NCBI GenBank assembly: GCA_043800705.1 | Contig: JAZDMS010000001.1 | Span: 57,826 to 121,825, forward strand | Length of the DNA: 64,000 bases | Direction of reading: 5' to 3' | From: Candidatus Altiarchaeota archaeon | Lineage (GTDB): Archaea > Altiarchaeota > Altiarchaeia > IMC4 > SCGC-AAA252-I15 | Part shown: positions 1 through 64,000 of the stretch, piece by piece | Layout: the number at the start of each line of letters is the position of its first letter | How positions within the stretch are numbered: the first letter of the stretch is position 1 | Translations under genes and position numbers: made by a program | Notes under the pieces: generated by a model | Databases searched by the model: none | What the model was told of the DNA's origin: nothing | Seen by the model: the letters and a program-made list of their open reading frames with translations, nothing else

Positions 1-123
1 CTCTTCGTCTGGTCCCCTTCGCAGCGGTCGACGAAAAGCATCAGGATCCCGCTGAAGGACATGCCGCTTCAGGATTACCTCAAAGATGTCAAAGAATCTT
101 TGAGCCTGGAAGAGAACACCTAA
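1..123 (+). CDS. 3' end of a hypothetical protein truncated by the window edge
   Basis: Open frame from base 1 (LFVWSPSQRSTKSIRIPLKDMPLQDYLKDVKESLSLEENT) to TAA 121-123, converging on the next gene. Confidence 0.5.
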   Translation, partial: LFVWSPSQRSTKSIRIPLKDMPLQDYLKDVKESLSLEENT

Positions 124-127
124 TGGT

Positions 128-1318
128 TTAATCGCATTTTCTGACCTGCTTCAGGTAGACTGGCGAGAAAACCCCCGGCTTCGGCTGACCCCTGTCTCCG
201 ACCTTGAACCTGGTGAAGAAGACCTTCGAGGCGCCCGCCTTGAGCGCTCCGTCGACCGACGCGTCCACCTGGCTGTCCGACGAATACTCCGCCTCCGTCA
301 CCCATATCGTCTTGTTCAGTCCGTTTACTTCCAGAAGCTCCCTGTATTTGCCGACGTTGAGGTTCTGCAGGTCTCCGTAGTCTATGTAGTGGATGTTCCC
401 TATGTCGAAGTACTGCCCTCCGCCGGCCTTGAATACCTGGTCCCAGTACGATGCGAACCGGGGGTCTATCCCCTCCATCCCTCCCTGGACTACCATGCAA
501 TCCGGGCAAGCGGCCTTTACCGATATATACGAGGCTTTGAGGATCTGCGCATATTCCTGCGGGCTGCCTTTGAAGAACGTAAGCTCATCGCTCCTTAGCA
601 CAGGCTCGTTTCCGATCTCCCAGTGGGTTATCGGTTGCGTCAAACCCGGCATGTCGTCGATACCGTCGCCGTCATACCGTTCCACGAGCCTCTGCACGAA
701 TGACGAATAGGCCTCCATGTCGCACGGCATGCACCTGGACCTCGGTATTCCCTCAAGCGCTCCACCTCTGGTCCTCGGGTAGAATATGTCCGTCTCGTCC
801 ACGCCGCAGCCGTCGTCGTGGCACATCCTCTGATCCCAGTCCGCGTAAGGCCAGATAGTGGCCAGAATCGCAACGTCCCTGGATTGCGCAGCCTTCGCCC
901 ATCCGTCTGACTGTGAGAAGTCATATGAGCCTTCGGATCTCTCGATCCATCCCCACGCGAAAGGGCCGGGGTGGGGTCTCGCCCATCCCGCACCTATCAT
1001 CCTTATCTCGAATATCTCCCTCCAGTCCCCGGGGACGAATCCGACGCAGTTGGTGAGCGTCTCCGGCTTGATCTGGACCCCCCTGGGGGCCGTCGTGGTC
1101 GACGTCGTCGATGACGTGACTGTGCTAGATGACGGGGTGGTCGACGTTTCAGGGGGGGATGTCGCGGTCGTCGACGTCTCTTCGGCGGAGACGATGGCAT
1201 CTGACGTGGTCGTGGATTCCAAATCGACGGGTCCTATAACCCCCGCCTGTTCGAAGCATCCTGCCGCAAGAAGGGTTGCCAACAAGGCGGTAAAAACCAC
1301 CCCCATCGTCTTATCCAC
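128..1318 (-). CDS. Lipoprotein glycoside hydrolase, clan GH-A (GH39/GH5/GH42-like) with Thr/Ser-rich linker
   Basis: Signal peptide with LAAGC lipobox; T/S linker; WEIGNEP acid/base motif and IWVTE nucleophile motif. Confidence 0.8.
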   Translation of the reverse strand: MDKTMGVVFTALLATLLAAGCFEQAGVIGPVDLESTTTSDAIVSAEETSTTATSPPETSTTPSSSTVTSSTTSTTTAPRGVQIKPETLTNCVGFVPGDWREIFEIRMIGAGWARPHPGPFAWGWIERSEGSYDFSQSDGWAKAAQSRDVAILATIWPYADWDQRMCHDDGCGVDETDIFYPRTRGGALEGIPRSRCMPCDMEAYSSFVQRLVERYDGDGIDDMPGLTQPITHWEIGNEPVLRSDELTFFKGSPQEYAQILKASYISVKAACPDCMVVQGGMEGIDPRFASYWDQVFKAGGGQYFDIGNIHYIDYGDLQNLNVGKYRELLEVNGLNKTIWVTEAEYSSDSQVDASVDGALKAGASKVFFTRFKVGDRGQPKPGVFSPVYLKQVRKCD

Positions 1319-1431
1319 TTTTTTTATATCCCCAAAACTGCCCCTCTATCGGGCATTCAGCAGTTTTGTCCATCAAAAACCATCGGCCTCAGCTGACCGT
1401 TTTTTATATTGGCCGTATCGAATATATACCC

Positions 1432-1803
1432 ATGGCATTGATCAAGCATTTTATGACTGCCGACCCGGTCGCGATACAAAAGGACAAGAGCGTCTTCGAA
1501 GCGGTGAAACTGATGAACGAGAAGGACATCGACTGCCTCATCGTGACAGACGACCACAAGCCTGTCGCCATTTTCACCACGACGGACCTGCGGGTCAGGG
1601 TCGTCGGCGAAGGGAAGGACCCCAAGAAGACGGGCGTCTTGACCGCGGCGACGAAGGACATCAAGGTCCTCAAGGAGTCTGACGAGGCGATGCTTGCGAG
1701 GAACATCATGTCAAAATATCAAGTCAAGCACCTGCCGATAGTCGACGACGGAGACCTGCTTGTGGGGATGCTTTCCATCACTGACCTAATCGGCGAACAC
1801 TAG
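1432..1803 (+). CDS. CBS-pair domain protein
   Basis: Two CBS repeats (MTADPV..IFTTTDL; HLPIVD..GMLSITDL); ATG 1432 follows a TTTTTATA box. Confidence 0.85.
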   Translation: MALIKHFMTADPVAIQKDKSVFEAVKLMNEKDIDCLIVTDDHKPVAIFTTTDLRVRVVGEGKDPKKTGVLTAATKDIKVLKESDEAMLARNIMSKYQVKHLPIVDDGDLLVGMLSITDLIGEH

Positions 1804-1831
1804 GGATATATCCTCACCTCTGATAGGTAAC

Positions 1832-3791
1832 TTGATGCTGCCACGTCTTTTGACCGTCGCGAAATACGAGCTCTACCAGTACCGGCGGAGCTATTTCGAG
1901 CAGTTCTTCATAGCATGCGCCATCGTGCTGGTCTTCCTGATGGTGTCCGGGACGCGAGAGGGCGTGACCCTGGACACGCCAAGCTCATACGGCCTCTATA
2001 GGGTCGGATATGTCTCAGGGGGGGGGCCTGTCAAATGTAAGCCACTATTCGCTAAGAATGGCCCCGTTCGCCTCACGGCAGGAGGCCATGGACGCTGTTG
2101 GATCCGGGCGGATCGACGTTTTCGCGGACGTCTCGGACGGTCTGGTCACATTTCAAGGCTCCAGCTCGATACGGTCCCTCGCATCGGTGAAGCGGCTGCG
2201 CCAGGTCCTGCTCGGCCAAAAGAGGGACCAGATATACCTGCTCGCCGAAGCGAACGCGAGCATGGACGGGATCCTACTCCCGATCAAGGTTCGGACGGCC
2301 AGTTACTCGGTCGACTACTCGAAGGCCACGGACCCTTCGGTCCTGACGAGGCGGATCCGCCTTCTGAACCGCGATTCCATGGACAATGGGATGGTCCTTT
2401 CGGGGGTGAACATACTCGACGCGGATGCCGTCCGACGGATGGATCTGGCCCTGTACCTGAACGAGTCTGACTCTCTCGCATCGAACGAAACACTGGACCT
2501 TGCGGGTTTCACGCTCCCCGAGGAATGGGAGGTCCCGTTCGTCTTCAAGAGCCTGTATAATAACATGGCAGTCGTATCCGTCTCGATCCTCCTTTCGATA
2601 ATGCTCACACTCTCCTTCGCCAGGGAAAAGGTGAACCGGACGATGGAAGTCCTTTTCATGTCCCCGACGACGCGCCTTGACATACTCGCGGGAAAGTCCC
2701 TCCCCTACGTGGCCCTCATGCTGGCTGTCAACATGGGCTACTGCCTGTCGACTTCTTCGGGGATGAATTCGCTGAAGATGTTCTACATCTTTTCAGTCCT
2801 GTCTTTCACTCTGGCGGCTTTTGCGACGTTCACGGTCCTTGCCTCGAGGAATTACAGGGAGGTGACCTTCATGAGCTCGCTCTGCCTTCTTTCCTTCCTC
2901 ATATTCATCGTCTTCCCAAACGTGTTCTCCGGCGTCAACCTCCTCGCCTTCGTTTCTCCGCTTGACACCGTCACCAGCATACAGAACCAGGCAGGTGTCG
3001 GATTTGGCGACGTCTTCCTGTCACTGCTTCCCTACAAGTTCCTTTTCATGTTCTTCCTGTCGGCATCGATTGTCTGCTTCAGCCCCGAGACGTTCCAGAA
3101 CACGCCCGGCCTGGCGGGTCTCATGAGAATGTTCTACCATAATCTCAGGAAATCCTTCAGAAGCGACATATTATTTGTAATAACTGGCATCTCTCTGCTA
3201 GTTCCATTCGTCTACATAGTGCAGACGCTCATAGCATATCTCATCATACCGCTCGGACTCTTTGCACCATATGCTGCAATAGTCCTCCTCGCCTTGGTCG
3301 AAGAACTCACCAAAATTATCCCCTTTTACTATACCCGCAGGAATATGGTCTCCGGCGCATTGGTAAAGACGGGGATAATGCTCTTTTCCGTGGGCATATT
3401 GTTTGGGGGGCTTCTTACCCCCGACAGGATATTTATTGTAGCTGGGGTCGCATTGTTGGCATTAATCCTTGTTTCGATGGTCTTAAAACCTTCGTTTTGG
3501 CCCCCTCTATCATATGGCATACTCTCAGGATGTACGTTTTTTCTTACAGAGAAGGCATTCAATATATACCTGATATCGAAGGTTTATTCATATCTGCCGG
3601 CACCATATACCCTCTTCATCGTCAAGGGCTTGGCGTATACGCTTCTTTTGCATATACTCGCAACAACTACGCTGGCATTCGTTATCAGCGGAAGTTCAGG
3701 GAAATATCGGCTATATTCCGGCCTGGTATTGACTACTGCGATCCATTACGGATACAACGTCTACATGATGGGCGGAGGCCTGATACGGTGA
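1832..3791 (+). CDS. ABC-2 type permease fused to a C-terminal PrsW-family intramembrane protease; +1 frameshift in a G9 tract (2018-2026)
   Basis: N-terminus (RLLTVAKYEL plus TM) lies in ORF 1832 and the rest in ORF 2010; REKVNRTMEVLFMSP ABC-2 motif; PrsW-like EELTK, FFLTE, LH and IHYGYN motifs. Confidence 0.75.
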
Positions 3792-4882
3792 GACGGACCT
3801 TCGCGATAGCTCGCCGGGAATTCAGGACGATGATGCGGGAAAAGAGCTTCATCCTCGTTTTGATATTCGAGATCCTGCTCGTCTCATCGTCCGCCTTCCT
3901 CAGCACAGGATACGGCGTGATGACCTCGCCGGAGTCGTCGGACCTGCTGAAAGGCTCGAGGAACATAATCTCAGTCGGCCTCGTGACGGACTCGAAACGT
4001 GAATTCGCGCAGCCCCTGCAGAAGGCCGGGATCGCCTACTACAACTACCTCAGCCTTTCGGCTGCGGAGGGGGACTTCCAAAGCGGCCTGTTGGATGCTA
4101 TAATAATCGGCAGCGTAGACCTCAGGAAGGACCCGTCGGTGATAACCGTCTACCTGCCGGATAACACCCCAAAGATCGGCCTCATCCGTCTGTCCCTGAA
4201 GCGGTTCTTCCTCGACGTGGAGGAGCGGCTTCGGAACGTGAAGCTCCTCGTATACGCCCCGGACCTCAAGATCCTCGGCACCAGCGATTTTTCCGACTCC
4301 TCCCCGGCCCAGAACTTCGAGGTCTTCATGGTCTTCACCATACCTCTCCTGTTCTTCATGCCTGTCATAATGGGTGGCAGCCTGATAATCGACGGCCTCA
4401 CGGAGGAATTGGAGTCGGGCAGGATACTCAATCTTCTTGCGGCCCCGCTCAGCGATGCATCCATAGTCGCTGGAAAATGCATCGGATGCCTCGCGGTCAC
4501 GCTCCCCCACTGCCTGATATGGATTATCGTCCTTGCATTTACGCCATACGGCATACTGAATCCGCTAGGCATGTTCTTGGCATATTCGCTCTACTGCTCA
4601 CTTTTCATACTTCTTGGCGCCGCCATCTCCATCTGGGTGAAGAGGAACAGGCCTGCGCAGATGGCATATACCCTCATTGCGGTCGTGGCTATTTCCCTGA
4701 TGTCCCCTTCGGCGAACGGCAGCCAGCTTTTGATCACGTCGTCTCCGTCGTACGTCTACACGAGCCTGGCGCTCGGTGCAGGCGTGGCGGAACACTGGAT
4801 GCAATTGCTCCTGGCCGCCCTGGCGGAAGCCGGGCTCGCCATCCTGATAATGCGGCAGGCAAGGAGGATATCGGCGCCTTGA
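3788..4882 (+). CDS. ABC-2/NatB-like transporter permease
   Basis: GTG start overlaps the upstream stop; AIARREF N-terminus; EELESGRILNLLAAP..GK motif; multiple TM helices. Confidence 0.85.
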   Translation: MRRTFAIARREFRTMMREKSFILVLIFEILLVSSSAFLSTGYGVMTSPESSDLLKGSRNIISVGLVTDSKREFAQPLQKAGIAYYNYLSLSAAEGDFQSGLLDAIIIGSVDLRKDPSVITVYLPDNTPKIGLIRLSLKRFFLDVEERLRNVKLLVYAPDLKILGTSDFSDSSPAQNFEVFMVFTIPLLFFMPVIMGGSLIIDGLTEELESGRILNLLAAPLSDASIVAGKCIGCLAVTLPHCLIWIIVLAFTPYGILNPLGMFLAYSLYCSLFILLGAAISIWVKRNRPAQMAYTLIAVVAISLMSPSANGSQLLITSSPSYVYTSLALGAGVAEHWMQLLLAALAEAGLAILIMRQARRISAP

Positions 4883-4981
4883 GGGATTCCTCATGCCGTC
4901 CTGTAATGGTCGATGCATCTGACGGCAGGAAGGCTCTCCGAAACCCGAAGACCTTTTAACCGTCGCTTGGAATAATGTAAC

Positions 4982-5392
4982 ATGCGTACACTGGCCGTAT
5001 TGCTCCTGGTCTCATTCGTCTGCGGCTGCTTCTGCTGCACGCCGGGCGGCGGGCCTGGCGGCCTGAAGACCACGTCGACAAACGGTGGCTCCACAGTGTC
5101 GATCCCCTCCGACCGGAACTTTTGCGAATCGCAAGGGGGAAGGTGGGGTGCAATCGGCCGCTTTCCGAAGGAAGTCTGCAATCTGCCGACTTCAGACGGC
5201 GGGAATGCATGTTCCGGTCAGGACGACTGCGTAGGCGCATGCCTCGCAGACCTCGACCAGAAAGAAATGGAGGCGGCAAGGAATGGGCAGACGATATCCG
5301 CAAGCGGAAGATGCACCCCCTGGAGGATGACCGTAGGCTGCCAGGCGAGGGTCGAAGACGGCAAGGTCCGAGGCATCCTGTGCATGGACTGA
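4982..5392 (+). CDS. Small Cys-rich secreted or lipoprotein
   Basis: Signal peptide ending CGCFCC; CESQGGRW..CNLPTSDGGNACSGQDDCVGAC disulfide module. Confidence 0.65.
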   Translation: MRTLAVLLLVSFVCGCFCCTPGGGPGGLKTTSTNGGSTVSIPSDRNFCESQGGRWGAIGRFPKEVCNLPTSDGGNACSGQDDCVGACLADLDQKEMEAARNGQTISASGRCTPWRMTVGCQARVEDGKVRGILCMD

Positions 5393-5396
5393 CAGC

Positions 5397-5813
5397 TCAT
5401 GCCTTGTACTGGTTCACGAGCCTGATGGCGGGATTGATGAAGTTCAATGCTGCAAACAGATCGTCAATCCTCTTCACATAATATGTCTTCTCACCCTCGC
5501 GAGTCCTTATCACCACCATTTTCCTGCCGACCCAGAATACCTTGGTCACGAGCCAGTCCATCTTCAACACTGCTACCTCGGTGACGTCGCCGATCTTTAT
5601 AACGTCCTGCCTCCTGTCGGGAGCGTCCTTCCGAGACCTGTTGTATTGGAAGATGAAGCCGGTTTGGTAGAGGATCAGCGTCCCCCATTTCAGGGTCCAC
5701 GCCCCCCCGTCGCAGACGTTTTCCTCCAAGAAAACGACGGTGTTCTGGTCCACGATAATATATTGGGCCGGATAAATATACATGACTACGGCCGGAAATC
5801 CCCTCAATCCCAT
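5397..5813 (-). CDS. Hypothetical protein, possibly PH/GRAM-like fold
   Basis: WGTLILYQTGFIF beta-rich pattern followed by a C-terminal helix; start uncertain (5813 or 5783). Confidence 0.5.
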   Translation of the reverse strand: MGLRGFPAVVMYIYPAQYIIVDQNTVVFLEENVCDGGAWTLKWGTLILYQTGFIFQYNRSRKDAPDRRQDVIKIGDVTEVAVLKMDWLVTKVFWVGRKMVVIRTREGEKTYYVKRIDDLFAALNFINPAIRLVNQYKA

Positions 5814-5886
5814 GGACACGACGGGATATATGCGCTAAAAGTGGCAAATAAGCTGTCTTTCGCGTTTCTTTGGACTATGTACGGCG

Positions 5887-7035
5887 CTAATCCGTCAGCT
5901 CCTTCGACCATATCCTGCCGTCCGAATCGTCGAATAACATTTCCGCGACATATCCCGCCCTGAAGCCGTTTTTTTCCAGAAAGCCATCTTCCCGCCTCCA
6001 ACTGCCGGGAATCACGGTCCAAAGTCTTTTTCTGCCGGCTTTGGCTGCGATTTCCTGCGCAGCGGAAATGAGCGCGTCAGCCTGCCGCATGTCATCGACT
6101 CCTGTGAAAGGCCCATGGACGTATGCACCGTCCTTCCCGTCGAGGATGACGCCCCCGTACCCCCTCAATGCCCCATCGGAAAAGGCCCCGAATGCGATTC
6201 CGACAAACGCCATTGATTTCACGAAATAGATGGTCGACGGCGGACTGAAGGCCTCTCCTTCGAGTTTCAGCGCATCGCGGAACTCCATGGTCGTCGTGAT
6301 GGGCCGGATGCCATCGCCGCTGTCGGACGGCATATGAATCCCGCTCACCCCCTTCGCGTACGGATGTTCAGCCCTGCGGAATCCGAGCATCGGGCCACCC
6401 TCGCACCGTATCAGCTGATAAGCCTCGAAGCCGTCCCTGAACGCCCCCTCGAGGGCTTCCGTGTCCCTGACATCCACGCTCAGCTCCGGCCTTTGCCCTC
6501 GGCGGCCGTCTTCGGCCTTCAGGTCCTTCCTTATCAGCAACCTGTGGGAGCCGAGTCCGTAATCCGCTTCGCCAAAGTAGTCCGTGAAAATCGCGGCCGC
6601 CACGAAATCCAGCTTGTTCAGGTAGCTGTTCAGCTGCGGGCCGTTGAGGGGGCTGACATGCGAATAGACGACGCCAGAGCCGGCGACTCTCGCCCTTTTA
6701 ATGGACTCGGCAGCCATCAATGTGCCGAGGCCGCGGCTCTGTAGGACGGTCGAAACCCCTGTCGTCATGGAGTAGATCCCCCCGCATGCGTCGAATAGCA
6801 GCGCCTTTTCAGCGACAACTTTCCCCCCGGATTTGACGCCTATCAGGAATCCCGCCCTTGAGGCGACGAAGAGCTCATGCAATGGCATGCCAGTGTCCCG
6901 AAAAGCCTCCCTGTCGACGGCAGCCGCCTCCCGCATGTCTGCCATTCGGGTGAGGTCCTCGACCGCATCCTCCTTAAGGGGAGCTATCGGCCCATCCCTG
7001 GGAGTGATCCTCTCCCTGCTCACCGGACTAATCAT
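5887..7035 (-). CDS. Tandem (two-domain) GNAT acetyltransferase
   Basis: QSRGLGTLM acetyl-CoA motif A; DYFG motif; second GNAT with FLEKNGF. Confidence 0.7.
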   Translation of the reverse strand: MISPVSRERITPRDGPIAPLKEDAVEDLTRMADMREAAAVDREAFRDTGMPLHELFVASRAGFLIGVKSGGKVVAEKALLFDACGGIYSMTTGVSTVLQSRGLGTLMAAESIKRARVAGSGVVYSHVSPLNGPQLNSYLNKLDFVAAAIFTDYFGEADYGLGSHRLLIRKDLKAEDGRRGQRPELSVDVRDTEALEGAFRDGFEAYQLIRCEGGPMLGFRRAEHPYAKGVSGIHMPSDSGDGIRPITTTMEFRDALKLEGEAFSPPSTIYFVKSMAFVGIAFGAFSDGALRGYGGVILDGKDGAYVHGPFTGVDDMRQADALISAAQEIAAKAGRKRLWTVIPGSWRREDGFLEKNGFRAGYVAEMLFDDSDGRIWSKELTD

Positions 7036-8825
7036 CTGCCTTTCCTCAACACGAATATGGCCCTATCATGCGGATTCTCCCCTGGCCTGTCGAATTCCTC
7101 CGGCCTAATCACATACACCACCCGAAAGCCCTTGTCTGTGAGGCTCTTTATGAGGCCATAGTTCGTCGAATGCGTGAGCACACCGTCCGGGTCATGGATT
7201 TTCGCGTATCCGGTGAAGCTTTCGGCCAGCGGCATATCCCCCCACGCAGGCCTCTTCGAAGCCGCCTTCTCGCTGACGTCATTCTCGCCGACGGCTTTTT
7301 CGACGACCATCCTGTGCCTTCCGTTCCCGTAGTAGTCCAGCAGGACCTTAGACCCGACATGCCCTCTCCTGTTTATGTTGGCCTCCATCACGGGAAAATC
7401 GACGGTGTCTGCGGTCGTCCAGACCCTGTTTCGGCCGTGTCTTCTGGCCATCTTTTCGGCGACGCCGACCATGCCGTATCGAAGCTCCATTTCGTCAAAG
7501 CCCCTGGCGACGGTGACTCCGTGGCAGAACAGGCCGCCGTCCACGTCGAAGACCGCTGGCAGCTCCGCCGCTATCGAGCCCCTGGCATCCTTCGCTAATA
7601 GGAGGTATCCTGTTCTGGCTATCCTTATGAGCATCTGCGGCGACTCCGCTGACGCCTCCCCATGCGTCGATTTCTCGATTTCGTTCGCCGCGAACGCGTC
7701 CTCCACGTCCTCGGAGACGTGGACCTCGATTCCCGTGGGCGGCAGCGGAAAGGCTTCCTGCTGAACGGGCCTTTTCCAGTGTCTTCTGCCAGCCTTCCGC
7801 AGCCTCAGGACCATCCCCCCCTCGAAGTCCTCCAAGCCTTCGATACTGAAGGCGTCGTCGTTCAGGATACCCTCGTAGTCGATGCCTGTCGAATAGCGTA
7901 TACTCTGCGATTCCCTCCCGGGGTCGAATGCCTCGACCAACGGCGGAACGTCCCGTGCCGGAGGCGCGGATTCCGTCCTCTCCAGAAGCAGCTGGCTGAC
8001 GTTGTCTCCGAAGTAGTTCATGAGGTAGTGTACCATCCTGAAGCCGCATTCGAAGTATGTCCTGGCGGCGTTCGGATTGTTAATCCCCACCGTCGTCCAG
8101 AACCTCCTCCCCGGCTGAAGGCTGATGGCCTTCCTGATGAGGCTCCTCCTGACCCCGTACCCCTCCCACCCCATCGCCACGCACAGGCTGTAGACGTAGA
8201 AGCTTTCATCGCGGTCGAAGATGAATTCCCCGACCCCTATGAGGTTCCCCAGAGAGTTCCTCACACCCAAGAGAATCCCCGTAGTTGCGACCATCGATAC
8301 CGAGTATATGTTGTCGGAGGACCCGCCGAGGACGCTCTGGTTGAACCTCAACGCCTCCAAGAACCTGTCGGGTCTGACTATAGGGTCGCACCTGTATTCC
8401 ATCCTCCCCGAAAGCATCAGCTCCTCGACGGGCACCTTCAGTGCACTGGCAGCGTATGCCAGGGCATGGCTGACGGAGCCGGACTCGCGGACCATCTTGT
8501 TCAGCACATCAAGGGCGTAGGCGGATTTGACGAGCGAATCCAAGGCCTCGCTGTCGAGGGCCATCCCATACCTATCTCTCATCATTGACTCGATGCCTTT
8601 GAATATCCCGCGGTGCCCCCCGTCCTCCAGCATCGCATCGACGACCTTGCCCGGCTCTATCCCGATGCTGCCCGCAAGCCGGTCAAGCTCGAGCGACACG
8701 GAAGTGTACAGCTGTTTGCCCTCCAGCCTCCCAGACACTATCTGCCCCAGCGTCAGGTTCAGGTCCTCCACAGCGTCCAATTCCCCCAGCTCCTTCGGCC
8801 TTAGGCTGATGAGCTCGTCTGGCAC
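7032..8825 (-). CDS. Multi-domain protein: helical N-terminus plus two GNAT domains
   Basis: WEGYGVRRSL motif A, YFECGF..NYFG, second copy DYYG..HR; probable GTG start at 8825; stop overlaps the next start. Confidence 0.65.
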   Translation of the reverse strand: MPDELISLRPKELGELDAVEDLNLTLGQIVSGRLEGKQLYTSVSLELDRLAGSIGIEPGKVVDAMLEDGGHRGIFKGIESMMRDRYGMALDSEALDSLVKSAYALDVLNKMVRESGSVSHALAYAASALKVPVEELMLSGRMEYRCDPIVRPDRFLEALRFNQSVLGGSSDNIYSVSMVATTGILLGVRNSLGNLIGVGEFIFDRDESFYVYSLCVAMGWEGYGVRRSLIRKAISLQPGRRFWTTVGINNPNAARTYFECGFRMVHYLMNYFGDNVSQLLLERTESAPPARDVPPLVEAFDPGRESQSIRYSTGIDYEGILNDDAFSIEGLEDFEGGMVLRLRKAGRRHWKRPVQQEAFPLPPTGIEVHVSEDVEDAFAANEIEKSTHGEASAESPQMLIRIARTGYLLLAKDARGSIAAELPAVFDVDGGLFCHGVTVARGFDEMELRYGMVGVAEKMARRHGRNRVWTTADTVDFPVMEANINRRGHVGSKVLLDYYGNGRHRMVVEKAVGENDVSEKAASKRPAWGDMPLAESFTGYAKIHDPDGVLTHSTNYGLIKSLTDKGFRVVYVIRPEEFDRPGENPHDRAIFVLRKGR

Positions 8826-8942
8826 AGTTACTTCTGGGAAAAGCCGATAATAACTGAAACACAGGCCGATTGGCCGGCGCAAAAACTGGAAGAATCCGGC
8901 GCAGCCCCGTTTATTACTGTCAAATCGCATATTTCACCCATC

Positions 8943-11786
8943 ATGTCCCAGGATAAATCGCTTGAGGCCAAATGGCTCGCCAGATGGCGCCGGGAGAGGG
9001 TTTTCGAATCTGACCCCGATTCATCGAAACCGAAATACTACCTCACCGTGCCCTACCCCTATGCGTCCGGGGCTTTGCACGTCGGACACGCCAGAAGCTA
9101 CACCCTTGGCGACGTTACGGCCAGGTACAAGCGGATGAGCGGCTTCAACGTCCTCTTCCCTATGGCATCACACATCACGGGAACGCCCATACTCGCAATA
9201 TCCAGGAAGATCGAGCAGGGCGACGAGAAGGCACTCAAGGGCCACAAGGAATACGTCTCATTCTACGAGCCCGACACCGGCAAAATCGACGGAATAGTCT
9301 CTGGATTCAAGGACCCCGAGAACGTGGCTAAATTCTACGCCAACGCCATCCGCCAGGACTTCGAGGACATGGGCTACGCCATCGACTGGCGGAGATTCTT
9401 CACCACCGGCGACAGGATATACAACGCATTCGTCCGCTGGCAGTACCTCAAGCTCAAGGAGAAGGGATACATCGGCAAAGGCAAGCATGCAGTGTATTTC
9501 TGCACCGGATGCTCTAATCCTGTCACAACCGACGACATAAAATCCGGAGACGAATACGAGATCGGGATGAGCGAATACTACCTCATCAAGATGAAATTCG
9601 AGGACGGCTGGATAGTCGCCGCCACCCTTCGCCCTGAGACCGTCTTCGGGATAGTCAACACATGGATTAACCCGGACGAGACATATGTGAAGGCTACTGT
9701 GGACGGCGAAACCTGGTACGTCGCCGAGAGGTTCGGCAGGAAGTTCGGCGACCAGCAGCACGAAGTCAAGGTCGTGAAATCGATGAAGGGTTCGGAGTTA
9801 GTCGGAAAGAAGCTGACCGTCCCCCTGGTGAACCGCGTAGTCCCCCTCCTAGCCGCCGAATTCGTGGACGCCGACATCGCGACCGGCGTCGTCAACAGCG
9901 TCCCCGCCCACGCACCCTACGACTACATAGCCGGCCTCGAGGCTGAAAAGAGGCTCAACATCAAGCTGACTCCGATACCCCTCATCAGCGTCGACGGCTA
10001 TTCCGCAGTCCCAGCCAAGGACCTTGTCGAAAAGGGGGGAATAACGTCCCAGACCGAAGTCGACATGCTGGACAAGGTGACTGCTGAACTCTACAAGGAC
10101 GAATTCTACCGCGGAACGATGAACGACAACTGCGGAGACTACGCCGGGATGAGGGTCCAGGAGGCCAAGGACCAGGTCATCGACCGCCTCCGGGGCATGG
10201 GGCAGCTTTCGACGATGTACGATATGGCTATCAAGGACCGCGCCGGCGCCCTCGTCAAGAACCCGCAATGCAGGTGTGGAACCAGCCTCACAATAAAGAT
10301 CCTATCGGACCAGTGGTTCCTGAACTACGGCGACCGCGGATGGAAGGAGCTGGCGAAAGAACTCCTTCTCAAGCTGGACATCGAGCCGCAGATGTACCGC
10401 CGCGGCTTCGAACACACCATCGACTGGCTGCACGAATGGCCGTGCACGAGGAACAGGGGCCTCGGGACAAAGCTCCCATTCGACGAGAAATGGATGATCG
10501 AATCCCTCTCGGACAGCACGGTCTACATGGCGTTCTACACGATATCGGGCCGGATAAAGGCGGGCAAGATCGCGGAATCCCAGCTTCAGCCCGAATTCTT
10601 CGACCACGTCTTCCTCGGAGCCGGCGAGCCCGGATCGGTCGCGAAGAAGTGCGGCATCGATGCCGAAACCCTCTCCCAGATGCGAAAAGAATTCCTCTAC
10701 TGGTATCCGATGGACGAGCGCAGGACCGCGACGGCGCACATATCCAACCACCTCACGTTCATGATGTTCCACCACGCCGCGATCTTCGAAAGCCAGCACT
10801 GGCCGAAGAAGATAAGCCTAAACGAGATGCTCATAGCCGAAGGCCGGAAGATGAGCAAGAGCCTCGGCAACGTCATACCCATCCACACGAGCATCGGCAA
10901 ATACGGCGCCGACGTCGTCAGGCTGTATCTCGTGTATGCCGCGGACCCGGAGACGACCCTCGACTGGAGGGAGAGCCAGGCCGAGAACACGAGAAAACGG
11001 CTGAGACAATTCCAGGAGATGGTGGAGAAGGCTGCGGCGATGCCTGATGCGAAACAGGCCGAGAACGACGTTGACAAGTGGCTCAGAAACAGGATGACGG
11101 AACGCGTATGCGCCGCTAGGGCATCCCTGGACGACTCAAACGCCCGCAAGGCGATACAGTCGACCCTATACGACCTCCTGGCGGACATAAACTGGTACGT
11201 CAGACGGCAGGATAAGCCGAACCCCGGCCTCATGCGGGAGCTGGCCGACAAATGGATACGGCTCATGAGCCCGTTCACGCCGTTCACCTGCGAGGAACTG
11301 TGGGAGAAGACCGGCCACAAGAGCCTCGTCACCACTGAGAAATACCCGGCCGCAGACGAAAAGACCATCGACCCGATAGTCGACGCCAAGGAGGAATACA
11401 TCCGGAACATCCTCTCCGACACCCAGAACATATTCCAGGTCCTAAAGAAACCCGCAAAATCCATACACCTCTACGTCTCTTCCCCTTGGAAATACGGGGT
11501 GTACTCCTCCATCAAAGAAGGCAAATCCATGAAAGACCTGATGGCGGACCCCGCCCTGAGGCAGTACGGAAAGGAAATCGCGAAACTGGCGCAGATGAGA
11601 AAGGAGCAGCTGCCTGCAGTGATCCTGGATCGCCCGGCCGAACACAAGACTCTCCAAGACGCCCAGCCATTCCTGTCGAAAGAACTGGGAATACCGGCGA
11701 CGGTATACGACGAGGCCACCTACGACCCAGAACAGAAGAGCAGACACGCAGCCCCGATGAAGCCCGGAATATACGCCGAATGCTAA
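8943..11786 (+). CDS. leuS: Leucyl-tRNA synthetase (archaeal type)
   Basis: [20 protein letters not shown] editing domain, KMSKS, archaeal PMKPGI C-terminus. Confidence 0.97.
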
Positions 11787-13078
11787 CGGAACGCTCTCCG
11801 CTGGCCCTGGGGGCGCCTGTGCATCATCTTCTTCGACGGATACTTCCCCGGCCTGCCTCCATGCTGCTGCGGCCTCTGCATATTCCTCGGAGGCCTCCTC
11901 GCCGCACGGCCCATGGCATACATCGCCTCATGGCTGTGGTACGGGTGGTCTTCGACGGTCTTAATCGGCTTCTTGACGAACTTTTCAATATCCCTCAGGC
12001 AGTCCCTCTCCGAAGCCTCGCAGAACGAGATCGCGATCCCGGCCGCGCCGGCCCTGGCGGTCCTGCCTATCCTGTGGACATAGCTCTCCGGCTCGTCGGG
12101 CAGCTCGTAGTTGATGACATGCGTGATGTCGTCGACGTCGATTCCCCTCGCCGCAATATCCGTGGCCACGAGCACCGGCGTCTTCCCGCTCTTGAACGCA
12201 TGCAACGCCTGCATCCTCGCGGACTGGCTCTTGTTGCCGTGGATCGCCTGCGCGGGAATGTTCTCCTTCGCAAGATTCAACGCCACCCTGTTCGCAGAAT
12301 GCTTCGTCCTCGTGAACACGAGCGTCCTCACCGTCCCCTGCTGCCTCAGAATCCTCGAAAGCAGCGGCCTCTTGTTATCCTTATCTACGAACATGACCTG
12401 CTGGTCGACGAGGTCGACGGTCGGAGACTCCGGCGTCACGGAAACTTTCACCGGGTCAGTGAGAATATTATGGGACAGCGACACTATCTCCTGCGGCATC
12501 GTAGCGGAGAAGAAAAGCGACTGCCTCTTGTGCGGAAGCCTGGCGATGATCTTCCTGATGTCTTGTATGAACCCCATGTCGAGCATCCGGTCCGCCTCGT
12601 CCAAGACAAATATTTCGACACCATCCAGCCTGATATGCCCCTGGTTCATCAGGTCCAGAAGCCTCCCCGGAGTAGCGATGAGGACGTCGACGCCCCTGTA
12701 CATCGAATGCACCTGCGGATTCTGGCCGACCCCGCCGAAAACCACAGCCTGCGACTGATGCATATAGCGACCGTACGTCCTGAAGCTGTCCCCTATCTGC
12801 GCAGCCAACTCCCTCGTCGGCGTAAGAATCAACACCCTCGTAGTCCTGCTGGCTGCCTGCCTCCTGTTCGCAGCCAGACGCTGCATGATCGGCAAAGCAA
12901 AGGCCGCAGTCTTCCCCGTCCCCGTCTGCGCGACCCCGATGATGTCCCTCCCCCTCAATACATGCGGAATGGACTGTATCTGGATGTCGGTAGGCCTCTC
13001 ATAGCCCTCATCCCTTAAGGCCCGCCTCAGCGGCTCGACCAACAACAGATCCTCAAACGTCGCATCAACCATGGTCAA
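11783..13078 (-). CDS. rhlE: DEAD-box RNA helicase, RhlE-like
   Basis: [31 protein letters not shown]; HPY motif and basic tail. Confidence 0.9.
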
Positions 13079-13214
13079 GTGTTAATGTTTAATCGAATAA
13101 ATACTGCGACCATACTTGACGGCAACCGACACGGGAACGATCTCACATATCCGCCATCCATATGCCAGCCGGATATTACCCCCGATTTGGACTAATCCGC
13201 CGCCTGATCGTCGG

Positions 13215-13994
13215 CTACCTCAGGTATTTCACGTTCAAGGCCGACCTCCCTCCATTGGAGTAAATCGACGAATTACTCGCCTGACCTCCCCCTCCCCTCC
13301 TTTTGAATACGAAGTAGAGAATCAATGCCGCTGTCACGATCATTGCAAGGAAGAGAAGCCCCAGAACGGCGAACACGACGGCCCAGACGAGGTTCGACGG
13401 CGCGCTCTGGGACGGAACAGCATCCGCTTTGTTCACGGATTGAACCGTAGACGTCGTCGTAATCATGGATGTTGAGGGCGTCGGCAAAGGCTGCATGGGA
13501 CTTGTATCCCCCCTCAGAGTCGTAGACGTCGTCGTCACGACCTCAGCGACAGCATCCGGCGGCATTTGCGACCCATCGGCGAGGCATCTGCCACCCTGGC
13601 ACCGCTGACCGCTACCACATTCGGCCACGACCGTCACATTCGTCTTCGAGACGCACCTGGCCGCCTCAGTCCCGCCGTTCTCGCACGTGCCATACTTCAC
13701 GTCCCGCACAGCAACGCCGTTTTGGCAATATGGCGGCCCGCGCAGCGGCATCATGCAACCCGCATCCGTGAAACACCTCACATTATTGTAGTCTATGGCC
13801 TCGGTCGTAGTCGTCGAAGAAGACGACGCAGTCGACGAATCAGCGCCCAAGACAGAGGCCGACACCACAGCCAAAGCTGCAATCACCCCCAAACATAAGC
13901 GGAACTGGCGGGCATATGACCGCATCAACCTAAAACATGTACTAACAAATAAATAACCCGGCGAAACCCCCCAACAGCCCCCCTGAGCGGCCAA
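13215..13994 (-). CDS. Cys/Thr-rich membrane-anchored surface protein
   Basis: Signal peptide, Cys module, Thr-rich stalk, C-terminal TM followed by KRR; start uncertain. Confidence 0.65.
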   Translation of the reverse strand: MAAQGGCWGVSPGYLFVSTCFRLMRSYARQFRLCLGVIAALAVVSASVLGADSSTASSSSTTTTEAIDYNNVRCFTDAGCMMPLRGPPYCQNGVAVRDVKYGTCENGGTEAARCVSKTNVTVVAECGSGQRCQGGRCLADGSQMPPDAVAEVVTTTSTTLRGDTSPMQPLPTPSTSMITTTSTVQSVNKADAVPSQSAPSNLVWAVVFAVLGLLFLAMIVTAALILYFVFKRRGGGGQASNSSIYSNGGRSALNVKYLR

Positions 13995-13996
13995 CC

Positions 13997-14734
13997 TTAC
14001 CCTTTTTTGTTCAAAACGCTTTTAGATTCCTTTTCCCATCGTGCGCTCCGTATCGTGCTGCTTTCAGCGGCCACTTCGGAGGCGGTCATCCTGATCTGTA
14101 GTTCTAAACGTTTTATCTCCTGTTCCAAACGTTTCATCTCCTGCAGACGATCCCCAATATTCTTCTCGTACGCCTCATATTCCATTTTCCTGTCATCATC
14201 CGCCTTTTTCTGGCGCTCCAACTCCCTGCGGGCGTCTTCCAACCCTTTCTTCAGCTCCGCAAATTCCAGTTTCCTGTCGTCATCCAGCTTTTTCTGGCGC
14301 TCAAGCTCCGCCATACGGGCCACGGCCGACCTTTTTTCCAGCTCCGCAAATTGCTGATTCCTCTGATCATCCGACTTTTTCTGGCGCTCCGCATCCGACT
14401 TGCGCGCTTCTTCCACCCGTTCTTCCAACGCAGCAAATTCCTGTTTCCGCCCATCATCCGACTGTTTCAGACGCTCCAAATAAGCCTTACGGGCATCTTC
14501 CCCCTCCTTGCGAGCCCTCTCAAGCTTTTTTTCCAGATCCATTATGGCGACGTGCCTTTCACGAACAGCATCCAACTCCCGGTACAGGGAAAACTCATCC
14601 GGCCTGATCCACTCATCCGCATACTGGCTTTTGAAGCGGACCAACCCTTTAGCATTCGGCTCTTGCGTAACCTCCTCGTCAGCGTTTTTCCCGCCCGCCA
14701 AAGGCCTCCCCTCAGCAGAATAACCGTCCTTCAT
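13997..14734 (-). CDS. Coiled-coil protein with about four internal repeats
   Basis: Repeated ERQKKxDDxRKxEFAELxK-like units; highly charged heptads. Confidence 0.65.
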   Translation of the reverse strand: MKDGYSAEGRPLAGGKNADEEVTQEPNAKGLVRFKSQYADEWIRPDEFSLYRELDAVRERHVAIMDLEKKLERARKEGEDARKAYLERLKQSDDGRKQEFAALEERVEEARKSDAERQKKSDDQRNQQFAELEKRSAVARMAELERQKKLDDDRKLEFAELKKGLEDARRELERQKKADDDRKMEYEAYEKNIGDRLQEMKRLEQEIKRLELQIRMTASEVAAESSTIRSARWEKESKSVLNKKG

Positions 14735-14906
14735 TGTAAAGTTATTGTCATCTCAGGGTTTAAATTCGGGGGAAAAAGCCGACTAGAAGGTATCGTGGTG
14801 CTGCTGCCTAACACGTACCCCTACTGGGCTTTCGCTGCGGCTTCAGTCCCTCTGTCCGTGACCTGATTTCTCTTAAACCCATACTTCATATCAATATCCG
14901 TATAAT

Positions 14907-15005
14907 GGGCCTGTGGGGTAGCGGATATCCTACGGGGCTTCGGAGAACCAAAAAAACCAGGTTCAAAGACACCCCGGGACGAGGGTTCGAATCCCTCCAG
15001 GCTCG
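14907..15005 (+). tRNA. tRNA-Arg(UCG) with a 27-nt intron (14944-14970) at canonical position 37/38
   Basis: Acceptor GGGCCTG/CAGGCTC; anticodon stem CGGGG/CCCCG with loop CT-TCG-G^A; T arm GAGGG-TTCGAAT-CCCTC; bulge-helix-bulge around the intron stem GAACC/GGTTC. Confidence 0.93.
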
Positions 15006-15091
15006 TCAGTAACTTTTCATTGGCCAGATTGTCGCGAACTGGAGGGATGTAAAAAGTGCGAAGCACTTTTTCGAAGAATCCCTCCGGGCTC
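14991..15091 (+). repeat. Copy 1 of an about 95-100 bp direct repeat (tRNA 3' end plus hairpin trailer)
   Basis: 41-nt core 15015-15055 is identical to 16254-16294; flanks are similar. Confidence 0.9.
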
Positions 15092-15238
15092 GAAGGCCCC
15101 ACGGGTGCGAATCCCCCCATTATATGCCCTTTTGCGCCTGTAGGATAACGCTCTTGGGGTTCAAACTCCCAGTGAGAGATGTGCCCTAAACGCTCCATAA
15201 TTGGAGGGCATTTATACCCCTAACTCATATTAGGTGCT

Positions 15239-15772
15239 GTGGCGATTGAAGCGGACTTATCCAGGGCTGAGATAATCAAACTGGATGAGGCTAACTTCTC
15301 ATGTACTCGAGGTTTTGACTGCGGCGACAAAGACCTGAACGAGTTCCTGCACGAGGATGCACTAGACCACGCCAAGAATATGATTGCGGTCACCTACGCG
15401 TTCATGCACGCGGGCAGGATGCTGGGTTACTTCTCCTTGAGTACGTTTGCGATTGAGCCGAGGAAGAGGGCGCTGCGGATACTTCACCGGCGCGGGAAGA
15501 AGTACAAGCTCTTCCCGGCTGTGCTGATTGGCCGGTTATGCGTCAGTGAAAGCAGACAGGGTGTGGGTGTGGGGTCGAAGATAATATCCGCAATCATAGC
15601 CACGGTCATGAAGTTGTCTGAGGACATCGGATGCAGGTTCGTGGTGGTGGAGTCCTACCCCGATGAGCGTGTCCTGAAGTTCTACCAGAGCAACAACTTT
15701 ATAGACCTCCAAGCGACCAGGGGGGATGGCGAGAACGTCAGGATGTATATCGACTTGCTGGGCGAGTTCTAG
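15239..15772 (+). CDS. GNAT acetyltransferase, AtaT/TacT-like toxin family
   Basis: FDCGDKDLNEFL, GYFSL, PAVLIGRLCV..QGVGVG, GCRFVVV, FYQSNNF. Confidence 0.85.
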   Translation: MAIEADLSRAEIIKLDEANFSCTRGFDCGDKDLNEFLHEDALDHAKNMIAVTYAFMHAGRMLGYFSLSTFAIEPRKRALRILHRRGKKYKLFPAVLIGRLCVSESRQGVGVGSKIISAIIATVMKLSEDIGCRFVVVESYPDERVLKFYQSNNFIDLQATRGDGENVRMYIDLLGEF

Positions 15773-15951
15773 TTCAGCCACTTGATTGTGCTTGCGATAC
15801 GTTTGCAGTCGTTGAGGAACTTCCTGCGCTGAACCATCTCGGGGCTGTCCTTCGGTAAAGAGTCCACCCTAATGAGTTCATTCACAAAACGGATGCTATC
15901 TCTCTCATTCAACTCGGTTGAAAGGTCGATTGGACGTGCCACTGCATTCAC
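15769..15951 (-). CDS. Small protein, putative antitoxin partner of the GNAT toxin
   Basis: 60 aa; ARPI..L...D..RF pattern recalls small GNAT-associated antitoxins; converges on and overlaps the toxin stop. Confidence 0.5.
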   Translation of the reverse strand: MNAVARPIDLSTELNERDSIRFVNELIRVDSLPKDSPEMVQRRKFLNDCKRIASTIKWLN

Positions 15952-16229
15952 CTCATAACTATTGCGCTGCTATTCTACAAAGATAGAGAACTATCCGATT
16001 ATAAGTTAACCTAGGGTACCCCCGCTGCAAGCGCCTTAAAACCTACCCTACTGTCTTCTACGAGCTGTAAACCGTTTCAGGTGCTCGCGAGATAACATGC
16101 CCCTATCCGCTTTGGTGTGTACCTGGCAGACTGTTTAGGGCATTCCCGGGCTGTTCTAATATTTTTATCCACGAGCCTACAATGATTTATCCGAAAAGTC
16201 AGCGAGGAGATGCGAACCTATGGGGGGTT

Positions 16230-16324
16230 ATCCCTCCCGGCTCGTCAAATACATTTCATTGGCCAGATTGTCGCGAACTGGAGGGATGTAAAAAATAAGG
16301 ACTTTTTCGAGAATCCCCCGGCTC
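16230..16324 (+). repeat. Copy 2 of the tRNA 3'/trailer direct repeat (attR-like)
   Basis: ATCCCTCCCGGCTCGTCA plus the 41-nt identical core; the inner hairpin is degenerate. Confidence 0.9.
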
Positions 16325-16421
16325 AAATACCCTACGGTCACGAAATAGTGCTGTCATTTTTACAACGCTTATTATCGTGAACGGGATTATAGCTTCCATA
16401 TCCTCCATAGCTTATACACAA

Positions 16422-17225
16422 ATGAAAAAAGCCCACATTTTCGCCTTCTTGGCCCTCCTACTCATAGCGTATGCTTTGGTTGAGCCGTATCTCCTGAGGG
16501 TTTATGACGTCGTAGTTTCCGATTCGAAGGTGCCGGAGTCCTTCCGCGGAAAGAGGATAGCTTTCTTATCGGATATCCACTGCGGCCGGTTCCTCTCCAC
16601 TGACCGGGTGGGGGGGATTGTGGACCTGACGAACGGTTTGAACCCGGACATGGTGCTCCTTGGAGGGGATTTCATATACGGTGGAGTTGACGACATAGAC
16701 CCCTGCATAAGTGTTTTGGGGGGTTTAAAGGCGCCGATGGGCGTTTTCGCAGTCCTTGGAAACCACGACAACTGGGCCGGAGCCGGGCAGACGAATAAGG
16801 CCCTTGAGGCTGCTGGTATACGGGTCCTAGACAACGAGGCAGTATGGGTCGGCTCAGGCGGCTCCAGGCTCAAAGTCGGCGGCGTCGGCGACATGTGGAC
16901 CGAATCACAGGACCTGAATCCGACACTGGAGAATACGAGCAAGGACGACTTCGTCTTGCTATTGTCCCATAACCCCCAGTATGCGGATCGTATAGGTGCG
17001 GACAGGGTAAGCCTAATGCTCAGCGGCCACACCCACGGGGGGCAGATATTCCCTTTCAGGCTGATTACGCCCTACCTGGCATCGAGGTTCAGCCAGAGGT
17101 ACCCATCCGGGGTCTACGAACTAAACAACACGAAGCTCATAGTAACCAACGGCATAGGTACGGTGTTCATACCGCTCCGGTTCATGACCCGGCCGGAGAT
17201 AGTGCTCATAACACTCGAGAGTTGA
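16422..17225 (+). CDS. YkuE-like metallophosphoesterase with N-terminal anchor
   Basis: SDIH, GGDF, GNHD, SHNP, GHTHGGQ. Confidence 0.92.
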   Translation: MKKAHIFAFLALLLIAYALVEPYLLRVYDVVVSDSKVPESFRGKRIAFLSDIHCGRFLSTDRVGGIVDLTNGLNPDMVLLGGDFIYGGVDDIDPCISVLGGLKAPMGVFAVLGNHDNWAGAGQTNKALEAAGIRVLDNEAVWVGSGGSRLKVGGVGDMWTESQDLNPTLENTSKDDFVLLLSHNPQYADRIGADRVSLMLSGHTHGGQIFPFRLITPYLASRFSQRYPSGVYELNNTKLIVTNGIGTVFIPLRFMTRPEIVLITLES

Positions 17226-17399
17226 GGCCCCGGTTAATCGTTCGGTTTTTTGATGGTGGAGGATTGGAGCCTCTGGGGCATACCTCCCGGCTCTCTTGCA
17301 TTAACTCTCGCATGTATGCCGTTGGCTGTAGACTGTATAAAAATAAAAATATAGAAAAAGTGTTTAGCCTGATATGCCCATGTACTGTTAAGTTAATGC

Positions 17400-17573
17400 T
17401 CAGAAGCGCTTAGGTCTTCTCTTCGCGTAGCATTCTCTGCAGTATACTGGCTTTCCTTCTGTCGGCTTGAAAGGAACCTGGCATGCTGCGCCGCATTCGC
17501 TGCATACGGCATCAGTCATTTCCCTTGGTCCCCTGTCAAAACCTCCTCCTCCTCCTCCGAAATCTCTTGGCAT
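17400..17573 (-). CDS. CxxC-x17-CxxC zinc-ribbon protein
   Basis: CSECG..CQVPFKPTEGKPVYCRECY; SD GGAGGTGA upstream. Confidence 0.9.
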   Translation of the reverse strand: MPRDFGGGGGGFDRGPREMTDAVCSECGAACQVPFKPTEGKPVYCRECYAKRRPKRF

Positions 17574-17851
17574 ATATTCACCTCCTCTACTTTTATTCCC
17601 CCCGCGGGGGATTTGGCTCAAATGAGCCGTGAATGTTTTATAGGTCGCACCCAGCCATTATATGGATCCATACGGTCATATTTGTCGTATCCCGGCTATG
17701 GTTTTTATCGTTATAATGATTCCTCGAATTTGATAATACTACCTTCCTTTTAGGACTAGACTAAAATGCGGCAGCAACATATTATTCGATTTTTTTTAAT
17801 AATCCTAGCACTTCTTAGCTAATAAATGAATGATCGACCTTAAACTTAGGA

Positions 17852-18298
17852 TCATGTCCGATGCAATCTCAGTTTCGCCCCTCTTTTTCGTATTTCCGGG
17901 CAGATAATGTACGCCCCCTCATCGGTCCTGGACCCTCCTAAGTCGTCAAATGGGAATTCCCTGCAAATATCCGGTTTAGTGTCATTAATCTTGCATTTGT
18001 AGGTCCTCTTTTTGGTTTCTTTTATCAGGAAAGGGCAGTTTATCATCTCTTTCTTTGTTCTGGGGCTTATGAACATATTCGCAATAACCCTGTTATCCGA
18101 TCCGTCCCATTCGTCCCCTCTGATAAATTTAATCCCATTATCGGCGACAATTCCGAGTTCGACGTATTGGAGGATATCCTTCCTGCCTCCAAGCATCCAC
18201 CTCCGCAGATCATTATCCGTTGCGGATGCCATTCCACCCCAATACCTGCAACAATCCCCGCATCGACTGCAAACAAACTTTTTTATGTTCTCTTTCAT
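17852..18298 (-). CDS. YkgJ-family (CxxCxxCC) cysteine-cluster protein
   Basis: CSRCGDCC, CPFL, CKI...KPDICREFPF. Confidence 0.85.
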   Translation of the reverse strand: MKENIKKFVCSRCGDCCRYWGGMASATDNDLRRWMLGGRKDILQYVELGIVADNGIKFIRGDEWDGSDNRVIANMFISPRTKKEMINCPFLIKETKKRTYKCKINDTKPDICREFPFDDLGGSRTDEGAYIICPEIRKRGAKLRLHRT

Positions 18299-20031
18299 TG
18301 CCGTTTCTGGCGTCTTTTTTTCAGGTGATGGACGGCCACGACTATCAGCGTAGCAGCGATGATCAGTGCCGCGAACATGAGCAGACCGCTTCCCAAGAGG
18401 CCTGCTGCCAATGCGGCCCGGATCATGTTCGTGTTGTCCGGGTTGTCGGCTTTTTTTTGGCCGCAGCGTCCTTCATACGGGTCGAGGGTGAGTCCTGCGT
18501 TGCAGTGGCAGTCGGGGCCTGCCGGGTGGGTGCCTGCGGGGCATGAGACCGTGTATTCGGCCTTCAGCCACCATGGGTCGAGTTTGCTCTGGTCGAATGC
18601 GGTGAGCGATTTGGGCTGGCCTTTCGTGTCCACGGCCAGTTTATTCCCCTTAGAGATCGTCCTTATGCCGAGGGTCTTGTTCGGTTGCAGGAAGTAGTAT
18701 GTGAGGCTGCCTGAGAGGAGGTAGATGTCCGTGCCGTCGCTGCGAGGCCTGATCTCGTATTCGCTGTACATGGTCACGGTCCATGGGGCGTTCCTGTCGA
18801 TTACGTGGGTGGGCCTGTCGCCGTGCACGTTCCCTCCGCCATAGGCGTTTATGAAGTTTAAACCGATCCTCTGCGCGTTTTCCTCGGGCGTTATCGGGTT
18901 CCCGCCGGACCATTTGATTCCCGGGCCGCTTGAGGCCACCCAGCCGTTCCTGCTTTTAATGAGGTTGATTGGTTTTCCGATGACTTCGTGGCAGTATTCT
19001 GAAAGGCAGTCCGCAGGCTTCACAGCCCTTCTGCCTATTACGAATCCGTCCGGCGTAGGTATGCAGCCGCTTCTCTGCTGCCATTTGCCGACAATCGAGA
19101 CGTCATCCAGCGTCATCTGACTTGGGATATTGTCTCCCCATATATCCCCCAGGTTCAGCATAACCCATGCGTTCGTGCATTCGGCATAGTCCCTTTCAAG
19201 ATCCCTCAGGAGCTCCGCGTCCGGGATGCCCTCGAAAACGCAGCCCCTCAGGTCCGCTTTCGGGTTGCCCGGCTCACATCTCATGTGCGCGTTTATGAGG
19301 TCGTTATCCTTGCCTTCGAATCTGCAGGGACAGTCGAGGCATGTGCAGTCTTCGCCGTCTTCAGGTTCGCATTTGCCGTCCATGTCGCATATGTCGGCAT
19401 CCGTAGTCGATGTGGCCTTGACTGAGGCCGTTGTCGTGTCCTCTGCCTCTACCCTAGTCTTCGGCAGGCATCTGGTGTTGTCCGCCGACCAGGAATAGCC
19501 GGCGTCGCATTCGCATTTTTCGTGCTCGACATGAGAGTTTTTCGAGCAGTCGACGAGGATGTAGCATCCTGTGTCGTCCGCCTTAGGATTTGCCTTGTCG
19601 CAGGAGAGGATCTGCGTCTTCGTCGATGGGCATTTGCAGTCCTGGGGGCAGGTTCCACAGTCTTCGAGCCTGACCTTGTCGCAGACCTTGTTTCCGCACG
19701 AGTCTGGGATTTCTCCGGGGCAGTTATCCTCCGGACTTATGCACAGGTAGAGGCAACCTGGGCATGACTCATAGTCCTGTCCCCTGTAGCATCCCTTCTT
19801 GAAGTTAAGGTCACCTGAGCACCTGGCCTCGCCGCAGGCGTAACATACACAATCTCCGACATAGCTGTAGAATGCGTGCGCAACCTTGAAGCAGTCCTTC
19901 TGCTGGCAGCCGACGCCGGAGTTCCTGTTGAACCAGAAACCTTCCGGGCAGTCGGTCGAGGTCGCGGAGGACAGATTCATCAGCAGGATAAGGGCCAACG
20001 CCGAAGACGCAAACGGTTTAATACAAGCCAC
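18295..20031 (-). CDS. Cys-rich exported membrane-anchored protein (EGF-like and CG..C..EDC..C..DC modules)
   Basis: Signal peptide; duplicated EDC..C.DC.C..C...NPKAD..GC modules; C-terminal TM and basic tail. Confidence 0.75.
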   Translation of the reverse strand: MACIKPFASSALALILLMNLSSATSTDCPEGFWFNRNSGVGCQQKDCFKVAHAFYSYVGDCVCYACGEARCSGDLNFKKGCYRGQDYESCPGCLYLCISPEDNCPGEIPDSCGNKVCDKVRLEDCGTCPQDCKCPSTKTQILSCDKANPKADDTGCYILVDCSKNSHVEHEKCECDAGYSWSADNTRCLPKTRVEAEDTTTASVKATSTTDADICDMDGKCEPEDGEDCTCLDCPCRFEGKDNDLINAHMRCEPGNPKADLRGCVFEGIPDAELLRDLERDYAECTNAWVMLNLGDIWGDNIPSQMTLDDVSIVGKWQQRSGCIPTPDGFVIGRRAVKPADCLSEYCHEVIGKPINLIKSRNGWVASSGPGIKWSGGNPITPEENAQRIGLNFINAYGGGNVHGDRPTHVIDRNAPWTVTMYSEYEIRPRSDGTDIYLLSGSLTYYFLQPNKTLGIRTISKGNKLAVDTKGQPKSLTAFDQSKLDPWWLKAEYTVSCPAGTHPAGPDCHCNAGLTLDPYEGRCGQKKADNPDNTNMIRAALAAGLLGSGLLMFAALIIAATLIVVAVHHLKKRRQKRQ

Positions 20032-20109
20032 CCAAACCCTATTGTGCCGGGCCCTTTAAAAAAGGGCAATTTCTGGGAGAATTATAATCGCCACGGCACT
20101 ATCATTATC

Positions 20110-21369
20110 ATGGATTCGGCAGGCAGGCTGAGGATTTTGCTCGTGATGCCGCCATACTATTCCCTTTTCGAATAGGAACGAAGGCACAACCTGCCGATCG
20201 GCCTCCTCTTGTCGCAGCCGTCCTTAAAACGGCAGGTCATTATGTCAGGGTCTACAACGCCGACACATTCACGCAACGGTACAGGACGAAGCCCTTAAGG
20301 CATCAGTCGATGTTTGCCTACGGCAGATACGCGGTAAATCTTTCGAATCCCAGGCATCACGTCTGGATGAAATTAAGGGCGATACTGGCAAAAGAGAAGC
20401 CAGACCTGGTCGGAGTCTCGGTCCAGGCAAATACGTCCGCTTCGGCTGCGATGGCGGCGACCATCGTGAAGGAATGTGCGCCGGGCGCAGTCCTCGTCGC
20501 AGGAGGGCCTGAAGCAACAATTAGGCTGTCGGATATGTTGGATGGCTTCGACTTTGTCGTGCGGGGGGAGGGTGAAAACACGATGGCTGAATTGGCGGAT
20601 TCGATGGTAGCAGGAACGGGTTTCGACAGGATAAATGGGTTATCATACTTGGACGACGGGGTGCCTATCAATAATCTTCCTCGGGAATTAGCGGCGGACA
20701 TTGACGCGTTTCCCTTCCCCACCAGGGACCTCATCCTTGAGGGAGAACATTATCTGCCTGAGGACATGGGGAAGATATTGTCCTCAAGAGGCTGCCCCTT
20801 CAGGTGCAGGTACTGCGCGACCGGAATCGTATGGGCTGGAAGCCACCGGTAAGGAGCCCAGAAAACGTCATAGACGAGGTGGAGGAGGTGCGAAAAAAAG
20901 GGGCACCGACGTATTCGAATTCATGGACGACACCTTCTCTTTCGACGAAATACGCGTCCTCGAAATATGCGGCCTCATTGATTCAAGAAAGATGGACCTG
21001 AAGTGGAAGTGCATCAAACGGGGGGACATCCTGTCCGAGGAGACCGCCCGCGTAATGGCAAAGGCTGGGCTTGTCTCTGTCAACATCGGGGTCGAATCCG
21101 GCAGCACGAGGATGCTCGAGGCGATGGGCAAGGACTTGGACCTTTCGCGCCTTCGGGAAAACATCAGCATGCTCAGGCGGCTTGGCGTATCTGTGAGCAC
21201 GAACTATATCTTCGGCTATCCCGGTGAGAGCGCGCAATCGATAGAGGAGACGAAAGGCCTGATAGCGGAACTCGCCGTCCCTTATTCTGTCGAGCTTTTC
21301 ACCCCCTTTCCCGGGACGGCCGCCAGGCAGATGCTGGAAATGCAGGGAAGGATGTCAAATCCAACCTGA
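20110..21369 (+). pseudogene. B12-binding radical SAM enzyme pseudogene
   Basis: LRILLVMPP start is followed by an early TAG and several frameshifts; SRGCPFRCRYC, DDTF, GVESGS and GYPGES lie in different frames. Confidence 0.85.
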
Positions 21370-21616
21370 TGGACTCAACGATTATCACTTGCGGATGTTC
21401 GATTGCGATTCGGTAGACTGTGGCAGGCTCCTTTCAGAATTTGACCGGCTAGTGGGAACTGCATACAGGTTTTACACGGAGAACCCTCCAAAGACCATTG
21501 TAAGTGGAAAAAGAGCTCATATATGATGATTTGTCACACGCACCCTGCAATTGAATAGGTTTGAGCGGGGGCTTTACATGGGGGTTAGCTTGGTGGCAAA
21601 TAAGGGGGTCTGTCGA

Positions 21617-22382
21617 GTATGTGTTTAGCTGATTTGTGTTTGTATTATTTGGTAGGGGTCTTGGTTTCTCTGTTTCCAGGTGGCTAGCATAGTCATGAGT
21701 GTTTCGTGTATTTTGGTGTCTTTTTGGTTTCGTAGCCAGTCATAGTGGTGGATTTTGAAATCAGTCACTATGGGTGGTTGGGGTTCTGGAATTTCTTCTA
21801 TGATTTGTGTTTCTACTTTGGTTGCTTTGCCTAGTTTGTTTTGGCTGTAGGGGCAAGATTCAGTTTCCGCGGACACTGTTTGTGTGCGGCTTGTGGGCGT
21901 GAGACGCCCGCATGTCATGGTGGTCTGCCGGGTTTTCCTTTCTTGAGTGGTTTGTCTTTCGGTTTGTCTTTTTTCTGGCTGGGTGGTGTGTGTGAGTTGT
22001 CGTACTGTAGTAGGTGTTTCTCCAGTTCGAGCAGCTTTTTTTCTAGGTGCTGTACCATCTGGTCTCTCAGTTTGAGTTCTCTTGTGAGCCGTTCTATTTC
22101 CCTGTCTTTTTTACTCATCGCAGATTATCACATAGGCTGTTTTGCCTATGTATTCTCGTGTGCAGTCTACTTTGGCTCCTGTTCCGAATTTGGTGACCCT
22201 CTTCTGATAAAATCCGATTATGCTGTTGTCCTCCAGTTGAAGTTTCCCCTTGTTGATGGATACTTTTCGCATAATACTATAATATATATCCATATATATG
22301 AACTTATCGGTTTTGAGGGAACCCCTCAAAACAGCCGGAAAACCAATTTAAGCAGAAAAAGAACTACGAGCTAAACACATAC
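21617..22382 (-). mobile_element. Internally deleted IS66-like element (766 bp) with perfect 14-bp terminal inverted repeats
   Basis: GTATGTGTTTAGCT (21617-21630) and AGCTAAACACATAC (22369-22382); transposase N-terminus (coiled coil, NSHTPPS, GRPP) and C-terminus (TMLATWKQRNQDPY) without the DDE core. Confidence 0.85.
22111..22272 (-). CDS. DUF2080-family transposon-associated small protein
   Basis: KRVTKFGTGAKVDCTREYIGKTAYVII. Confidence 0.8.
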   Translation of the reverse strand: MRKVSINKGKLQLEDNSIIGFYQKRVTKFGTGAKVDCTREYIGKTAYVIICDE

Positions 22383-22416
22383 CTTTATTAACCTTTTTAT
22401 TCTAATTAGAAAACAA

Positions 22417-23265
22417 ATGATAAAAATGAAAAATCAGAACACTTGGTTAATAATCGGCCTACTAGCCCTCCTGCCTACAACAGTATCTGCGTCATATATA
22501 CAATTACTTCCCCAAATATCGGCACCAGACATAATACAAACCAACACTATAGATATACCCCTGACCCTGACCAACCATGGTGACGAATCAGCATATAATA
22601 TACAACTATCACTCCTCCTGCCAAACGGATTCACGACCCAAAACAAATTCTACCGCGAAATAAAACCCAATGAAACAAAAGAAGACACATTCACGGTCAA
22701 TATACCCTCCGGAACCACGCCCGGAAGCTACGTATTCGGCCTATTAACTCAATACGCTGACGCAAACCAATATCCATTCTCCTCTGTTAACTCCCTGCTT
22801 GTCAACTACAGAATCCCCACAATGTCCAAAATAGTTGGTGGTATCTCAAACGCAAACATAAAAAACCAACCAACCGACGTCACAATCTCCCTGCGCAACC
22901 GAGACGAAAAAGAACACCCGGCGGCAATCAAACTCATAATACCCTCCGAACTAATGGCAGACAACATTTATTTCGAAACAACTCTAAATCCAAATGAGGA
23001 AAAACAAATCCCCCTCACGATATCCTCCTCATCCGCCCTGCCGGGTAGCATCTACCCAATTTTAGCCATAGTAACCTACATCGAAAACAACGAACAATAT
23101 TCCACCGTACTGCGTGGCGTACTCCAGATAGAGGAGACAAAGCAAATATCAAAAAATCCACTTGATTCTCTATTATGGTTGTCCATCGCTGTCATCATCC
23201 TAATTGTGCTCTTTGTCATCTATCTGGTGTACAAACGCCGGAAGAAAAAGACCCGCCGCCGTTAA
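22417..23265 (+). CDS. Two-Ig-like-domain (NEW3/CARDB, COG1361-like) membrane-anchored surface protein
   Basis: Signal peptide; LTNHGDESAYN, LPNGF, PGSY; C-terminal TM and KR tail; paralog of 34376..35209. Confidence 0.75.
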   Translation: MIKMKNQNTWLIIGLLALLPTTVSASYIQLLPQISAPDIIQTNTIDIPLTLTNHGDESAYNIQLSLLLPNGFTTQNKFYREIKPNETKEDTFTVNIPSGTTPGSYVFGLLTQYADANQYPFSSVNSLLVNYRIPTMSKIVGGISNANIKNQPTDVTISLRNRDEKEHPAAIKLIIPSELMADNIYFETTLNPNEEKQIPLTISSSSALPGSIYPILAIVTYIENNEQYSTVLRGVLQIEETKQISKNPLDSLLWLSIAVIILIVLFVIYLVYKRRKKKTRRR

Positions 23266-23416
23266 TGCTCGGGTTGAAGTCCTTGGTGGAAGTCAAGTTC
23301 CTTTAAACGGCGGCTGATTTGGTAATAAGAATCATAGTTTTCAGCCTTCCATCAGGGTCAGCCAGGTCATACTATCGGAACCGACAAGTATTAAGGATAT
23401 GTGCGGATATCCTTAT

Positions 23417-23565
23417 ATGCCGAGAAAAATCGAGGTCAGAAAATAAAGGAAAACCTAGAAGTAATCTACGAAAAAGTCGTCACAGCATTTGGGAACTCAG
23501 CCAAGATAGACCCCCAAAAGAAATACATCGGCAAAAGAGCATACGTACTAATACTCAAAGACTAA
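23417..23565 (+). pseudogene. Frameshifted DUF2080 gene
   Basis: MPRKIEVRK* followed in another frame by EKVVTAFGNSAKIDPQKKYIGKRAYVLILKD*. Confidence 0.7.
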
Positions 23566-23623
23566 GAATTAGGCCACACATCACTTTTAAAGGCATATGC
23601 TAATATTTAAATATTAAACCCTC

Positions 23624-24607
23624 ATGAATGAGGGGGAGAAAAAAATGAATCCATATATTTTAAAATATAGTGTTATTATGTCTATTGGTTGTTTAATGCT
23701 TGTATCCGGTTGTATGTCGACTGACAAACCACCCGTGACAAATCCGACAATATCTCCAGCCACAAATCCAAAAGTTACACCTACTACTACGAATCAAGTA
23801 ATCACTCCCGTCACCTCACCTCCAACAACTGTACCTAAAGTAATAAAACCTCTAACTGAGTCAGAAATACAGGAAATTATAACCGCTGCGATGAACAGTG
23901 CCGACCCTGAACTATGTAAACAAATAGAAAGTGTCGATTCAAAAAACAAATGTATCACTAAAGTGGCTACGTCTTATGCGAACAAGGATTTGTGCAAGTC
24001 TATCGTAGATGTAGCTGGTCAGGCCAATTGCTTCACAGAAGTGGCTGTAAGCTATTCGAACATAGAAATATGCAAGTCTATTGGCGATGCTGAAGGCCAG
24101 ACCAAGTGTGTTACTAAGTTTGCCTTAGCTAGCGCTAATGTTGATTTGTGCAAGACTATCGGAGATGCCGCCGGCCAGGCAAATTGCACGACAATGATCG
24201 CTGTGTCCTATGCGAATAAGGAATTATGCAAGACTATCGGCGATGCTGCTGGTCAAGCCCATTGCTATACAACAATAGCATTAGGCTATCAAAACATGGA
24301 TATATGTAAGTCTATCGCTGATGCTGCTGGCCAGAGTTATTGTTATACCCGTTTTGCCTTAGCCAGCGCTAATGCAGATCTGTGCAAGTCTATCAGCGAT
24401 GTATCCGGAAAGTCAAGTTGTATAACTGAAGTTGCGGTATCCTATACGAATGCTGATTTGTGCAAGACTATCGGAGATGCTGCTGGTCAGGCCAATTGCT
24501 ACACCAAATTAGCCGTAGGTTATTCAATCAAGGATTATTGCAAGTCTATTGTTGATGCTTCTCTGCAGGCCAATTGTGTCACTGAAGTGGACAAGGTTTG
24601 GGGGTAG
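23624..24607 (+). CDS. Lipoprotein with about nine 26-aa two-Cys repeats
   Basis: SGC lipobox, P/T linker, repeat C(K)xIxDAAGQxxCxTxxAxxxxNxxL; ends KVWG. Confidence 0.8.
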   Translation: MNEGEKKMNPYILKYSVIMSIGCLMLVSGCMSTDKPPVTNPTISPATNPKVTPTTTNQVITPVTSPPTTVPKVIKPLTESEIQEIITAAMNSADPELCKQIESVDSKNKCITKVATSYANKDLCKSIVDVAGQANCFTEVAVSYSNIEICKSIGDAEGQTKCVTKFALASANVDLCKTIGDAAGQANCTTMIAVSYANKELCKTIGDAAGQAHCYTTIALGYQNMDICKSIADAAGQSYCYTRFALASANADLCKSISDVSGKSSCITEVAVSYTNADLCKTIGDAAGQANCYTKLAVGYSIKDYCKSIVDASLQANCVTEVDKVWG

Positions 24608-24798
24608 ATCGAGTTGATTATCGGTAATGGGCTACTATCCCTTTTTTTTATAGGCGATAGTAGCTTATTCCTTATTAATTAAAATAATAATCTCCCTCTA
24701 TTCAAGTAAAATCTAGAACTAATGCAATGGACGCCATTTGGGAATGGAATTATTCTGACAACTAATACTGGATGTGATAGCTAACAAATAGTCATAAA

Positions 24799-26244
24799 AT
24801 GTCTACAACGGATATTTTACTCATTCAACCGCCAGTATCCATCGAAGAGAGATATGGGCGGAAGGTTGGGATGGTTGGGGGCTATCTACCGCCTCTGGGC
24901 TTGGCTATGATTGCGGCGGTATTAAAAGAAAATGGGTTTACTGTAAAGATTATCGACTCAATAGTCCTGGACTACCTGGATGAGGATATCCTAAGGTTAA
25001 TCGAGGAAGATAGGCCGAATATTATCGGTATAACCGCCGTTACCTTAACTTATCATCAGGCGAAAAATCTGGCAAGGAAAATTAAGGAAAAATTCCCAAA
25101 AATTCTGTTGATTATCGGGGGGCATCATGTCACAATAATGCCCGAAAGTGTATTAGCGGATACGAGCTTTGACTTTGGCGTCCTAGGCGAGGGCGAAGAG
25201 ACAATAGTTGAACTTATGGCATTATTCAACTCATTGGAATTTGGGGCTGAAAAGATCATCTCAAGTGAAAAACTCGAAGAAATTGATGGCATAGTGTTTA
25301 AGAAAAACGGTAAAATCCTCTTAACAAAGCCAAGAAAATTAATAGCTGATTTAAATTCGCTTCCTTATCCAGCTCGCGAACTATTACTGATGGAAAAATA
25401 CATTCCCTTACCGAATCAGTATAAACGGCGACCAGTGGCGCATATGACTGCTATAAGGGGGTGTCCCTATAATTGTAGCTTCTGCTCGAACAATAGGATA
25501 TTTGGCAGGATAATACGGTGCAGATCCCCTGATAAAGTTGTTGAAGAGATAAAATATTTAATAAACTGCTACGGGACGAAAGAAGTTTCCTTCTGGGACG
25601 ATATGATGACAGTGGATAAAGGATGGATGCACAGATTTTGCGATATACTAATCCATGATAAAGTTGACATAGTATGGTCCTGTTATGCAAGAGTTGATTC
25701 AGTTGATGAGCCCCTTCTAAGGAAGATGAAGATGGCTGGGTGCTGGAACATATTCTTTGGATTCGAGTCTGGTGTTCAAGAATTATTGAATATTATACGC
25801 AAGGGGATTACGCTTGAACAGATCATGGTAGCGAATGACCTATGTAAGAAAGTTGGCATAGAAGTTAGGGCAAGTTTCATGATCGCTCTTCCAGGAGAAA
25901 CTCCCGCATTAGCCCGGAAAACAATCGAATTCGCAAAAAAACTCAACCCCAACTATGCCCAGTTTTGTATTACCACGCCGTATCCTGGGACAAGCCTATT
26001 TGAGGATGCCCTTATGTACGGGAAGTTGATCAAAGATTTTACAAAATACAGTATCTGGGAACCTGTGTTTATACCCTCCGGGTATAAAAATTCCAATGAA
26101 ATCATCGCAATTAGCAAAACTGCGATGAGAGAATTTTACCTGCGGCCAAAGTATATACTCTCACGGATAAGAAAGATCGAGTCAATTGAGGACATCATTA
26201 GATACTTTAAGGGGGTTAGATTTATACTGGGATTCATATCATAA
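24799..26244 (+). CDS. B12-binding radical SAM enzyme (class B methylase-like)
   Basis: PPLGLA, GGHH, GEGE, RGCPYNCSFC, GFESG, TPYPGT. Confidence 0.92.
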   Translation: MSTTDILLIQPPVSIEERYGRKVGMVGGYLPPLGLAMIAAVLKENGFTVKIIDSIVLDYLDEDILRLIEEDRPNIIGITAVTLTYHQAKNLARKIKEKFPKILLIIGGHHVTIMPESVLADTSFDFGVLGEGEETIVELMALFNSLEFGAEKIISSEKLEEIDGIVFKKNGKILLTKPRKLIADLNSLPYPARELLLMEKYIPLPNQYKRRPVAHMTAIRGCPYNCSFCSNNRIFGRIIRCRSPDKVVEEIKYLINCYGTKEVSFWDDMMTVDKGWMHRFCDILIHDKVDIVWSCYARVDSVDEPLLRKMKMAGCWNIFFGFESGVQELLNIIRKGITLEQIMVANDLCKKVGIEVRASFMIALPGETPALARKTIEFAKKLNPNYAQFCITTPYPGTSLFEDALMYGKLIKDFTKYSIWEPVFIPSGYKNSNEIIAISKTAMREFYLRPKYILSRIRKIESIEDIIRYFKGVRFILGFIS

Positions 26245-26281
26245 CCCTACTGACCCCTTCGAGAATATTACTTACAGGATA

Positions 26282-27028
26282 ATGGACATCAAAGATTGGG
26301 AATTTTTTGGAAAAAAAGGTTTGGATTACTGGTATTTCATAGGAAAAAAAGACTTGATAGGGCGGGAACTATCCAGGTTGAAACAAGCGGATAAGCCAAA
26401 AATTCTAGTGGTTGGCTGTGGAGTCGGCGATGACATCGGGATAATCGAATCGTATGGGGATGTTACTGCACTTGACTGTGACCTACAAGCACTTGAACAA
26501 GTTCCCTCAAGGGTCAAAAAGGTGCTTGCACGGATCGAGGATACTGGATTCGTCGAGGAATTCGACCTCATTGTCATGCTGGGCGTACTGGAGCATATAG
26601 ATGATGATTTTCTGGCAATCCAAAAAGTCAAGTTATCCCTTAAAAATGGTGGTCGTGCAATCATATGCGTGCCTGCTTGTGGACTCCTCTTTGGTCCACA
26701 TGATCTTGCATTATCTCATCGGAGAAGATACTCTGCCCATGGTTTAAGGAAACTTTTAGAGAACGCTGGTTTCAATATCATCTCCTTTTCATATTGGAAC
26801 AGTATCCTCTCCCCCCTTATACTGGCCCATAGGGTAATACATAATATACTCCATATGGGTGAACCGGCCATAGGATTGGTAAAGTTGCCAAATATGGTGA
26901 ATAATCTCCTAATTTGGGTAATACGGGCTGAGAATAGGATTCGAGATATTATCAGCTTTCCTTTTGGAATAGAAATCCTTGCAATTGTGGAAAAAAGATC
27001 GGCGACCCCCAAGGATACACCAAAGTAG
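26282..27028 (+). CDS. Class I SAM-dependent methyltransferase
   Basis: VGCGVG, VLEHIDDD, VPA..HD...HRRRY. Confidence 0.85.
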   Translation: MDIKDWEFFGKKGLDYWYFIGKKDLIGRELSRLKQADKPKILVVGCGVGDDIGIIESYGDVTALDCDLQALEQVPSRVKKVLARIEDTGFVEEFDLIVMLGVLEHIDDDFLAIQKVKLSLKNGGRAIICVPACGLLFGPHDLALSHRRRYSAHGLRKLLENAGFNIISFSYWNSILSPLILAHRVIHNILHMGEPAIGLVKLPNMVNNLLIWVIRAENRIRDIISFPFGIEILAIVEKRSATPKDTPK

Positions 27029-27103
27029 CGATATCCAACATTATTAAGCTCATATTTCAATTAATGGAAAAATCCACCGCTAATTTGAGGTAGACGGGAA
27101 AAA

Positions 27104-27742
27104 ATGAGTCAACATATCAAAAAATGGCGTATTGTGCAAATCGCCTGTCTATTGCTTATTTCAGGTTGTTTGTCCACTGACAGAACAGCAGCAACGGAAA
27201 CAAAACCGGGTATTCGGGCTCAACAAGAGTATGAGGTCAGAAATATCATATCAGCAGCTTTGAGCGTCACCAACCCCGACGTATGCGATGAGATCGATAA
27301 TCATGACTCCAAGATTGAATGCGTTGCCAAGGTAGCTGTCGCTGGTTCGAACGTAGAACTGTGCGGGTCTCTCGATGATACGGCCGACCAAGCTAACTGC
27401 ATAACAGAGATCGCTGTTTCTGGTTCGAACATAGATTTGTGCAACTCTATCGGAGATGCCGCTGGTCAGGGTAATTGTGTTACTAAAGTGGCTGTGGCTT
27501 ATTCGAACAAGGATATGTGCCTGTCTATCGGCGATGCCGCCGGCCAGACAGGTTGCTTAACACAGATTGCTGTGGCTTATTCGAACATAGATTTGTGCAA
27601 CTCTATAGGCGATGCCGCTGGTCAGGGTAATTGTGTTACTAAAGTGGCTGTGGCTTATTCGAACAGGGATATGTGCCTGTCTATCGGCGATGCCGCCGGC
27701 CAAACAAGTTGCGTCAACGCAGTGGCAAAGGTTTGGGGGTAG
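27104..27742 (+). CDS. Lipoprotein with about six 26-aa two-Cys repeats (paralog of 23624)
   Basis: SGC lipobox; same repeat; ends KVWG; 156-nt period duplication starting at 27424 and 27580. Confidence 0.8.
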   Translation: MSQHIKKWRIVQIACLLLISGCLSTDRTAATETKPGIRAQQEYEVRNIISAALSVTNPDVCDEIDNHDSKIECVAKVAVAGSNVELCGSLDDTADQANCITEIAVSGSNIDLCNSIGDAAGQGNCVTKVAVAYSNKDMCLSIGDAAGQTGCLTQIAVAYSNIDLCNSIGDAAGQGNCVTKVAVAYSNRDMCLSIGDAAGQTSCVNAVAKVWG

Positions 27743-27826
27743 TATGCATCGAAGGATTTTCCCCACGTGATTTCGCCTAATTTTATATAAGGGCGGATAT
27801 AAAATAATAAGTCGTATGAAAAGAAT

Positions 27827-29767
27827 ATGGCAACTCATCAGAGAATAAAAAATTTTGGTAAAGAGAATTATCCCTCCCTCCTCATACTATTGGCCTTAGG
27901 GTTGATAGCCGTTTTTACCCTGATTATCTATGACCAAAACCTCATATCCCAGAATAACCTCAAACCCTTCATAAATAACGTCCGCTTCCTCGGATTGACC
28001 TTAATCATCTTGTTCCTGCTTACGGTCTCGACAAAAGTTCTTGAGAGGCCGGCGACAGTGATTGTTGTCGCGTTTATCGTATCGGTGTTCTATCTTTCAC
28101 CGATATACCTTGACATATGGAACATGGGGGTAATAGACTGGGACTTCACCTTCACCTCCATACTAGCCGCTAAAATCAGCATGTTGGATTATCACCAGTT
28201 CCCTCTCTGGAATCCTTATATCTGCGGGGGGACGTCTATGATCGCGGCATATCAATCACTCTTTCTTGACCCATTGTCACTGACGTGGCTAATTCTTCCT
28301 GTCCCCATCGCCATCAAGGTGAACCTAATGTTTTATATCATGATCGGCATGATTGGATGTTACCTGCTGGCATATCACCTCCGTTTGGGTGTGTACTCAC
28401 GATACTATCTCGGCATAGTTTTTATGCTTAGCGGCTTCTTTGCGCATAGGATTTTTGTAGGGCATGTTAACATGCTTGTCATGATGTATCTCCCCCTCCT
28501 CCTTTTGTATCTAATGAAATCGTTCGAAAAATTAAGGTACTGTATCATCTGCTCGCTGGTCCTGACGGTTTTCGTGAATTTTGGCAATCCCTTCCCGGTT
28601 ACGTTTCTTGTTGTCTTTTTAATCGTTTACACCTGTGTCGAGTTCATAATGAGGTTGGGCACATATGCTCTCAAAAAAACTCGGGGAGTAATGTGGGTGA
28701 TACACCCTCTCATTTCGGTATTATTGATTGTAGTCCTCTGTGCATTGGTATCTGGGTTCAGGCTGCTCCCGCTATTGGAGTATTACACAAACGTCAGCCC
28801 CTACGAGAATAATAACCCAAGCCTATGGGATTGGGGGTTTGTCTCGCCAATCGATGTTTATAATAACCTAGCGGACTCCCATCTGGCATATGGCTGGCAT
28901 GAATCGAATTCATATATCGGGCTAGTGGCGTTTCTGTTCTCGATATATGGGTTATTTATATGCTATAGGGAGCGGCAGTATGTCCCTTTGATTGTTTTCG
29001 CATTACTGACCCTATTCATATCCTTGGGGTCTAACTCTCCGGTGCCTATCTGGGCGCTCGTTCACCAGTTCCCGATGTTCATGTCTCTGCGTATACCCCT
29101 GCGGGCGATTATGTTCATCCTGTTCACCCTTGTCATACTCTCTGCCCGGGGCCTTTCGGCCGTGGAATCGAAAGATAAGAAGTTTAGCGTGTTGGTGGTG
29201 GTGTTTTGCCTCTTCATCCTGTTCACCTCGAACTCGAGACTTTTCGAGGATATATTCATAATACAGCCTGTTGTTTCGGAAAGCTATGGCACTCACTTCA
29301 AACAGGTGGTGAGTACTGATGCGCATAAGGATGCTTATTCTTGGATGTACACTCATGTATTGGACGGTCAGGGGGTCACAAACTGTTATATGATCGGATC
29401 ACTTCAAAATCATGCAATCCCGGCACAGGACGGCAGATACTGGGGGGAGGTGGTTATCCGTGAAACTGGGTTGGGGAACGCTAGTATACTCTCATTTTCA
29501 CCAAATATGATCGTTGTCGACGTTAACTCCTCGGGTAAAGGTTTGCTTATCCTGAACCAGAATTTCGAAAGGAATTGGAAATTAGAGGGTGGCGGGGTCG
29601 TAAAAAATACAGATGGTTTGATCTCGACAGATGTTGATTCAACCACGCAAAAGGTTGTATTCTATTACCTTCCAGACACCTTCATTATAGGCGTGTTCTT
29701 ATCGATTATTGGCCTGAGTATATGTGTTCTCACCATTAGAAGACATGGTTTATCGATCCTTTGGTGA
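27827..29767 (+). CDS. YfhO-like GT-C membrane glycosyltransferase
   Basis: FPLWNPY..GG, many TMs, YIG, R.P.R, LNQNF..NW C-terminal domain. Confidence 0.75.
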   Translation: MATHQRIKNFGKENYPSLLILLALGLIAVFTLIIYDQNLISQNNLKPFINNVRFLGLTLIILFLLTVSTKVLERPATVIVVAFIVSVFYLSPIYLDIWNMGVIDWDFTFTSILAAKISMLDYHQFPLWNPYICGGTSMIAAYQSLFLDPLSLTWLILPVPIAIKVNLMFYIMIGMIGCYLLAYHLRLGVYSRYYLGIVFMLSGFFAHRIFVGHVNMLVMMYLPLLLLYLMKSFEKLRYCIICSLVLTVFVNFGNPFPVTFLVVFLIVYTCVEFIMRLGTYALKKTRGVMWVIHPLISVLLIVVLCALVSGFRLLPLLEYYTNVSPYENNNPSLWDWGFVSPIDVYNNLADSHLAYGWHESNSYIGLVAFLFSIYGLFICYRERQYVPLIVFALLTLFISLGSNSPVPIWALVHQFPMFMSLRIPLRAIMFILFTLVILSARGLSAVESKDKKFSVLVVVFCLFILFTSNSRLFEDIFIIQPVVSESYGTHFKQVVSTDAHKDAYSWMYTHVLDGQGVTNCYMIGSLQNHAIPAQDGRYWGEVVIRETGLGNASILSFSPNMIVVDVNSSGKGLLILNQNFERNWKLEGGGVVKNTDGLISTDVDSTTQKVVFYYLPDTFIIGVFLSIIGLSICVLTIRRHGLSILW

Positions 29768-29959
29768 TATTATCTTACAATAATTGGGTGTATGTAATGG
29801 CATATAATCTGGGCTCAATTTTTTACCTAGTTGATTGTTCGCAAAATATGCCTTGTTCTAATAATGATTTTAAATCATGCATGTCCTATACTATTAAGTA
29901 AACTTTGTATCTCAGTGGATGATGATTAAACGGGTTATGTCTGACGGCTCAGTATTTTT

Positions 29960-31420
29960 ATGAAAGAGGACCAATATTTTAATGCAAGACGGGATGAGGT
30001 TAAACAGCACTTCAATTCATTGGCTGGCGAGTATGGCTACTGGAAGAGAAAGAATAGTTACTACTTTAAGCTTCTAAAGGATCTTTTCAGGGAAATTGTG
30101 CCTAACGGAAAGTCGGTTTTGGAGATGGGGTGCGGGACAGGGGATGTATTGGTCTGCCTAGAACCAATCTACGGCGTAGGTGTTGACGTAAGCGAGGGAA
30201 TGGTTAATGCTGCAAAAACTAAACATCCTAAAATGGATTTTTTTGTTGGCGCAGCCGAATCGATTAAATTAGACGAGCAATTTGATTATGTCGTTATGGC
30301 CGATCTTATCGACCACCTTGTTGACGTGCAGGGGACGTTAAAGAATGTCAGGCCCATGATAAAATGGGGTGGGCGGCTTGTCATTTCAACTATTAATCCT
30401 TTGTGGTCTCCGATTTTGCTTATTTCAGAAAAACTCGGGTTAAAGATGCCTGAAGGATACCATAATTTCGTCCTAAAAGATGACATATGCAATATCCTTC
30501 GTCTTGAAGACTATGAGGTTGTAGACTCGGGATATAGGATCCTAATCCCGAAATACTTTCCTCTCCTATCCGATTTTATCAACAAATTTGCGCCGCGGAT
30601 AAAGTTCATTCGAGAATTTTGCCTTTGCCAATATATTGTGGCAACCCCTTCCTCGGCGCCCCGGGGTGAGTCTCCTGACATTTCACTCTCAATAGTTATC
30701 CCCTGCTATAATGAGGAGGATAATATAATGGCGTGCGTGGCTAGAATACCTAGGATCACACTTAGTCAGGAAGTAGTTCTAGTCAATGATGGATCGACTG
30801 ATGGAACAGAGCGAGCAATTATGGGCTTAAGGTCTGATAATCCCAGGTACATCAAAGTCGTATCCTATCATAATAATCAAGGAAAAGGCCACGCTGTCAA
30901 AAAAGGATTTGAAGCTGCCAACGGTGAGGTCCTGATGATCCTTGATGCGGACATGTCACTCATGCCGGAGGAATTACCTAGATTCTATGAGGCTATCAAA
31001 AACAAAAAGGGGGATTTTATCAATGGTACGCGGATGATGTATCCTATGGAAGATGAGTCTATGCGACTCCTAAATCTTATCGGCAACAATATCTTTAGCA
31101 GAGCATTATCCCTACTCGTAGGTCAACGGCTTACGGACACATTATGTGGCACAAAATGTCTTTTTAAATCGGATTTTAAAAAGATGATGATGGGCAGGGA
31201 TAGGTGGGGTGATTTTGACCTGCTTTTCGGTGCTGCAAAGTTAAAACTACGGATAGTTGAAGTTCCTGTCCATTATCAGCGGAGGGATTGGGGGGAATCT
31301 AAGATGCTGCCCCTAAAACACGGTTTCCAGCTGTTCATGGTGTGCTTAGTATTCCTTTTTGAGCTTAAATTGCGTCTTCAATGGGATAGAATCAAAAGGC
31401 GCGGGGTGGAGGATACTTGA
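29960..31420 (+). CDS. Methyltransferase-GT2 glycosyltransferase fusion
   Basis: EMGCGTG; IPCYNEE, NDGSTD, DAD, DTLCGTK, WGDFDLLFGA. Confidence 0.9.
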   Translation: MKEDQYFNARRDEVKQHFNSLAGEYGYWKRKNSYYFKLLKDLFREIVPNGKSVLEMGCGTGDVLVCLEPIYGVGVDVSEGMVNAAKTKHPKMDFFVGAAESIKLDEQFDYVVMADLIDHLVDVQGTLKNVRPMIKWGGRLVISTINPLWSPILLISEKLGLKMPEGYHNFVLKDDICNILRLEDYEVVDSGYRILIPKYFPLLSDFINKFAPRIKFIREFCLCQYIVATPSSAPRGESPDISLSIVIPCYNEEDNIMACVARIPRITLSQEVVLVNDGSTDGTERAIMGLRSDNPRYIKVVSYHNNQGKGHAVKKGFEAANGEVLMILDADMSLMPEELPRFYEAIKNKKGDFINGTRMMYPMEDESMRLLNLIGNNIFSRALSLLVGQRLTDTLCGTKCLFKSDFKKMMMGRDRWGDFDLLFGAAKLKLRIVEVPVHYQRRDWGESKMLPLKHGFQLFMVCLVFLFELKLRLQWDRIKRRGVEDT

Positions 31421-34326
31421 TGGTAGCTCGTAAAAGGAATTATCGAAAAAATTTCGCCTCGGAGGGTGGTTTTCAGAATATTCAGGATCTTATCGGCCTT
31501 GCCTTATTGTTTATTGCGGTGTTTTTTTTACTATATACGACTTTTCCCCTATTGCTCAACAAAGGCTATATAAACGGTGGTGATAACTTCATCCATACCG
31601 CTGAGATCTTTTATATGGACCGGCTTTTCACCGAGGATGGCTCCCTCTTCGGATGGTATCACATGTTCAACACTGGTCATCCGCTGTTTTATTTCTACCA
31701 GTCGCTCTTCCATATGATCGTTGTATTTTTCCATAATATCACGGCTTTGGACCTTCTCTATTCTGAAAAGGTCATTCTGATCATCATAATATCGCTGTAT
31801 CCCCTAAGCATGTTTTATTTTCTCACCCATGTGGGGTATTCAAGGCTTATATCAGGTCTTGCGGCATTGTTTTCTATCACCTCAAACGCGGCTTGGGGCA
31901 ACGGCATAACGACGTACTTCTATTCTGGAGCGATAACCGGGGCGATGGGCATGCTGTTATTCCCCATTGCATTGGCTTTGGTATACGACTCATTTATTAA
32001 AAACCGGAGCGTTTGGGCTCTGTTGCTGGTCCTTATCTTGTCGATGCTTGCGCATTATCTGATCTGTTATATGTTGTGGATAATACTGACCATTTTCCTC
32101 TTTTTTACCCTGATTAAGTGCGATATCGGATTTTCCGCATTTGCCCTCAGAAAGTATGTGGTGGTGGTATTGGCTTTCAGTTTGTTGGCGTCATTCCATA
32201 TCATCCCGGTTTTAAGGACCGTTGTCGGACAGAGTGCGTTAGAAATATTGGTGCAGGAGGGTTGGTATGAGGGTTGGTATCAAAACTCTTTTACTCTCCC
32301 TGAAACGATCGATTTTTACCTAAACGGATGGATATTCGACGTATCGAATCCTGAATTTAGGAAGTATAACTGGTATAATAACTCTGAAAGCGGGAGGTTG
32401 CCTATCCTGACCATGTTCTCCATTCTCGGGTTCATATACTGCGCCCTCAAACCGACGGAAAAGCAGAATGGTTTCCTTTCAGTTGGATTTTTGTTTTCGA
32501 TATTGTTGTATTCTGGGGAGGATGATGCGATATTCCTTAAGCTCATGCCGTTCCACAATCATCTGTGGTATATCCGCGCGATTTTAATATTCGAGTTCTT
32601 TGTCGTCATTCTGGCGGCTGTTGGTATGTACCAATTGTGTAGGCTCTTCACATCCTTGTGTACGAAAAAGATCTGTAAGAAGGACCTAGAATACAGGAAA
32701 GGGGCTGTCTTGACAGTAGTTATTTTTTTCTTCTCTATTGCGGTTTTTGGGCATTTATTGTCAGAGCGTTATGACATATCCTTGAAATTGGTCACGGTTG
32801 TCAATACTGATGAGTTGGCAAGCATCGGGCAGTTGTTCTCCTCCGCTATATATGATGGCCAGGGCAGGATGTTTGTCGGGCACGAGCTGAATATCAGGAC
32901 ATCGCATGGTGAGTATCCTGTTTTTGCCATAGAGTCCAATCTATCGACGATTATGCCGCCGTCTTGGGAACAGAATTATATCACCCAACAGCTCTTGACC
33001 CGGCTTCTTCCCCAGGGATTTGATGAACCTAGCCTTGCGGTCGGAATACCTAACGAGCCGCAATTGATGGATCTGTATAATATCAAGTATCTGCTTGCCG
33101 CTAAAAATTGGGGCAATTCATCCAAAGATCCGAGGGCGGTTGATAAAATCTTACTCGCCAACAATTCACGTTTTGAATTCTATGAGATCGGTAAAAACCA
33201 CACATATTTCAAATTTATTTCCTCAAAACCGGCATTGGCCGTTGCAAGCGATTATAGTTGGTTCAATCTAGGCTTGCAGTGGTTGTATACCTACCAGAAG
33301 AATGAAAACTTCTCCCGTTTACCTTTTATAGTCAAATCAAAGACTAATGTCCTGGATGATATCGAATTTGATAGTGGCAAGTACCCTGTCATTATACTCC
33401 TTGACTATGACATACGAAGCAGGGAATCTGTCGATAGCAAGATCAGGGATTATGTCGATTCCGGTGGGCAGATCATCTCTTGGGAGAACGGCTTTAGCGG
33501 TAATGGTACATATCTAAGTAATCACGGCGCATGGATGGATATAATTTTACCCAAGACCCCTGAATTTTCCGGTTCTCAGGGCATATATGCCCCTGAATCC
33601 GGCCTTCAAAGATTTAAGGTTAAGTACCATTCGGATGAGTCCCGTTTTATTGTGTTTAAAATGAGTTATTTCCAGGGTTGGAATGCACTTGTCGATGGAG
33701 AACGTATCGAGGTTGTAGCAGTTACGCCTGAATTTGTTGGGTTGTGGATCCCAGCCGGGGACCATGTGTTGGAGTTAAAATATGGCCTTGATACGGATTA
33801 TGTCGGGTATTTGCTTTTCTTAGTTGGTATTTTGGCAGTTTTGTGTGCAAACAAGAGAAAAATGATTTTTTACGGAGGGGGTATGGGAAAGGTTCTTGTT
33901 GAACGGCCTTTAGTCCATTATGTGCTACTTTTTGCTTTATTATCGTATATTGGTTCGGTATATGTCCTGCAGGCGTACTTTTACATGCCTGTTCACGAAT
34001 TGCCCACAACCGGCGATTCTTATGGCATCTATCGGACTCCGCTAATCTGGGAGATGACGCCGATCAATACCTCTGGAAATGGTCTGTTGAGGTATGAGGT
34101 GGAGGTTAGCGGATGCCCATTGGACTTTAGCAACTGTATACTGTTTAATACTACGACCTCGACAACTAATTATTATCTTGATTCTGAGAAATTCAGGCCC
34201 GGCGGTATTTATGCGTGGCATGTGAGGGCTGTAACGGATGATATGGTCGGGGTTTGGTCCATTCCCGATGTTTTTATGACTGTTAAGAACGCTCCTAATA
34301 TAGGGAATGTCTATCTAGCTGATTAG
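31417..34326 (+). CDS. PTPS-related/YfhO-like GT-C membrane protein with C-terminal Ig/FN3-like domain
   Basis: GD..H, W....GHPLFYFY, multiple TMs, SYFQGWNALVDG, YAWHVRA..G.WS. Confidence 0.72.
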   Translation: MMVARKRNYRKNFASEGGFQNIQDLIGLALLFIAVFFLLYTTFPLLLNKGYINGGDNFIHTAEIFYMDRLFTEDGSLFGWYHMFNTGHPLFYFYQSLFHMIVVFFHNITALDLLYSEKVILIIIISLYPLSMFYFLTHVGYSRLISGLAALFSITSNAAWGNGITTYFYSGAITGAMGMLLFPIALALVYDSFIKNRSVWALLLVLILSMLAHYLICYMLWIILTIFLFFTLIKCDIGFSAFALRKYVVVVLAFSLLASFHIIPVLRTVVGQSALEILVQEGWYEGWYQNSFTLPETIDFYLNGWIFDVSNPEFRKYNWYNNSESGRLPILTMFSILGFIYCALKPTEKQNGFLSVGFLFSILLYSGEDDAIFLKLMPFHNHLWYIRAILIFEFFVVILAAVGMYQLCRLFTSLCTKKICKKDLEYRKGAVLTVVIFFFSIAVFGHLLSERYDISLKLVTVVNTDELASIGQLFSSAIYDGQGRMFVGHELNIRTSHGEYPVFAIESNLSTIMPPSWEQNYITQQLLTRLLPQGFDEPSLAVGIPNEPQLMDLYNIKYLLAAKNWGNSSKDPRAVDKILLANNSRFEFYEIGKNHTYFKFISSKPALAVASDYSWFNLGLQWLYTYQKNENFSRLPFIVKSKTNVLDDIEFDSGKYPVIILLDYDIRSRESVDSKIRDYVDSGGQIISWENGFSGNGTYLSNHGAWMDIILPKTPEFSGSQGIYAPESGLQRFKVKYHSDESRFIVFKMSYFQGWNALVDGERIEVVAVTPEFVGLWIPAGDHVLELKYGLDTDYVGYLLFLVGILAVLCANKRKMIFYGGGMGKVLVERPLVHYVLLFALLSYIGSVYVLQAYFYMPVHELPTTGDSYGIYRTPLIWEMTPINTSGNGLLRYEVEVSGCPLDFSNCILFNTTTSTTNYYLDSEKFRPGGIYAWHVRAVTDDMVGVWSIPDVFMTVKNAPNIGNVYLAD

Positions 34327-34375
34327 GGCTGGTCGTCTTTTTTAATTTCTCAGGATTCAGCAATCCTTTCTTTGT

Positions 34376-35209
34376 CTATCTTTTTTTCTTTTTGCGATTT
34401 TTGGTGATTTTTCTGTAGATCAGGTAACCTAATATACTGACCAATATTGCCGGGGGCAACCATACCGGGAAAGGCAGCTTGCTTGTCGTTGTTTGTTTTA
34501 TTGTGATCACTCCCCGTATTAGTGAGGCGTAGTGTTGGTTGTTTTCGGTGTACGAGGCTATTGCTGTTATGGGATATATGCTTCCGGGTAGTGCGCCGGC
34601 AGGTTCTATTGTTATGGGGATTTGTTGTTCTTTATTCGGTTCTAGGACGATATTCAGCATCACAATGTCCGCCCTTAGTTCGTCTGGGAGTATTAGCTTT
34701 ATTTTCACGTCGTGGGCTTTTTCATCGCGATTCATTATTTTTAGGTTTGTCGTCGCTGCCTCTTTTTCTAACTCAAGATTACCCATTATGCCCGAGATCG
34801 TGTTCATGGTGGGTGTCTTATAAATGATCGTTTGGGCGTTAACGGAGGAGAATGGGTATTGGTTTTCATCCTTATAGTTTGTAAGCAGCGCGACTATGTA
34901 TGCTCCCGGTATTGCGTCTTCGGATATGTTTATCCTGAATATGTCCTTCTTTTCTTGTTTGGGTTCTAATTTTTGATAGAATATTGACTGTCCTGTAAAG
35001 CCGTCTGGCAATATTAGGGAGAACTTGGTCTCATATGCCGACTCATCACCTCTGTTGGTAATGGTGATGGGTATCTCAAAATATGGATCCTGTATATCCT
35101 CTGGTGGGGATAATTTGGGCACGATTTGTATATAATTGGCAGATGACATCAGTGGCATGAGTATGGCTACACAGAGGCAAGACAGGATTATATTATGGAG
35201 TTTTATCAT
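34376..35209 (-). CDS. Two-Ig-like-domain surface protein (paralog of 22417)
   Basis: YIQ..P, TNRGDESAY, NQYPFSSVN and ALPGSIYPI are shared with 22417. Confidence 0.75.
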   Translation of the reverse strand: MIKLHNIILSCLCVAILMPLMSSANYIQIVPKLSPPEDIQDPYFEIPITITNRGDESAYETKFSLILPDGFTGQSIFYQKLEPKQEKKDIFRINISEDAIPGAYIVALLTNYKDENQYPFSSVNAQTIIYKTPTMNTISGIMGNLELEKEAATTNLKIMNRDEKAHDVKIKLILPDELRADIVMLNIVLEPNKEQQIPITIEPAGALPGSIYPITAIASYTENNQHYASLIRGVITIKQTTTSKLPFPVWLPPAILVSILGYLIYRKITKNRKKKKR

Positions 35210-35556
35210 AGTACTTGTCCTTTTTTTACCCTTGATTATTGGGAGATTAGGTATAAAAATCAATTCCCCATTTGTCCCGTGTTATGATTTTCTGGGCATT
35301 TTTTTTAATTGCTGGAATGTCTTATGGGGGTGGTGATATGCGGGCCGATGGCCGTTGGAAAACGCAAGTAATCCTAAAAGCATGCTTAGTTTTATCTATT
35401 AAAACTATTAGCTTAATGTATTGGCATGGACAATAAGTCACATACTATTAATTTGACATTCTATTATCTGTTGATGACAAAGAATGCGATTATTATGGCT
35501 GGTTATACTCTTCCTATTGGATTGGCAATCTGCAATATCCTCCAGAACGAGCAAAA

Positions 35557-36252
35557 ATGAAGTATTCAATCGTAATTCCTGCTTTTAATGAGGCGGCTCG
35601 TATAAGGAAAACTCTCGAGGGCCTTAAAGGGTTGCTTAAGGATTCTGAAGTCATTGTCGTTGATGATGGTTCTTCGGACGCGACTTTTGACATCGCTGTG
35701 GCTACTGGGGCCAAGGTTGTCAGGCATCGTATCAACCGGGGAAAGGGTGCGGCGATAAAGACTGGTTTCGCACTTGCCGAGGGGGAGGTTATAGGGTTTG
35801 TTGATGCGGATGGTTCAACAAGCGATAAGGATGTGGAGAAAGTGTTCGAATCAATAAACAGTTGCGATGTTGTAATAGGTTCTAGGAGGGTGACCGGTTC
35901 ACTGGTGCCCGTTGACCAACCGGGATATAGGAAAATATCAGGATTGGTCCTGAGGCTCCTCGTCAATGCATTGGTGGGTGTCAAATTCATGGACACTCAA
36001 TGCGGTTGCAAGGCGATGAATCGCAAGGTCGTAACTGATTTGCTCCCGAGAATGAGATCCAACGGGTTTGAATTCGACATTGAGCTCCTTTATCTGGCTA
36101 AGAAAAGGGGCTATACGGTGAAAGAGATCCCAGTCACATGGATAAACAGTACCGGTTCGACTGTGAATGTGCTTGTCGATGGTGTTAGGATGTTCTGGCA
36201 GATCCTTATGATACGGATAAGAAGATACGATCGACCGTCGGATATCACATAA
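35557..36252 (+). CDS. Dolichyl-phosphate glycosyltransferase (GT2, Alg5/DPM-like)
   Basis: IPAFNE, DDGSSD, NRGKG, DADGS, DTQCG.K, FEFDIELL. Confidence 0.9.
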   Translation: MKYSIVIPAFNEAARIRKTLEGLKGLLKDSEVIVVDDGSSDATFDIAVATGAKVVRHRINRGKGAAIKTGFALAEGEVIGFVDADGSTSDKDVEKVFESINSCDVVIGSRRVTGSLVPVDQPGYRKISGLVLRLLVNALVGVKFMDTQCGCKAMNRKVVTDLLPRMRSNGFEFDIELLYLAKKRGYTVKEIPVTWINSTGSTVNVLVDGVRMFWQILMIRIRRYDRPSDIT

Positions 36253-36270
36253 TTTACGGGGCTTGTGTGA

Positions 36271-36828
36271 TTAGGGCTGTCTTATGAATATCTCCCTCCT
36301 ATAATGCCTTAATTCCTCGATTGACTCCATTATGTCTTTGGCGGCATTGTGTGTTCCGGCTTTTTTAAACTCCGGCAGGTTTGGAAACCATCTCCTGGAG
36401 AGCTCCTTTAATGAGCTCACGTCGATGTTCCTGTAATGGAAGAAGGCCTCCAGAGTCGGCATATGCCTTCGCATGAACCAGCGGTCCTGGTGGACGCTGT
36501 TGCCGCAAAGCGGCGACAGGTTCGGCTCGCAGTGGTCGCTGAGGAATTTCAGGGTCTTCTGCTCTGCGGATTCATGCGTCTGCCTGGATCTTATCACCCT
36601 CTCCACGAGCCCGGATTCGCCGTGGTGTTTCGTGTTCCATTCGTCCATGCCGTATAGTACCGGCTCTTCCTGATGGATTGCGATGGCCGGACCTTCGGCA
36701 ATTAAGTCCAGGTTGGAGTCTGTCACCACTGTGGCGATCTCCAATATGACGTCTTTGTCGAAATCCAGGCCGCTGAACTCCATGTCGACCCATACGAGGG
36801 CATCATTCGATCTCTCCATCAACGCCAT
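36271..36828 (-). CDS. orn: Oligoribonuclease (DEDDh)
   Basis: LVWVDMEFSGLD, MDEWN..HH..SGL, PLCGNSVHQDR, HYRNIDVSSLKEL, H.A..DI.ESI.EL. Confidence 0.93.
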   Translation of the reverse strand: MALMERSNDALVWVDMEFSGLDFDKDVILEIATVVTDSNLDLIAEGPAIAIHQEEPVLYGMDEWNTKHHGESGLVERVIRSRQTHESAEQKTLKFLSDHCEPNLSPLCGNSVHQDRWFMRRHMPTLEAFFHYRNIDVSSLKELSRRWFPNLPEFKKAGTHNAAKDIMESIEELRHYRREIFIRQP

Positions 36829-36888
36829 GTTAATCCTTGGTCTGCGTGGTTTTTATAGTGTGGATGCGCATTATGATCGGGGATTGTC

Positions 36889-37278
36889 ATGGGAGACTGA
36901 TATCTTTATGCGGTGGCGGCGGCTCTCCTGTTGTCCTCAGCCCTGGCTTAAGCCTATGGCGAGTCTTTGGAGTCGCCGGTTGTCGCGGTAGGCGGTCTCC
37001 CGGCGTGCGTGATCGCCGCAGGATACGACCCTGATTCGTTCATCCTCGTCTACCGACATGGATCGGTCGCCGAGAACGGGGTCGGCTCGAGGTATGTGCG
37101 GGTCGCCAAGGAGGTTTCCAGGCGTGTTGGGCTGAGGCTATATCCCGTAGATGGGGGTGTATATTCCGACCGAGAAAAAATGCTCATGGGGTGCTTCGGC
37201 ATCGATTATTCCGGTTCCTTCGGTACTCGGATGGTATGCGCAGGAAACTGCATGGTGCGGGGCATTTACGGAGGGTAG
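36889..37278 (+). pseudogene. Probable pseudogene of a small exported protein
   Basis: ATG 36889 is in frame with ORF 36967; the signal-peptide-like stretch is interrupted by TGA 36898 and TAA 36949. Confidence 0.45.
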
Positions 37279-37330
37279 CCTTTGACCAATCAGATTCTTG
37301 TGTTTGCGGATGAATGCCTTCGGGCTTGAG

Positions 37331-38407
37331 CTATGCCGCCCTTTCGGCCCTGAACGTTCCCCTCCATTTGTCGAAGGGTATGTTGACCTTCCAGGCCTCC
37401 GGGTCCTTGGCTTCCATCCTCTTCTTTATCCTGGCGATTATACTACTTCTTTGGTCGGTGGACAGTATGCACTTTCTCCCGTACATGGATCCGTTTCCGC
37501 TCAGTGTCGCCTCGCCGTATCCGACCGGGACGGCCTTGTGCATCCTCGGTCGTGTCTTCTCCTCTTTTTGGGTGAATCCGTAATACCAGTTGAACTGGGG
37601 TACTTTGTATGTCCCTCCTGGCGTCATCCTGTATATCTCGTAGCTCCAGAAGTATTTCAGTGTGTCCCCCACCACCCTCCCGAAGATCGTGCCGAGGCCT
37701 CCGTCGTATGTTCCGACGACGGTCCCGTCAGGGAATTGCGATATGGTGGTTCTGGTGCCGGATTCGCTGTCGGTCCACACGCCTGAAAAGTCGGTGCTAA
37801 GACTCGAGCCCGGGCTCTCGGATGATGTGAGGGGCGATGGCGAGGATATCTGGTCTCCCTTGTGGATTTCGACTTTCCTGCCTGGGGGGATGCTGGCCAT
37901 CCATCCGGGAGGAAGGGTCACTTCTTCGCTTGCAGAGAGGGAGGCTGTCATTTTGGGTGTCAGCCTTGCGTCGTATCCGACTCCCAGTATCGCGAGCTGG
38001 CCCATCTCGAGCGTGACATCCCCCTCCTCCAACATTTCGCTTGAGCCCTCCGGCAAGGGCAGACGCGTCTTTTCCGGGAGCTTTATCGTCTCAGTAGACA
38101 TTGCCTTGATAGTCGATCCCGAATGCATAGGAACGACGGCAGCCCTGGACCCCTCCTCGGCGGATAAGACTGTGCCTGCTGGCAAATTTATAGCAGACTT
38201 CGGCTTTATCAAAAGTCCCGCTGTCGTCGTGATGATCTGGTCCGTCTCAACAGTCCTGAAGGTAGGTTCTTTCTTCGGAGCCTCCTCACCCATGCCGAAC
38301 AGGCTCTTAGGGGTCATTGCTGCCACGGCTGCGCCTCCGAGGGCCATCCTTAAAAAATCGCGTCGTTTCATTCCTTGGCCTTCGTTCGGGACGGTCGCTT
38401 CTTTCAT
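37331..38407 (-). CDS. Tat (twin-arginine) signal exported protein
   Basis: KRRDFLRMALGGAAVAA; repeated LPxG beta segments; C-terminal FSGVW beta-barrel-like region. Confidence 0.7.
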   Translation of the reverse strand: MKEATVPNEGQGMKRRDFLRMALGGAAVAAMTPKSLFGMGEEAPKKEPTFRTVETDQIITTTAGLLIKPKSAINLPAGTVLSAEEGSRAAVVPMHSGSTIKAMSTETIKLPEKTRLPLPEGSSEMLEEGDVTLEMGQLAILGVGYDARLTPKMTASLSASEEVTLPPGWMASIPPGRKVEIHKGDQISSPSPLTSSESPGSSLSTDFSGVWTDSESGTRTTISQFPDGTVVGTYDGGLGTIFGRVVGDTLKYFWSYEIYRMTPGGTYKVPQFNWYYGFTQKEEKTRPRMHKAVPVGYGEATLSGNGSMYGRKCILSTDQRSSIIARIKKRMEAKDPEAWKVNIPFDKWRGTFRAERAA

Positions 38408-38450
38408 TACCTTTATTATTTACATTACACACATATATATTATACAATGT

Positions 38451-38852
38451 TCAACTATTGGTCTTTTTACGCCTATAACCCCCGGTAACAGCTTCAGCAG
38501 CGTCTATCGGTTTGCCGCGATATGACATTATTCTTCCGCTTTTTTTCACGGCCTTTCCCTTGATGAATTCCATTGCCTCCTTCTTATCCAACTCTTGCAT
38601 CTGCGATTTTTTAAGAAGGAGCTGTATCCCATGGATGGTCGGCTGCCATTTTCGAAGGACTTGCAGGCCGAGTGAATCGACTTTCAGCCTGCTCAGATCA
38701 AGTTCTACGCAATCCCTGGATACTATCCATATGTCGCCGCCGGACTGAAGAAGGACGTGCTGCCCGAACATTTTATCTTCCCCCCCATATTCCCTCGACA
38801 GCTTTTCCGCGATCTTTTTTTTCTCCCTGCTGTTGAGTATCTTTAGGTTCAT
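38451..38852 (-). CDS. NIP7/PUA-like partner of the m5C methyltransferase
   Basis: Coupled to the NOP2 gene; LN..EKK.I..KL..YG and PTI.G.Q pattern. Confidence 0.6.
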   Translation of the reverse strand: MNLKILNSREKKKIAEKLSREYGGEDKMFGQHVLLQSGGDIWIVSRDCVELDLSRLKVDSLGLQVLRKWQPTIHGIQLLLKKSQMQELDKKEAMEFIKGKAVKKSGRIMSYRGKPIDAAEAVTGGYRRKKTNS

Positions 38853-39733
38853 TTTCTGAGCTTTGCGACGTAGAATCCTCCGGTGTCGTTGTCGTGGGGA
38901 TACAGCCTGGCGGTGTCTACGACCTCCCTTGCATACTCCCTGCCCCTCCAGTATTTGACTCCCGGATGTCTTCCGAATTTGCCCCTGATGGGCTCGACCC
39001 TCAATCCCCTTTCCTCCATTGCATGATCCACCACTTCCTCATTTTCTTCGGGGCTGAATGTGCAGGTGCTGTAGACTAGCGTTCCTCCTTCCTTTAACAG
39101 GTCTGCGGCCCTGATTATCAGCCGTTTTTGCAGTTCGGAACTTTGTTTCACCTTTTTCCTGGACCAGGTCGTCAGTGCTTCAGGATTGTCCCGAAGCTGG
39201 CCTGCATTGCTGCACGGTGCGTCAAGGAGCACCTTGTCGAACAGGATGTCCGGCTCCAGGCTCGCGCCGTCGTCCCATGACAATATTGTGTTGATCACGC
39301 CCATCCTATTGAGGTTGAACCTCAGGGACTTCAGCCTAGCATAATCGACGTCGTTGGCTACGATGCACCCCCCGTTTCCCATGAGTGCTGCCATATGCGT
39401 GCTCTTGCTCCCCGGAGCCGCCGAAAGATCCAATACAGTGTCGCCTTCCTGCGGGTCCAAGGCTTCCGCAGGCAGCATGCTGGCGGCTTCCTGCACGTAA
39501 ACGAGGCCCTGGAAATGCTCCACTGAGTCGCTGACCTGGGATGCCGAATAATGGCCTGCCGGGCACCATGGGATCCGTTCTCCAGAGAATTCAAAGGGAA
39601 AATCCAATTCAGCCTTTAGCGTGTTTATCCGGAAGCTCTGGCGAGCAGGCCTGTATGCGCATTCGAGGAATTCCTGGTATTCGTCGCGTAGGAGAATCCT
39701 CAGATCCTCCTCTAAACCGGCGGGTAAGTTCAT
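38849..39733 (-). CDS. RsmB/NOP2-family RNA m5C methyltransferase
   Basis: QEAASM, SAAPGSKS, DAPCS, YSTCT..EENE, GFYVAKL. Confidence 0.95.
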   Translation of the reverse strand: MNLPAGLEEDLRILLRDEYQEFLECAYRPARQSFRINTLKAELDFPFEFSGERIPWCPAGHYSASQVSDSVEHFQGLVYVQEAASMLPAEALDPQEGDTVLDLSAAPGSKSTHMAALMGNGGCIVANDVDYARLKSLRFNLNRMGVINTILSWDDGASLEPDILFDKVLLDAPCSNAGQLRDNPEALTTWSRKKVKQSSELQKRLIIRAADLLKEGGTLVYSTCTFSPEENEEVVDHAMEERGLRVEPIRGKFGRHPGVKYWRGREYAREVVDTARLYPHDNDTGGFYVAKLRK

Positions 39734-39786
39734 TTTTATTGTCTTATGTGGTTATACATAAACCATCATACTATTTGAGTGTTATC

Positions 39787-40197
39787 ATGGAATACAAGGT
39801 TGTTGTTTCGGACCCAAAGAACGGTAAATCCTATCAGCTGGATGTCAAGGACGAGCAGGCGAAGAAGATCAAAGGCAGGAAGATTGGCGAAGCAGTGGAC
39901 GGGTCGGCCGTAGGCCTCCCCGGCTACAAGCTCGAAGTCACAGGCGGCTCCGACAAGGGTGGCTTTCCGATGAAGGCAGGGGTCCACCTCGCAGGCGCCG
40001 TGAAGATCCTGATGGGCAACGGCGTCGGATACCATGCCGAAAAAGGACACAGGGCCAGAAGGCGCGTCCACGGCGAAGAGATCGGTGACAACATAATCCA
40101 AGTCAACACCAAAGTCGTAGAATACGGCGGCAAGTCGCTGGACGAATTGCTCGGAAAAGCAGTCGAAGCCAAGGATTCCGACAAAAAGGGTGAGTGA
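39787..40197 (+). CDS. rps6e: 30S ribosomal protein S6e
   Basis: [27 protein letters not shown]. Confidence 0.97.
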
Positions 40198-41411
40198 CTC
40201 TGATAAGGCAATCTGAGGTAAATATCGGTTTGGTCGGTCACGTTGACCATGGAAAGACGACCCTAACGAAGGCCTTATCCGGCAAATGGACCGACACCCA
40301 CAGCGAGGAGATACGCAGGGGAATCTCGATACGCCTCGGATACGCCGACATCGACATCTACAAGTGCGACAAATGCGGCAAGGATTACTCCTCCTACAAC
40401 ATCACACCCGACTGCAAAGGCTGCGGCGGCGGTGGGGCAAAATTCGTGAGAAGGGTATCTTTCGTAGACGCCCCCGGTCACGAGACGCTGATGGCGACCA
40501 TGCTTTCCGGCGCCGCCATAATGGATGGGGCCCTCCTTGTTATTGCGGCGAATGAGAAATGCCCCCAGGCACAGACCGCGGAACACCTTACCGCGTTGGA
40601 CAGCCTTGGGATCAAGAACATTGTAATCGCGCAGAACAAGGTGGATCTTGTCACAAAGGAGCAGGCGAAGCAGAATTTCAAGGAGATTAAGGCGTTCATA
40701 ACGGGCACATCGCTGGAGAATGCCCCGATCATTCCCATAGCGGCTCATTACGGCGTCAACATCGACGCGTTGATCCAGGCGATGGAGGAGTTCATCCCTA
40801 CTCCGACGCATGACCGTAAGCTCCCGGCAAGGATGTATATCGCACGCTCTTTTGACATAAACAAGCCGGGAACGGACGTCACGGAGCTGCTTGGCGGCGT
40901 CGTCGGAGGCTCCATCTTGCAGGGGGAGATCAAGGTGGGAGACGAGATCGAGCTTCGGCCAGGCATTAAGAAAAAGAACGTCTATAAGCCGATAACGACG
41001 AAGGTCGTAAGCCTGACGACAGGGGACATGAAAGTCGATGTGGTCATACCCGGCGGATTGATAGCCATAGGCACCGAGCTGGATCCGGCATTGACGAAAT
41101 CCGACAATCTCTCAGGCAACGTCGTCGGCAAACCTGGTACCCTTCCCCCCGTTCGTGAGATACTCAACCTCAACATCAAGCTACTGGACAAGCTTATCGG
41201 CTCAGACGAGCAGATCAAGCCGATATTGAAGGGGGAGCCCCTGATGCTGTCCGCCGGAAGCGCGGTCACAGTGGGCGTGGTGAACAACCCTGGTAAGGGG
41301 GAAATGACCCTGAAACTGCCTATATGTGCGGAAAAAGGCCAGAAGGTCGCCATCAGCCGCCGCGTCGGCGCCAGGTGGCACCTAATAGGATACGGCATAA
41401 TAAAGGATTGA
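40194..41411 (+). CDS. eif2g: Translation initiation factor aIF2 gamma
   Basis: [38 protein letters not shown]. Confidence 0.98.
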
Positions 41412-41413
41412 CC

Positions 41414-41791
41414 ATGACAACGGTCCTCCTGGACACGAACGCACTCCTCATGCCCCACCAGAATGGGGTTGACGTATTCTCAGAAATAGATCGGATACTC
41501 GCGGAAACGCACGAGGTAGTGACCCTCTCTACAGTCGTCGAAGAGCTGAAGGGGCTGTCCGGTTCCTCATCAGAAGATGGCGCAGCCGCGAGGATAGGCC
41601 TAAAACTGCTACTGGAGAAAAAGATACGGATTGTCCCGGCTACTGGCGAAGTGGATGACGCGATAGTCGAATACTCCGGAAAAAACAACGTAGTTGTCTG
41701 CACCAACGACAAGGTGCTGAAGAGGCGCCTGAAGTCTAGGGGGGTACGGACGATATGCCTTCGGGGCGGGACCCACCTCGGGCTTATCTAG
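41414..41791 (+). CDS. Fcf1/Utp24-like PIN-domain protein
   Basis: LDTNAL, V.EEL, DD.I, TND..L; conserved position after eif2g. Confidence 0.9.
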   Translation: MTTVLLDTNALLMPHQNGVDVFSEIDRILAETHEVVTLSTVVEELKGLSGSSSEDGAAARIGLKLLLEKKIRIVPATGEVDDAIVEYSGKNNVVVCTNDKVLKRRLKSRGVRTICLRGGTHLGLI

Positions 41792-41902
41792 GCCCTTTAT
41801 AAAGCACACCTGCATAATACTATAGTCTCGTATGCACTTGGCTTTAGGCACTTGCACTGTCTTGGGCCAGGGAAGGAGTATAAATCTGAGCGTGCAGTTG
41901 AG

Positions 41903-42544
41903 ATGTACAAGGTATTTACGGTTTCGGACACGGTACGGGTTCCCCCTAAGAGGTTTAACGAGGATTTGAACATAGTGATAACGCAGGAGCTGGAGACGAT
42001 GGTCGTCGGCAGGATCGACAAGGTCCTTGGTATCGTCCTGGCTGTTACGGACATACTCGAAGTCGGCGAAGGCAAAATCATCCTCGGTGACGGCGCGATA
42101 TATTACGGCGTCAAATTCAAGGTCATGGCATACCAGCCGGTCATCAACGAAGTCGTTGAAGGCTCCGTGACCGAGGTGACTGAATTTGGCGCGTTCGTGA
42201 ATTTCGGGCCGATAGACGGCCTCATACACGTCAGCCAGATAACGGAGGACTTCATGAGCTACGACCAGAAGAACTCGGCGTTTGTGGGCAGGGAATCCAA
42301 CAAGATACTAAAGGTCGGAGAGCTCGTGAGGGCCAGGATTGTCACTGTCAGCGTGAAGTCGAGGGTTTCGGATTCGAAAATCGGCTTGACGATGAGGCAG
42401 CCATATCTGGGCAAGCTCGAATGGATCGAGGAAGACCAGAGGAAGGCGGCCGAAAAGGCAGCAGGCATGGTCTCCTCGGAGACGTCCCCTGCCAAGGATA
42501 AGCCGAAGAAGGAGAAGAAAGGCAGGAAGGAGGCCGAGCGGTGA
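41903..42544 (+). CDS. rpoE1: RNA polymerase subunit E' (Rpo7)
   Basis: VRVPP, GDGA, GPIDGLIHVSQ, IGLTMRQPYLGK.EW. Confidence 0.97.
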   Translation: MYKVFTVSDTVRVPPKRFNEDLNIVITQELETMVVGRIDKVLGIVLAVTDILEVGEGKIILGDGAIYYGVKFKVMAYQPVINEVVEGSVTEVTEFGAFVNFGPIDGLIHVSQITEDFMSYDQKNSAFVGRESNKILKVGELVRARIVTVSVKSRVSDSKIGLTMRQPYLGKLEWIEEDQRKAAEKAAGMVSSETSPAKDKPKKEKKGRKEAER

Positions 42545-42717
42545 GGGCCTGCAAATTATGCCTCAGGATAAGCGAAGAGGAACGCTGCCCGGTGTGCCAC
42601 GGAGCCACCAGCCAGTATTGGAGCGGATACCTCGCGGTGCTGGACCCAGAGAACAGCCAGATCGCGAAGAAGATGGAGTTTAAGACTCCCGGCCAATATG
42701 CCCTGAAAGTGAGGTAG
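42541..42717 (+). CDS. spt4: Transcription elongation factor Spt4 (RpoE''); absent from the ORF track
   Basis: GTG start; ACKLC..CPVC..WSG..DPENSQIAKK..PGQYALKVR*. Confidence 0.95.
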   Translation: MRACKLCLRISEEERCPVCHGATSQYWSGYLAVLDPENSQIAKKMEFKTPGQYALKVR

Positions 42718-42720
42718 GGG

Positions 42721-43209
42721 ATGAAGCTGACGCCTGCCCTCAGGGAGGTGTTGAAGAAACCGCTCGGGCAGATAATGGCCGACCCGGCGCAGATATCAAA
42801 GGACGCCGTCCTTGTCTGCGTGGGAGACACGGCCTCGGACAGGCTGATATCGGCCGGTTATCGGCCGAAGTTGGCCGTCTATGACGGGATGACCCGGCGA
42901 AAACCCGTCGGGGTGTCGAAGGCGATAAGCTCATACGATGCGCCCGAGCATCGGATTAAAAACCCGGCAGGCCACGTGGAAGAGGCTGTATTCAGGCTCT
43001 TCAGGACGCTTCTGGAGGGCCGTTCCCCAAGCAGGGTTTTCGTCGAAGGCGAGGAGGATTTAACGGCCCTTGCCGCGATAGCAGAGGCAGAGAATGGGAC
43101 GGTGGTCGCATATGGCCAGCCCGACGAGGGCTTGGTTGTCGTGCGCGTCGACGATGAGGTTAAGGATAAGGTAAAAAAAATTTTAGAGGAGATGGAAGAT
43201 GGAAGTTGA
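42721..43209 (+). CDS. GTP-dependent dephospho-CoA kinase (DUF359)
   Basis: LKKPLG, VGD, NPAG, GEEDL, YGQPDEG. Confidence 0.92.
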   Translation: MKLTPALREVLKKPLGQIMADPAQISKDAVLVCVGDTASDRLISAGYRPKLAVYDGMTRRKPVGVSKAISSYDAPEHRIKNPAGHVEEAVFRLFRTLLEGRSPSRVFVEGEEDLTALAAIAEAENGTVVAYGQPDEGLVVVRVDDEVKDKVKKILEEMEDGS

Positions 43210-43537
43210 AGTGTTATCGGACCGGAAGAATCCCCTGCTCAAGAGGAGGGAGGTAAAAATTAAGGTTTCCTTCCAGGGAATGACGCCCAAGAGGATGGAT
43301 GTAAGGAGTAAAGTCGTGGCCGTTCTGAACTCCGACAAGGAGTTGACGGTCCTTGATGCACTGGAGCCTGAATTCGGGGCGCAGCTCGCTCAGGGCTACG
43401 TCAAGGTCTACGACGACAAGAAGGCGATGAGTATAGAGCCAAAGTACAAGCTTTACAGGAATTTCCCGGAGATGAAGGAGGTTGACAAGGCGGCTGCGGC
43501 TTCAAAGCAGGCGCCTAAGACGGAGGGCGGTGCATAA
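43199..43537 (+). CDS. rps24e: 30S ribosomal protein S24e
   Basis: NPLLKRRE, TPKR, FG..GYVKVY. Confidence 0.95.
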   Translation: MEVEVLSDRKNPLLKRREVKIKVSFQGMTPKRMDVRSKVVAVLNSDKELTVLDALEPEFGAQLAQGYVKVYDDKKAMSIEPKYKLYRNFPEMKEVDKAAAASKQAPKTEGGA

Positions 43538-43758
43538 TGGCAAGACCGGACAAGAAAGGCAAGGATTCGTCGACGAAGAAGAAGAAGGGGGGCAAGCGCC
43601 CTCAGAAGAAGTGGACCCTCTTTGACATATCCGGCGACACCGTCGTCAGGAAGAACAAGAGCTGTCCCAAGTGCGGCATAGGCGTCTACCTGGCCAATCA
43701 CAAGGACCGCCTCAGCTGCGGAAAGTGCGGCTACATGGAATATGTGAAGAAGGCGTAA
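43537..43758 (+). CDS. rps27ae: 30S ribosomal protein S27ae
   Basis: CPKCG.GVYLANHKDRLSCGKCGY. Confidence 0.96.
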   Translation: MARPDKKGKDSSTKKKKGGKRPQKKWTLFDISGDTVVRKNKSCPKCGIGVYLANHKDRLSCGKCGYMEYVKKA

Positions 43759-43818
43759 TTGTCGCCTCTTCATTGTTCTTTTTCCTTATTATCCCCTTTT
43801 GTTCCTATTCTTCATCCT

Positions 43819-44373
43819 ATGCGCGTCGTCGGCTTGGATCTGGCAGGGATCCAAAAGAACGGGACCGGTTACTGCCTCCTTCTGGAAAGCGGGGGTAAAA
43901 AGACAGTTTCAACGCGTATCCTGCACTCCGACGCGGAGATAATCGACGCCTTAAAATGTGATTCGCCCCTTGATCTTGTGGCAGTCGATGCCCCCCTAAA
44001 ATACGACGGAAACCGCCGCGGATGCGACGACATCCTAAATGGATACGGCGCCTTGCCTGTGAGCCTGCGGGGCATGGAGACGCTCGCCAAAAGGGGGAAG
44101 GCTTTTGCAGACGAGCTAACTGTATCCGGCTTCAAATTCATCGAGGTGCATTCCGTTTCGTCTGCGAAGATCCTCGGGATCCACCATAAGGGCGATTTTC
44201 CTATGCAGAAGGCCATGATGGGTTTGGACCTTGAAGGGGACCTGAACTCGAGGATACTCCTGCGGGACGAACTGGACGCAGTAGCCGCGGCGGTGACCGC
44301 ATACCTCCATCTGATCGGACATACGAAGAATGTCGGGGACTGCAGGGGGGAGATCGTCATCCCAGCAGTCTGA
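43819..44373 (+). CDS. DUF429-family RNase H-like predicted nuclease
   Basis: VGLDLAG, AVDAPL, R.CD, IEVH, DELDA. Confidence 0.85.
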   Translation: MRVVGLDLAGIQKNGTGYCLLLESGGKKTVSTRILHSDAEIIDALKCDSPLDLVAVDAPLKYDGNRRGCDDILNGYGALPVSLRGMETLAKRGKAFADELTVSGFKFIEVHSVSSAKILGIHHKGDFPMQKAMMGLDLEGDLNSRILLRDELDAVAAAVTAYLHLIGHTKNVGDCRGEIVIPAV

Positions 44374-44413
44374 AGGAAACTGCATATAAAACCCCCGGCA
44401 CAATACTATACAT

Positions 44414-45790
44414 ATGCCAGAATACGGGACAATAATCGTAGGCGCGGGCCCGGCAGGCCTTTTCGCGGCCTATAAGCTGGCCGTAGCTGGCCGCAGCGTG
44501 CTTCTGATAGACGAAGGCAAGGACGTCGGCGACAGGCACTGCCCGCAGATCGAACATGGTCACTGCCTGAACTGCTCGCCCTGCTCTGTGATGTCCGGCG
44601 TCGGCGGAGCAGGACTGTGGTCGGACGGGATGCTGAACCTCAGACCGGACGTCGGAGGCGACCTGAAGGAGCAGACCGGCAGCGACGAGAAGGCATGGGC
44701 CCTCGTCAAGGAGGTCGACGACATATTCGTGCGGCACGGGGCGCCTTCGAAGACCTACGGCGGGGACGAGAAGAAGATCGAGGCGCTGAAGAGACGGTGC
44801 GCCTCCGACGACATAAAGTTCATAGACATAATCCAGCGGCATATGGGGACCGATACGACCCCCGCGGTCATCGGTTCGATCGAGGCATTCCTCAGGTCCA
44901 AGGGGGTCGAATTCCTCCTTTGCACGCACGTCGACGACATAGTCGTTGAAAACGGCAGATGCGTCGGAGTCATGGCTGGTTCAAAGGAGGTCCGGGGGGA
45001 AAACGTGATATTGGCTCCCGGCAGGATCGGGGCGAAATGGGTGGACGCTCTTGTGAAAAGGCACGGAATCAAGGCTGGATTCGGGCCGATAGACGTAGGC
45101 GTCAGGGTCGAGGTGCCTTCGCTCATTATGGATTCAGTGATTGACGTCAACAGGGACCCCAAATTCCACATACGCACGAGCACGTACGACGACTTCGTGC
45201 GCACATTCTGCACGAACCACAACGGCTGGGTCGTGAAGGAGACATATGACGACGGCCTGATCGGCGTCAACGGCCACAGCAATACGAACGGGAAGTCGGG
45301 GAACACAAACTTCGCATTCCTCGTCCGGGTCGAGCTGACGGGGCCTGTCGAGGACTCGGTCGAATACGGGAAGGCTGTCGCGGACCTGGCGACTACCATC
45401 GGCGGGGGCAAGCCCACCATACAGAGGCTCGGCGACCTGAGGAAGGGCAGGCGTTCCGAGGAGCACAACATACTAAACAATCCGTTCCCGAACACTCTTA
45501 AGGACGTCACACCCGGTGACATATCGCTTGCGCTCCCCCACCGGATAGTCACCGACATCATTGAAGGGCTCGAGCGGCTCAATATAGTGATTCCGGGCGT
45601 CCATTCGGATTCCACATTCCTTTACGCGCCGGAGATAAAGTTCTACAGTATGAGGGTCTGGTACGGACGCGACCTGCAATCCAGCATCCCCGGATTATAT
45701 GTCGCAGGGGACGGTGTCGGGCTGAGCAGGGACATAGTCAACTCGGCAGCCACCGGCATCATGGCTGCAGAGGGAATACTCGGAAAATGA
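44414..45790 (+). CDS. FAD-dependent oxidoreductase (COG2509-like)
   Basis: GAGPAG, C..C.PC, GVGGAGLWSDG, VRTFC, NGHS, APEIKFYS, AGDG.G.SR. Confidence 0.9.
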   Translation: MPEYGTIIVGAGPAGLFAAYKLAVAGRSVLLIDEGKDVGDRHCPQIEHGHCLNCSPCSVMSGVGGAGLWSDGMLNLRPDVGGDLKEQTGSDEKAWALVKEVDDIFVRHGAPSKTYGGDEKKIEALKRRCASDDIKFIDIIQRHMGTDTTPAVIGSIEAFLRSKGVEFLLCTHVDDIVVENGRCVGVMAGSKEVRGENVILAPGRIGAKWVDALVKRHGIKAGFGPIDVGVRVEVPSLIMDSVIDVNRDPKFHIRTSTYDDFVRTFCTNHNGWVVKETYDDGLIGVNGHSNTNGKSGNTNFAFLVRVELTGPVEDSVEYGKAVADLATTIGGGKPTIQRLGDLRKGRRSEEHNILNNPFPNTLKDVTPGDISLALPHRIVTDIIEGLERLNIVIPGVHSDSTFLYAPEIKFYSMRVWYGRDLQSSIPGLYVAGDGVGLSRDIVNSAATGIMAAEGILGK

Positions 45791-46296
45791 TTACGGTATT
45801 GCGCCTCGGCCACCGGTTCAGCCGCGACGCGAGGATTAGCACGCATCTGGCCCTCACCGCCAGGGCATTCGGTGCGGACAGGATCGTCTACGACGCGAAG
45901 GCATCCGGCGTAAAGGAGAGCGTGGATGCGATAACATCATCATTTGGCGGCGATTTCTCCGTTGAGTTCACCTCCGGCTGGAGGCGGTTCATCGGCGGCT
46001 TCGACGGGACCAAGGTTCATTTGACGATGTATGGGATGCCGTTGCCTGATGTCGTAGCCGATATCCGGCCTGCCAAAGAGGTCCTACTGGTCGTGGGAGG
46101 GGCGAAAGTGCCGTCCGATGTGTACGGGATGGTCGACTATAACGTGGCAGTCGGGGGCCAGCCGCATTCGGAGGTCGCGGCATTGGCAGTATTCCTCGAC
46201 AGGTTCCTTGACGGGTCGGGGTTGAGGAAGGAATTCAACGGAAGAAAACGTATCGTTCCGCAGTTGCGGGGCAAGAAAGTGATAGCGTCGGATTGA
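45787..46296 (+). CDS. trm56: tRNA (cytidine-56-2'-O)-methyltransferase aTrm56
   Basis: LRLGHR..RD.RISTH..LTARAFGA, HLTMYG, QPHSEVAALAVFLD. Confidence 0.96.
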   Translation: MITVLRLGHRFSRDARISTHLALTARAFGADRIVYDAKASGVKESVDAITSSFGGDFSVEFTSGWRRFIGGFDGTKVHLTMYGMPLPDVVADIRPAKEVLLVVGGAKVPSDVYGMVDYNVAVGGQPHSEVAALAVFLDRFLDGSGLRKEFNGRKRIVPQLRGKKVIASD

Positions 46297-46300
46297 ACAT

Positions 46301-49300
46301 TTACTGCATCGGCGTCTCGTCCTTGTCTTCTAGCATCTCCTCCATGTGCTTTCCTGCGGACTTGTGCCTCCTGTGGGGGGTATAGGATGATGAAACCATG
46401 GCGCTCATGAGGTCCTGCCATTTATCGGTGTCCTTGGCTTTGTCAGCCTCCATCGCGGGTTCTGGTTCTTTGAAGCCTCCGCCTTGGCCGCCGGCCCCCG
46501 ACGCCCCCTCAAGGTTGTCGGATCCCATGCCTGGCAGCCATTGTTGTTTTAGTCCCTTGTCTTCCTTTTTACCCGAGTCGGATGCTTCGGCGGGGGTTTC
46601 TCCTGCTGCGCTTGCAGGACTGCCTGTTTTTACGTCTGGGGCGGCTGAGCCTGTCGTTCCCTCGGCAGCCGATGCGTTTGCGGGAGATTCTTCGGCTTTT
46701 TTGCCGTCTTCTTCCGGCTCCATCCCGGGTAACCACCTCTGCTTGTCTTTGTCAGGTGATTGGGCGGGCTTTTTCGGTTCCATCCCGGGAAGCCATCTCT
46801 GGCGGTCGCCTGCTCCCGTGGATTTAGGCATGCTCTCGGCTTCTGGCTTTGAGCTGCCTTCGGTTTCGGGACTGCCTCCGGCCTCAGTGCCCGCGGCCTT
46901 TTCCCCAGTCTTTTCTGGTTCCATTTCAGGGAAAAACTTCTGCCTATCTTTTCCCGCTTCAGTCCCTGTCGCGCCCTCTTTATTAGCCATAGTCGACGTT
47001 CCCCTGTATGCTTCGTCGAATTCCCTGAATCCCCTGCCCAGCGCGCCGACCCTTCCCGGCGCATGGATTAGCGCACTTCCCGTCGCTACTACTGGGGCCA
47101 GGCCCCCGGTCATCAGCGTCTTGGCGCCCATAGCCGGAAGAGTTGCGAATGTGAACTTTGCCAGGGAAGTTCCCGCCCTGACCGCCATGTTGGCGGCTTT
47201 TCCTCCTATGAACCATCCAAGCTGCGCTCCCTGCAGCTGGTTCAATGCCTGCCCGGTAGCCTTGAATCCTGTCGTTGAGAAACCCTGCATAAAGGCTTTG
47301 CTGTTGGGGTTCTCCTTCATGAACTGCCCTAATCCCGCGCCGACTCCCGTACCCTGCATTAACTTCTTTCCAGCATAGAGCGCCATAGCCGCCGGAGCAA
47401 GGGCGGCGAACGGGGTGAGGCTGAGGCCCATGCCTATCCCAAGGGCGATTGCGCCGGTCGTCATCAGGCCCTTCAAGGATCCGCCGACGGTCAACCGCGA
47501 CAGGTGGGCAGACAGCCCCCTCGTGAATGCGTTCGCATCCTTCGACATGGTCCCTTTGCCTTCGAACAGCCTCTTATTCGCGATGCTAGGGATGGCATTC
47601 GCCGCCTTCCCGAGCGGAGACCCGATTCTCCTATGAGCGTATCCGAAGAGACCCCTCAGAGACATGTAATTCTTCTGGATACTGTCCGCTTTGGCGACTC
47701 CTCTCCCTATCATCCCCACGACTCCGCCCCCTTCCATGTACTTCCTGAAGGCGCCCTTCTCCTTCTGACCTGTGACCTGTGACTTTTTTGCCGCCTTCGA
47801 TTTGTTAGCTTCACCTAATGTCTTGGCAGCCCCCGCGAAGAGGTTATCGTCGGAGCTTTCAGCCTGGTCCGGGTCTCTGGCTAGCTTGCCCGCACCCTTG
47901 GCGAGGTTTCCTCCGAGTTTGCCTGCGCTCTTCAGCGACTTCTTCATGACAGTGCCGCTTGCCCCCTCCAGCTTTTCTCCGGCTTTGCCAACGAGCTTGC
48001 CGGCGCCGCTGGGCAGCTTCCCTGCAAGGGCTTGGAGTCCGCGGCCTGCAGCCCTCAACGGATTCAACGCTCCCGCCGCAAGCTTCAGACCCTTGGCGCT
48101 TTTGCCTGCCGCATTGGCCTTGTCAGCCATAGCGAACAGGGCCTTGCTCGGCGAACTGACGGCTTCCATGGCCTTTCCCACCTTGCCTACGGCAGCAGAG
48201 AGTCCTCTCCCGATGCCCCCTCCCGCCGCCTTCGCTCCTGAAGTGGCTGCAGTTGTAGACGCCTTGACCGCAGTTCCTGCGGCCCCCTCAAGGCCCTTTG
48301 TTGCCGTCTGGACTGCGTTGGGTAATCCTTTTACCAGGCTTTTGCCTGCTCCCTGGATTCCCTTCTTTGCGAGCCCCATCCCCATCTTCATCCCCACGTT
48401 GGCGATGGAACCAGCCGCCTTACTGACCATTTTTATGGCAGCCCCCAGAACCTTTCCTGTGGCCTTCGTTGCTTCGCCTGATGCCTGCAATGCGGTATTT
48501 GCAGACGTTCCGACTGCCAATGATGCACCTAACGTTGGGATAGCACCTAATTTTCCGGCTGCGTCCGTCGCCTGTCCCACTGCTTTCTGGCCTTCACCTG
48601 CTGCATCCATTCCCCCTTCGATCGTTGATCCTCCGGCTTTCCCTGCCGCCTCTATCCCCTTCCCCAGCGAACTTCCTCCTTTGGATTCGTCCCCCAATTT
48701 TACAAGTTGATCCTTAATATCGCCTTTGGATTCTTCTGCATTGGCGCCGCTCATGAAACCCCCCAGGTTCGGGGCGGGTCCGCCGCCTCCCGTTCCTGAC
48801 GCGCCGTCCATGCCTGGAACTCCTCCCTGGCCTCCGCTCGTGGCCTTGCTCAACGCGCCTGAGAATCTCTCGGCCCCTACCTTCAACCCAGCCATTACTA
48901 GGCCTTCTGCGGAATCGGATTGCATGATCTGGCCAATGGCGACCATTGAGGCGCCTTTTGCCCCCCCCGTCAACATCCCTATGCTTGTGAAAACGGCCCC
49001 CATGGTCTCGAGGGTGCCTGTTATGATGAGCGGCGAGATCACGATCATGGACATGAACACGATGGTGAAGGAAAGATTGCTGAGTACGTCCGACATCCCC
49101 TGGTTCATCAGGACTACTGCCACGATGATCCAGACAGACATGATCACGGGCACGAGCGCCCATGTTATGCTGTATTTCAGGAATTTCCTGCCCAGGCTCT
49201 TGCTGAAGTCGAAGAGGTACAGGAAGATGGTGAGCGGCATGAGGATTCCGAAAAAAATGACCAGCATCTCCCTGAGGAAAATTATCGTTACCGCAAGGAT

Positions 49301-49921
49301 AGAGACGACCATGGCGCAGCACAGGAGCAGCACATACTTCACTTCATTGGCCTCGGAAACGTAGGTGCCTACCCTCCCTGCCAGGTCATGGTCGCCGGGA
49401 ATGCTCATCAAAGTCCCAGCAGGGTCGATGAGCAGCTGCAACGTCATGGCGTGGTTGGCGTCTATTAGGAGCTGATAGAGGTGCGGAGACATCGGTATGA
49501 GTATGAGGCCGATAACCAGGTTGTGCAGCTGGTTCTTCGCAGATGAGCGCTCCTGGGCGCTGTGCGACACGAAGACCAGCTTGACTGCCGTGTAAAGTAT
49601 CGCGAACACCAGGAACGGCATGATGAGCTGCATGATGATCCCAGACATGGCCAGATACGGGCCGCTACTGACATCCGGCTGGTTGATACTCACGTTCGTC
49701 AGTATCGGTATCAGGACGGTGGTGAAATCGATTATCGTGTAGCCTGCGTAATCCATTATCAGCTTGATCGCGGTCGCTATCAGGGAAAGGGCGATGGCGA
49801 CGAATGTTATTCCTTCGTACGCTGCGGCCGCCATCTGTGGGCTGAAAACCGCTAGGGTCGCAATGGCTGCGGATAAATTCAGAAACACCCGAAATATCCG
49901 GCTCTTCATGGCGTCTTTCAT
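46301..49921 (-). CDS. VirB6/TrbL-like polytopic membrane protein with an about 870-aa Gly/Ala/Lys-rich and acidic tail
   Basis: N-terminal ~335 aa with many TMs; ER..AK..L..L..G..L...S..LYQ..ID and LR....F...MPL...LY.F pattern typical of VirB6-like proteins. Confidence 0.6.
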   Translation of the reverse strand: MKDAMKSRIFRVFLNLSAAIATLAVFSPQMAAAAYEGITFVAIALSLIATAIKLIMDYAGYTIIDFTTVLIPILTNVSINQPDVSSGPYLAMSGIIMQLIMPFLVFAILYTAVKLVFVSHSAQERSSAKNQLHNLVIGLILIPMSPHLYQLLIDANHAMTLQLLIDPAGTLMSIPGDHDLAGRVGTYVSEANEVKYVLLLCCAMVVSILAVTIIFLREMLVIFFGILMPLTIFLYLFDFSKSLGRKFLKYSITWALVPVIMSVWIIVAVVLMNQGMSDVLSNLSFTIVFMSMIVISPLIITGTLETMGAVFTSIGMLTGGAKGASMVAIGQIMQSDSAEGLVMAGLKVGAERFSGALSKATSGGQGGVPGMDGASGTGGGGPAPNLGGFMSGANAEESKGDIKDQLVKLGDESKGGSSLGKGIEAAGKAGGSTIEGGMDAAGEGQKAVGQATDAAGKLGAIPTLGASLAVGTSANTALQASGEATKATGKVLGAAIKMVSKAAGSIANVGMKMGMGLAKKGIQGAGKSLVKGLPNAVQTATKGLEGAAGTAVKASTTAATSGAKAAGGGIGRGLSAAVGKVGKAMEAVSSPSKALFAMADKANAAGKSAKGLKLAAGALNPLRAAGRGLQALAGKLPSGAGKLVGKAGEKLEGASGTVMKKSLKSAGKLGGNLAKGAGKLARDPDQAESSDDNLFAGAAKTLGEANKSKAAKKSQVTGQKEKGAFRKYMEGGGVVGMIGRGVAKADSIQKNYMSLRGLFGYAHRRIGSPLGKAANAIPSIANKRLFEGKGTMSKDANAFTRGLSAHLSRLTVGGSLKGLMTTGAIALGIGMGLSLTPFAALAPAAMALYAGKKLMQGTGVGAGLGQFMKENPNSKAFMQGFSTTGFKATGQALNQLQGAQLGWFIGGKAANMAVRAGTSLAKFTFATLPAMGAKTLMTGGLAPVVATGSALIHAPGRVGALGRGFREFDEAYRGTSTMANKEGATGTEAGKDRQKFFPEMEPEKTGEKAAGTEAGGSPETEGSSKPEAESMPKSTGAGDRQRWLPGMEPKKPAQSPDKDKQRWLPGMEPEEDGKKAEESPANASAAEGTTGSAAPDVKTGSPASAAGETPAEASDSGKKEDKGLKQQWLPGMGSDNLEGASGAGGQGGGFKEPEPAMEADKAKDTDKWQDLMSAMVSSSYTPHRRHKSAGKHMEEMLEDKDETPMQ

Positions 49922-50038
49922 TGATTAAGCCGTTTAATCATGGGGTTTTCCAGTATTATATACTACCTCTACCGTCCCCTGGAATAGTGGCCAAATCACA
50001 AGATTATCCGGTATAATCCAGTGTCGGGCTGGTCGGAT

Positions 50039-53000
50039 TCATTCCTTTCCTTGGAATTTCTTCCAGAATTCGTGGGGGTCAAGGCGCTCGAATAATTGGA
50101 AGCTCATGACCATGAGATACGCGATGATGAGGATCCACATGTTGTCTAGGAGCCAATCGCATGAATCCTCACCGAATTGGGGTGCGATGAACCCTATCCC
50201 CTGCCTGGACTGGTAGAAACCGGAGTCCTTGAGGCATCTCAGGCTCGCCTTTATGCCGTTCCCTGCTATCACCTGGATGTTTAGTATCTGGCCTGCGGAA
50301 TACCAGCCTGTATAGCTGGCATATGGCTGTTCGAATTCGACGTAGACTCCTTCCGTCGTCTTTCCGGCGACGACCTTTATCTGGCAGTCGGTCGTTTCGG
50401 GGCGGGTTGTGTCGCATAGGTCGGATTCCCTGATCTTCGCCTGTATGGTTTCGCCGTTGTTTGTGGAGCCCATATACTCCAGGGTGTACAGTTTCGGCTT
50501 CGGCTTTTCAATGAAGACGGAGAGGCCTCCCGCGCTCGGGTTGCTTATCTGGCTCACGCATGGACTTTGGTTCCCGAACGGGTTGAAGCTGACCTGTTGG
50601 AAGTGGCTGTACAGGGTCAGGTTGGTGGTATTCCACTCGTTGATGGTGGCGGACGGCTCGAAAATCAGCGTGAACGAATTGGGCTCGATCTCCTTCGGAT
50701 TGCATACTTTGACCGGCTGGTACATGCAGACTGCGTCGTCTGCCTTGAACATCACCTGGAATGTGTCCAGCCAGAGTGCATAATACCTGCCCCTCGAACA
50801 GAAGCTCTTGTATTTGCTCGGCGGCCCTTCGCATGAAATCTGTTCCGTCAGCTTCCATATGTTTGACTTGTTGCACATTGCAACGTCCTTTGGGAACAGG
50901 TCTGCGTACCCCTGCATGTATTCGCAGTCGCACATGCCTCCGTTGCAGACAGTATTGGCGATTGCAGAACACATGTCCGGACAGTTTCCGCAGTCGTTGA
51001 TGTCCTGCGCCGCCAACAGCCCCTCGTTGCATGCCGGAGCCTGCCTGACGTAAACATTCTGGAAGGGTTTCGACAACTCCGTCATCTGCGCGTTTCCGAG
51101 GGTGGCGGGATCATAGCCGTAGTATTTGATGTTCGCTTCTATGTTTTCGGGCTTGATATGCAGAGACTCGAAGTCGTAGTAAAGGGGCTCGTTTTCGGCG
51201 AAATTCCGCAACAACGGTATGCTCTCAGACCTCTCGTCGAAGTAGTTTCTGCAGATCTGGTTCGCAAGATCGGCCTGCACGATCGGCGCCCATAGATTGT
51301 ATCTCGTGCCCGAGGCTTGGTAAAGGTCCATGTATGATACATATTTCTTTGCCGGGTTCTGGAGCCACCTGATGTATATGGGCTGCTGCGAATAGAACTT
51401 GTCAAGGTCCGGGATTGACAGGATGCCGTTCTCGTTGTAGTAGCACATCCTGTGCATTCGCATCTGGTAGGTGTTCTCCCTCTGTAGAAGGATGTAGTCC
51501 AGGGGAAGCGTGGATTCAAGTGAATACAGCGTATGGAGCGTCGGATACTGTTTCGTTCGGACGTCCATTATGGAGACGTTCGGTATCATGAACGTCAGTC
51601 CGCTGAACATGTCTATCAGGGGGATGCTCGGGTTCCCCGAGGCCCTACGGATGCTCTCCTCGTCTGCCATCTTGACGGTGATGTATCCCATCGCATAGTC
51701 GTATGCTTCGGGGTCGCCGTATAGCATCCTTCCCCTGACCGTCGTCCTCGTCTCGGCGTTCCCCCTGGTGAGGGGGTTTTCGACGCGAAGATGGTTTCCG
51801 AATTCCTTGGCCTTTACAACCGATGTGTCGTTGATCTGCTCATACGCCTTCTCCTCGTCTCCCGAGTCTGCGTTCGGCTTGGTAAGCGGGTACCAATCCG
51901 TCTGGCCTTCGAAGTGCCAGCAGCCCCAACAGGAGTACATGCAGTCGCAGTCGTCGTAATATTGGTCATATCCGTTTGTGTCAGGTATCCCGTCTTGGCC
52001 TGGCAGGCCGGTTTCCGCATCGATGCAGTCGTCGTATGTGCAGCCTCCGCACTGGTACAGGTATCGTTTTCCCGTCCCCATCGGGCCGCATCCTTGTAAT
52101 ATGGGTCTCCAATCGGTTCTGAGGCAGCAGTTGGGCGGGCTTCCGGCATCATGGTCTGTAGTCTCAGTAGTCCATACGCCGCAGTGAAGCTGTTCCCTGG
52201 TCCTCTGGTAGTGGTATACCTCCTCCTCGAGCCTGCTGCAGCCGCGCCATGTGCATTGCTTTAGGTACATGGTCCTGATTATCTGGTTTTCGACGGTATA
52301 GTTCATTTCGACCTTTATGTATCTTGTTCCACCGCCTATGGCGAAGTCGAGGGTGTTCTCCTTCAATAGCGTGTACGGCCTCGGCGGCATCGACGTTATG
52401 TCGTTGTTTCTGTCGTCTCCCACCTTCTCATGGGGTGTGGTCTGGATAATCTGGTGGTTTTCATCGTATTCGTAGACTATGTAGTCGAACCAGCTTCTTG
52501 GAGAATCCTCGTAGTATCTGGGATAGTATCCGCCGACGTTCTCCACCTCCTTCCTCTGTATCCGACCGCACAGTTCGGGGACGAATTCGTCGGCCTCCAC
52601 GTAGTCGAAGTTGGGGTCTACGGGGGTAGAATTGGTTATTGCGTAGTAGTTGGGGGGGTTCGCACTAGCCCAGCCTCCACAGCTGTCGCCGTCTCCGTTG
52701 AATCCTCCATGGCCTGTTCCAACGCAGTTGCATTTGTGGTCTGTCTCGGGGTCTCCGATGCTGAATGGCGCCGGGTATTCGCCGCGTACGCAGCTCGTTT
52801 GATCCATGACATTGCATCCGGCTCCGTCGATTTTGATTCCGTCCGCCCTATCCTTTAATCCGTCCATGGCCCTGCCGCAGTTGCAGTTCTTCTCTGCGCA
52901 TTCTGATAAACCCCCGAAATCGTTTTTGAAAGGCCTGATTGTGGTGTCTCTGCCGTCGAATGGACCGTTGCAGGCCTGAACCCAATATGCTGGTTGGTAG

Positions 53001-53776
53001 TTGTCTCCGAGGTTCCTTGCCTCGAACCATATGGGGCTTGGAGGCGGCTTATACAGGATCGACAGCCTGCAGGCTCCGCAGTTGTTGTTGTCGCACCATC
53101 TGATCTCGTCGCCTTGTCCCATGTTCCTCTGGTCATAAGGCCAGATATTGTAGGGTATTTGCGGGTTATTGAATGCCGCAGCTTCGGGCCCGTTAGGTAT
53201 CATCTGTCCGCCTAGGGAGTGAAGTTTTACATCTCCGCTGCGCGTCCATGAGGCGTACCACGGGGCTGAATTGTTGTAGGCCATGCATTCCTTTCCTGTC
53301 CATATCTCCGTCCCTTCCTTGCAGCAGGCGGTCTCCCATTTTGATGTGCTGAAATAGCTCTGCGCGCAAGCGAGCCCGTTCTCGCATTCGTTGACGGGCT
53401 GGTCGTCCCGTGTCTCATTCCTGCACGGGCCTTCGGCGTGTCCGCACAGGTTGCCGGTCTCCCTTATCTTCTCCTCGCAGTATCCGACTTCTACGCAGCA
53501 GTCGTCGCCGCCCATGCCCATCGAGGCGTCGGTCGGCTCCATGGCCCTCCTATCCTGCATCTCGACTAATCTGACTGCTTCGTCTTCTGGCATGCAGCAC
53601 CTGTGTGTCAGATCGAATTCGTAGCCGACCGGGCAGCAGTGGTTCGGCAGGGGGTAATCGTCGCATACGGCCGAGACAAACAGCGGGATGATTACTAAGA
53701 GTGAAAAAGCCGCTAGCAACGGCTTCCCCCACGTGAACAATCCGTTTGCCCTATTTTGGTGTGCGTCTGTGACCAT
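50039..53776 (-). CDS. Large (1245 aa) Cys-rich exported protein with C-terminal TM
   Basis: Signal peptide; CCP.G and many Cys pairs; WILIIAYLMV TM. Confidence 0.75.
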   Translation of the reverse strand: MVTDAHQNRANGLFTWGKPLLAAFSLLVIIPLFVSAVCDDYPLPNHCCPVGYEFDLTHRCCMPEDEAVRLVEMQDRRAMEPTDASMGMGGDDCCVEVGYCEEKIRETGNLCGHAEGPCRNETRDDQPVNECENGLACAQSYFSTSKWETACCKEGTEIWTGKECMAYNNSAPWYASWTRSGDVKLHSLGGQMIPNGPEAAAFNNPQIPYNIWPYDQRNMGQGDEIRWCDNNNCGACRLSILYKPPPSPIWFEARNLGDNYQPAYWVQACNGPFDGRDTTIRPFKNDFGGLSECAEKNCNCGRAMDGLKDRADGIKIDGAGCNVMDQTSCVRGEYPAPFSIGDPETDHKCNCVGTGHGGFNGDGDSCGGWASANPPNYYAITNSTPVDPNFDYVEADEFVPELCGRIQRKEVENVGGYYPRYYEDSPRSWFDYIVYEYDENHQIIQTTPHEKVGDDRNNDITSMPPRPYTLLKENTLDFAIGGGTRYIKVEMNYTVENQIIRTMYLKQCTWRGCSRLEEEVYHYQRTREQLHCGVWTTETTDHDAGSPPNCCLRTDWRPILQGCGPMGTGKRYLYQCGGCTYDDCIDAETGLPGQDGIPDTNGYDQYYDDCDCMYSCWGCWHFEGQTDWYPLTKPNADSGDEEKAYEQINDTSVVKAKEFGNHLRVENPLTRGNAETRTTVRGRMLYGDPEAYDYAMGYITVKMADEESIRRASGNPSIPLIDMFSGLTFMIPNVSIMDVRTKQYPTLHTLYSLESTLPLDYILLQRENTYQMRMHRMCYYNENGILSIPDLDKFYSQQPIYIRWLQNPAKKYVSYMDLYQASGTRYNLWAPIVQADLANQICRNYFDERSESIPLLRNFAENEPLYYDFESLHIKPENIEANIKYYGYDPATLGNAQMTELSKPFQNVYVRQAPACNEGLLAAQDINDCGNCPDMCSAIANTVCNGGMCDCEYMQGYADLFPKDVAMCNKSNIWKLTEQISCEGPPSKYKSFCSRGRYYALWLDTFQVMFKADDAVCMYQPVKVCNPKEIEPNSFTLIFEPSATINEWNTTNLTLYSHFQQVSFNPFGNQSPCVSQISNPSAGGLSVFIEKPKPKLYTLEYMGSTNNGETIQAKIRESDLCDTTRPETTDCQIKVVAGKTTEGVYVEFEQPYASYTGWYSAGQILNIQVIAGNGIKASLRCLKDSGFYQSRQGIGFIAPQFGEDSCDWLLDNMWILIIAYLMVMSFQLFERLDPHEFWKKFQGKE

Positions 53777-53795
53777 TCGTTTACTCCTTCCTATT

Positions 53796-54686
53796 TTAAC
53801 CTACGGGTTTATTATCCGTTGTTTGTAATCTCCCGTTTATTGTGTTTTTTAGGGGTATTGTTCGCCCTATTAACCTGGACAGTATACTGCTTTCGTTTTT
53901 CGGGACGATTTCTCCGTTTTCGCTAAGATACAGCATGCATTCTTCGAATCCCTTCTTGATGCAATTCGCGCATTTTTCATAGAGCCAAGAGCCGCCCCAC
54001 TGGCTGTCTTTAAGGCGTGCACAATACTTCGGATCGCCGATGATGACTGCATAGCAGTAGCCATTCATCGATTTCTCTGTAATCTTCGCACAATCTGAGG
54101 ACTTTCTATTCCTGTCATTGAAAAAATAATTCAGCCTGCAGAGGCTGCTGGGGTATGATGGGCCCCCCTGTGGAAGCCTATCACATTGGGTGGGGTCTGC
54201 GCGTATAACGGCAACCTCTGAAGCGCATTTCACGTAATGAACTAATTCATCCTCATAATCTTTGAACAAATCGCAGGCTTTCGGGTCAACCTTGGCGGCG
54301 TAACTTGAGATGCAATATGCGCTATCCTCCTTGTTATCGATTTTCTCGCATATTTGGGTTTTACCTTCATCTATGGCCATTTTTGTCAGGCATTCGGCGG
54401 CTGATGAACCGCTCAAACCGGGGCAATATTCTAAAGCAGCGTCTATTGGTGCCGTCTTGTTTGAAATCGTGGGTTTTTCCAGTGTGCTTCCCCCCCCTTC
54501 GGATGTTGTCGTGCTTTCCAAAGGGGATGTTATATTGTGATCTATCAGATTTTCATTAGGCCTCGGCCTTTCAGTCACTGCATCAAAGAGGATGGCAAAT
54601 AACACCACAAGAAGTGCCAGGATAGTCCCGATTATCCACTTGTTCTTTAGGAATTCTTCCAGCGGTATCGTCTCACTCCCCGTCAT
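53796..54686 (-). CDS. Membrane-anchored protein with two-Cys helical repeats
   Basis: N-terminal TM, T-rich linker, C..I......C...A....D...C repeats. Confidence 0.7.
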   Translation of the reverse strand: MTGSETIPLEEFLKNKWIIGTILALLVVLFAILFDAVTERPRPNENLIDHNITSPLESTTTSEGGGSTLEKPTISNKTAPIDAALEYCPGLSGSSAAECLTKMAIDEGKTQICEKIDNKEDSAYCISSYAAKVDPKACDLFKDYEDELVHYVKCASEVAVIRADPTQCDRLPQGGPSYPSSLCRLNYFFNDRNRKSSDCAKITEKSMNGYCYAVIIGDPKYCARLKDSQWGGSWLYEKCANCIKKGFEECMLYLSENGEIVPKNESSILSRLIGRTIPLKNTINGRLQTTDNKPVG

Positions 54687-54746
54687 TTCCTTCTCCTTGA
54701 TACGTACTTTTATTTTCGATGTTTGTGAAAACCCTACCGTATGCCC

Positions 54747-57668
54747 CTATAATAGGCTGATTCCATCGCATGAGTCTGCGAATGTAAGGCCCCATTCGAC
54801 TACAGTGAAGCCCCTCCGTTCCGCCTTTGCAATATGGGGCTCAGGGATGTCCTCCGGAGCATCCAGCGGCGTGATGACAAGATTGACCCTAATGACGGTG
54901 TCCGGCTCGGGTTCGACCTCCAGTGCCACTATCCTGTCCAGCTGTTCCTGCCGGATCTGTGTTATCTTATAGTATCTGCCGGTGTTTAGCATCGGAACCC
55001 AGTATTCGGTGAAATCTCCGGTCTCCTTCCCGTTTAGTCCGAGCATCGGGAGGTATTTCCTGAACCAGTCACCGACGTCCTCTCTCCGCACGACCCATCC
55101 GGCTTCCTCCTGACCGAAGTCCAGGTCGGATTCCGCCTCGTAGAACAGGTAGTCGAATTCCCCGTCTATCCGTCCGCCGGGTTCGACGTTCACCCTCCAT
55201 CCATTTCCGTACGGCGGGTCGGAGACCACGATCCCACCCCCTTCGACGGAGAGCGTGACGTTGACCTGGGAGGATTCGCCGGGGTAAAGATAGATCGCCG
55301 GCTTGCCGTAGCAATAGCAGCCGTTGCACTCATTGTCGAGGCCGCCGCCCATCGAACCCATGGTGCAATATCCGTGATAGGCAGGCGGGACGGAGCAGCT
55401 TCCCGTGCACTGGCCGAACGTATCCTCCACGCACGGATCGGGGGCGGGCAGGCATGCGCACGGCCCCAGGTCCCTTTCCGTATACGCGCACGTGTAACCG
55501 GCCGGGCAGGTTCCTCCGCATTCGCCGCACAGGAAGCCCCAATTGGGCTCCTGGCATCTAAATGTGTACCTGCGGCCGCATGGTTGGGCATCGCAGGACT
55601 CCCCTAGCAGAGTCGTCGACGTCGTTGAAGTCGGTTGTGGGCAATTTGCGCTTCCCGTGGGGTTGGCGTCCGAGCAGTGCTGATTGAGGTCGTCTGCGAG
55701 GTTCAAGGGATATTTCAGGACTGCGCATTCCTCGTCCTGCACGCATCCCTTCTCAGCGATCCCGAACATGTAATTGCCGTCGGGTTTTGTACCGTAGAAG
55801 TTTTCAGGATACCATCCCGCGAGGTCCGTGTCGAATTCGTCCCATTTCGTGTCATCTGCCGGTACTCTTTTCTCCACCGGGCAATCCATAACAAGCTGGC
55901 TGCATTCGTGGCTGAGTTTGAACCTGCAGCATGATTCGGTGTTCGCGGCGTTCGCCCAATAGTACGTGCCTATCGGGCAGCAGTGTTTGTTCAGATCGGG
56001 TGTCGAAAGGAAACCTGTGCATGACATGCCCGAGATGCATTCGTCTTCGTTAGCGCAGGGTGCGCCGATTTCCTTGGTGCCTGGAAGACCCGTCTGGCAT
56101 TCGTATTTGCCTTTGCTGCCTGAGATGCATTGATCCGAGACGTCTGGGAGCCTGTCGTCGAAGGGCATGCCGACGAACGTCGTGTCGAGTTCGGGGGTGA
56201 TGCCCAGTATGAACGCGAATAGGCTGTGGACGTTCGGCTGCCTGTAGTACCTGAGGTCGTATGTGAAGCATTCATCTGGGCATACCGGGTGGTCTATGTT
56301 GTGGGCCAGGTCGTTGACGTCGTATATGAAGTCGAATCCCTTCTCGCATGATCTGCACGGGTCGTGCTGCCTTGAGATCGGGCGGTCATACTGGTCTCGC
56401 TGCGGATTGGCAAGGTCTATCGCCTCGATGCATGTGTTGGGGTCGTTTTTTGATTCGTTACTGCAATACCCGTACCTTGTTCCCAGGAATTCCGTGTCAG
56501 TGGCGTTTCTTATCCAGTAGCGGTCCCTTACGAAATCGTCGTCCACCCCTCCGAGGACGTGCGGCATGGTCCCCCAATATCTTCTGTTTGGGGCTGTAAA
56601 TGGCGGGATCGCCAATTCGACGTCGTCGTTCAGGTTAGCGCCTGACTGGTTGCTCCTCGGATAGTCGGTGTAGTTGAAGAATCCGGTCTTGTAGGCCGGC
56701 ATTTCGATCCGTGAGCCGCCAAAACCGCACCATCCCCCATCTAGGGCGTTTCCACCCAGGTCGGTTGGGTCGCACGCCCAACAGCAGAATGTGTCCGGGC
56801 TTCTTGGGTCCGATTGGCATCTGCCCCCTCCTCCAGCGCAATTATCCGTGGCTTGATCGAAGCTGTCGCACGTGTCGCAGCCTCCGTGCTCCCCGCCGGT
56901 GCAGGCATAGACGTCCTTGCTGTCAAGGTAGCATACGTTATCTCCCCAGAATTTGTAGCATATAACATCGGTTCCACCGGTATTGCATGTCGTGTTGTAG
57001 CAGTTCCCCAGGCTTGCGTTCGAGTTGTCGCATGGGCAGATCTCATGCCTCATCTGCTCGCATTTCGTCCACCTGCAGTTAAACGTGGTGTTGGAGTTGT
57101 TCTTGCATGGCATCAACCATGTCTGCCAGTTTATATCCCCCCCCAGGGGGGATCTATGGTCTATTTGCAGCCAATGCGGCTTGCCCCTCCATCTGGCCTC
57201 CTTGATGAAGTAGGCGGTTATGTTGGTCTGGATGGATTCGATAGAGTCGTTGATCAGCGACCAGTCGGGCCTTCCGCTCTCCATGTCTATCTTCGTGTCC
57301 CAGACGCTGTCGTTCCTTCGAAACAGGGGGTTGAGCCTGGCCTTTTCGTCGTCGATGTCCAGATATCCGTAATAGTCTGCCTTCTTGCCCGTGTAGCCGC
57401 AGGATATGTTATAGGCCGATGCGATGGCCGCTCCAAGGCTGCATGCTATGTCTCCCATCTCGCATTCGGCGCATCCCCAAATCCTTTGCGTCGCGCCGGC
57501 GTTCCACCAGTTGAGCTGGTCCATGTAGACCTTTTTTTCCAGCAATGCGATGTTCCTTCCGTTCGCATAGGTGACAAAGAGGAATAAGAGGGAAAATGCA
57601 AGCACAAGCATTTTCGCGATCCTCAGCCCTTGGCGTGCATTGATGCAGTTCGTCGTCTTGGATTCCAT
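54747..57668 (-). CDS. Cys-rich exported protein with C-terminal KPxIYLYP...VVEWG domain
   Basis: Signal peptide; Cys-rich core; KPAIYLYP, YLFYE, DFTEYW.P, RRGFTVVEWG. Confidence 0.75.
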   Translation of the reverse strand: MESKTTNCINARQGLRIAKMLVLAFSLLFLFVTYANGRNIALLEKKVYMDQLNWWNAGATQRIWGCAECEMGDIACSLGAAIASAYNISCGYTGKKADYYGYLDIDDEKARLNPLFRRNDSVWDTKIDMESGRPDWSLINDSIESIQTNITAYFIKEARWRGKPHWLQIDHRSPLGGDINWQTWLMPCKNNSNTTFNCRWTKCEQMRHEICPCDNSNASLGNCYNTTCNTGGTDVICYKFWGDNVCYLDSKDVYACTGGEHGGCDTCDSFDQATDNCAGGGGRCQSDPRSPDTFCCWACDPTDLGGNALDGGWCGFGGSRIEMPAYKTGFFNYTDYPRSNQSGANLNDDVELAIPPFTAPNRRYWGTMPHVLGGVDDDFVRDRYWIRNATDTEFLGTRYGYCSNESKNDPNTCIEAIDLANPQRDQYDRPISRQHDPCRSCEKGFDFIYDVNDLAHNIDHPVCPDECFTYDLRYYRQPNVHSLFAFILGITPELDTTFVGMPFDDRLPDVSDQCISGSKGKYECQTGLPGTKEIGAPCANEDECISGMSCTGFLSTPDLNKHCCPIGTYYWANAANTESCCRFKLSHECSQLVMDCPVEKRVPADDTKWDEFDTDLAGWYPENFYGTKPDGNYMFGIAEKGCVQDEECAVLKYPLNLADDLNQHCSDANPTGSANCPQPTSTTSTTLLGESCDAQPCGRRYTFRCQEPNWGFLCGECGGTCPAGYTCAYTERDLGPCACLPAPDPCVEDTFGQCTGSCSVPPAYHGYCTMGSMGGGLDNECNGCYCYGKPAIYLYPGESSQVNVTLSVEGGGIVVSDPPYGNGWRVNVEPGGRIDGEFDYLFYEAESDLDFGQEEAGWVVRREDVGDWFRKYLPMLGLNGKETGDFTEYWVPMLNTGRYYKITQIRQEQLDRIVALEVEPEPDTVIRVNLVITPLDAPEDIPEPHIAKAERRGFTVVEWGLTFADSCDGISLL

Positions 57669-57669
57669 T

Positions 57670-59310
57670 TCAAATCTGGCTATAAAAAATTTCCCCCCTG
57701 TTCGCCGAAAGCCTTGAAAACCTAGAGAGAGCTATGTAATCGTCAGGGTCATCGTAGAATTTTCCCCCGTCGATCACGAAATACTCGCATGGGACGAATC
57801 CTGCGGAACGCACCATTCTGGCATAGCCTGCATCGCTCGTCCACAGGCTGTCCTTCATCCCGAGGGTTCCTCTTTTGCAGTTTTCCGACACCTTTATCGT
57901 GCCGGCATAGTCTATCGACCTGATCATGACGTAGTCTATGTAAAATGGCGTCACGATCGGATTAATCATTATGCTCCTCGTGTCCTCCTGGTTCTTCATG
58001 GATTCAGTGTAGTTCCTGTCGTCCAATCCGATAATGGTGTATTCGTTGGTGGCCACGACATTGCCCATGAACAGACTTTCGCTCTCTCCGCCTGTTATCG
58101 GTTGAATGTTCATTATCGCTATGTTCCTCGACTGGTCGGGCTTCGCGGTGCCGATTCCGACTATGTCGTCGTCGCAGGGCCTGTCGTATTCTATGTGTGC
58201 GCCGCTGCCAGTGCCTACGATGCTTCCGCATGTCGTGTTGCCGTTGCTCCAGACCCTGAGGAACTTCATAAAGCAGTTGAGGGGCGACTTGTCCTCGTCG
58301 CCGTCCGGCTGGAGGGCGATGTATGGCCAGGTCTCCCCCCTCGGCATGTTATACATATACATTTCACTCATGCACGTCTTGTTCAAATCCTTACCGCTGC
58401 AGCTGAGGTTGATGTTCCCCTCCTGGTTGATCGTGACATCGGCGTACATCCATTGGCTAGTGGTGTCGTTGGACGGGCAGCTGTACGAAGGGGCCTGATA
58501 TGTGGGTTCGCCGTCGTCTCTTTCGAAAACAGTCACCATGCAGTCCTCGGTGTTGTGGAGGTTTGGCCTGCAGTCGTCCCCCCAGCTGTCCGTATACCAG
58601 AAGTTGCTGTCGTCGGGGATGCATGTCAAGGGATCCACATATTTCATCGTCCCTGTGGAGGGATCTATCTCCTCCATCTCGAAATACAGCCTAGGCCCCC
58701 CCTGGCTGTCTCCCCTGCAGACGGGGTTTTCTTGGTTTCCTCCGGCCCTTCCTATGGGAACTCCCGCGGTGACGTAAATCCCCTCGGGCGCCATGTCCTT
58801 TTCAAGGAGATGGCCATAATAGGCTATCCTCTCTCCGTTATATGAGCGTAAGGATAGCGCGCAGCCGAGGTAGTAATATTCGGGGTCGATACCTGATTCA
58901 TTGAATCTGTGGATCGTTCCGCTGAATGCCGCATAGATGATTTCGTCGTCTTCGGCAAATAGGTCCAGTCCGAGATGCCCCTCAAGGCAGGGAATTGTCG
59001 GAGAATCCCATTGGTTAACGTCACAGGTAGATTCGATCCTATCTTCTGCAAGATCCACGCCGGCTACGGGCCAGACAAATTTTCCGCCCCTTTTGCATAC
59101 ATTGCAGCAGTTGGTACAGTCCATCGAGAAAGGCACCGTCAAGTCAGCCCCGGAAAGGCATATGCCGGTCCAGGTCTGGTATTCATCGTATGATGTGCAA
59201 TTGCTCCAATCGCAGCATGGATGGCATACCGCCGCCTGTGCCGTGCCGGCTGCCGACAGAAAAAAAACCAATATTATTGGCGATTTAGACCTTACCAAAC
59301 ACCAATCCAT
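57670..59310 (-). CDS. Exported protein with an M23 (LytM) peptidase-like domain and degenerate active site
   Basis: WPV, HLGLDL (HxxxD) and YYGHL are present, but GPRLYFE replaces GPHLHFE. Confidence 0.75.
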   Translation of the reverse strand: MDWCLVRSKSPIILVFFLSAAGTAQAAVCHPCCDWSNCTSYDEYQTWTGICLSGADLTVPFSMDCTNCCNVCKRGGKFVWPVAGVDLAEDRIESTCDVNQWDSPTIPCLEGHLGLDLFAEDDEIIYAAFSGTIHRFNESGIDPEYYYLGCALSLRSYNGERIAYYGHLLEKDMAPEGIYVTAGVPIGRAGGNQENPVCRGDSQGGPRLYFEMEEIDPSTGTMKYVDPLTCIPDDSNFWYTDSWGDDCRPNLHNTEDCMVTVFERDDGEPTYQAPSYSCPSNDTTSQWMYADVTINQEGNINLSCSGKDLNKTCMSEMYMYNMPRGETWPYIALQPDGDEDKSPLNCFMKFLRVWSNGNTTCGSIVGTGSGAHIEYDRPCDDDIVGIGTAKPDQSRNIAIMNIQPITGGESESLFMGNVVATNEYTIIGLDDRNYTESMKNQEDTRSIMINPIVTPFYIDYVMIRSIDYAGTIKVSENCKRGTLGMKDSLWTSDAGYARMVRSAGFVPCEYFVIDGGKFYDDPDDYIALSRFSRLSANRGEIFYSQI

Positions 59311-59345
59311 TCTGCCTATGTATTTGCTTTATCTGTATATAACCG

Positions 59346-60419
59346 TCAGCCCAAGGTTCTGGCCAGACTTAGATGGGCTGCGGATTCCGACAGCGTATCA
59401 GCCGTGAGGTAGCCGATGAGCCTTCCTCCGGAGGCTACCAGGATGATCCTCCCGCTCAAGAGAACCTTCAGCGCGTCCCTGGCCTTGGTGTCCCCCTCCA
59501 TAACTATATAGTCTGTCGTACCAGATTCTCCGACCGTCGCAGAAGCGTTGATCCTTCTTCCGCCTCCCAGCTCCAAGACGCCCTTAAGCATCCCTCCGGA
59601 GTCGACGATGAAATATACGCTCTTTCCGCGGCGCAGAACGGTTGAAATGAACTCCTTCCAGCTCAGCGATCCGTTGACGTATGCTATCCTTTCATCCGCG
59701 ATCTGGGCCAGTGTCGCATCAGCCATGAGTTTCCTTAGGCTCACGTACCTGGCCTCGTTCCCCCCCGCATAATAGAGTAATCCTCCGATGAGCACATATA
59801 AGAGATTCAGCTCCAGCAGCCCGACGAAGGCCAAAGCCAAGAAAATCGCCTGTCCGATTGCCGTCGCAATCTTGGTCGCTTTTTCATAGTCAATCCATAG
59901 TGCGAGGACGCTGCGGAACACCCTGCCGCCGTCCATGGGGAATGCGGGCAGCATGTTGAATCCGCCCAGGGTAAGGTTGATATAGACCATCATAAGAAGG
60001 ACTCCGGCAAGGGAATCCGACTGGATCAGGTTGGATATGTTGTCCTGGGAAAGGTTATCCAAGCTCATAAACGCCGGATTTATGGCTAAAAGGAGGCCGA
60101 GACTGGCGAATGCGAGCATGAAGTTGAACAGCGGGCCGACGATCGATACCTCCAGCTCCAGGATCGGGTCCTCAGGCAGGTCGATGCTTGCCAAACCTCC
60201 TATCGGTGTGAGGATGATCATCGGGACTTTTATCCCGTGCATGACCGCCGTCATGGAGTGTATGAACTCGTGGGCGAGGACGATTGTGAACACCAGGAAC
60301 AGGAAAAGCAGCGTCTCTATTCCGCCGAAGACGAGCATCAATAGCGCGAAAAGTATGAACGTAATGTGTAGCTCGACAGAAATGCCTGCGACCTTGAACA
60401 GGCGGACAGCGCCCTTCAT
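59346..60419 (-). CDS. Site-2 protease (M50) with CBS domains
   Basis: HEFIH, GPLFN, FNMLPAFPMDGGR. Confidence 0.95.
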   Translation of the reverse strand: MKGAVRLFKVAGISVELHITFILFALLMLVFGGIETLLFLFLVFTIVLAHEFIHSMTAVMHGIKVPMIILTPIGGLASIDLPEDPILELEVSIVGPLFNFMLAFASLGLLLAINPAFMSLDNLSQDNISNLIQSDSLAGVLLMMVYINLTLGGFNMLPAFPMDGGRVFRSVLALWIDYEKATKIATAIGQAIFLALAFVGLLELNLLYVLIGGLLYYAGGNEARYVSLRKLMADATLAQIADERIAYVNGSLSWKEFISTVLRRGKSVYFIVDSGGMLKGVLELGGGRRINASATVGESGTTDYIVMEGDTKARDALKVLLSGRIILVASGGRLIGYLTADTLSESAAHLSLARTLG

Positions 60420-60425
60420 CTCCAG

Positions 60426-60920
60426 CTAACCTCTCAGTATCGCTGTCGCACCCGTCCTCGCTATCTCCTTGATGCCCATCGTGCGCATGATGTTAAGGAA
60501 CGCGTTTATCTTCCTGGTGTCGCCGACTATCTCGACCGACATTGACTTTGGGCTGACGTCGACGATGTTACCGCGAAAGACGTCGGCGTATTGTATGACC
60601 TGCGCCTTCTGCTTCTCGGTGGGTGCGTTGACCTTGACGATGCACAGCTCCCTGCAGACGCAGTCCTCTGGAGCCACGTCGCCGACCTTGATGACGTTGA
60701 CGAGCTTGTTCATCTGCTTGCTGATCTGCTCCAAGACCTTGTCGTCGCCCCTGGTCACGATCGTCATCCTGGCGATGTCAGGGTGGTCGGTCGCCCCGAC
60801 GGTTATGCTTTCGATGTTGAACTTCCTTCTTGCGAAAAGCGAGGCTATACGCTGAAGGACTCCGGGCTGATGCTCTACCATGGCGGTGAAAACGTGTATC
60901 CTCTCATCCCCTTTTGCCAT
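60426..60920 (-). CDS. ilvH: Acetolactate synthase small (regulatory) subunit
   Basis: PGVLQRIASLFARRKFNIESITVG, KQMNKLVNV, RELC..KV, EIARTG. Confidence 0.96.
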   Translation of the reverse strand: MAKGDERIHVFTAMVEHQPGVLQRIASLFARRKFNIESITVGATDHPDIARMTIVTRGDDKVLEQISKQMNKLVNVIKVGDVAPEDCVCRELCIVKVNAPTEKQKAQVIQYADVFRGNIVDVSPKSMSVEIVGDTRKINAFLNIMRTMGIKEIARTGATAILRG

Positions 60921-60999
60921 GCCAAATTATAGGATTTCGACGAATATATATGCGGCTTTAAGACACCTGATTTTTACGGTTCCTAAGCCTTATTTTCAC

Positions 61000-61495
61000 C
61001 TACGAGCTAGACTTTCAGAGCCCTTATAGTCTTTACTGCGTCGGGCTCCTTTCCAGGTTCGGCTGGCAGGACTATCCTGTCCATGCCACGATGCTCCTTC
61101 CCGAATTCTAAGGCGTCCGCGAGATATTGCCTGTCTGATACCGCCAATGCCTCGGATATCTGTTCCGGGGACGGTGCGGCGGTGAACGTGAACGATCCCT
61201 AGAAGTCGCCCTCCTGAATCTCGCCCGAGCATACACTCAAACGGTGATTCAAGAGCTTGAATCATTCGCGGGCCGCAAGGATCTCCTGACAAGGCGAATA
61301 CCCTCTCCTGATCATACCAAGGCGCTCCTCGCGACTTTTCAAGTGAAGAACCCTCCAGCAGATATGCGGGGTTCTTTGATGACGAATCTGCGGACTCTTC
61401 AAGCATGAATGCCCGTCGGGGGCATTCATACACTCGACAGACCACGAATGCCTTTCATCCCCGCTGCAAAGCAGCGGGGTATGCTGTCTGAGCGA
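61000..61495 (-). ncRNA. Candidate large structured non-coding RNA or structured mobile remnant (unclassified)
   Basis: At least nine visible stems in about 500 nt of intergenic DNA; IS200/IS605-end-like hairpin at 61459-61479; strand tentative from G.U pairs. Confidence 0.5.
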
Positions 61496-61562
61496 AACAC
61501 ACGCGGCGCTGCCATTTTTTAATGCGATGTTGCTAGTTATAGATACATAAAAACACAAAAAA

Positions 61563-62351
61563 ATGGCACAAGAACCCTATCCGGAACCCGGCGAACTGGT
61601 GCTGGGAACCGTGAAGAACATCTTCAATCAGGGCGCATTCATAGACTTGGACGAATACCCCGGCAAGCGGGGGATGCTGCACCTCACCGAGATAAGCCTA
61701 AAATGGGTAAGGAACATCCGCGACTATGTAAAAGAGGAGCAGAAAGTCGTCCTACTCGTGCTTCGGACCGATCCCTCCAGAGGCCACATCGACCTTTCCC
61801 TCCGCCGGGTGAACGACGCCCAAAGGAAGCAGAAGCTTCAGCAGGTGAAACAGAAGCAGCGCGCAACGAAGCTCCTGGAAATGGTCGCACAAGAGCTTAA
61901 ACTCCAACCCACTGACATAAGCGCACCGGTGTCGACAGCGCTTGCAGAATACGAATCCGTATATCTGGGGCTGGAGGCCATAGCAGCAGACAATTCACTT
62001 ATCAACAAACTGCCTCTCGAGGAAAAAATCCGCAAAAAACTCCTCGAACTTGTGATAAAGAGCATAAAACCGCCGCTAGTCGAAGTCACAGGCTACGTGG
62101 AATTCCACAGCTTCGAATCCGACGGCATAAAAACCGTAAAAAAGGCCCTCGAAGAGGTATCGGGCCACAAACAGAAGGATACCCTCCTGGAACTTACGTA
62201 TATTTCGGCACCCCTCTACCGCGTGAAGGTCACGGCATCGGACTACAAGACTGCCGAGAAAGTCCTAAGAAACGCAGTAGACCAGGGAATAACCTACATC
62301 GAATCCAAGCACGGAACAGGCGAATTCCACCGCGAACTCGAGGCCAAATGA
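61563..62351 (+). CDS. eif2a: Translation initiation factor aIF2 alpha
   Basis: PEPGELV, LDEY, WVRNIRDY, IDLSLRRV, SAPLYR. Confidence 0.97.
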   Translation: MAQEPYPEPGELVLGTVKNIFNQGAFIDLDEYPGKRGMLHLTEISLKWVRNIRDYVKEEQKVVLLVLRTDPSRGHIDLSLRRVNDAQRKQKLQQVKQKQRATKLLEMVAQELKLQPTDISAPVSTALAEYESVYLGLEAIAADNSLINKLPLEEKIRKKLLELVIKSIKPPLVEVTGYVEFHSFESDGIKTVKKALEEVSGHKQKDTLLELTYISAPLYRVKVTASDYKTAEKVLRNAVDQGITYIESKHGTGEFHRELEAK

Positions 62352-62551
62352 AACTGAGAAAATGCCCCGAATGCCGGACATACACCCTCAAAGACAGCTG
62401 CATAAAATGCAGCGCCCAAACGAGGAACATGGCGCCGGCTAGGTATTCGCCCCAGGACCCGTACGGGCGCTACAGGCGTCTGATGAAGGCCTGGAAACCG
62501 GATGATGCGAAACCGGACGATGTGCCCTGTTCCGGGGAGACAAACGCATGA
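62348..62551 (+). CDS. nop10: H/ACA RNP protein Nop10
   Basis: KCPEC.TYTLK..C..C, PARYSPQDPYGRYRR. Confidence 0.95.
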   Translation: MKLRKCPECRTYTLKDSCIKCSAQTRNMAPARYSPQDPYGRYRRLMKAWKPDDAKPDDVPCSGETNA

Positions 62552-62566
62552 AGGGGGAAAACAGAC

Positions 62567-63331
62567 ATGGATGACGTCGTAGTCAATATCCTGGAAAGGC
62601 CGGAACTCAAGAACTCGATCCTAATTGAAGGTCTGCCGGGCATCGGCCTAGTAGGCAAGCTTGCCGGCGACCACATGAAGGACGAGCTGAAGGCAGTGAA
62701 ATTCGCGGAGATAATCTCGTGCTACCTCCCGCCGCAGGTGAACATACAGGACGACGGCACCATCAAGCTCGTCAACATGGAATTATACTATTGGCGGGGC
62801 AACCGGGACCTCATTTTCCTCGTCGGAGACTTCCAGGGCATAACCCCCGACAGCCAATACAAACTCGCAGAAAAGACCCTCGAACTAGCCCAACAATTCG
62901 ACGTCAAGAGGATATTCACCCTCGGGGGCCTGGGGACCGGAGCAATCACGAGCAATCCCCGCGTATTCGGGGCCGCGACCACAAAAGAGCTGGTATCCGA
63001 AGTCGAGAAATACGGGGTCATATTCAAGGGTGGCGGAGCCATATTCGGCGCGAGCGGACTCCTCCTCGGCCTTGCCATGCCCCTGGGCATTGGCGCAGTC
63101 TGCCTCATGGGCGAGACACACGGCCAGATCATCGACGCAAAGAGCGCCGAAGCAGTCCTGACCGTCCTGTCAAAGATACTCGACGTCAAAGTCAACATGG
63201 AAGAGATAGAGAAGAAGGCCAAACAGACTGAGGAACAGCTTAACCAGATGAGCCGGATGATCACGAGCCACAAGAAGGCGCAGGAACGCCAGCAACAGCT
63301 TCTGAACGAGAGCCCGACATACATCCGCTGA
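62567..63331 (+). CDS. PAC2-family proteasome assembly chaperone (COG2047)
   Basis: IEGLPGIGLVGK, PPQV, TLGG, GASGLLLG, CLMGET; conserved context. Confidence 0.92.
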   Translation: MDDVVVNILERPELKNSILIEGLPGIGLVGKLAGDHMKDELKAVKFAEIISCYLPPQVNIQDDGTIKLVNMELYYWRGNRDLIFLVGDFQGITPDSQYKLAEKTLELAQQFDVKRIFTLGGLGTGAITSNPRVFGAATTKELVSEVEKYGVIFKGGGAIFGASGLLLGLAMPLGIGAVCLMGETHGQIIDAKSAEAVLTVLSKILDVKVNMEEIEKKAKQTEEQLNQMSRMITSHKKAQERQQQLLNESPTYIR

Positions 63332-63336
63332 AACCA

Positions 63337-63771
63337 TCACCTATTCAGGCTCTTCTTCTGCTTGGCGGATTCGTCTACCCCACGATACTGTCCGTAAACC
63401 TCATTAAGCTTGTCAAGATGATCGGAATAGTCCCCGGCCTCCTTTTCGGCCTCGTTTCCGACGTGCTGAGCAGTCTTGTTCGCCGCAGCCTTCAAAGGAT
63501 CGAACCTATCGCTCTTCAAGGCAGAACCCTCCCCCAAGCCGTGACCAGACCCCAAGCCGGTGTCGCGGGAAAGCTTGGACTTGTAATCGCCGTCGAGGAT
63601 CTCCCTGAGAGTCTTCGGCTTATTTATGAAGCTTTTCTGCTTGAGCGCATCCATCCTCAAATCGGTTTTCCTGGCAGCCTTTAAAGCCGATACCGGAGCC
63701 TCGTCTGCGACATCGGCGGAAGATGCATCCTCAGCCTGCTCATCCTCATCGTCATCTGCCTGCGCCACCAT
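63337..63771 (-). CDS. Hypothetical protein with acidic N-terminus
   Basis: 144-aa ORF filling the gap, divergent from the tRNA. Confidence 0.55.
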   Translation of the reverse strand: MVAQADDDEDEQAEDASSADVADEAPVSALKAARKTDLRMDALKQKSFINKPKTLREILDGDYKSKLSRDTGLGSGHGLGEGSALKSDRFDPLKAAANKTAQHVGNEAEKEAGDYSDHLDKLNEVYGQYRGVDESAKQKKSLNR

Positions 63772-63846
63772 TGTTATTTATACCCCTCCTCCCTATAAAT
63801 CTAGACCTTTTATCGGAAACATCATACTCCGTCAAATCACACAAAT

Positions 63847-63920
63847 GGGCTCTTAGCTCAGTCCGGTAGAGCACTCGACCTTTAATCGAGGTGTCGCGGG
63901 TTCGAACCCCGTAGAGCCCG
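63847..63920 (+). tRNA. tRNA-Lys(UUU) with atypical C33
   Basis: GGGCTCT/AGAGCCC acceptor; GCTC/GAGC D stem; CTCGA-CCTTTAA-TCGAG anticodon arm; GCGGG-TTCGAAC-CCCGT T arm. Confidence 0.9.
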
Positions 63921-64000
63921 ACCCTAGGTAAGTTAGAGACCCCACGTTTTAAAAAGGGTCTCTGCTTATTATTTTACGCTGATGGTTGGACTCCTGTGCT

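Follow-up and report, generated by a model that had tools for sequence, protein, structure and literature searches.

The five co-directional genes at positions 46301-59310 of the window (the whole stretch of 64,000 nucleotides of Altiarchaeota DNA analysed here) are best explained as a satellite module, inherited vertically, of a T4SS-like apparatus that is itself core equipment of one Altiarchaeota order. We place the probability of this reading at roughly 55%, and it takes the apparatus to consist of a monoderm/archaeal MPF_FATA-type VirB4, a VirB3/VirB4-N protein, VirB2-like pilins and several VirB6-like paralogues. The pair made up of a giant Cys-rich surface protein, present here in pieces, and an extended VirB6-like membrane protein probably adds a cell-contact function to a secretion-like machine, the motor and pilins of which are encoded elsewhere in the genome.

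ORF calls place all five genes on the minus strand, flanked by trm56 and an M50/CBS protease gene. The intergenic gaps, in order from P0005 to P0001, are 1, 60, 19 and 117 nt. The features of the region are as follows.

45787-46296, plus strand: Trm56, flanking gene (Pfam/NCBIfam)
46301-49921, minus strand: P0001, 1206 aa, extended VirB6-like membrane protein (ORF and translation)
49954..49962, minus strand: TATA-like box TATATAATA upstream of P0001, 32 nt ahead of its ATG (read by eye)
50039-53776, minus strand: P0002, 1245 aa, Cys-rich surface protein that has a signal peptide and is membrane-anchored at its C-terminus
53796-54686, minus strand: P0003, 296 aa, N-terminal anchor and Cys-pair repeats (ORF and translation)
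54747-57668, minus strand: P0004, 973 aa, secreted Cys-rich protein (ORF and translation)
57670-59310, minus strand: P0005, 546 aa, secreted Cys-rich protein (ORF and translation)
59336..59342, minus strand: TATA-like box TTATATA upstream of P0005 (read by eye)
59346-60419, minus strand: M50+CBS protease, flanking gene (Pfam/NCBIfam)
60426-60920, minus strand: acetolactate synthase small subunit, flanking gene (Pfam/NCBIfam)
61563-62351, plus strand: aIF2-alpha, flanking gene (Pfam/NCBIfam)
63846-63923: tRNA-Lys, the sole tRNA of the window

This layout, the gap sizes and the housekeeping flanks agree with an earlier sequence-only reading of the same DNA, whose gene-by-gene anatomy is upheld overall. 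That reading also described the GC content as host-like; the locus lies at 0.53-0.58, and all 43 contigs of the genome do likewise. The TTATATA box is located ~25 nt ahead of the P0005 ATG and 3 nt past the stop codon of the M50 gene, and it is, like the box before P0001, a candidate promoter. Pfam searches gave zero matches for P0002, P0003 and P0004.

P0001 is an extended VirB6-like protein in which a pilin-like hairpin precedes a helical bundle similar to VirB6 and a long tail of low complexity.

48887..49921, minus strand: membrane domain, residues 1-345 (AF2 model and structure searches)
49466..49621, minus strand: VirB2-pilin-like helical hairpin, residues 101-152 (hhalign against the genome's own pilins)
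49028..49333, minus strand: TrbL/VirB6-like stretch, residues 197-298 (Pfam TrbL, below cut-off)
46304..48886, minus strand: low-complexity tail of ~860 aa, residues 346-1206

The AF2 model of the membrane domain (pLDDT 81.7, pTM 0.70) finds its best Foldseek match in TrwI/VirB6 (7o3v_J; E 0.057, prob 0.96, TM 0.29/0.36; TM 0.29-0.39 over the TrwI chains). The top three VIA-align rows are all R388 TrwI/VirB6, with modest Z scores of 8.7, 8.3 and 8.0, in a range (below ~13 for helical bundles) where a match may mean merely a common arrangement. These rows align 215-229 residues at an rmsd of 5.9-6.0 A (model 65-308 against chain 3-272) and span almost the entire VirB6 chain. The best structural matches are thus to VirB6, as had been proposed for this domain. 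At the sequence level the VirB6 assignment is without significance. Pfam TrbL (PF04610) reaches 17.5-20.7 bits over residues 197-298, below its cut-off of 25.9, and this match is the genome's only one; five of 20 VirB6-like family members give TrbL at E <= 0.05, with a best, sub-threshold value of 2.1e-5, and hhalign against A. tumefaciens VirB6 covers merely 30 columns (E 0.027, probability 1.8%).

A pilin-related N-terminal region is present in P0001 according to hhalign, where alignment A1 matches A5 (the genome's eight small T4SS_pilin proteins) at 95.2% (E 2.5e-8, 52 columns). Pfam T4SS_pilin places the match at residues 95-146 with 23.9 bits, and over several searches its borderline scores on the hairpin (23.9-30.1 bits) lie on both sides of the cut-off, 26.6. 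The same relation between N-terminal region and pilin is reported for CedA/CedA1 and VirB6/VirB2 in the available part of PMC9905601. The P0001 tail is high in G, A, K and S, carries four QRWLPGMEP-like repeats (residues 996-1133) found in no other gene, and is predicted from the positive-inside rule to be cytoplasmic. Most orthologues appear by eye to have a common C-terminal motif in which G..LE.ML.D.DE comes after a basic patch. The Cys count of P0001 is 2.

Members of the VirB6-like family occur in 47 of the 61 genomes of the phylum, with 3-17 paralogues per genome, and P0001 orthologues occupy the same chromosomal site in relatives. On a quick tree all but one of the 18 same-site rows form a single group of weak support (SH-aLRT 81), which also takes in one long-branch paralogue and is therefore not a clean clade. 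The same-site rows stand apart from the core-cluster VirB6-like groups, and their branching order tracks taxonomy. The position of the pair is unchanged in all 17 fetched related genomes, which represent three families, at loci picked because homology searches had matches there. Every locus holding the VirB6-like gene (17/17) has a Cys-rich ORF immediately upstream on the same strand. The M50 gene lies directly upstream in 14/14 loci that reach that far, and trm56 is found downstream, adjacent or within four small ORFs, in 9 of the 11 loci whose flank is long enough. In every case the giant gene neighbours the VirB6-like gene, and both are fast-evolving. Gene order and position are thus held across related genomes, and synteny over three families supports the earlier view of a chromosomal, non-mobile locus.

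The four Cys-rich proteins had been read as distinct genes; in relatives they are mostly one. Fission of a giant Cys-rich type I membrane protein has given rise to P0005, P0004, P0003 and P0002. In eight relatives a single ORF encodes the giant (1886-2650 aa; about 1.9-2.9k aa over the relatives' range), which begins with a signal peptide and has its membrane anchor at the C-terminus. Fused giants have just the N-terminal signal and the C-terminal membrane helix, and one form has a single additional internal hydrophobic segment. Where the giant is split, which happens at differing places among close relatives, the pieces mostly gain a new N-terminal hydrophobic segment, with none above threshold in 2 of the 14 listed pieces. 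Each of the four pieces in the window opens with ATG and carries a signal or anchor segment of its own: signal-like segments at residues 11-30 of P0005 and 13-36 of P0004, and hydrophobic segments at residues 12-41 of P0003 and 12-41 and 1208-1226 of P0002. Their Cys counts (25, 61, 14 and 60 for P0005, P0004, P0003 and P0002) correspond to 4.6-6.3%, against an average of 1.63% over the called ORFs of the genome. Cys-richness is an organism-wide trait and not specific to this locus, because the genome contains 62 ORFs with >= 250 aa and >= 4% Cys.

The pieces differ in their distribution within the order, and two C-terminal regions stand out.

54765..55331, minus strand: C-terminal domain of P0004, residues 780-968 (stand-alone genes elsewhere and structure search)
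50042..50578, minus strand: C-terminal module of P0002, residues 1067-1245, with a small domain, a membrane helix and a conserved short tail

Homologues of P0005 were found in 23/49 genomes of the order (19/20 in f1, 1/1 in f2, 2/2 in f5 and 0/22 in f6), those of P0004 in 20/49, and those of P0002 in 16/49, always just upstream of the VirB6-like gene. Only 2/17 fetched genomes (L015 and L016) have a counterpart of P0003, which has weak paralogues on contigs C1 and C6. The P0004 C-terminal domain also occurs as a stand-alone gene (e.g. G000:C13:5972-7078, 44% identity), is not in the fused giant of L010, and in an Atlas structure search resembles (TM 0.83-0.86) an unnamed bacterial domain fused to SH3_3, PKD or Cu_amine_oxidN1. 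P0003 and this domain are local additions. The P0002 C-terminal module contains the motif MSYRFF..R.MDF.DMWDEF.GKK (alignment A3, 16 sequences) and forms a separate ORF of 148-197 aa in four relatives (L011, L015, L016 and L023). In the giant, conservation is stronger in the membrane helix and tail than in the ectodomain.

The differing splits, the intact ORF in eight relatives and the MAG origin of the sequence could also be accounted for if the four ORFs were the functionless remains of a giant gene in decay, which frameshifts or assembly errors had broken up. This is very improbable given the start codon and own signal or anchor segment of every piece, a feature that most independently split relatives have as well, despite the two pieces that fall short of the threshold. 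In addition, domains were gained where the breaks lie (P0003 and the C-terminal domain of P0004), and no stop codons were reported within matches in the window.

The first fission product, P0005, contains a recognizable peptidase fold.

58669..58980, minus strand: degenerate M23 (LytM-type) domain of P0005, residues 111-214 (Pfam Peptidase_M23)

Peptidase_M23 (PF01551) scores 33.9 bits here, above its cut-off of 28.7, and a profile of six orthologues matches 27 PDB M23 sequences, the best being zoocin A (E 1.4e-10). The catalytic and zinc-binding motifs of M23 peptidases are HxxxD and HxH. In the aligned sequences HxxxD is retained in 5/6 and the YxHL His in 6/6, and the HxH position reads R-L-Y in 5/6 and R-L-H in 1/6 (Arg 6/6, Tyr 5/6). 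The profile alignment sets the family consensus GPRLYFE (GPRLYFEM in the protein of the window) against GPHLHFE of zoocin A and APHLHFQ of lysostaphin. Because HxH is replaced, in all six sequences, the domain is a degenerate member of the fold and probably inactive as a peptidase, in keeping with its earlier designation as a pseudo-M23. It was detected in just 5/14 orthologous giants, all from the nearest relatives, and the L023 giant carries Peptidase_C39_2 instead. An M23 domain had been proposed as part of the apparatus; a degenerate one is there, but as a lineage-specific accessory and not as a general part.

This variation of the peptidase-type module by lineage, like the rapid sequence divergence, would be expected if the Cys-rich proteins were substrates or weapons, polymorphic and hydrolase-bearing, that a T4SS-like machine delivers to neighbours in antagonism. 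We consider such a role improbable, as the M23 domains have lost HxH, the Sec-type signal and conserved C-terminal anchor indicate a resident topology unlike that of a T4SS substrate, and the module has no conserved immunity-like gene.

Genes for a T4SS-like machine are found elsewhere in the source genome, a MAG of 87.55% completeness in which VirB4 and the module are on different contigs. The VirB4 gene (C15:55188-57461) matches Pfam P-loop_TraG with 89 bits, is also above the Pfam cut-offs for AAA_10 and DUF87, scores 285 bits (E 1.2e-84) against NCBIfam conju_CD1110, below the equivalog cut-off of 325, and matches the PDB VirB4 4ag5 with an E of 4.8e-32. A second VirB4-like gene is present on contig C14. 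Adjoining VirB4 is a PrgI-like (VirB3-like) protein with a VirB4-N region (PrgI 32.5-35.3 bits, cut-off 27), which lies beside VirB4 in 8/8 relatives' loci examined (54-74% identity). Eight small VirB2-like pilin genes exceed the Pfam cut-off, two beside VirB4 and six in tandem on contig C35, and further VirB6-like paralogues are inside the VirB4 cluster on C15. A genome search with PF02534 for a coupling protein (VirD4/T4CP) gave only two ~20-bit P-loop matches; both were rejected as HerA helicases with DUF87 and HerA_C.

As the sequence-only reading had noted for VirB4 and pilins, no ATPase, pilin or VirB3 gene occurs within or adjoining the five-gene module, and for this reason the link between module and machine rests on homology and co-occurrence. 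VirB4 is present in 46/61 genomes of the phylum; it and the VirB6-like family both occur in f1-f6, and both are found in 0/13 genomes of f7-f9. The proposal of a T4SS-derived machine is partly supported. All three outcomes named beforehand as refuting it (a membrane domain unlike VirB6/CedA, genes without co-conservation, a genome lacking a VirB4-like ATPase) turned out the other way, and the genome has machine genes that include two VirB4-like ATPases and VirB3-like and VirB2-like genes. The five genes, however, are not self-contained but accompany, as a satellite, a machine found across the order.

The distance between the module and VirB4, the pilins and VirB3 could instead mean that the pair is a stand-alone envelope-building unit, in which a VirB6-like paralogue was co-opted as a dedicated membrane anchor or assembly platform for a giant structural surface protein (envelope-spanning, or of a matrix or biofilm), with no transfer role and no need of VirB4. 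The fixed site amid housekeeping genes agrees with this, as do the VirB6-like arrays located hundreds of kb from VirB4 in a relative with a one-contig genome (G007) and a number of VirB6-like copies per genome seemingly beyond the need of a single machine. We regard it as unlikely, though less so than delivery to neighbours, as the VirB6-like family and VirB4 share a phyletic pattern, other paralogues are located within the VirB4 cluster, the P0001 hairpin is homologous to pilins, and fast divergence suits recognition better than a purely structural role.

We favour a satellite of the T4SS-like apparatus, and infer a cell-contact function for it; DNA exchange and attachment to bacteria, the uses suggested in the sequence-only reading, are putative. 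The giant protein, here a four-piece complex, would form a disulfide-stabilised structure on the cell surface that serves contact or recognition. Through the conserved membrane helix at its C-terminus and its short tail in the cytoplasm it could be tethered to the VirB6-like platform, whose own tail would be on the cytoplasmic side, and this platform may couple target binding to a channel driven by the distal VirB4. The degenerate M23 domain potentially binds a partner without cleaving it. Ced/Ted would be the model if the cargo is DNA, and Patescibacteria if it is something else. The coupling would parallel that in the F plasmid, where TraG (an extended VirB6) and the Cys-rich adhesin TraN stabilise mating pairs.

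We found no paper describing a VirB6-like/giant Cys-rich satellite module. The likeness to TraG/TraN is one of functional analogy, an extended VirB6-like protein acting alongside a large disulfide-rich protein on the surface by which the partner cell is recognised, and TraN and TraG gave no Pfam match at E <= 0.1 among the module proteins. TraN is part of a plasmid system and resides in the outer membrane, whereas the module proteins are chromosomal and anchored by a membrane helix. The P0005 domain resembles the dLytM domains of EnvC/NlpD, which have an M23 fold without catalytic or metal-binding residues and are used for binding or regulation rather than cleavage. In contrast to these, it loses HxH only, keeps HxxxD and the YxHL His, and is N-terminal in a giant Cys-rich protein. 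PrgK, a Gram-positive T4SS hydrolase with a LytM domain, illustrates that an M23-type domain can be part of a T4SS; the archaeal host of P0005 is not known to make murein itself.

The Ced (Sulfolobales) and Ted (Thermoproteales) DNA import systems, as described in the available part of PMC9905601, are likewise archaeal, chromosomal and domesticated T4SS derivatives, with a VirB4-like ATPase, a VirB6-like protein with a pilin-homologous N-terminal region, and VirB2-like pilins. That part of the source gives no known relaxase or coupling protein for them, and PF02534 likewise yielded no coupling protein here. Compared by CedB alone, the Altiarchaeota VirB4 scores 54.6 bits on the CedB model (NCBIfam NF041017; cut-off 700) and is nearer to MPF_FATA CD1110. 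Altiarchaeota are another phylum and have many long-tailed VirB6-like paralogues, one of which is paired, far from the ATPase, with a giant Cys-rich surface protein. The Rickettsiales rvh T4SS is also chromosomal and has several VirB6 paralogues with very long C-terminal extensions. It is a bacterial diderm P-type system with VirB8-11 and VirD4, and no paired Cys-rich surface protein is described in the available portions of PMC2653234 and PMC7648143.

Chromosomal T4SS of Patescibacteria/CPR have an MPF_FATA-related VirB4, PrgI/VirB3, VirB6 and arrays of divergent VirB2-like pilins, as in Altiarchaeota. According to the accessible sections of PMC12102498, they include TrsD-like parts and PF18895 pilins, are widely conserved in the lineage, mostly have clusters without a relaxase, and are thought to be co-opted for a non-conjugation role. 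The paper reports no adhesins, and these sections mention no giant Cys-rich VirB6 partner in these bacteria; compared with the systems they describe, the Altiarchaeota expansion covers VirB6-like genes besides pilins.

The five minus-strand ORFs that the sequence-only reading had grouped as a candidate transfer or cell-contact apparatus were all recovered by ORF calling at the positions proposed for them, here ordered from upstream to downstream:

57670-59310, minus strand, P0005, ORF of 546 aa, Cys-rich
54747-57668, minus strand, P0004, ORF of 973 aa, Cys-rich
53796-54686, minus strand, P0003, ORF of 296 aa, Cys-rich
50039-53776, minus strand, P0002, ORF of 1245 aa, Cys-rich
46301-49921, minus strand, P0001, ORF of 1206 aa, VirB6-like

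The intergenic gaps from P0005 to P0001 are 1, 60, 19 and 117 nt, and TATA-like boxes, read by eye, lie 25-32 nt before the ATG of both P0005 and P0001, which suggests two transcription units in the module. Pfam and NCBIfam identify the flanking genes as housekeeping: Trm56, a FAD protein, an M50+CBS site-2-type protease (S2P), the small subunit of acetolactate synthase (ALS) and aIF2-alpha. GC content at the locus is 0.53-0.58, the same range as over all 43 contigs of the source MAG (2.0 Mb, 87.55% complete, 0.85% contamination). With a GC content like that of the host, a position that stays constant in three families and housekeeping genes on either side, the module was rejected as a mobile element. 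Elsewhere in the window, positions 22000-36000 form a low-GC island (0.41-0.43 versus ~0.54) with glycan and surface-modification genes, including a GT2+methyltransferase fusion, methyltransferases, a B12-radical SAM enzyme, a 969-aa YfhO-like membrane protein and two NPCBM_assoc/CARDB-like surface proteins. This region looks like a variable glycosylation island.

We fetched 20 loci from 17 genomes where module proteins had matches, a sample thus selected by those matches. Wherever the VirB6-like orthologue is present (17 of 17 loci), a Cys-rich ORF of the same orientation lies directly upstream of it, and an M50 gene follows next upstream in 14 of the 14 loci that reach so far, so that the expected conservation of the gene neighbourhood across relatives was borne out. 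On the downstream side, 11 loci have sufficient flank, and in 9 of these trm56 is either the immediate neighbour or no more than four small ORFs away. Between the compared genomes the module proteins are 20-52% identical; on the same contigs, identities are 57-73% for trm56, 63-85% for the ALS small subunit and 33-55% for the M50 protease. In a quick tree built from 47 VirB6-like domains, one weakly supported group (SH-aLRT 81) takes in 17 of the 18 rows from this site together with one long-branch paralogue from the MAG under study, and the row from family f5 lies just outside. This group is apart from two core-cluster groups, its inner order follows taxonomy, and none of 500 label shuffles clustered as tightly as the same-site rows. 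The VirB6-like genes at this site could share a single origin. An order-wide trm56-S2P arrangement is ruled out: trm56 and the M50 gene lie apart in all five f4 and f6 genomes examined, and homologues of P0002 and P0005 were found in 0/22 in f6. The module thus belongs to the branch with families f1, f2 and f5.

Two Pfam models, T4SS_pilin (residues 95-146) and TrbL (residues 197-298), match P0001 below cut-off. Since TrbL stayed below its cut-off and this sequence test thus failed, we call P0001 VirB6-like and not a member of Pfam TrbL. An AF2 model of its membrane domain (residues 1-345), built from 20 family members, was confident (pLDDT 81.7, pTM 0.70). Foldseek against 350,542 PDB chains ranked TrwI/VirB6 of the R388 T4SS first (E 0.057, probability 0.96), with TM of only 0.29-0.39, and the best three VIA-align rows were also TrwI (Z 8.7, 8.3 and 8.0, 215-229 residues, rmsd ~6 Å), aligning model residues 65-308 with chain residues 3-272. 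Because Z scores of this size are weak for helical bundles, we count the modelled fold match as supportive, not decisive. The domain profile aligned weakly in hhalign with VirB6 of A. tumefaciens, over 30 columns around a P..Y.FD.T motif (E 0.027, probability 1.8%), gave no match to A. tumefaciens VirB2, and against PDB sequences returned three chance rows alone (E 2.9). Residues 101-152 are clearly homologous to the genome's own VirB2-type pilins (hhalign 95.2%, E 2.5e-8). This hairpin-pilin homology is the relation reported for CedA/CedA1 and VirB6/VirB2 by Beltran et al. (PMC9905601). A homologue search with residues 1-345 covered lengths of 663-2111 aa and found 6 proteins, two of which have a name, in both cases 'hypothetical protein'.

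The remainder of P0001 is a tail of ~860 residues rich in G, A, K and S, which the positive-inside rule would place in the cytoplasm. Four QRWLPGMEP-like repeats, of the pattern (K/R)Q(R/K/Q)(W/F)(L/F)P(G/E)M(E/G), occur at residues 996-1133 (window 46301-46750). Elsewhere in the genome no ORF carries more than one copy, and the repeat is absent from every ORF >400 aa in the fetched loci of relatives. The repeats are thus confined to P0001, absent from paralogues and orthologues, and a family-wide docking motif is ruled out. The C-terminal end has a basic patch followed by G..LE.ML.D.DE, which by eye is common to most orthologues.

Most relatives encode the Cys-rich part, corresponding to P0005, P0004, P0003 and P0002 together, as one giant protein. 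It is a single ORF in 8 genomes (1886-2650 aa, 85-204 Cys), a pair of ORFs in one genome (2926 aa, then 197 aa), and two to four ORFs with differing break points in the window and the nearest relatives. The fused proteins begin with a signal and carry one membrane helix, at the C-terminus; one of them has a single additional hydrophobic segment inside. Most pieces of the split forms, including 4/4 in the window, have their own N-terminal hydrophobic segment, although 2 of 14 listed split pieces of relatives had none above threshold, and we therefore read the splits as functional fissions and not as decay. That the Cys-rich ORFs are pseudogene remains is less likely. One same-genus locus (L028) has no P0002 part between its P0004-like and VirB6-like genes. 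In the window, the break points fall where local additions are seen, namely P0003, which has counterparts in only 2 of 17 genomes, and the C-terminal domain of P0004 (residues 780-968), which resembles an unnamed bacterial surface domain and is also found as a stand-alone gene. Conservation within the giant is highest in its C-terminal module, where a small domain and a membrane helix are joined by a short tail bearing the motif MSYRFF..R.MDF.DMWDEF.GKK. AF2 prediction of the conserved P0002 core (residues 590-909) was not confident (pLDDT 50.0, pTM 0.32). Large Cys-rich proteins are a trait of the whole genome, in which 62 ORFs reach both a length of 250 aa and a Cys content of 4%; among them is a 578-aa ORF at 18295-20031 of the window, with 41 Cys and no Pfam match.

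Besides the window's own protein, 5 of the 14 orthologous giants, each from a near relative, have an M23 domain detected by Pfam. In M23 peptidases, HxxxD and HxH are the catalytic and zinc-binding motifs. Six aligned sequences retain HxxxD in five cases and the YxHL His in all, and at the HxH position five have R-L-Y and the sixth R-L-H. With HxH replaced, the domain is degenerate and probably non-catalytic, in agreement with its earlier description as a pseudo-M23. The profile alignment places the consensus GPRLYFE (GPRLYFEM in the window) opposite GPHLHFE of zoocin A and APHLHFQ of lysostaphin; phmmer of P0005 alone against the PDB gave no match, and the six-sequence profile did match. A role of the Cys-rich proteins in antagonism, for which the presence of a peptidase-family domain could be cited and its altered HxH position held against, is a less likely explanation. 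Within P0005 residues 61-240 (window 58591-59130), an inserted segment of the M23-like domain lies ahead of the degenerate HxH; its conserved motif, GG.Q....CRG(D/S)S, reads RGD in 3/6 orthologues. The giant of f5 genome G008 (L023:4015-12795) has Peptidase_C39_2 (residues 1085-1267, E 1e-11) instead of M23.

Components of a T4SS-like machine are encoded elsewhere in the genome, where the sequence-only reading had suggested searching for VirB4-like ATPases and VirB2-like pilins; both were found. Contig C15 encodes a 757-aa VirB4 with P-loop_TraG, AAA_10 and DUF87 above Pfam cut-offs, an NCBIfam CD1110 family match just below cut-off (E 1.2e-84) and a match to PDB VirB4 4ag5 (E 4.8e-32). Its neighbour is a 375-aa PrgI/VirB3-like protein, which in addition matches TrsD and the N-terminal part of VirB4 models, and the cluster includes two VirB6-like paralogues and two small pilin genes. 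The core extended VirB6 at L003:11274-18612 (G000:C15:63274-70612) consists of a 445-aa VirB6-like ORF overlapping a 2025-aa ORF, and is one ~1.7k-aa protein with an N-terminal VirB6-like domain in relatives such as L035 and L043; the pair could result from a split, from a frameshift or from misassembly. Six pilin genes occur in tandem on contig C35. They encode divergent VirB2-like pilins (L055:2067-4311, G000:C35:102067-104311; T4SS_pilin, 110-127 aa), each ending in a Cys-Pro motif, and the array directly adjoins the gene for a 1008-aa AglB/STT3 oligosaccharyl transferase. Over all eight aligned pilins, identity to the first is 23-42%. A second VirB4-like gene, of 1104 aa, is found on contig C14 among housekeeping neighbours (L005:8426-11740, G000:C14:54426-57740); its product is 34% identical to the core VirB4 and has a hydrophobic, VirB3-like N-terminus, with matches of this type as 1099-1142-aa frames in three same-genus genomes and a shorter 880-aa frame in the fourth. 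No coupling protein was identified in the genome by PF02534; the two weak matches are HerA helicases and were rejected as VirD4. On contig C42, a weak VirB6-like/pilin-like ORF (L004:8629-12359, G000:C42:37629-41359; T4SS_pilin 22 bits) comes immediately downstream of the gene for a 693-aa protein containing 30 Cys, and may be a second case of a Cys-rich protein followed by a VirB6-like one.

The core cluster is ordered as extended VirB6, ~160-aa protein, VirB6, ~400-aa protein, VirB3-like protein, VirB4 and pilins. The VirB3-like/VirB4 pair is kept in 8/8 loci of relatives examined, and the upstream block (a VirB6-like gene of ~640-915 aa, preceded by one for a 1.5-2k-aa protein) in 6/8; L048 differs in that its VirB6-like genes stand as an array downstream, on the opposite strand, and L053 in that it has no VirB6-like match. 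VirB4 identity over the order is 60-85%. Among the 61 genomes of the phylum, 46 have VirB4 and 47 the VirB6-like domain, with 3-17 matches of the VirB6-like family per genome; both occur in families f1-f6 and in 0/13 genomes of f7-f9.

Taken together, the findings are consistent with the five genes being a satellite module of a domesticated T4SS-like apparatus that is found across the order. The module would pair an extended VirB6-like platform with a giant, fast-evolving, disulfide-rich and membrane-anchored surface protein, potentially a contact or recognition structure, and the distal VirB4 could be the motor. TraG and TraN of the F plasmid act as a pair, and by analogy the giant's conserved membrane helix and tail may tether it to the VirB6-like platform. 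In the leading alternative, the VirB6-like/giant pair, which lies far from the VirB4 gene, works alone as an envelope-building unit. A bolder version of the satellite reading, which we consider tentative and on balance unlikely, is that one Altiarchaeota order holds a third independent archaeal domestication of conjugation machinery, after Ced and Ted, in which each expanded VirB6-like platform docks a different giant, fast-evolving surface protein. The trm56-S2P module would then be a cell-cell recognition head for passing DNA or other cargo, with the giant's conserved cytoplasmic tail signalling contact to the long VirB6-like tail, and its partners might be kin in biofilms, bacteria or DPANN epibionts.

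Altiarchaeota are subsurface biofilm formers, so far uncultured. The data document a vertically inherited, order-wide T4SS-like system in this group, with a VirB6-like platform gene physically linked to that of a giant surface protein, rich in disulfides and quick to diverge. Targets for learning how these archaea contact other cells include P0001, the C-terminal module of P0002, VirB4 and the pilin array, and the repeated fission of the giant gene, with a new signal peptide on most pieces, is a clean natural example for secreted-protein genes. Literature searches of the main text of articles found no published T4SS of Altiarchaeota, and as far as this literature goes the satellite module is previously undescribed: what is new is its fixed trm56-S2P site, the giant Cys-rich partner of a VirB6-like gene, and the fission history of the giant. 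Among the closest systems are Ced and Ted, the only domesticated conjugation-type machines described so far in Archaea, both in Crenarchaeota (PMC9905601). The others are the chromosomal T4SS of Patescibacteria, characterized by MPF_FATA-type VirB4, PrgI, TrsD, VirB6 and pilin arrays and mostly by having no relaxase (PMC12102498), and the extended and duplicated VirB6 proteins reported for Rickettsiales.

Follow-up and report, generated by a model that had tools for sequence, protein, structure and literature searches.

What fills the long gap between ilvH and eif2a in this archaeon? In the window, by which we mean the whole 64,000-nt stretch of Candidatus Altiarchaeota archaeon DNA that was analysed, the two genes are divergent and their open reading frames leave 642 nt between them. 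An earlier note, made from the sequence alone, placed in this gap an unannotated and densely structured element of about 500 nt (61000-61495), a candidate large non-coding RNA that might be an orphan omega/HEARO-like RNA or a new class. The gene frame that it drew around the element is sound, with both identities backed by Pfam:

60426-60920, minus strand: ilvH, acetolactate synthase small subunit (open reading frame; Pfam ALS_ss_C 94.3 bits, ACT_AHAS_ss 86.5 bits)
61563-62351, plus strand: eif2a, aIF2 alpha (open reading frame; Pfam EIF_2_alpha 81 bits, S1 47.2 bits)

The nine stems named in the earlier note are all present where it had placed them, as are the four hexamers of its possible pseudoknots. 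Six of the stems are perfect Watson-Crick helices (9, 10, 8, 7, 9, and 6 bp). The other three (61431-61440 with 61484-61494, 61222-61229 with 61236-61243, and 61065-61072 with 61079-61087) are imperfect, and it is mostly on the minus strand that their mismatches turn into G.U, as had been read. The motif TCAGGAG does occur three times on the minus strand of the region and has eight copies on that strand across the whole window; the rough expectation for a triple 7-mer in 640 nt is about 0.16, and hence such a repetition is not rare.

When folding energy is compared with that of dinucleotide-shuffled controls, a check that had been suggested, the region 61000-61495 folds better than the shuffles (z = -3.16 on the plus and -5.14 on the minus strand; 0/100 shuffles as good on each strand). 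The signal is concentrated in 61338-61500, which reaches z = -5.04 on the minus strand and -4.86 on the plus strand, with none of 200 shuffles as good on either. For 60960-61337 the values are -2.37 on the minus strand (1/100 shuffles as good) and -0.67 on the plus strand (26/100). The exceptional folding is limited to about 165 nt, and the other 380 nt or so are weakly structured and on the minus strand only. The dense structure claimed for about 500 nt is thus retained for 61338-61500 (z about -5) and lost for the remaining 380 nt (z of -2.4 and -0.7).

Homology has the same boundaries. In a DNA search of 61 genomes, module-side matches fall in the eif2a-proximal third of the gap only and come mainly from G001, a genome of the same genus, in which about 170 nt at each of two loci can be aligned with 61338-61500. 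Using these two loci and the window sequence, we built a covariance model (R1) from three sequences. R1 matches 17 places in 10 of the 61 genomes of the phylum sample (Altiarchaeota) at E<=0.01, and in the window it matches the module's 163 nt only. A single non-coding RNA of about 500 nt is therefore not what we find: homologues and covariation exist for 163 nt, and the other 385 nt or so have no homologue in the 60 other genomes. In the R1 alignment (18 matches in 16 loci), 91.2% of the cells of the family structure are paired, compared to 72.1% for shuffled controls and 33-49% when partners are slid; these counts are biased towards the structure because the alignment was fitted to it, and the margin over the controls is large. 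Changes on both sides are seen in 33 of 43 pairs, and none of 500 shuffles reaches any of these measures. Pairing reaches 85% in helix 1 and 93.5% in helix 2, and of the 12 pairs that make up these helices 11 have double changes. Since G.T cells exceed A.C cells by 37 to 10 in the family alignment, the minus strand is indicated as the folding strand.

Read 5' to 3' on the minus strand, which corresponds to the top strand of a transposon, the module has the following parts:

61338-61500, minus strand: element resembling a palindrome-associated transposable element (PATE-like), apparently non-autonomous and derived from IS200/IS605 (R1 145.3 bits, covariation, folding z about -5)
61431-61440 with 61484-61494, minus strand: outer imperfect helix around the left-end palindrome (helices 1 and 2 of the family structure)
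61459-61479, minus strand: left-end-type near-terminal palindrome, a perfect 9-bp stem with a 3-nt loop, 21-42 nt from the 5' end
61405-61429, minus strand: 10-bp perfect hairpin, in the position of the first of two adjacent inner hairpins
61346-61376, minus strand: right-end-type palindrome, stopping 8 nt short of the 3' end, with the conserved 3' tail of the family after it (to 61338)

The order would accordingly run from the left-end palindrome within its outer helix through two inner hairpins to a degraded right-end palindrome and the 3' tail. Likeness to one of the G001 copies continues for about 10 nt more, to roughly 61510. Copies of the family are modular: about 20 nt of constant 5' end lead into the first palindrome, inner hairpins follow in varying number, and the 3' palindrome, with its tail of about 10 nt, is again constant; short versions of about 50 nt have a single palindrome. 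The inner hairpin at 61405-61429 keeps its position between copies while its sequence differs wholly, and the two adjacent inner hairpins have a conserved frame with two-fold symmetry. By eye, the motifs are a poor fit to the core sites (R''/R') of integron attC sites, and each copy stands alone among housekeeping genes. Low copy number (1-5 per genome), divergent copies, and compensated stems together fit selection on structure better than recent transposition.

In 49 genomes of the order, the family's 5' motif has seven occurrences, spread over four of these genomes, and the reversed control pattern has none. A pattern scan with one genome per species returned at least 120 stretches, almost all of them chance; R1 matches 2 of 80 stretches among those listed, and both are Candidatus Altiarchaeota archaeon contigs. 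Immediately before the conserved 5' end, 6 of 8 copies have the four bases TGAT, and the window copy reads TGTT where most copies have TGAT. Its right-end palindrome is degraded as well, with two non-standard pairs in the R1 alignment.

We find that the likely source of the module is an IS200-like family. The earlier note had remarked that the hairpin at 61459-61479 resembles the subterminal ends of IS200/IS605 elements, and this resemblance is borne out by G042, a genome of the same order, in which seven sites match 61459-61482 at 96% identity over 23-24 nt. All seven are left-end hairpins, each followed at a distance of 69-91 nt by a Y1 tnpA match whose sense strand carries the hairpin and corresponds to the window's minus strand. 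The Y1 transposase domain occurs 17 times in G042; six of these seven elements are identical from a common left boundary onward and have different flanks, and in one of the six we read an open tnpA frame of 156 residues. Because all seven sites precede tnpA and the elements are intact, we take 61459-61479 to be the left-end hairpin of a live IS200-like family. The left ends of the IS200-like elements of two other genomes, G020 and G023, consist of an outer stem, the bases ATAC, a GC-rich inner hairpin, and then a purine-rich loop, a layout that the module shares; their right end has ATAC, a hairpin, and a T-rich tail. Other copies of the family have an intact 3' palindrome of the same type as the G042 right end.

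Covariance models of these ends give a more mixed picture. The left-end model (R2) finds a local match at 61454-61484 with the filters off (11.6 bits, E = 0.047, with E-values of this model being rough), and with default filters the full left-end model does not match the module at E<=10. Elsewhere in the same genome R2 matches an orphan left end (contig C35, 41.3 bits). The right-end model (R3) recovers solitary palindromes in G042, in G020, and in the genome under study, and returns nothing at E<=1 on the window copy. R3 also has a match inside the ilvH-eif2a gap of G003, a genome of the same genus (22.4 bits, E = 6e-4), on the strand opposite to the window copy. Because the G003 gap holds a right-end palindrome on the other strand, the promoter gap has been colonised at least twice.

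No transposase that could serve the module was found in the genome or the genus. Pfam Y1_Tnp (PF01797) is present in 21 of the 61 genomes of the phylum and in none of the five genomes of the genus, the genome under study (87.55% complete) included; the completeness of these assemblies is 70-92%, and assemblies of this kind often lack repeats. A tblastn search with the TnpA proteins of four relatives returned nothing in this genome, no TnpA remnant was detected in 60900-61600 (best E = 0.23), and no open reading frame with a Pfam match lies in the region. The TnpB zinc-ribbon domain (PF07282) is absent from all six genomes searched (this one, G001, G003, G020, G023, and G027), and the related autonomous elements carry tnpA only. 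Proximity to tnpB, which had been suggested as a check, is therefore not seen; family copies stand beside housekeeping genes. The genus that holds most of the full-length copies is one without a transposase in its assemblies. Because TnpA is lacking from the genome and genus searches, the right-end palindrome has decayed, and TGTT stands in place of TGAT, the window copy is most likely an immobile fossil.

We propose that the module is a PATE-like fossil of an IS200-type element which lies, together with an orphan spacer, in an expanded promoter gap, a reading to which we give a probability of roughly 0.7. In their published description, PATEs are gene-less, have no inverted terminal repeats, and carry palindromes near both ends like those of IS200/IS605-type transposons (Dyall-Smith et al. 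2011, PMC3119063). The 163-nt module has too little length to hold a transposase gene. Palindromes lie near both of its ends, the 3' one in degraded form. Terminal inverted repeats are absent in that the ends of three copies agree at 9, 11, and 9 of 25 positions, within the 95th percentiles of shuffled sequences (11, 11, and 12). Relatedness of the palindromes to IS200/IS605 is seen in the seven G042 left-end hairpins, and the R2 match to the window is local only, at the E of 0.047 given above. The family is dispersed (17 places in 10 of 61 genomes) and differs in presence and absence, the module being found at one of 35 syntenic loci. An autonomous IS200/IS605 element would encode TnpA and/or TnpB, and the region encodes neither, with PF01797 and PF07282 absent from the genome under study. 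The new class that the earlier note had contemplated is not supported, as the module fits the published PATE category (PMC3119063).

For the IS200/IS605 group, two sources describe movement by way of single-stranded DNA, catalysis by TnpA, and a short target beside the left end (PMC3119063, PMC10055086). By analogy, an element of the present family would work as single-stranded DNA, with the top strand folding the end hairpins; a Y1 transposase (TnpA) acting in trans would recognise these hairpins and cut beside them, and the excised strand would then be pasted next to a short target. We infer this mechanism for the family, and both the TGAT ahead of 6 of 8 copies and the TGA stop codons described below favour it.

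Comparison with known systems supports the assignment and also marks its limits. Like haloarchaeal PATEs, family members have more sequence between terminus and palindrome at the 5' than at the 3' end; the copies are heterogeneous, those of about 50 nt being purely terminal with a single fused palindrome, and other small repeats are nested in them (PMC3119063). They differ in that they belong to another phylum, Altiarchaeota, in that they number 1-5 per genome as against 177-194 per Haloquadratum genome, and in that their autonomous relatives are tnpA-only IS200-like elements, whereas those of the haloarchaeal PATEs are mostly tnpB (IS1341-type) (PMC3119063). With the IS200-like elements of G042, G020, and G023 the module shares a left-end hairpin that is nearly identical over 61459-61482, ATAC before the palindromes, a left end built of an outer stem and an inner hairpin, and a right palindrome followed by a T-rich tail of about 10 nt. 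Unlike them, the window element has neither tnpA nor a remnant of it, and the full-length left- and right-end models stay below significance on it. A looser parallel is found in the REP/BIME sequences of bacteria, short structured palindromes related to IS200/IS605 ends that are mobilised by RAYT (Y1) transposases and lie between genes, often just after a gene and in fixed orientation. Copy number is low in the present family, and the parallel is one of resemblance only.

The surroundings of the family copies are consistent in several respects. Their neighbours are housekeeping genes, and in all seven copies with the exact 5' motif a same-strand open reading frame of at least 100 codons ends 0-326 nt upstream. 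In three of the seven, the TGA at the start of the element is the stop codon of that upstream frame (216, 393, and 310 open codons). Such overlaps would be expected of a TGA-containing target if only insertions at gene ends survive. One copy in the genome under study (C37) and one in G001 (C70) occupy like positions, at the 3' end of a convergent gene that the two genomes share; we considered whether they are one orthologous, conserved copy and rejected this, as their tails and stop-codon distances differ, and because of these differences independent insertion of the two may have taken place. No direct repeat was seen in the flanks of the five copies inspected. An empty site was found for none of the full copies: the orthologous flanks of the G001 copies are not syntenic in the genome under study, and the four same-genus genomes held no flanking-gene orthologue for such a comparison.

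The gap that holds the module is itself exceptional. We located aIF2-alpha in 29 of 31 genomes, and ilvH is the divergent neighbour of eif2a in 24 relatives. In 23 of the 24 the gap measures 52-208 nt and in one 443 nt, as against 643 nt here; these figures, the 643 nt included, are distances between tblastn ends and so are approximate, some alignments starting a few residues in. About 590 nt of the ilvH-eif2a gap thus appears, from these alignments, to be an addition confined to the present lineage. R1 finds no copy at any of the 34 syntenic ilvH-eif2a loci of relatives, so that among 35 such loci the present genome is the only one with the module, and the gap region is single-copy within this genome. 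Nearest among the relatives that we found is L065, a metagenome contig whose IlvH is 96% and whose aIF2a is 87% identical. Its ilvH-eif2a gap is 178 nt long and has a middle part that cannot be aligned with that of the window, and the two share about 30 nt beside ilvH, including a TATA-like run about 22-23 nt from the ATG, and a promoter segment on the eif2a side. Some 560 nt in mid-gap would therefore be peculiar to the present genome, and based on the L065 comparison we suggest that an older event moved ilvH away from the promoter that it had shared and supplied it with a TATA-like box close to its start.

Three segments of the gap bear on this history:

60921-60952, minus strand: promoter-like segment beside ilvH (putative function); its TATA-like run, 60943-60951, precedes the ATG by about 22 nt
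61516-61562, no strand assigned: ancestral promoter segment common to ilvH and eif2a (putative function), A/T-rich and TATA-like in its core at about 61534-61545
61510-61515, minus strand: TGCCAT, at the place of the ilvH start codon in relatives (intergenic comparison)

The earlier note had given ilvH a TATA box of its own, and we agree, since the proximal TATA-like box is conserved with equal spacing in L065; ilvH, which lies downstream on the module's strand, is probably expressed from it, and whatever minus-strand transcription the old shared promoter may still drive would simply pass through the module. In intergenic comparison the segment 61516-61562 is conserved beside eif2a in same-genus relatives and in L065, and almost all of the ilvH-eif2a gap of several relatives consists of it. 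In several same-genus relatives the start codon of ilvH directly abuts this A/T-rich segment, which here adjoins eif2a only. The TGCCAT at 61510-61515 may be a relic of that junction. Given that TGCCA is also present at 60915 and 60920, we considered a target duplication of 5-6 nt flanking the whole 590 nt; the L065 comparison weakens this idea, because the left junction is common to L065, whose middle differs.

Between the ilvH-proximal segment and the module lies DNA of another kind:

60953-61337, no strand assigned: orphan spacer, lineage-specific DNA with modest structure (folding z -2.37 minus, -0.67 plus)
61007-61147, minus strand: doubtful candidate open reading frame of 46 codons with a TTG start, within a 63-codon open frame at 61010-61198

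A DNA search of the 60 other genomes gave only two short matches to the spacer (31 nt, E = 6e-4, and 23 nt, E = 0.0096). No paralogue was found in the genome under study, with six-frame pieces also negative, and no Pfam match rose above the cut-off. A decayed ilvB or tnpA remnant was rejected, with no Pfam support and no similarity to TnpA. A second, decayed copy of the family at 61183-61265 was likewise discarded (R1 1.8 bits, E = 0.24, not significant). Spare ends of ilvH or eif2a were not detected in the gap beyond chance, the best match to eif2a being 17 nt long with a score of 13 (95th percentile of shuffles 12, maximum 15).

We find it quite improbable that the minus-strand frame at 61010-61198 (46-63 codons) is a small gene or the remnant of one. 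Its codon-usage log-odds of +0.28 per codon lies above the 95th percentile of shifted frames of real genes (0.00) and near the mean of the real genes themselves (0.34), a score that is suggestive only, given that several frames and windows were scored. The protein library holds an essentially identical 46-aa gene call (98% identity), and a homologue search of 1.84 billion representatives returned only this call and a repeat-like match, so that the frame has neither a homologue beyond a near-identical call nor a Pfam match, and its TTG start lacks convincing ribosome-binding spacing. A longer frame of 149 codons across the spacer was rejected as non-coding by codon usage (-0.30 per codon). The 385 nt or so outside the module are best described, on the sequence comparisons made, as an apparent orphan spacer that is not a member of the family and has a small chance of holding a short gene.

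How do readings other than the PATE-like fossil fare for the module itself? That it is ordinary intergenic DNA with stems paired by chance is hardly credible. Chance pairing would suit 60960-61337, with its z of -0.67 on the plus strand and a mild -2.37 on the minus strand, but for 61338-61500 it is refuted by folding that no shuffle matched and by homologues with covariation, and 23 of the 24 relatives have a gap several times shorter. The orphan omega or HEARO-like RNA that the earlier note had in mind, which would guide a TnpB or IscB nuclease, is more remote still, and we set it aside. Such RNAs are, like the module, structured sequences of IS200/IS605-family ends, the element does belong with the IS200/IS605 superfamily, and PATEs are reported often to encode omega RNAs (PMC10055086). 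However, the Rfam models reach the gathering score in the window only for two tRNAs, located elsewhere, and in E-value mode (E<=10) 60850-61650 has only two sub-threshold snoRNA-like matches and no HEARO. RNase P, SRP, OLE, ROOL, and GOLLD, the known large non-coding RNAs for which an Rfam check had been proposed, match neither in the window nor in 60850-61650. The TnpB domain is missing from all six genomes and the autonomous relatives are tnpA-only. Omega RNAs end at the right end of their element, and here the structured strand begins at the left end.

A more serious competitor, though still an unlikely one, is that the module functions as a structured RNA and acts in cis on the genes beside it, whether or not it originated from IS ends. 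As for its role, one might think, with as little confidence, of a leader or insulator at this locus, with transcription from the old promoter in the ilvH direction (about 61515), and elsewhere of a 3'-UTR stabiliser, a terminator, or a processing element. Stems kept by compensatory changes across genera agree with such an RNA, as does the excess of G.U over A.C cells on the minus strand (37 vs 10). So do the position of all seven exact-motif copies after a same-strand open reading frame, with TGA serving as stop codon in three, and the retention of copies in a genus without a transposase. Read-through is possible in that the sequence, as read, has no T run of at least 5 on the minus strand between 61515 and ilvH. 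Yet strand asymmetry and compensated hairpins are equally expected of DNA hairpins on the top strand, as at IS200/IS605 ends, and most of the stems are perfect Watson-Crick palindromes that fold almost equally well on the two strands (z of -5.0 and -4.9). The copy beside ilvH also breaks the 3'-end pattern, its upstream neighbour being divergent. The corresponding locus of 34 relatives lacks the module, which is thus no conserved regulator of either flanking gene. We therefore retain the PATE-like fossil of an IS200-type element as the preferred reading.

A bolder extension of that reading is speculative, and we hold it to be no likelier than the cis-acting RNA: the IS200-end-derived module may have been kept as a strand-specific gene-border element, with a novel mobile or recombination unit, the two adjacent hairpins, nested inside it. 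If so, the gene-border module would supply stop codons and a 3'-end or insulating RNA structure in a genus without transposase, the nested two-hairpin unit would be of a kind so far undescribed that is also found alone in other genera, and the ilvH copy would mark the re-wiring of a shared bidirectional promoter.

The candidate large non-coding RNA at this locus is replaced by a documented explanation, and with it comes the first PATE-like family to be described in Altiarchaeota, along with the IS200-like elements that are its likely parents. This phylum has, to our knowledge, no cultured and genetically tractable members. The covariance models allow these sequences to be masked in annotation, so that strong folding is not taken for new RNA genes. 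Short divergent promoter regions and gene ends are here repeatedly colonised by transposon-end hairpins, which bears on how promoters and gene borders are rearranged in these archaea.

Two adjacent hairpins lie inside the window's copy of the family, a PATE-like element derived from IS200/IS605, and we find that this pair is a unit in its own right.

Window 61380-61429: two adjacent inner hairpins; also in loci L052, L053, L054, L055, L057 and L061

The stems are perfect over 8-9 bp and close loops of 3-4 nt, and the frame around the pair is conserved and has near two-fold symmetry. Stem sequence is different in each copy, with pairing still perfect. The unit is found within family copies, twice in one copy from the same-genus genome G001, and it also occurs without IS-type ends in G003, which belongs to the same genus, and in G005, G008, G023 and G045, other genomes of the phylum sample. 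By analogy, the inner-hairpin unit may be a separate small mobile repeat nested in family copies. A likeness is proposed to the SMR elements of Haloquadratum, which target PATEs (PMC3119063).

The gap between ilvH and eif2a, in which the window copy sits, is also occupied in relatives. For instance, the gap of G003 contains a lone hairpin of the IS200 right-end type (L020:2316-2382; 22.4 bits and E 6e-4 with R3, the right-end model). It is oriented along the eif2a-sense strand, its T-rich tail extends into the conserved promoter segment, and this gap looks to have been colonised independently. Expanded gaps are also found in G017 (L026, 208 nt), G022 (L044, 443 nt) and G002 (L045, 163 nt), where they are filled by repeated hairpin units that each genome has as its own; searches of these three gaps with R1, the covariance model of the family, gave no match, and searches with R3 gave none at E<=1. 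At four loci (L019, L021, L022 and L023) only ~50-70 nt separate ilvH and eif2a. About halfway between the genes, these short-gap relatives have one A/T-rich, partly palindromic core (compare window 61516-61562), in which we tentatively see one TATA region shared by two leaderless, oppositely directed genes.

Short sequence matches occur in and around the expansion in the window. TGCCA is present as a tandem pair at the ilvH start (60915-60924) and once at the far edge (61510-61514); these repeats may be junction microhomology, or may be due to chance. In addition, window 61417-61434, which covers the 10-bp hairpin's 3' arm and runs on past it, matches eif2a codons at 61631-61647 in 15 of 17 positions. 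This match scores 13 against a 95th percentile of 12 and a maximum of 15 in shuffled sequences and is probably a chance resemblance. As a separate observation, the eif2a homologue of G023:C16 has a single in-frame TAG inside an otherwise intact match, as does the tnpA of G020:C36; these codons could be sequencing errors, mark pseudogenes or be read through in translation.

The 5' start of the element can coincide with the end of a gene. Seven copies carry the 5' motif exactly, and in three of them the TGA at this start is the in-frame stop of an upstream ORF (216, 393 and 310 open codons).

Position 1500-1502, element strand: TGA as stop codon, in L097 (G020:C30), L099 (G001:C30) and L100 (G001:C70)

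The element, or the site that it targets, therefore provides gene ends or overlaps with them. The same convergent gene bears a family or IS-type palindrome at its 3' end in both the window's own genome and G001.

L059, own genome, C37:11011-11101: palindrome; the gene's stop codon falls within the element tail
L064, G001:C70:5978-6083: palindrome; the gene's stop codon lies ~10 nt past the element

The difference between the two palindromes is a compensated A-T/T-A swap.

Contig C35 of the own genome holds an orphan IS200 left-end-like sequence (L003:1779-1859; 41.3 bits and E 6e-8 with R2, the left-end model) within a stretch of ~700 nt that lacks long ORFs, with an IS-type palindrome 270 nt away and no tnpA. 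G042, a genome of the same order, has 17 Y1 transposase matches, and six of its elements are identical from a shared left boundary and differ in their flanks, a pattern of sequence which suggests that this genome holds an IS200-like family that is active now or was so recently.
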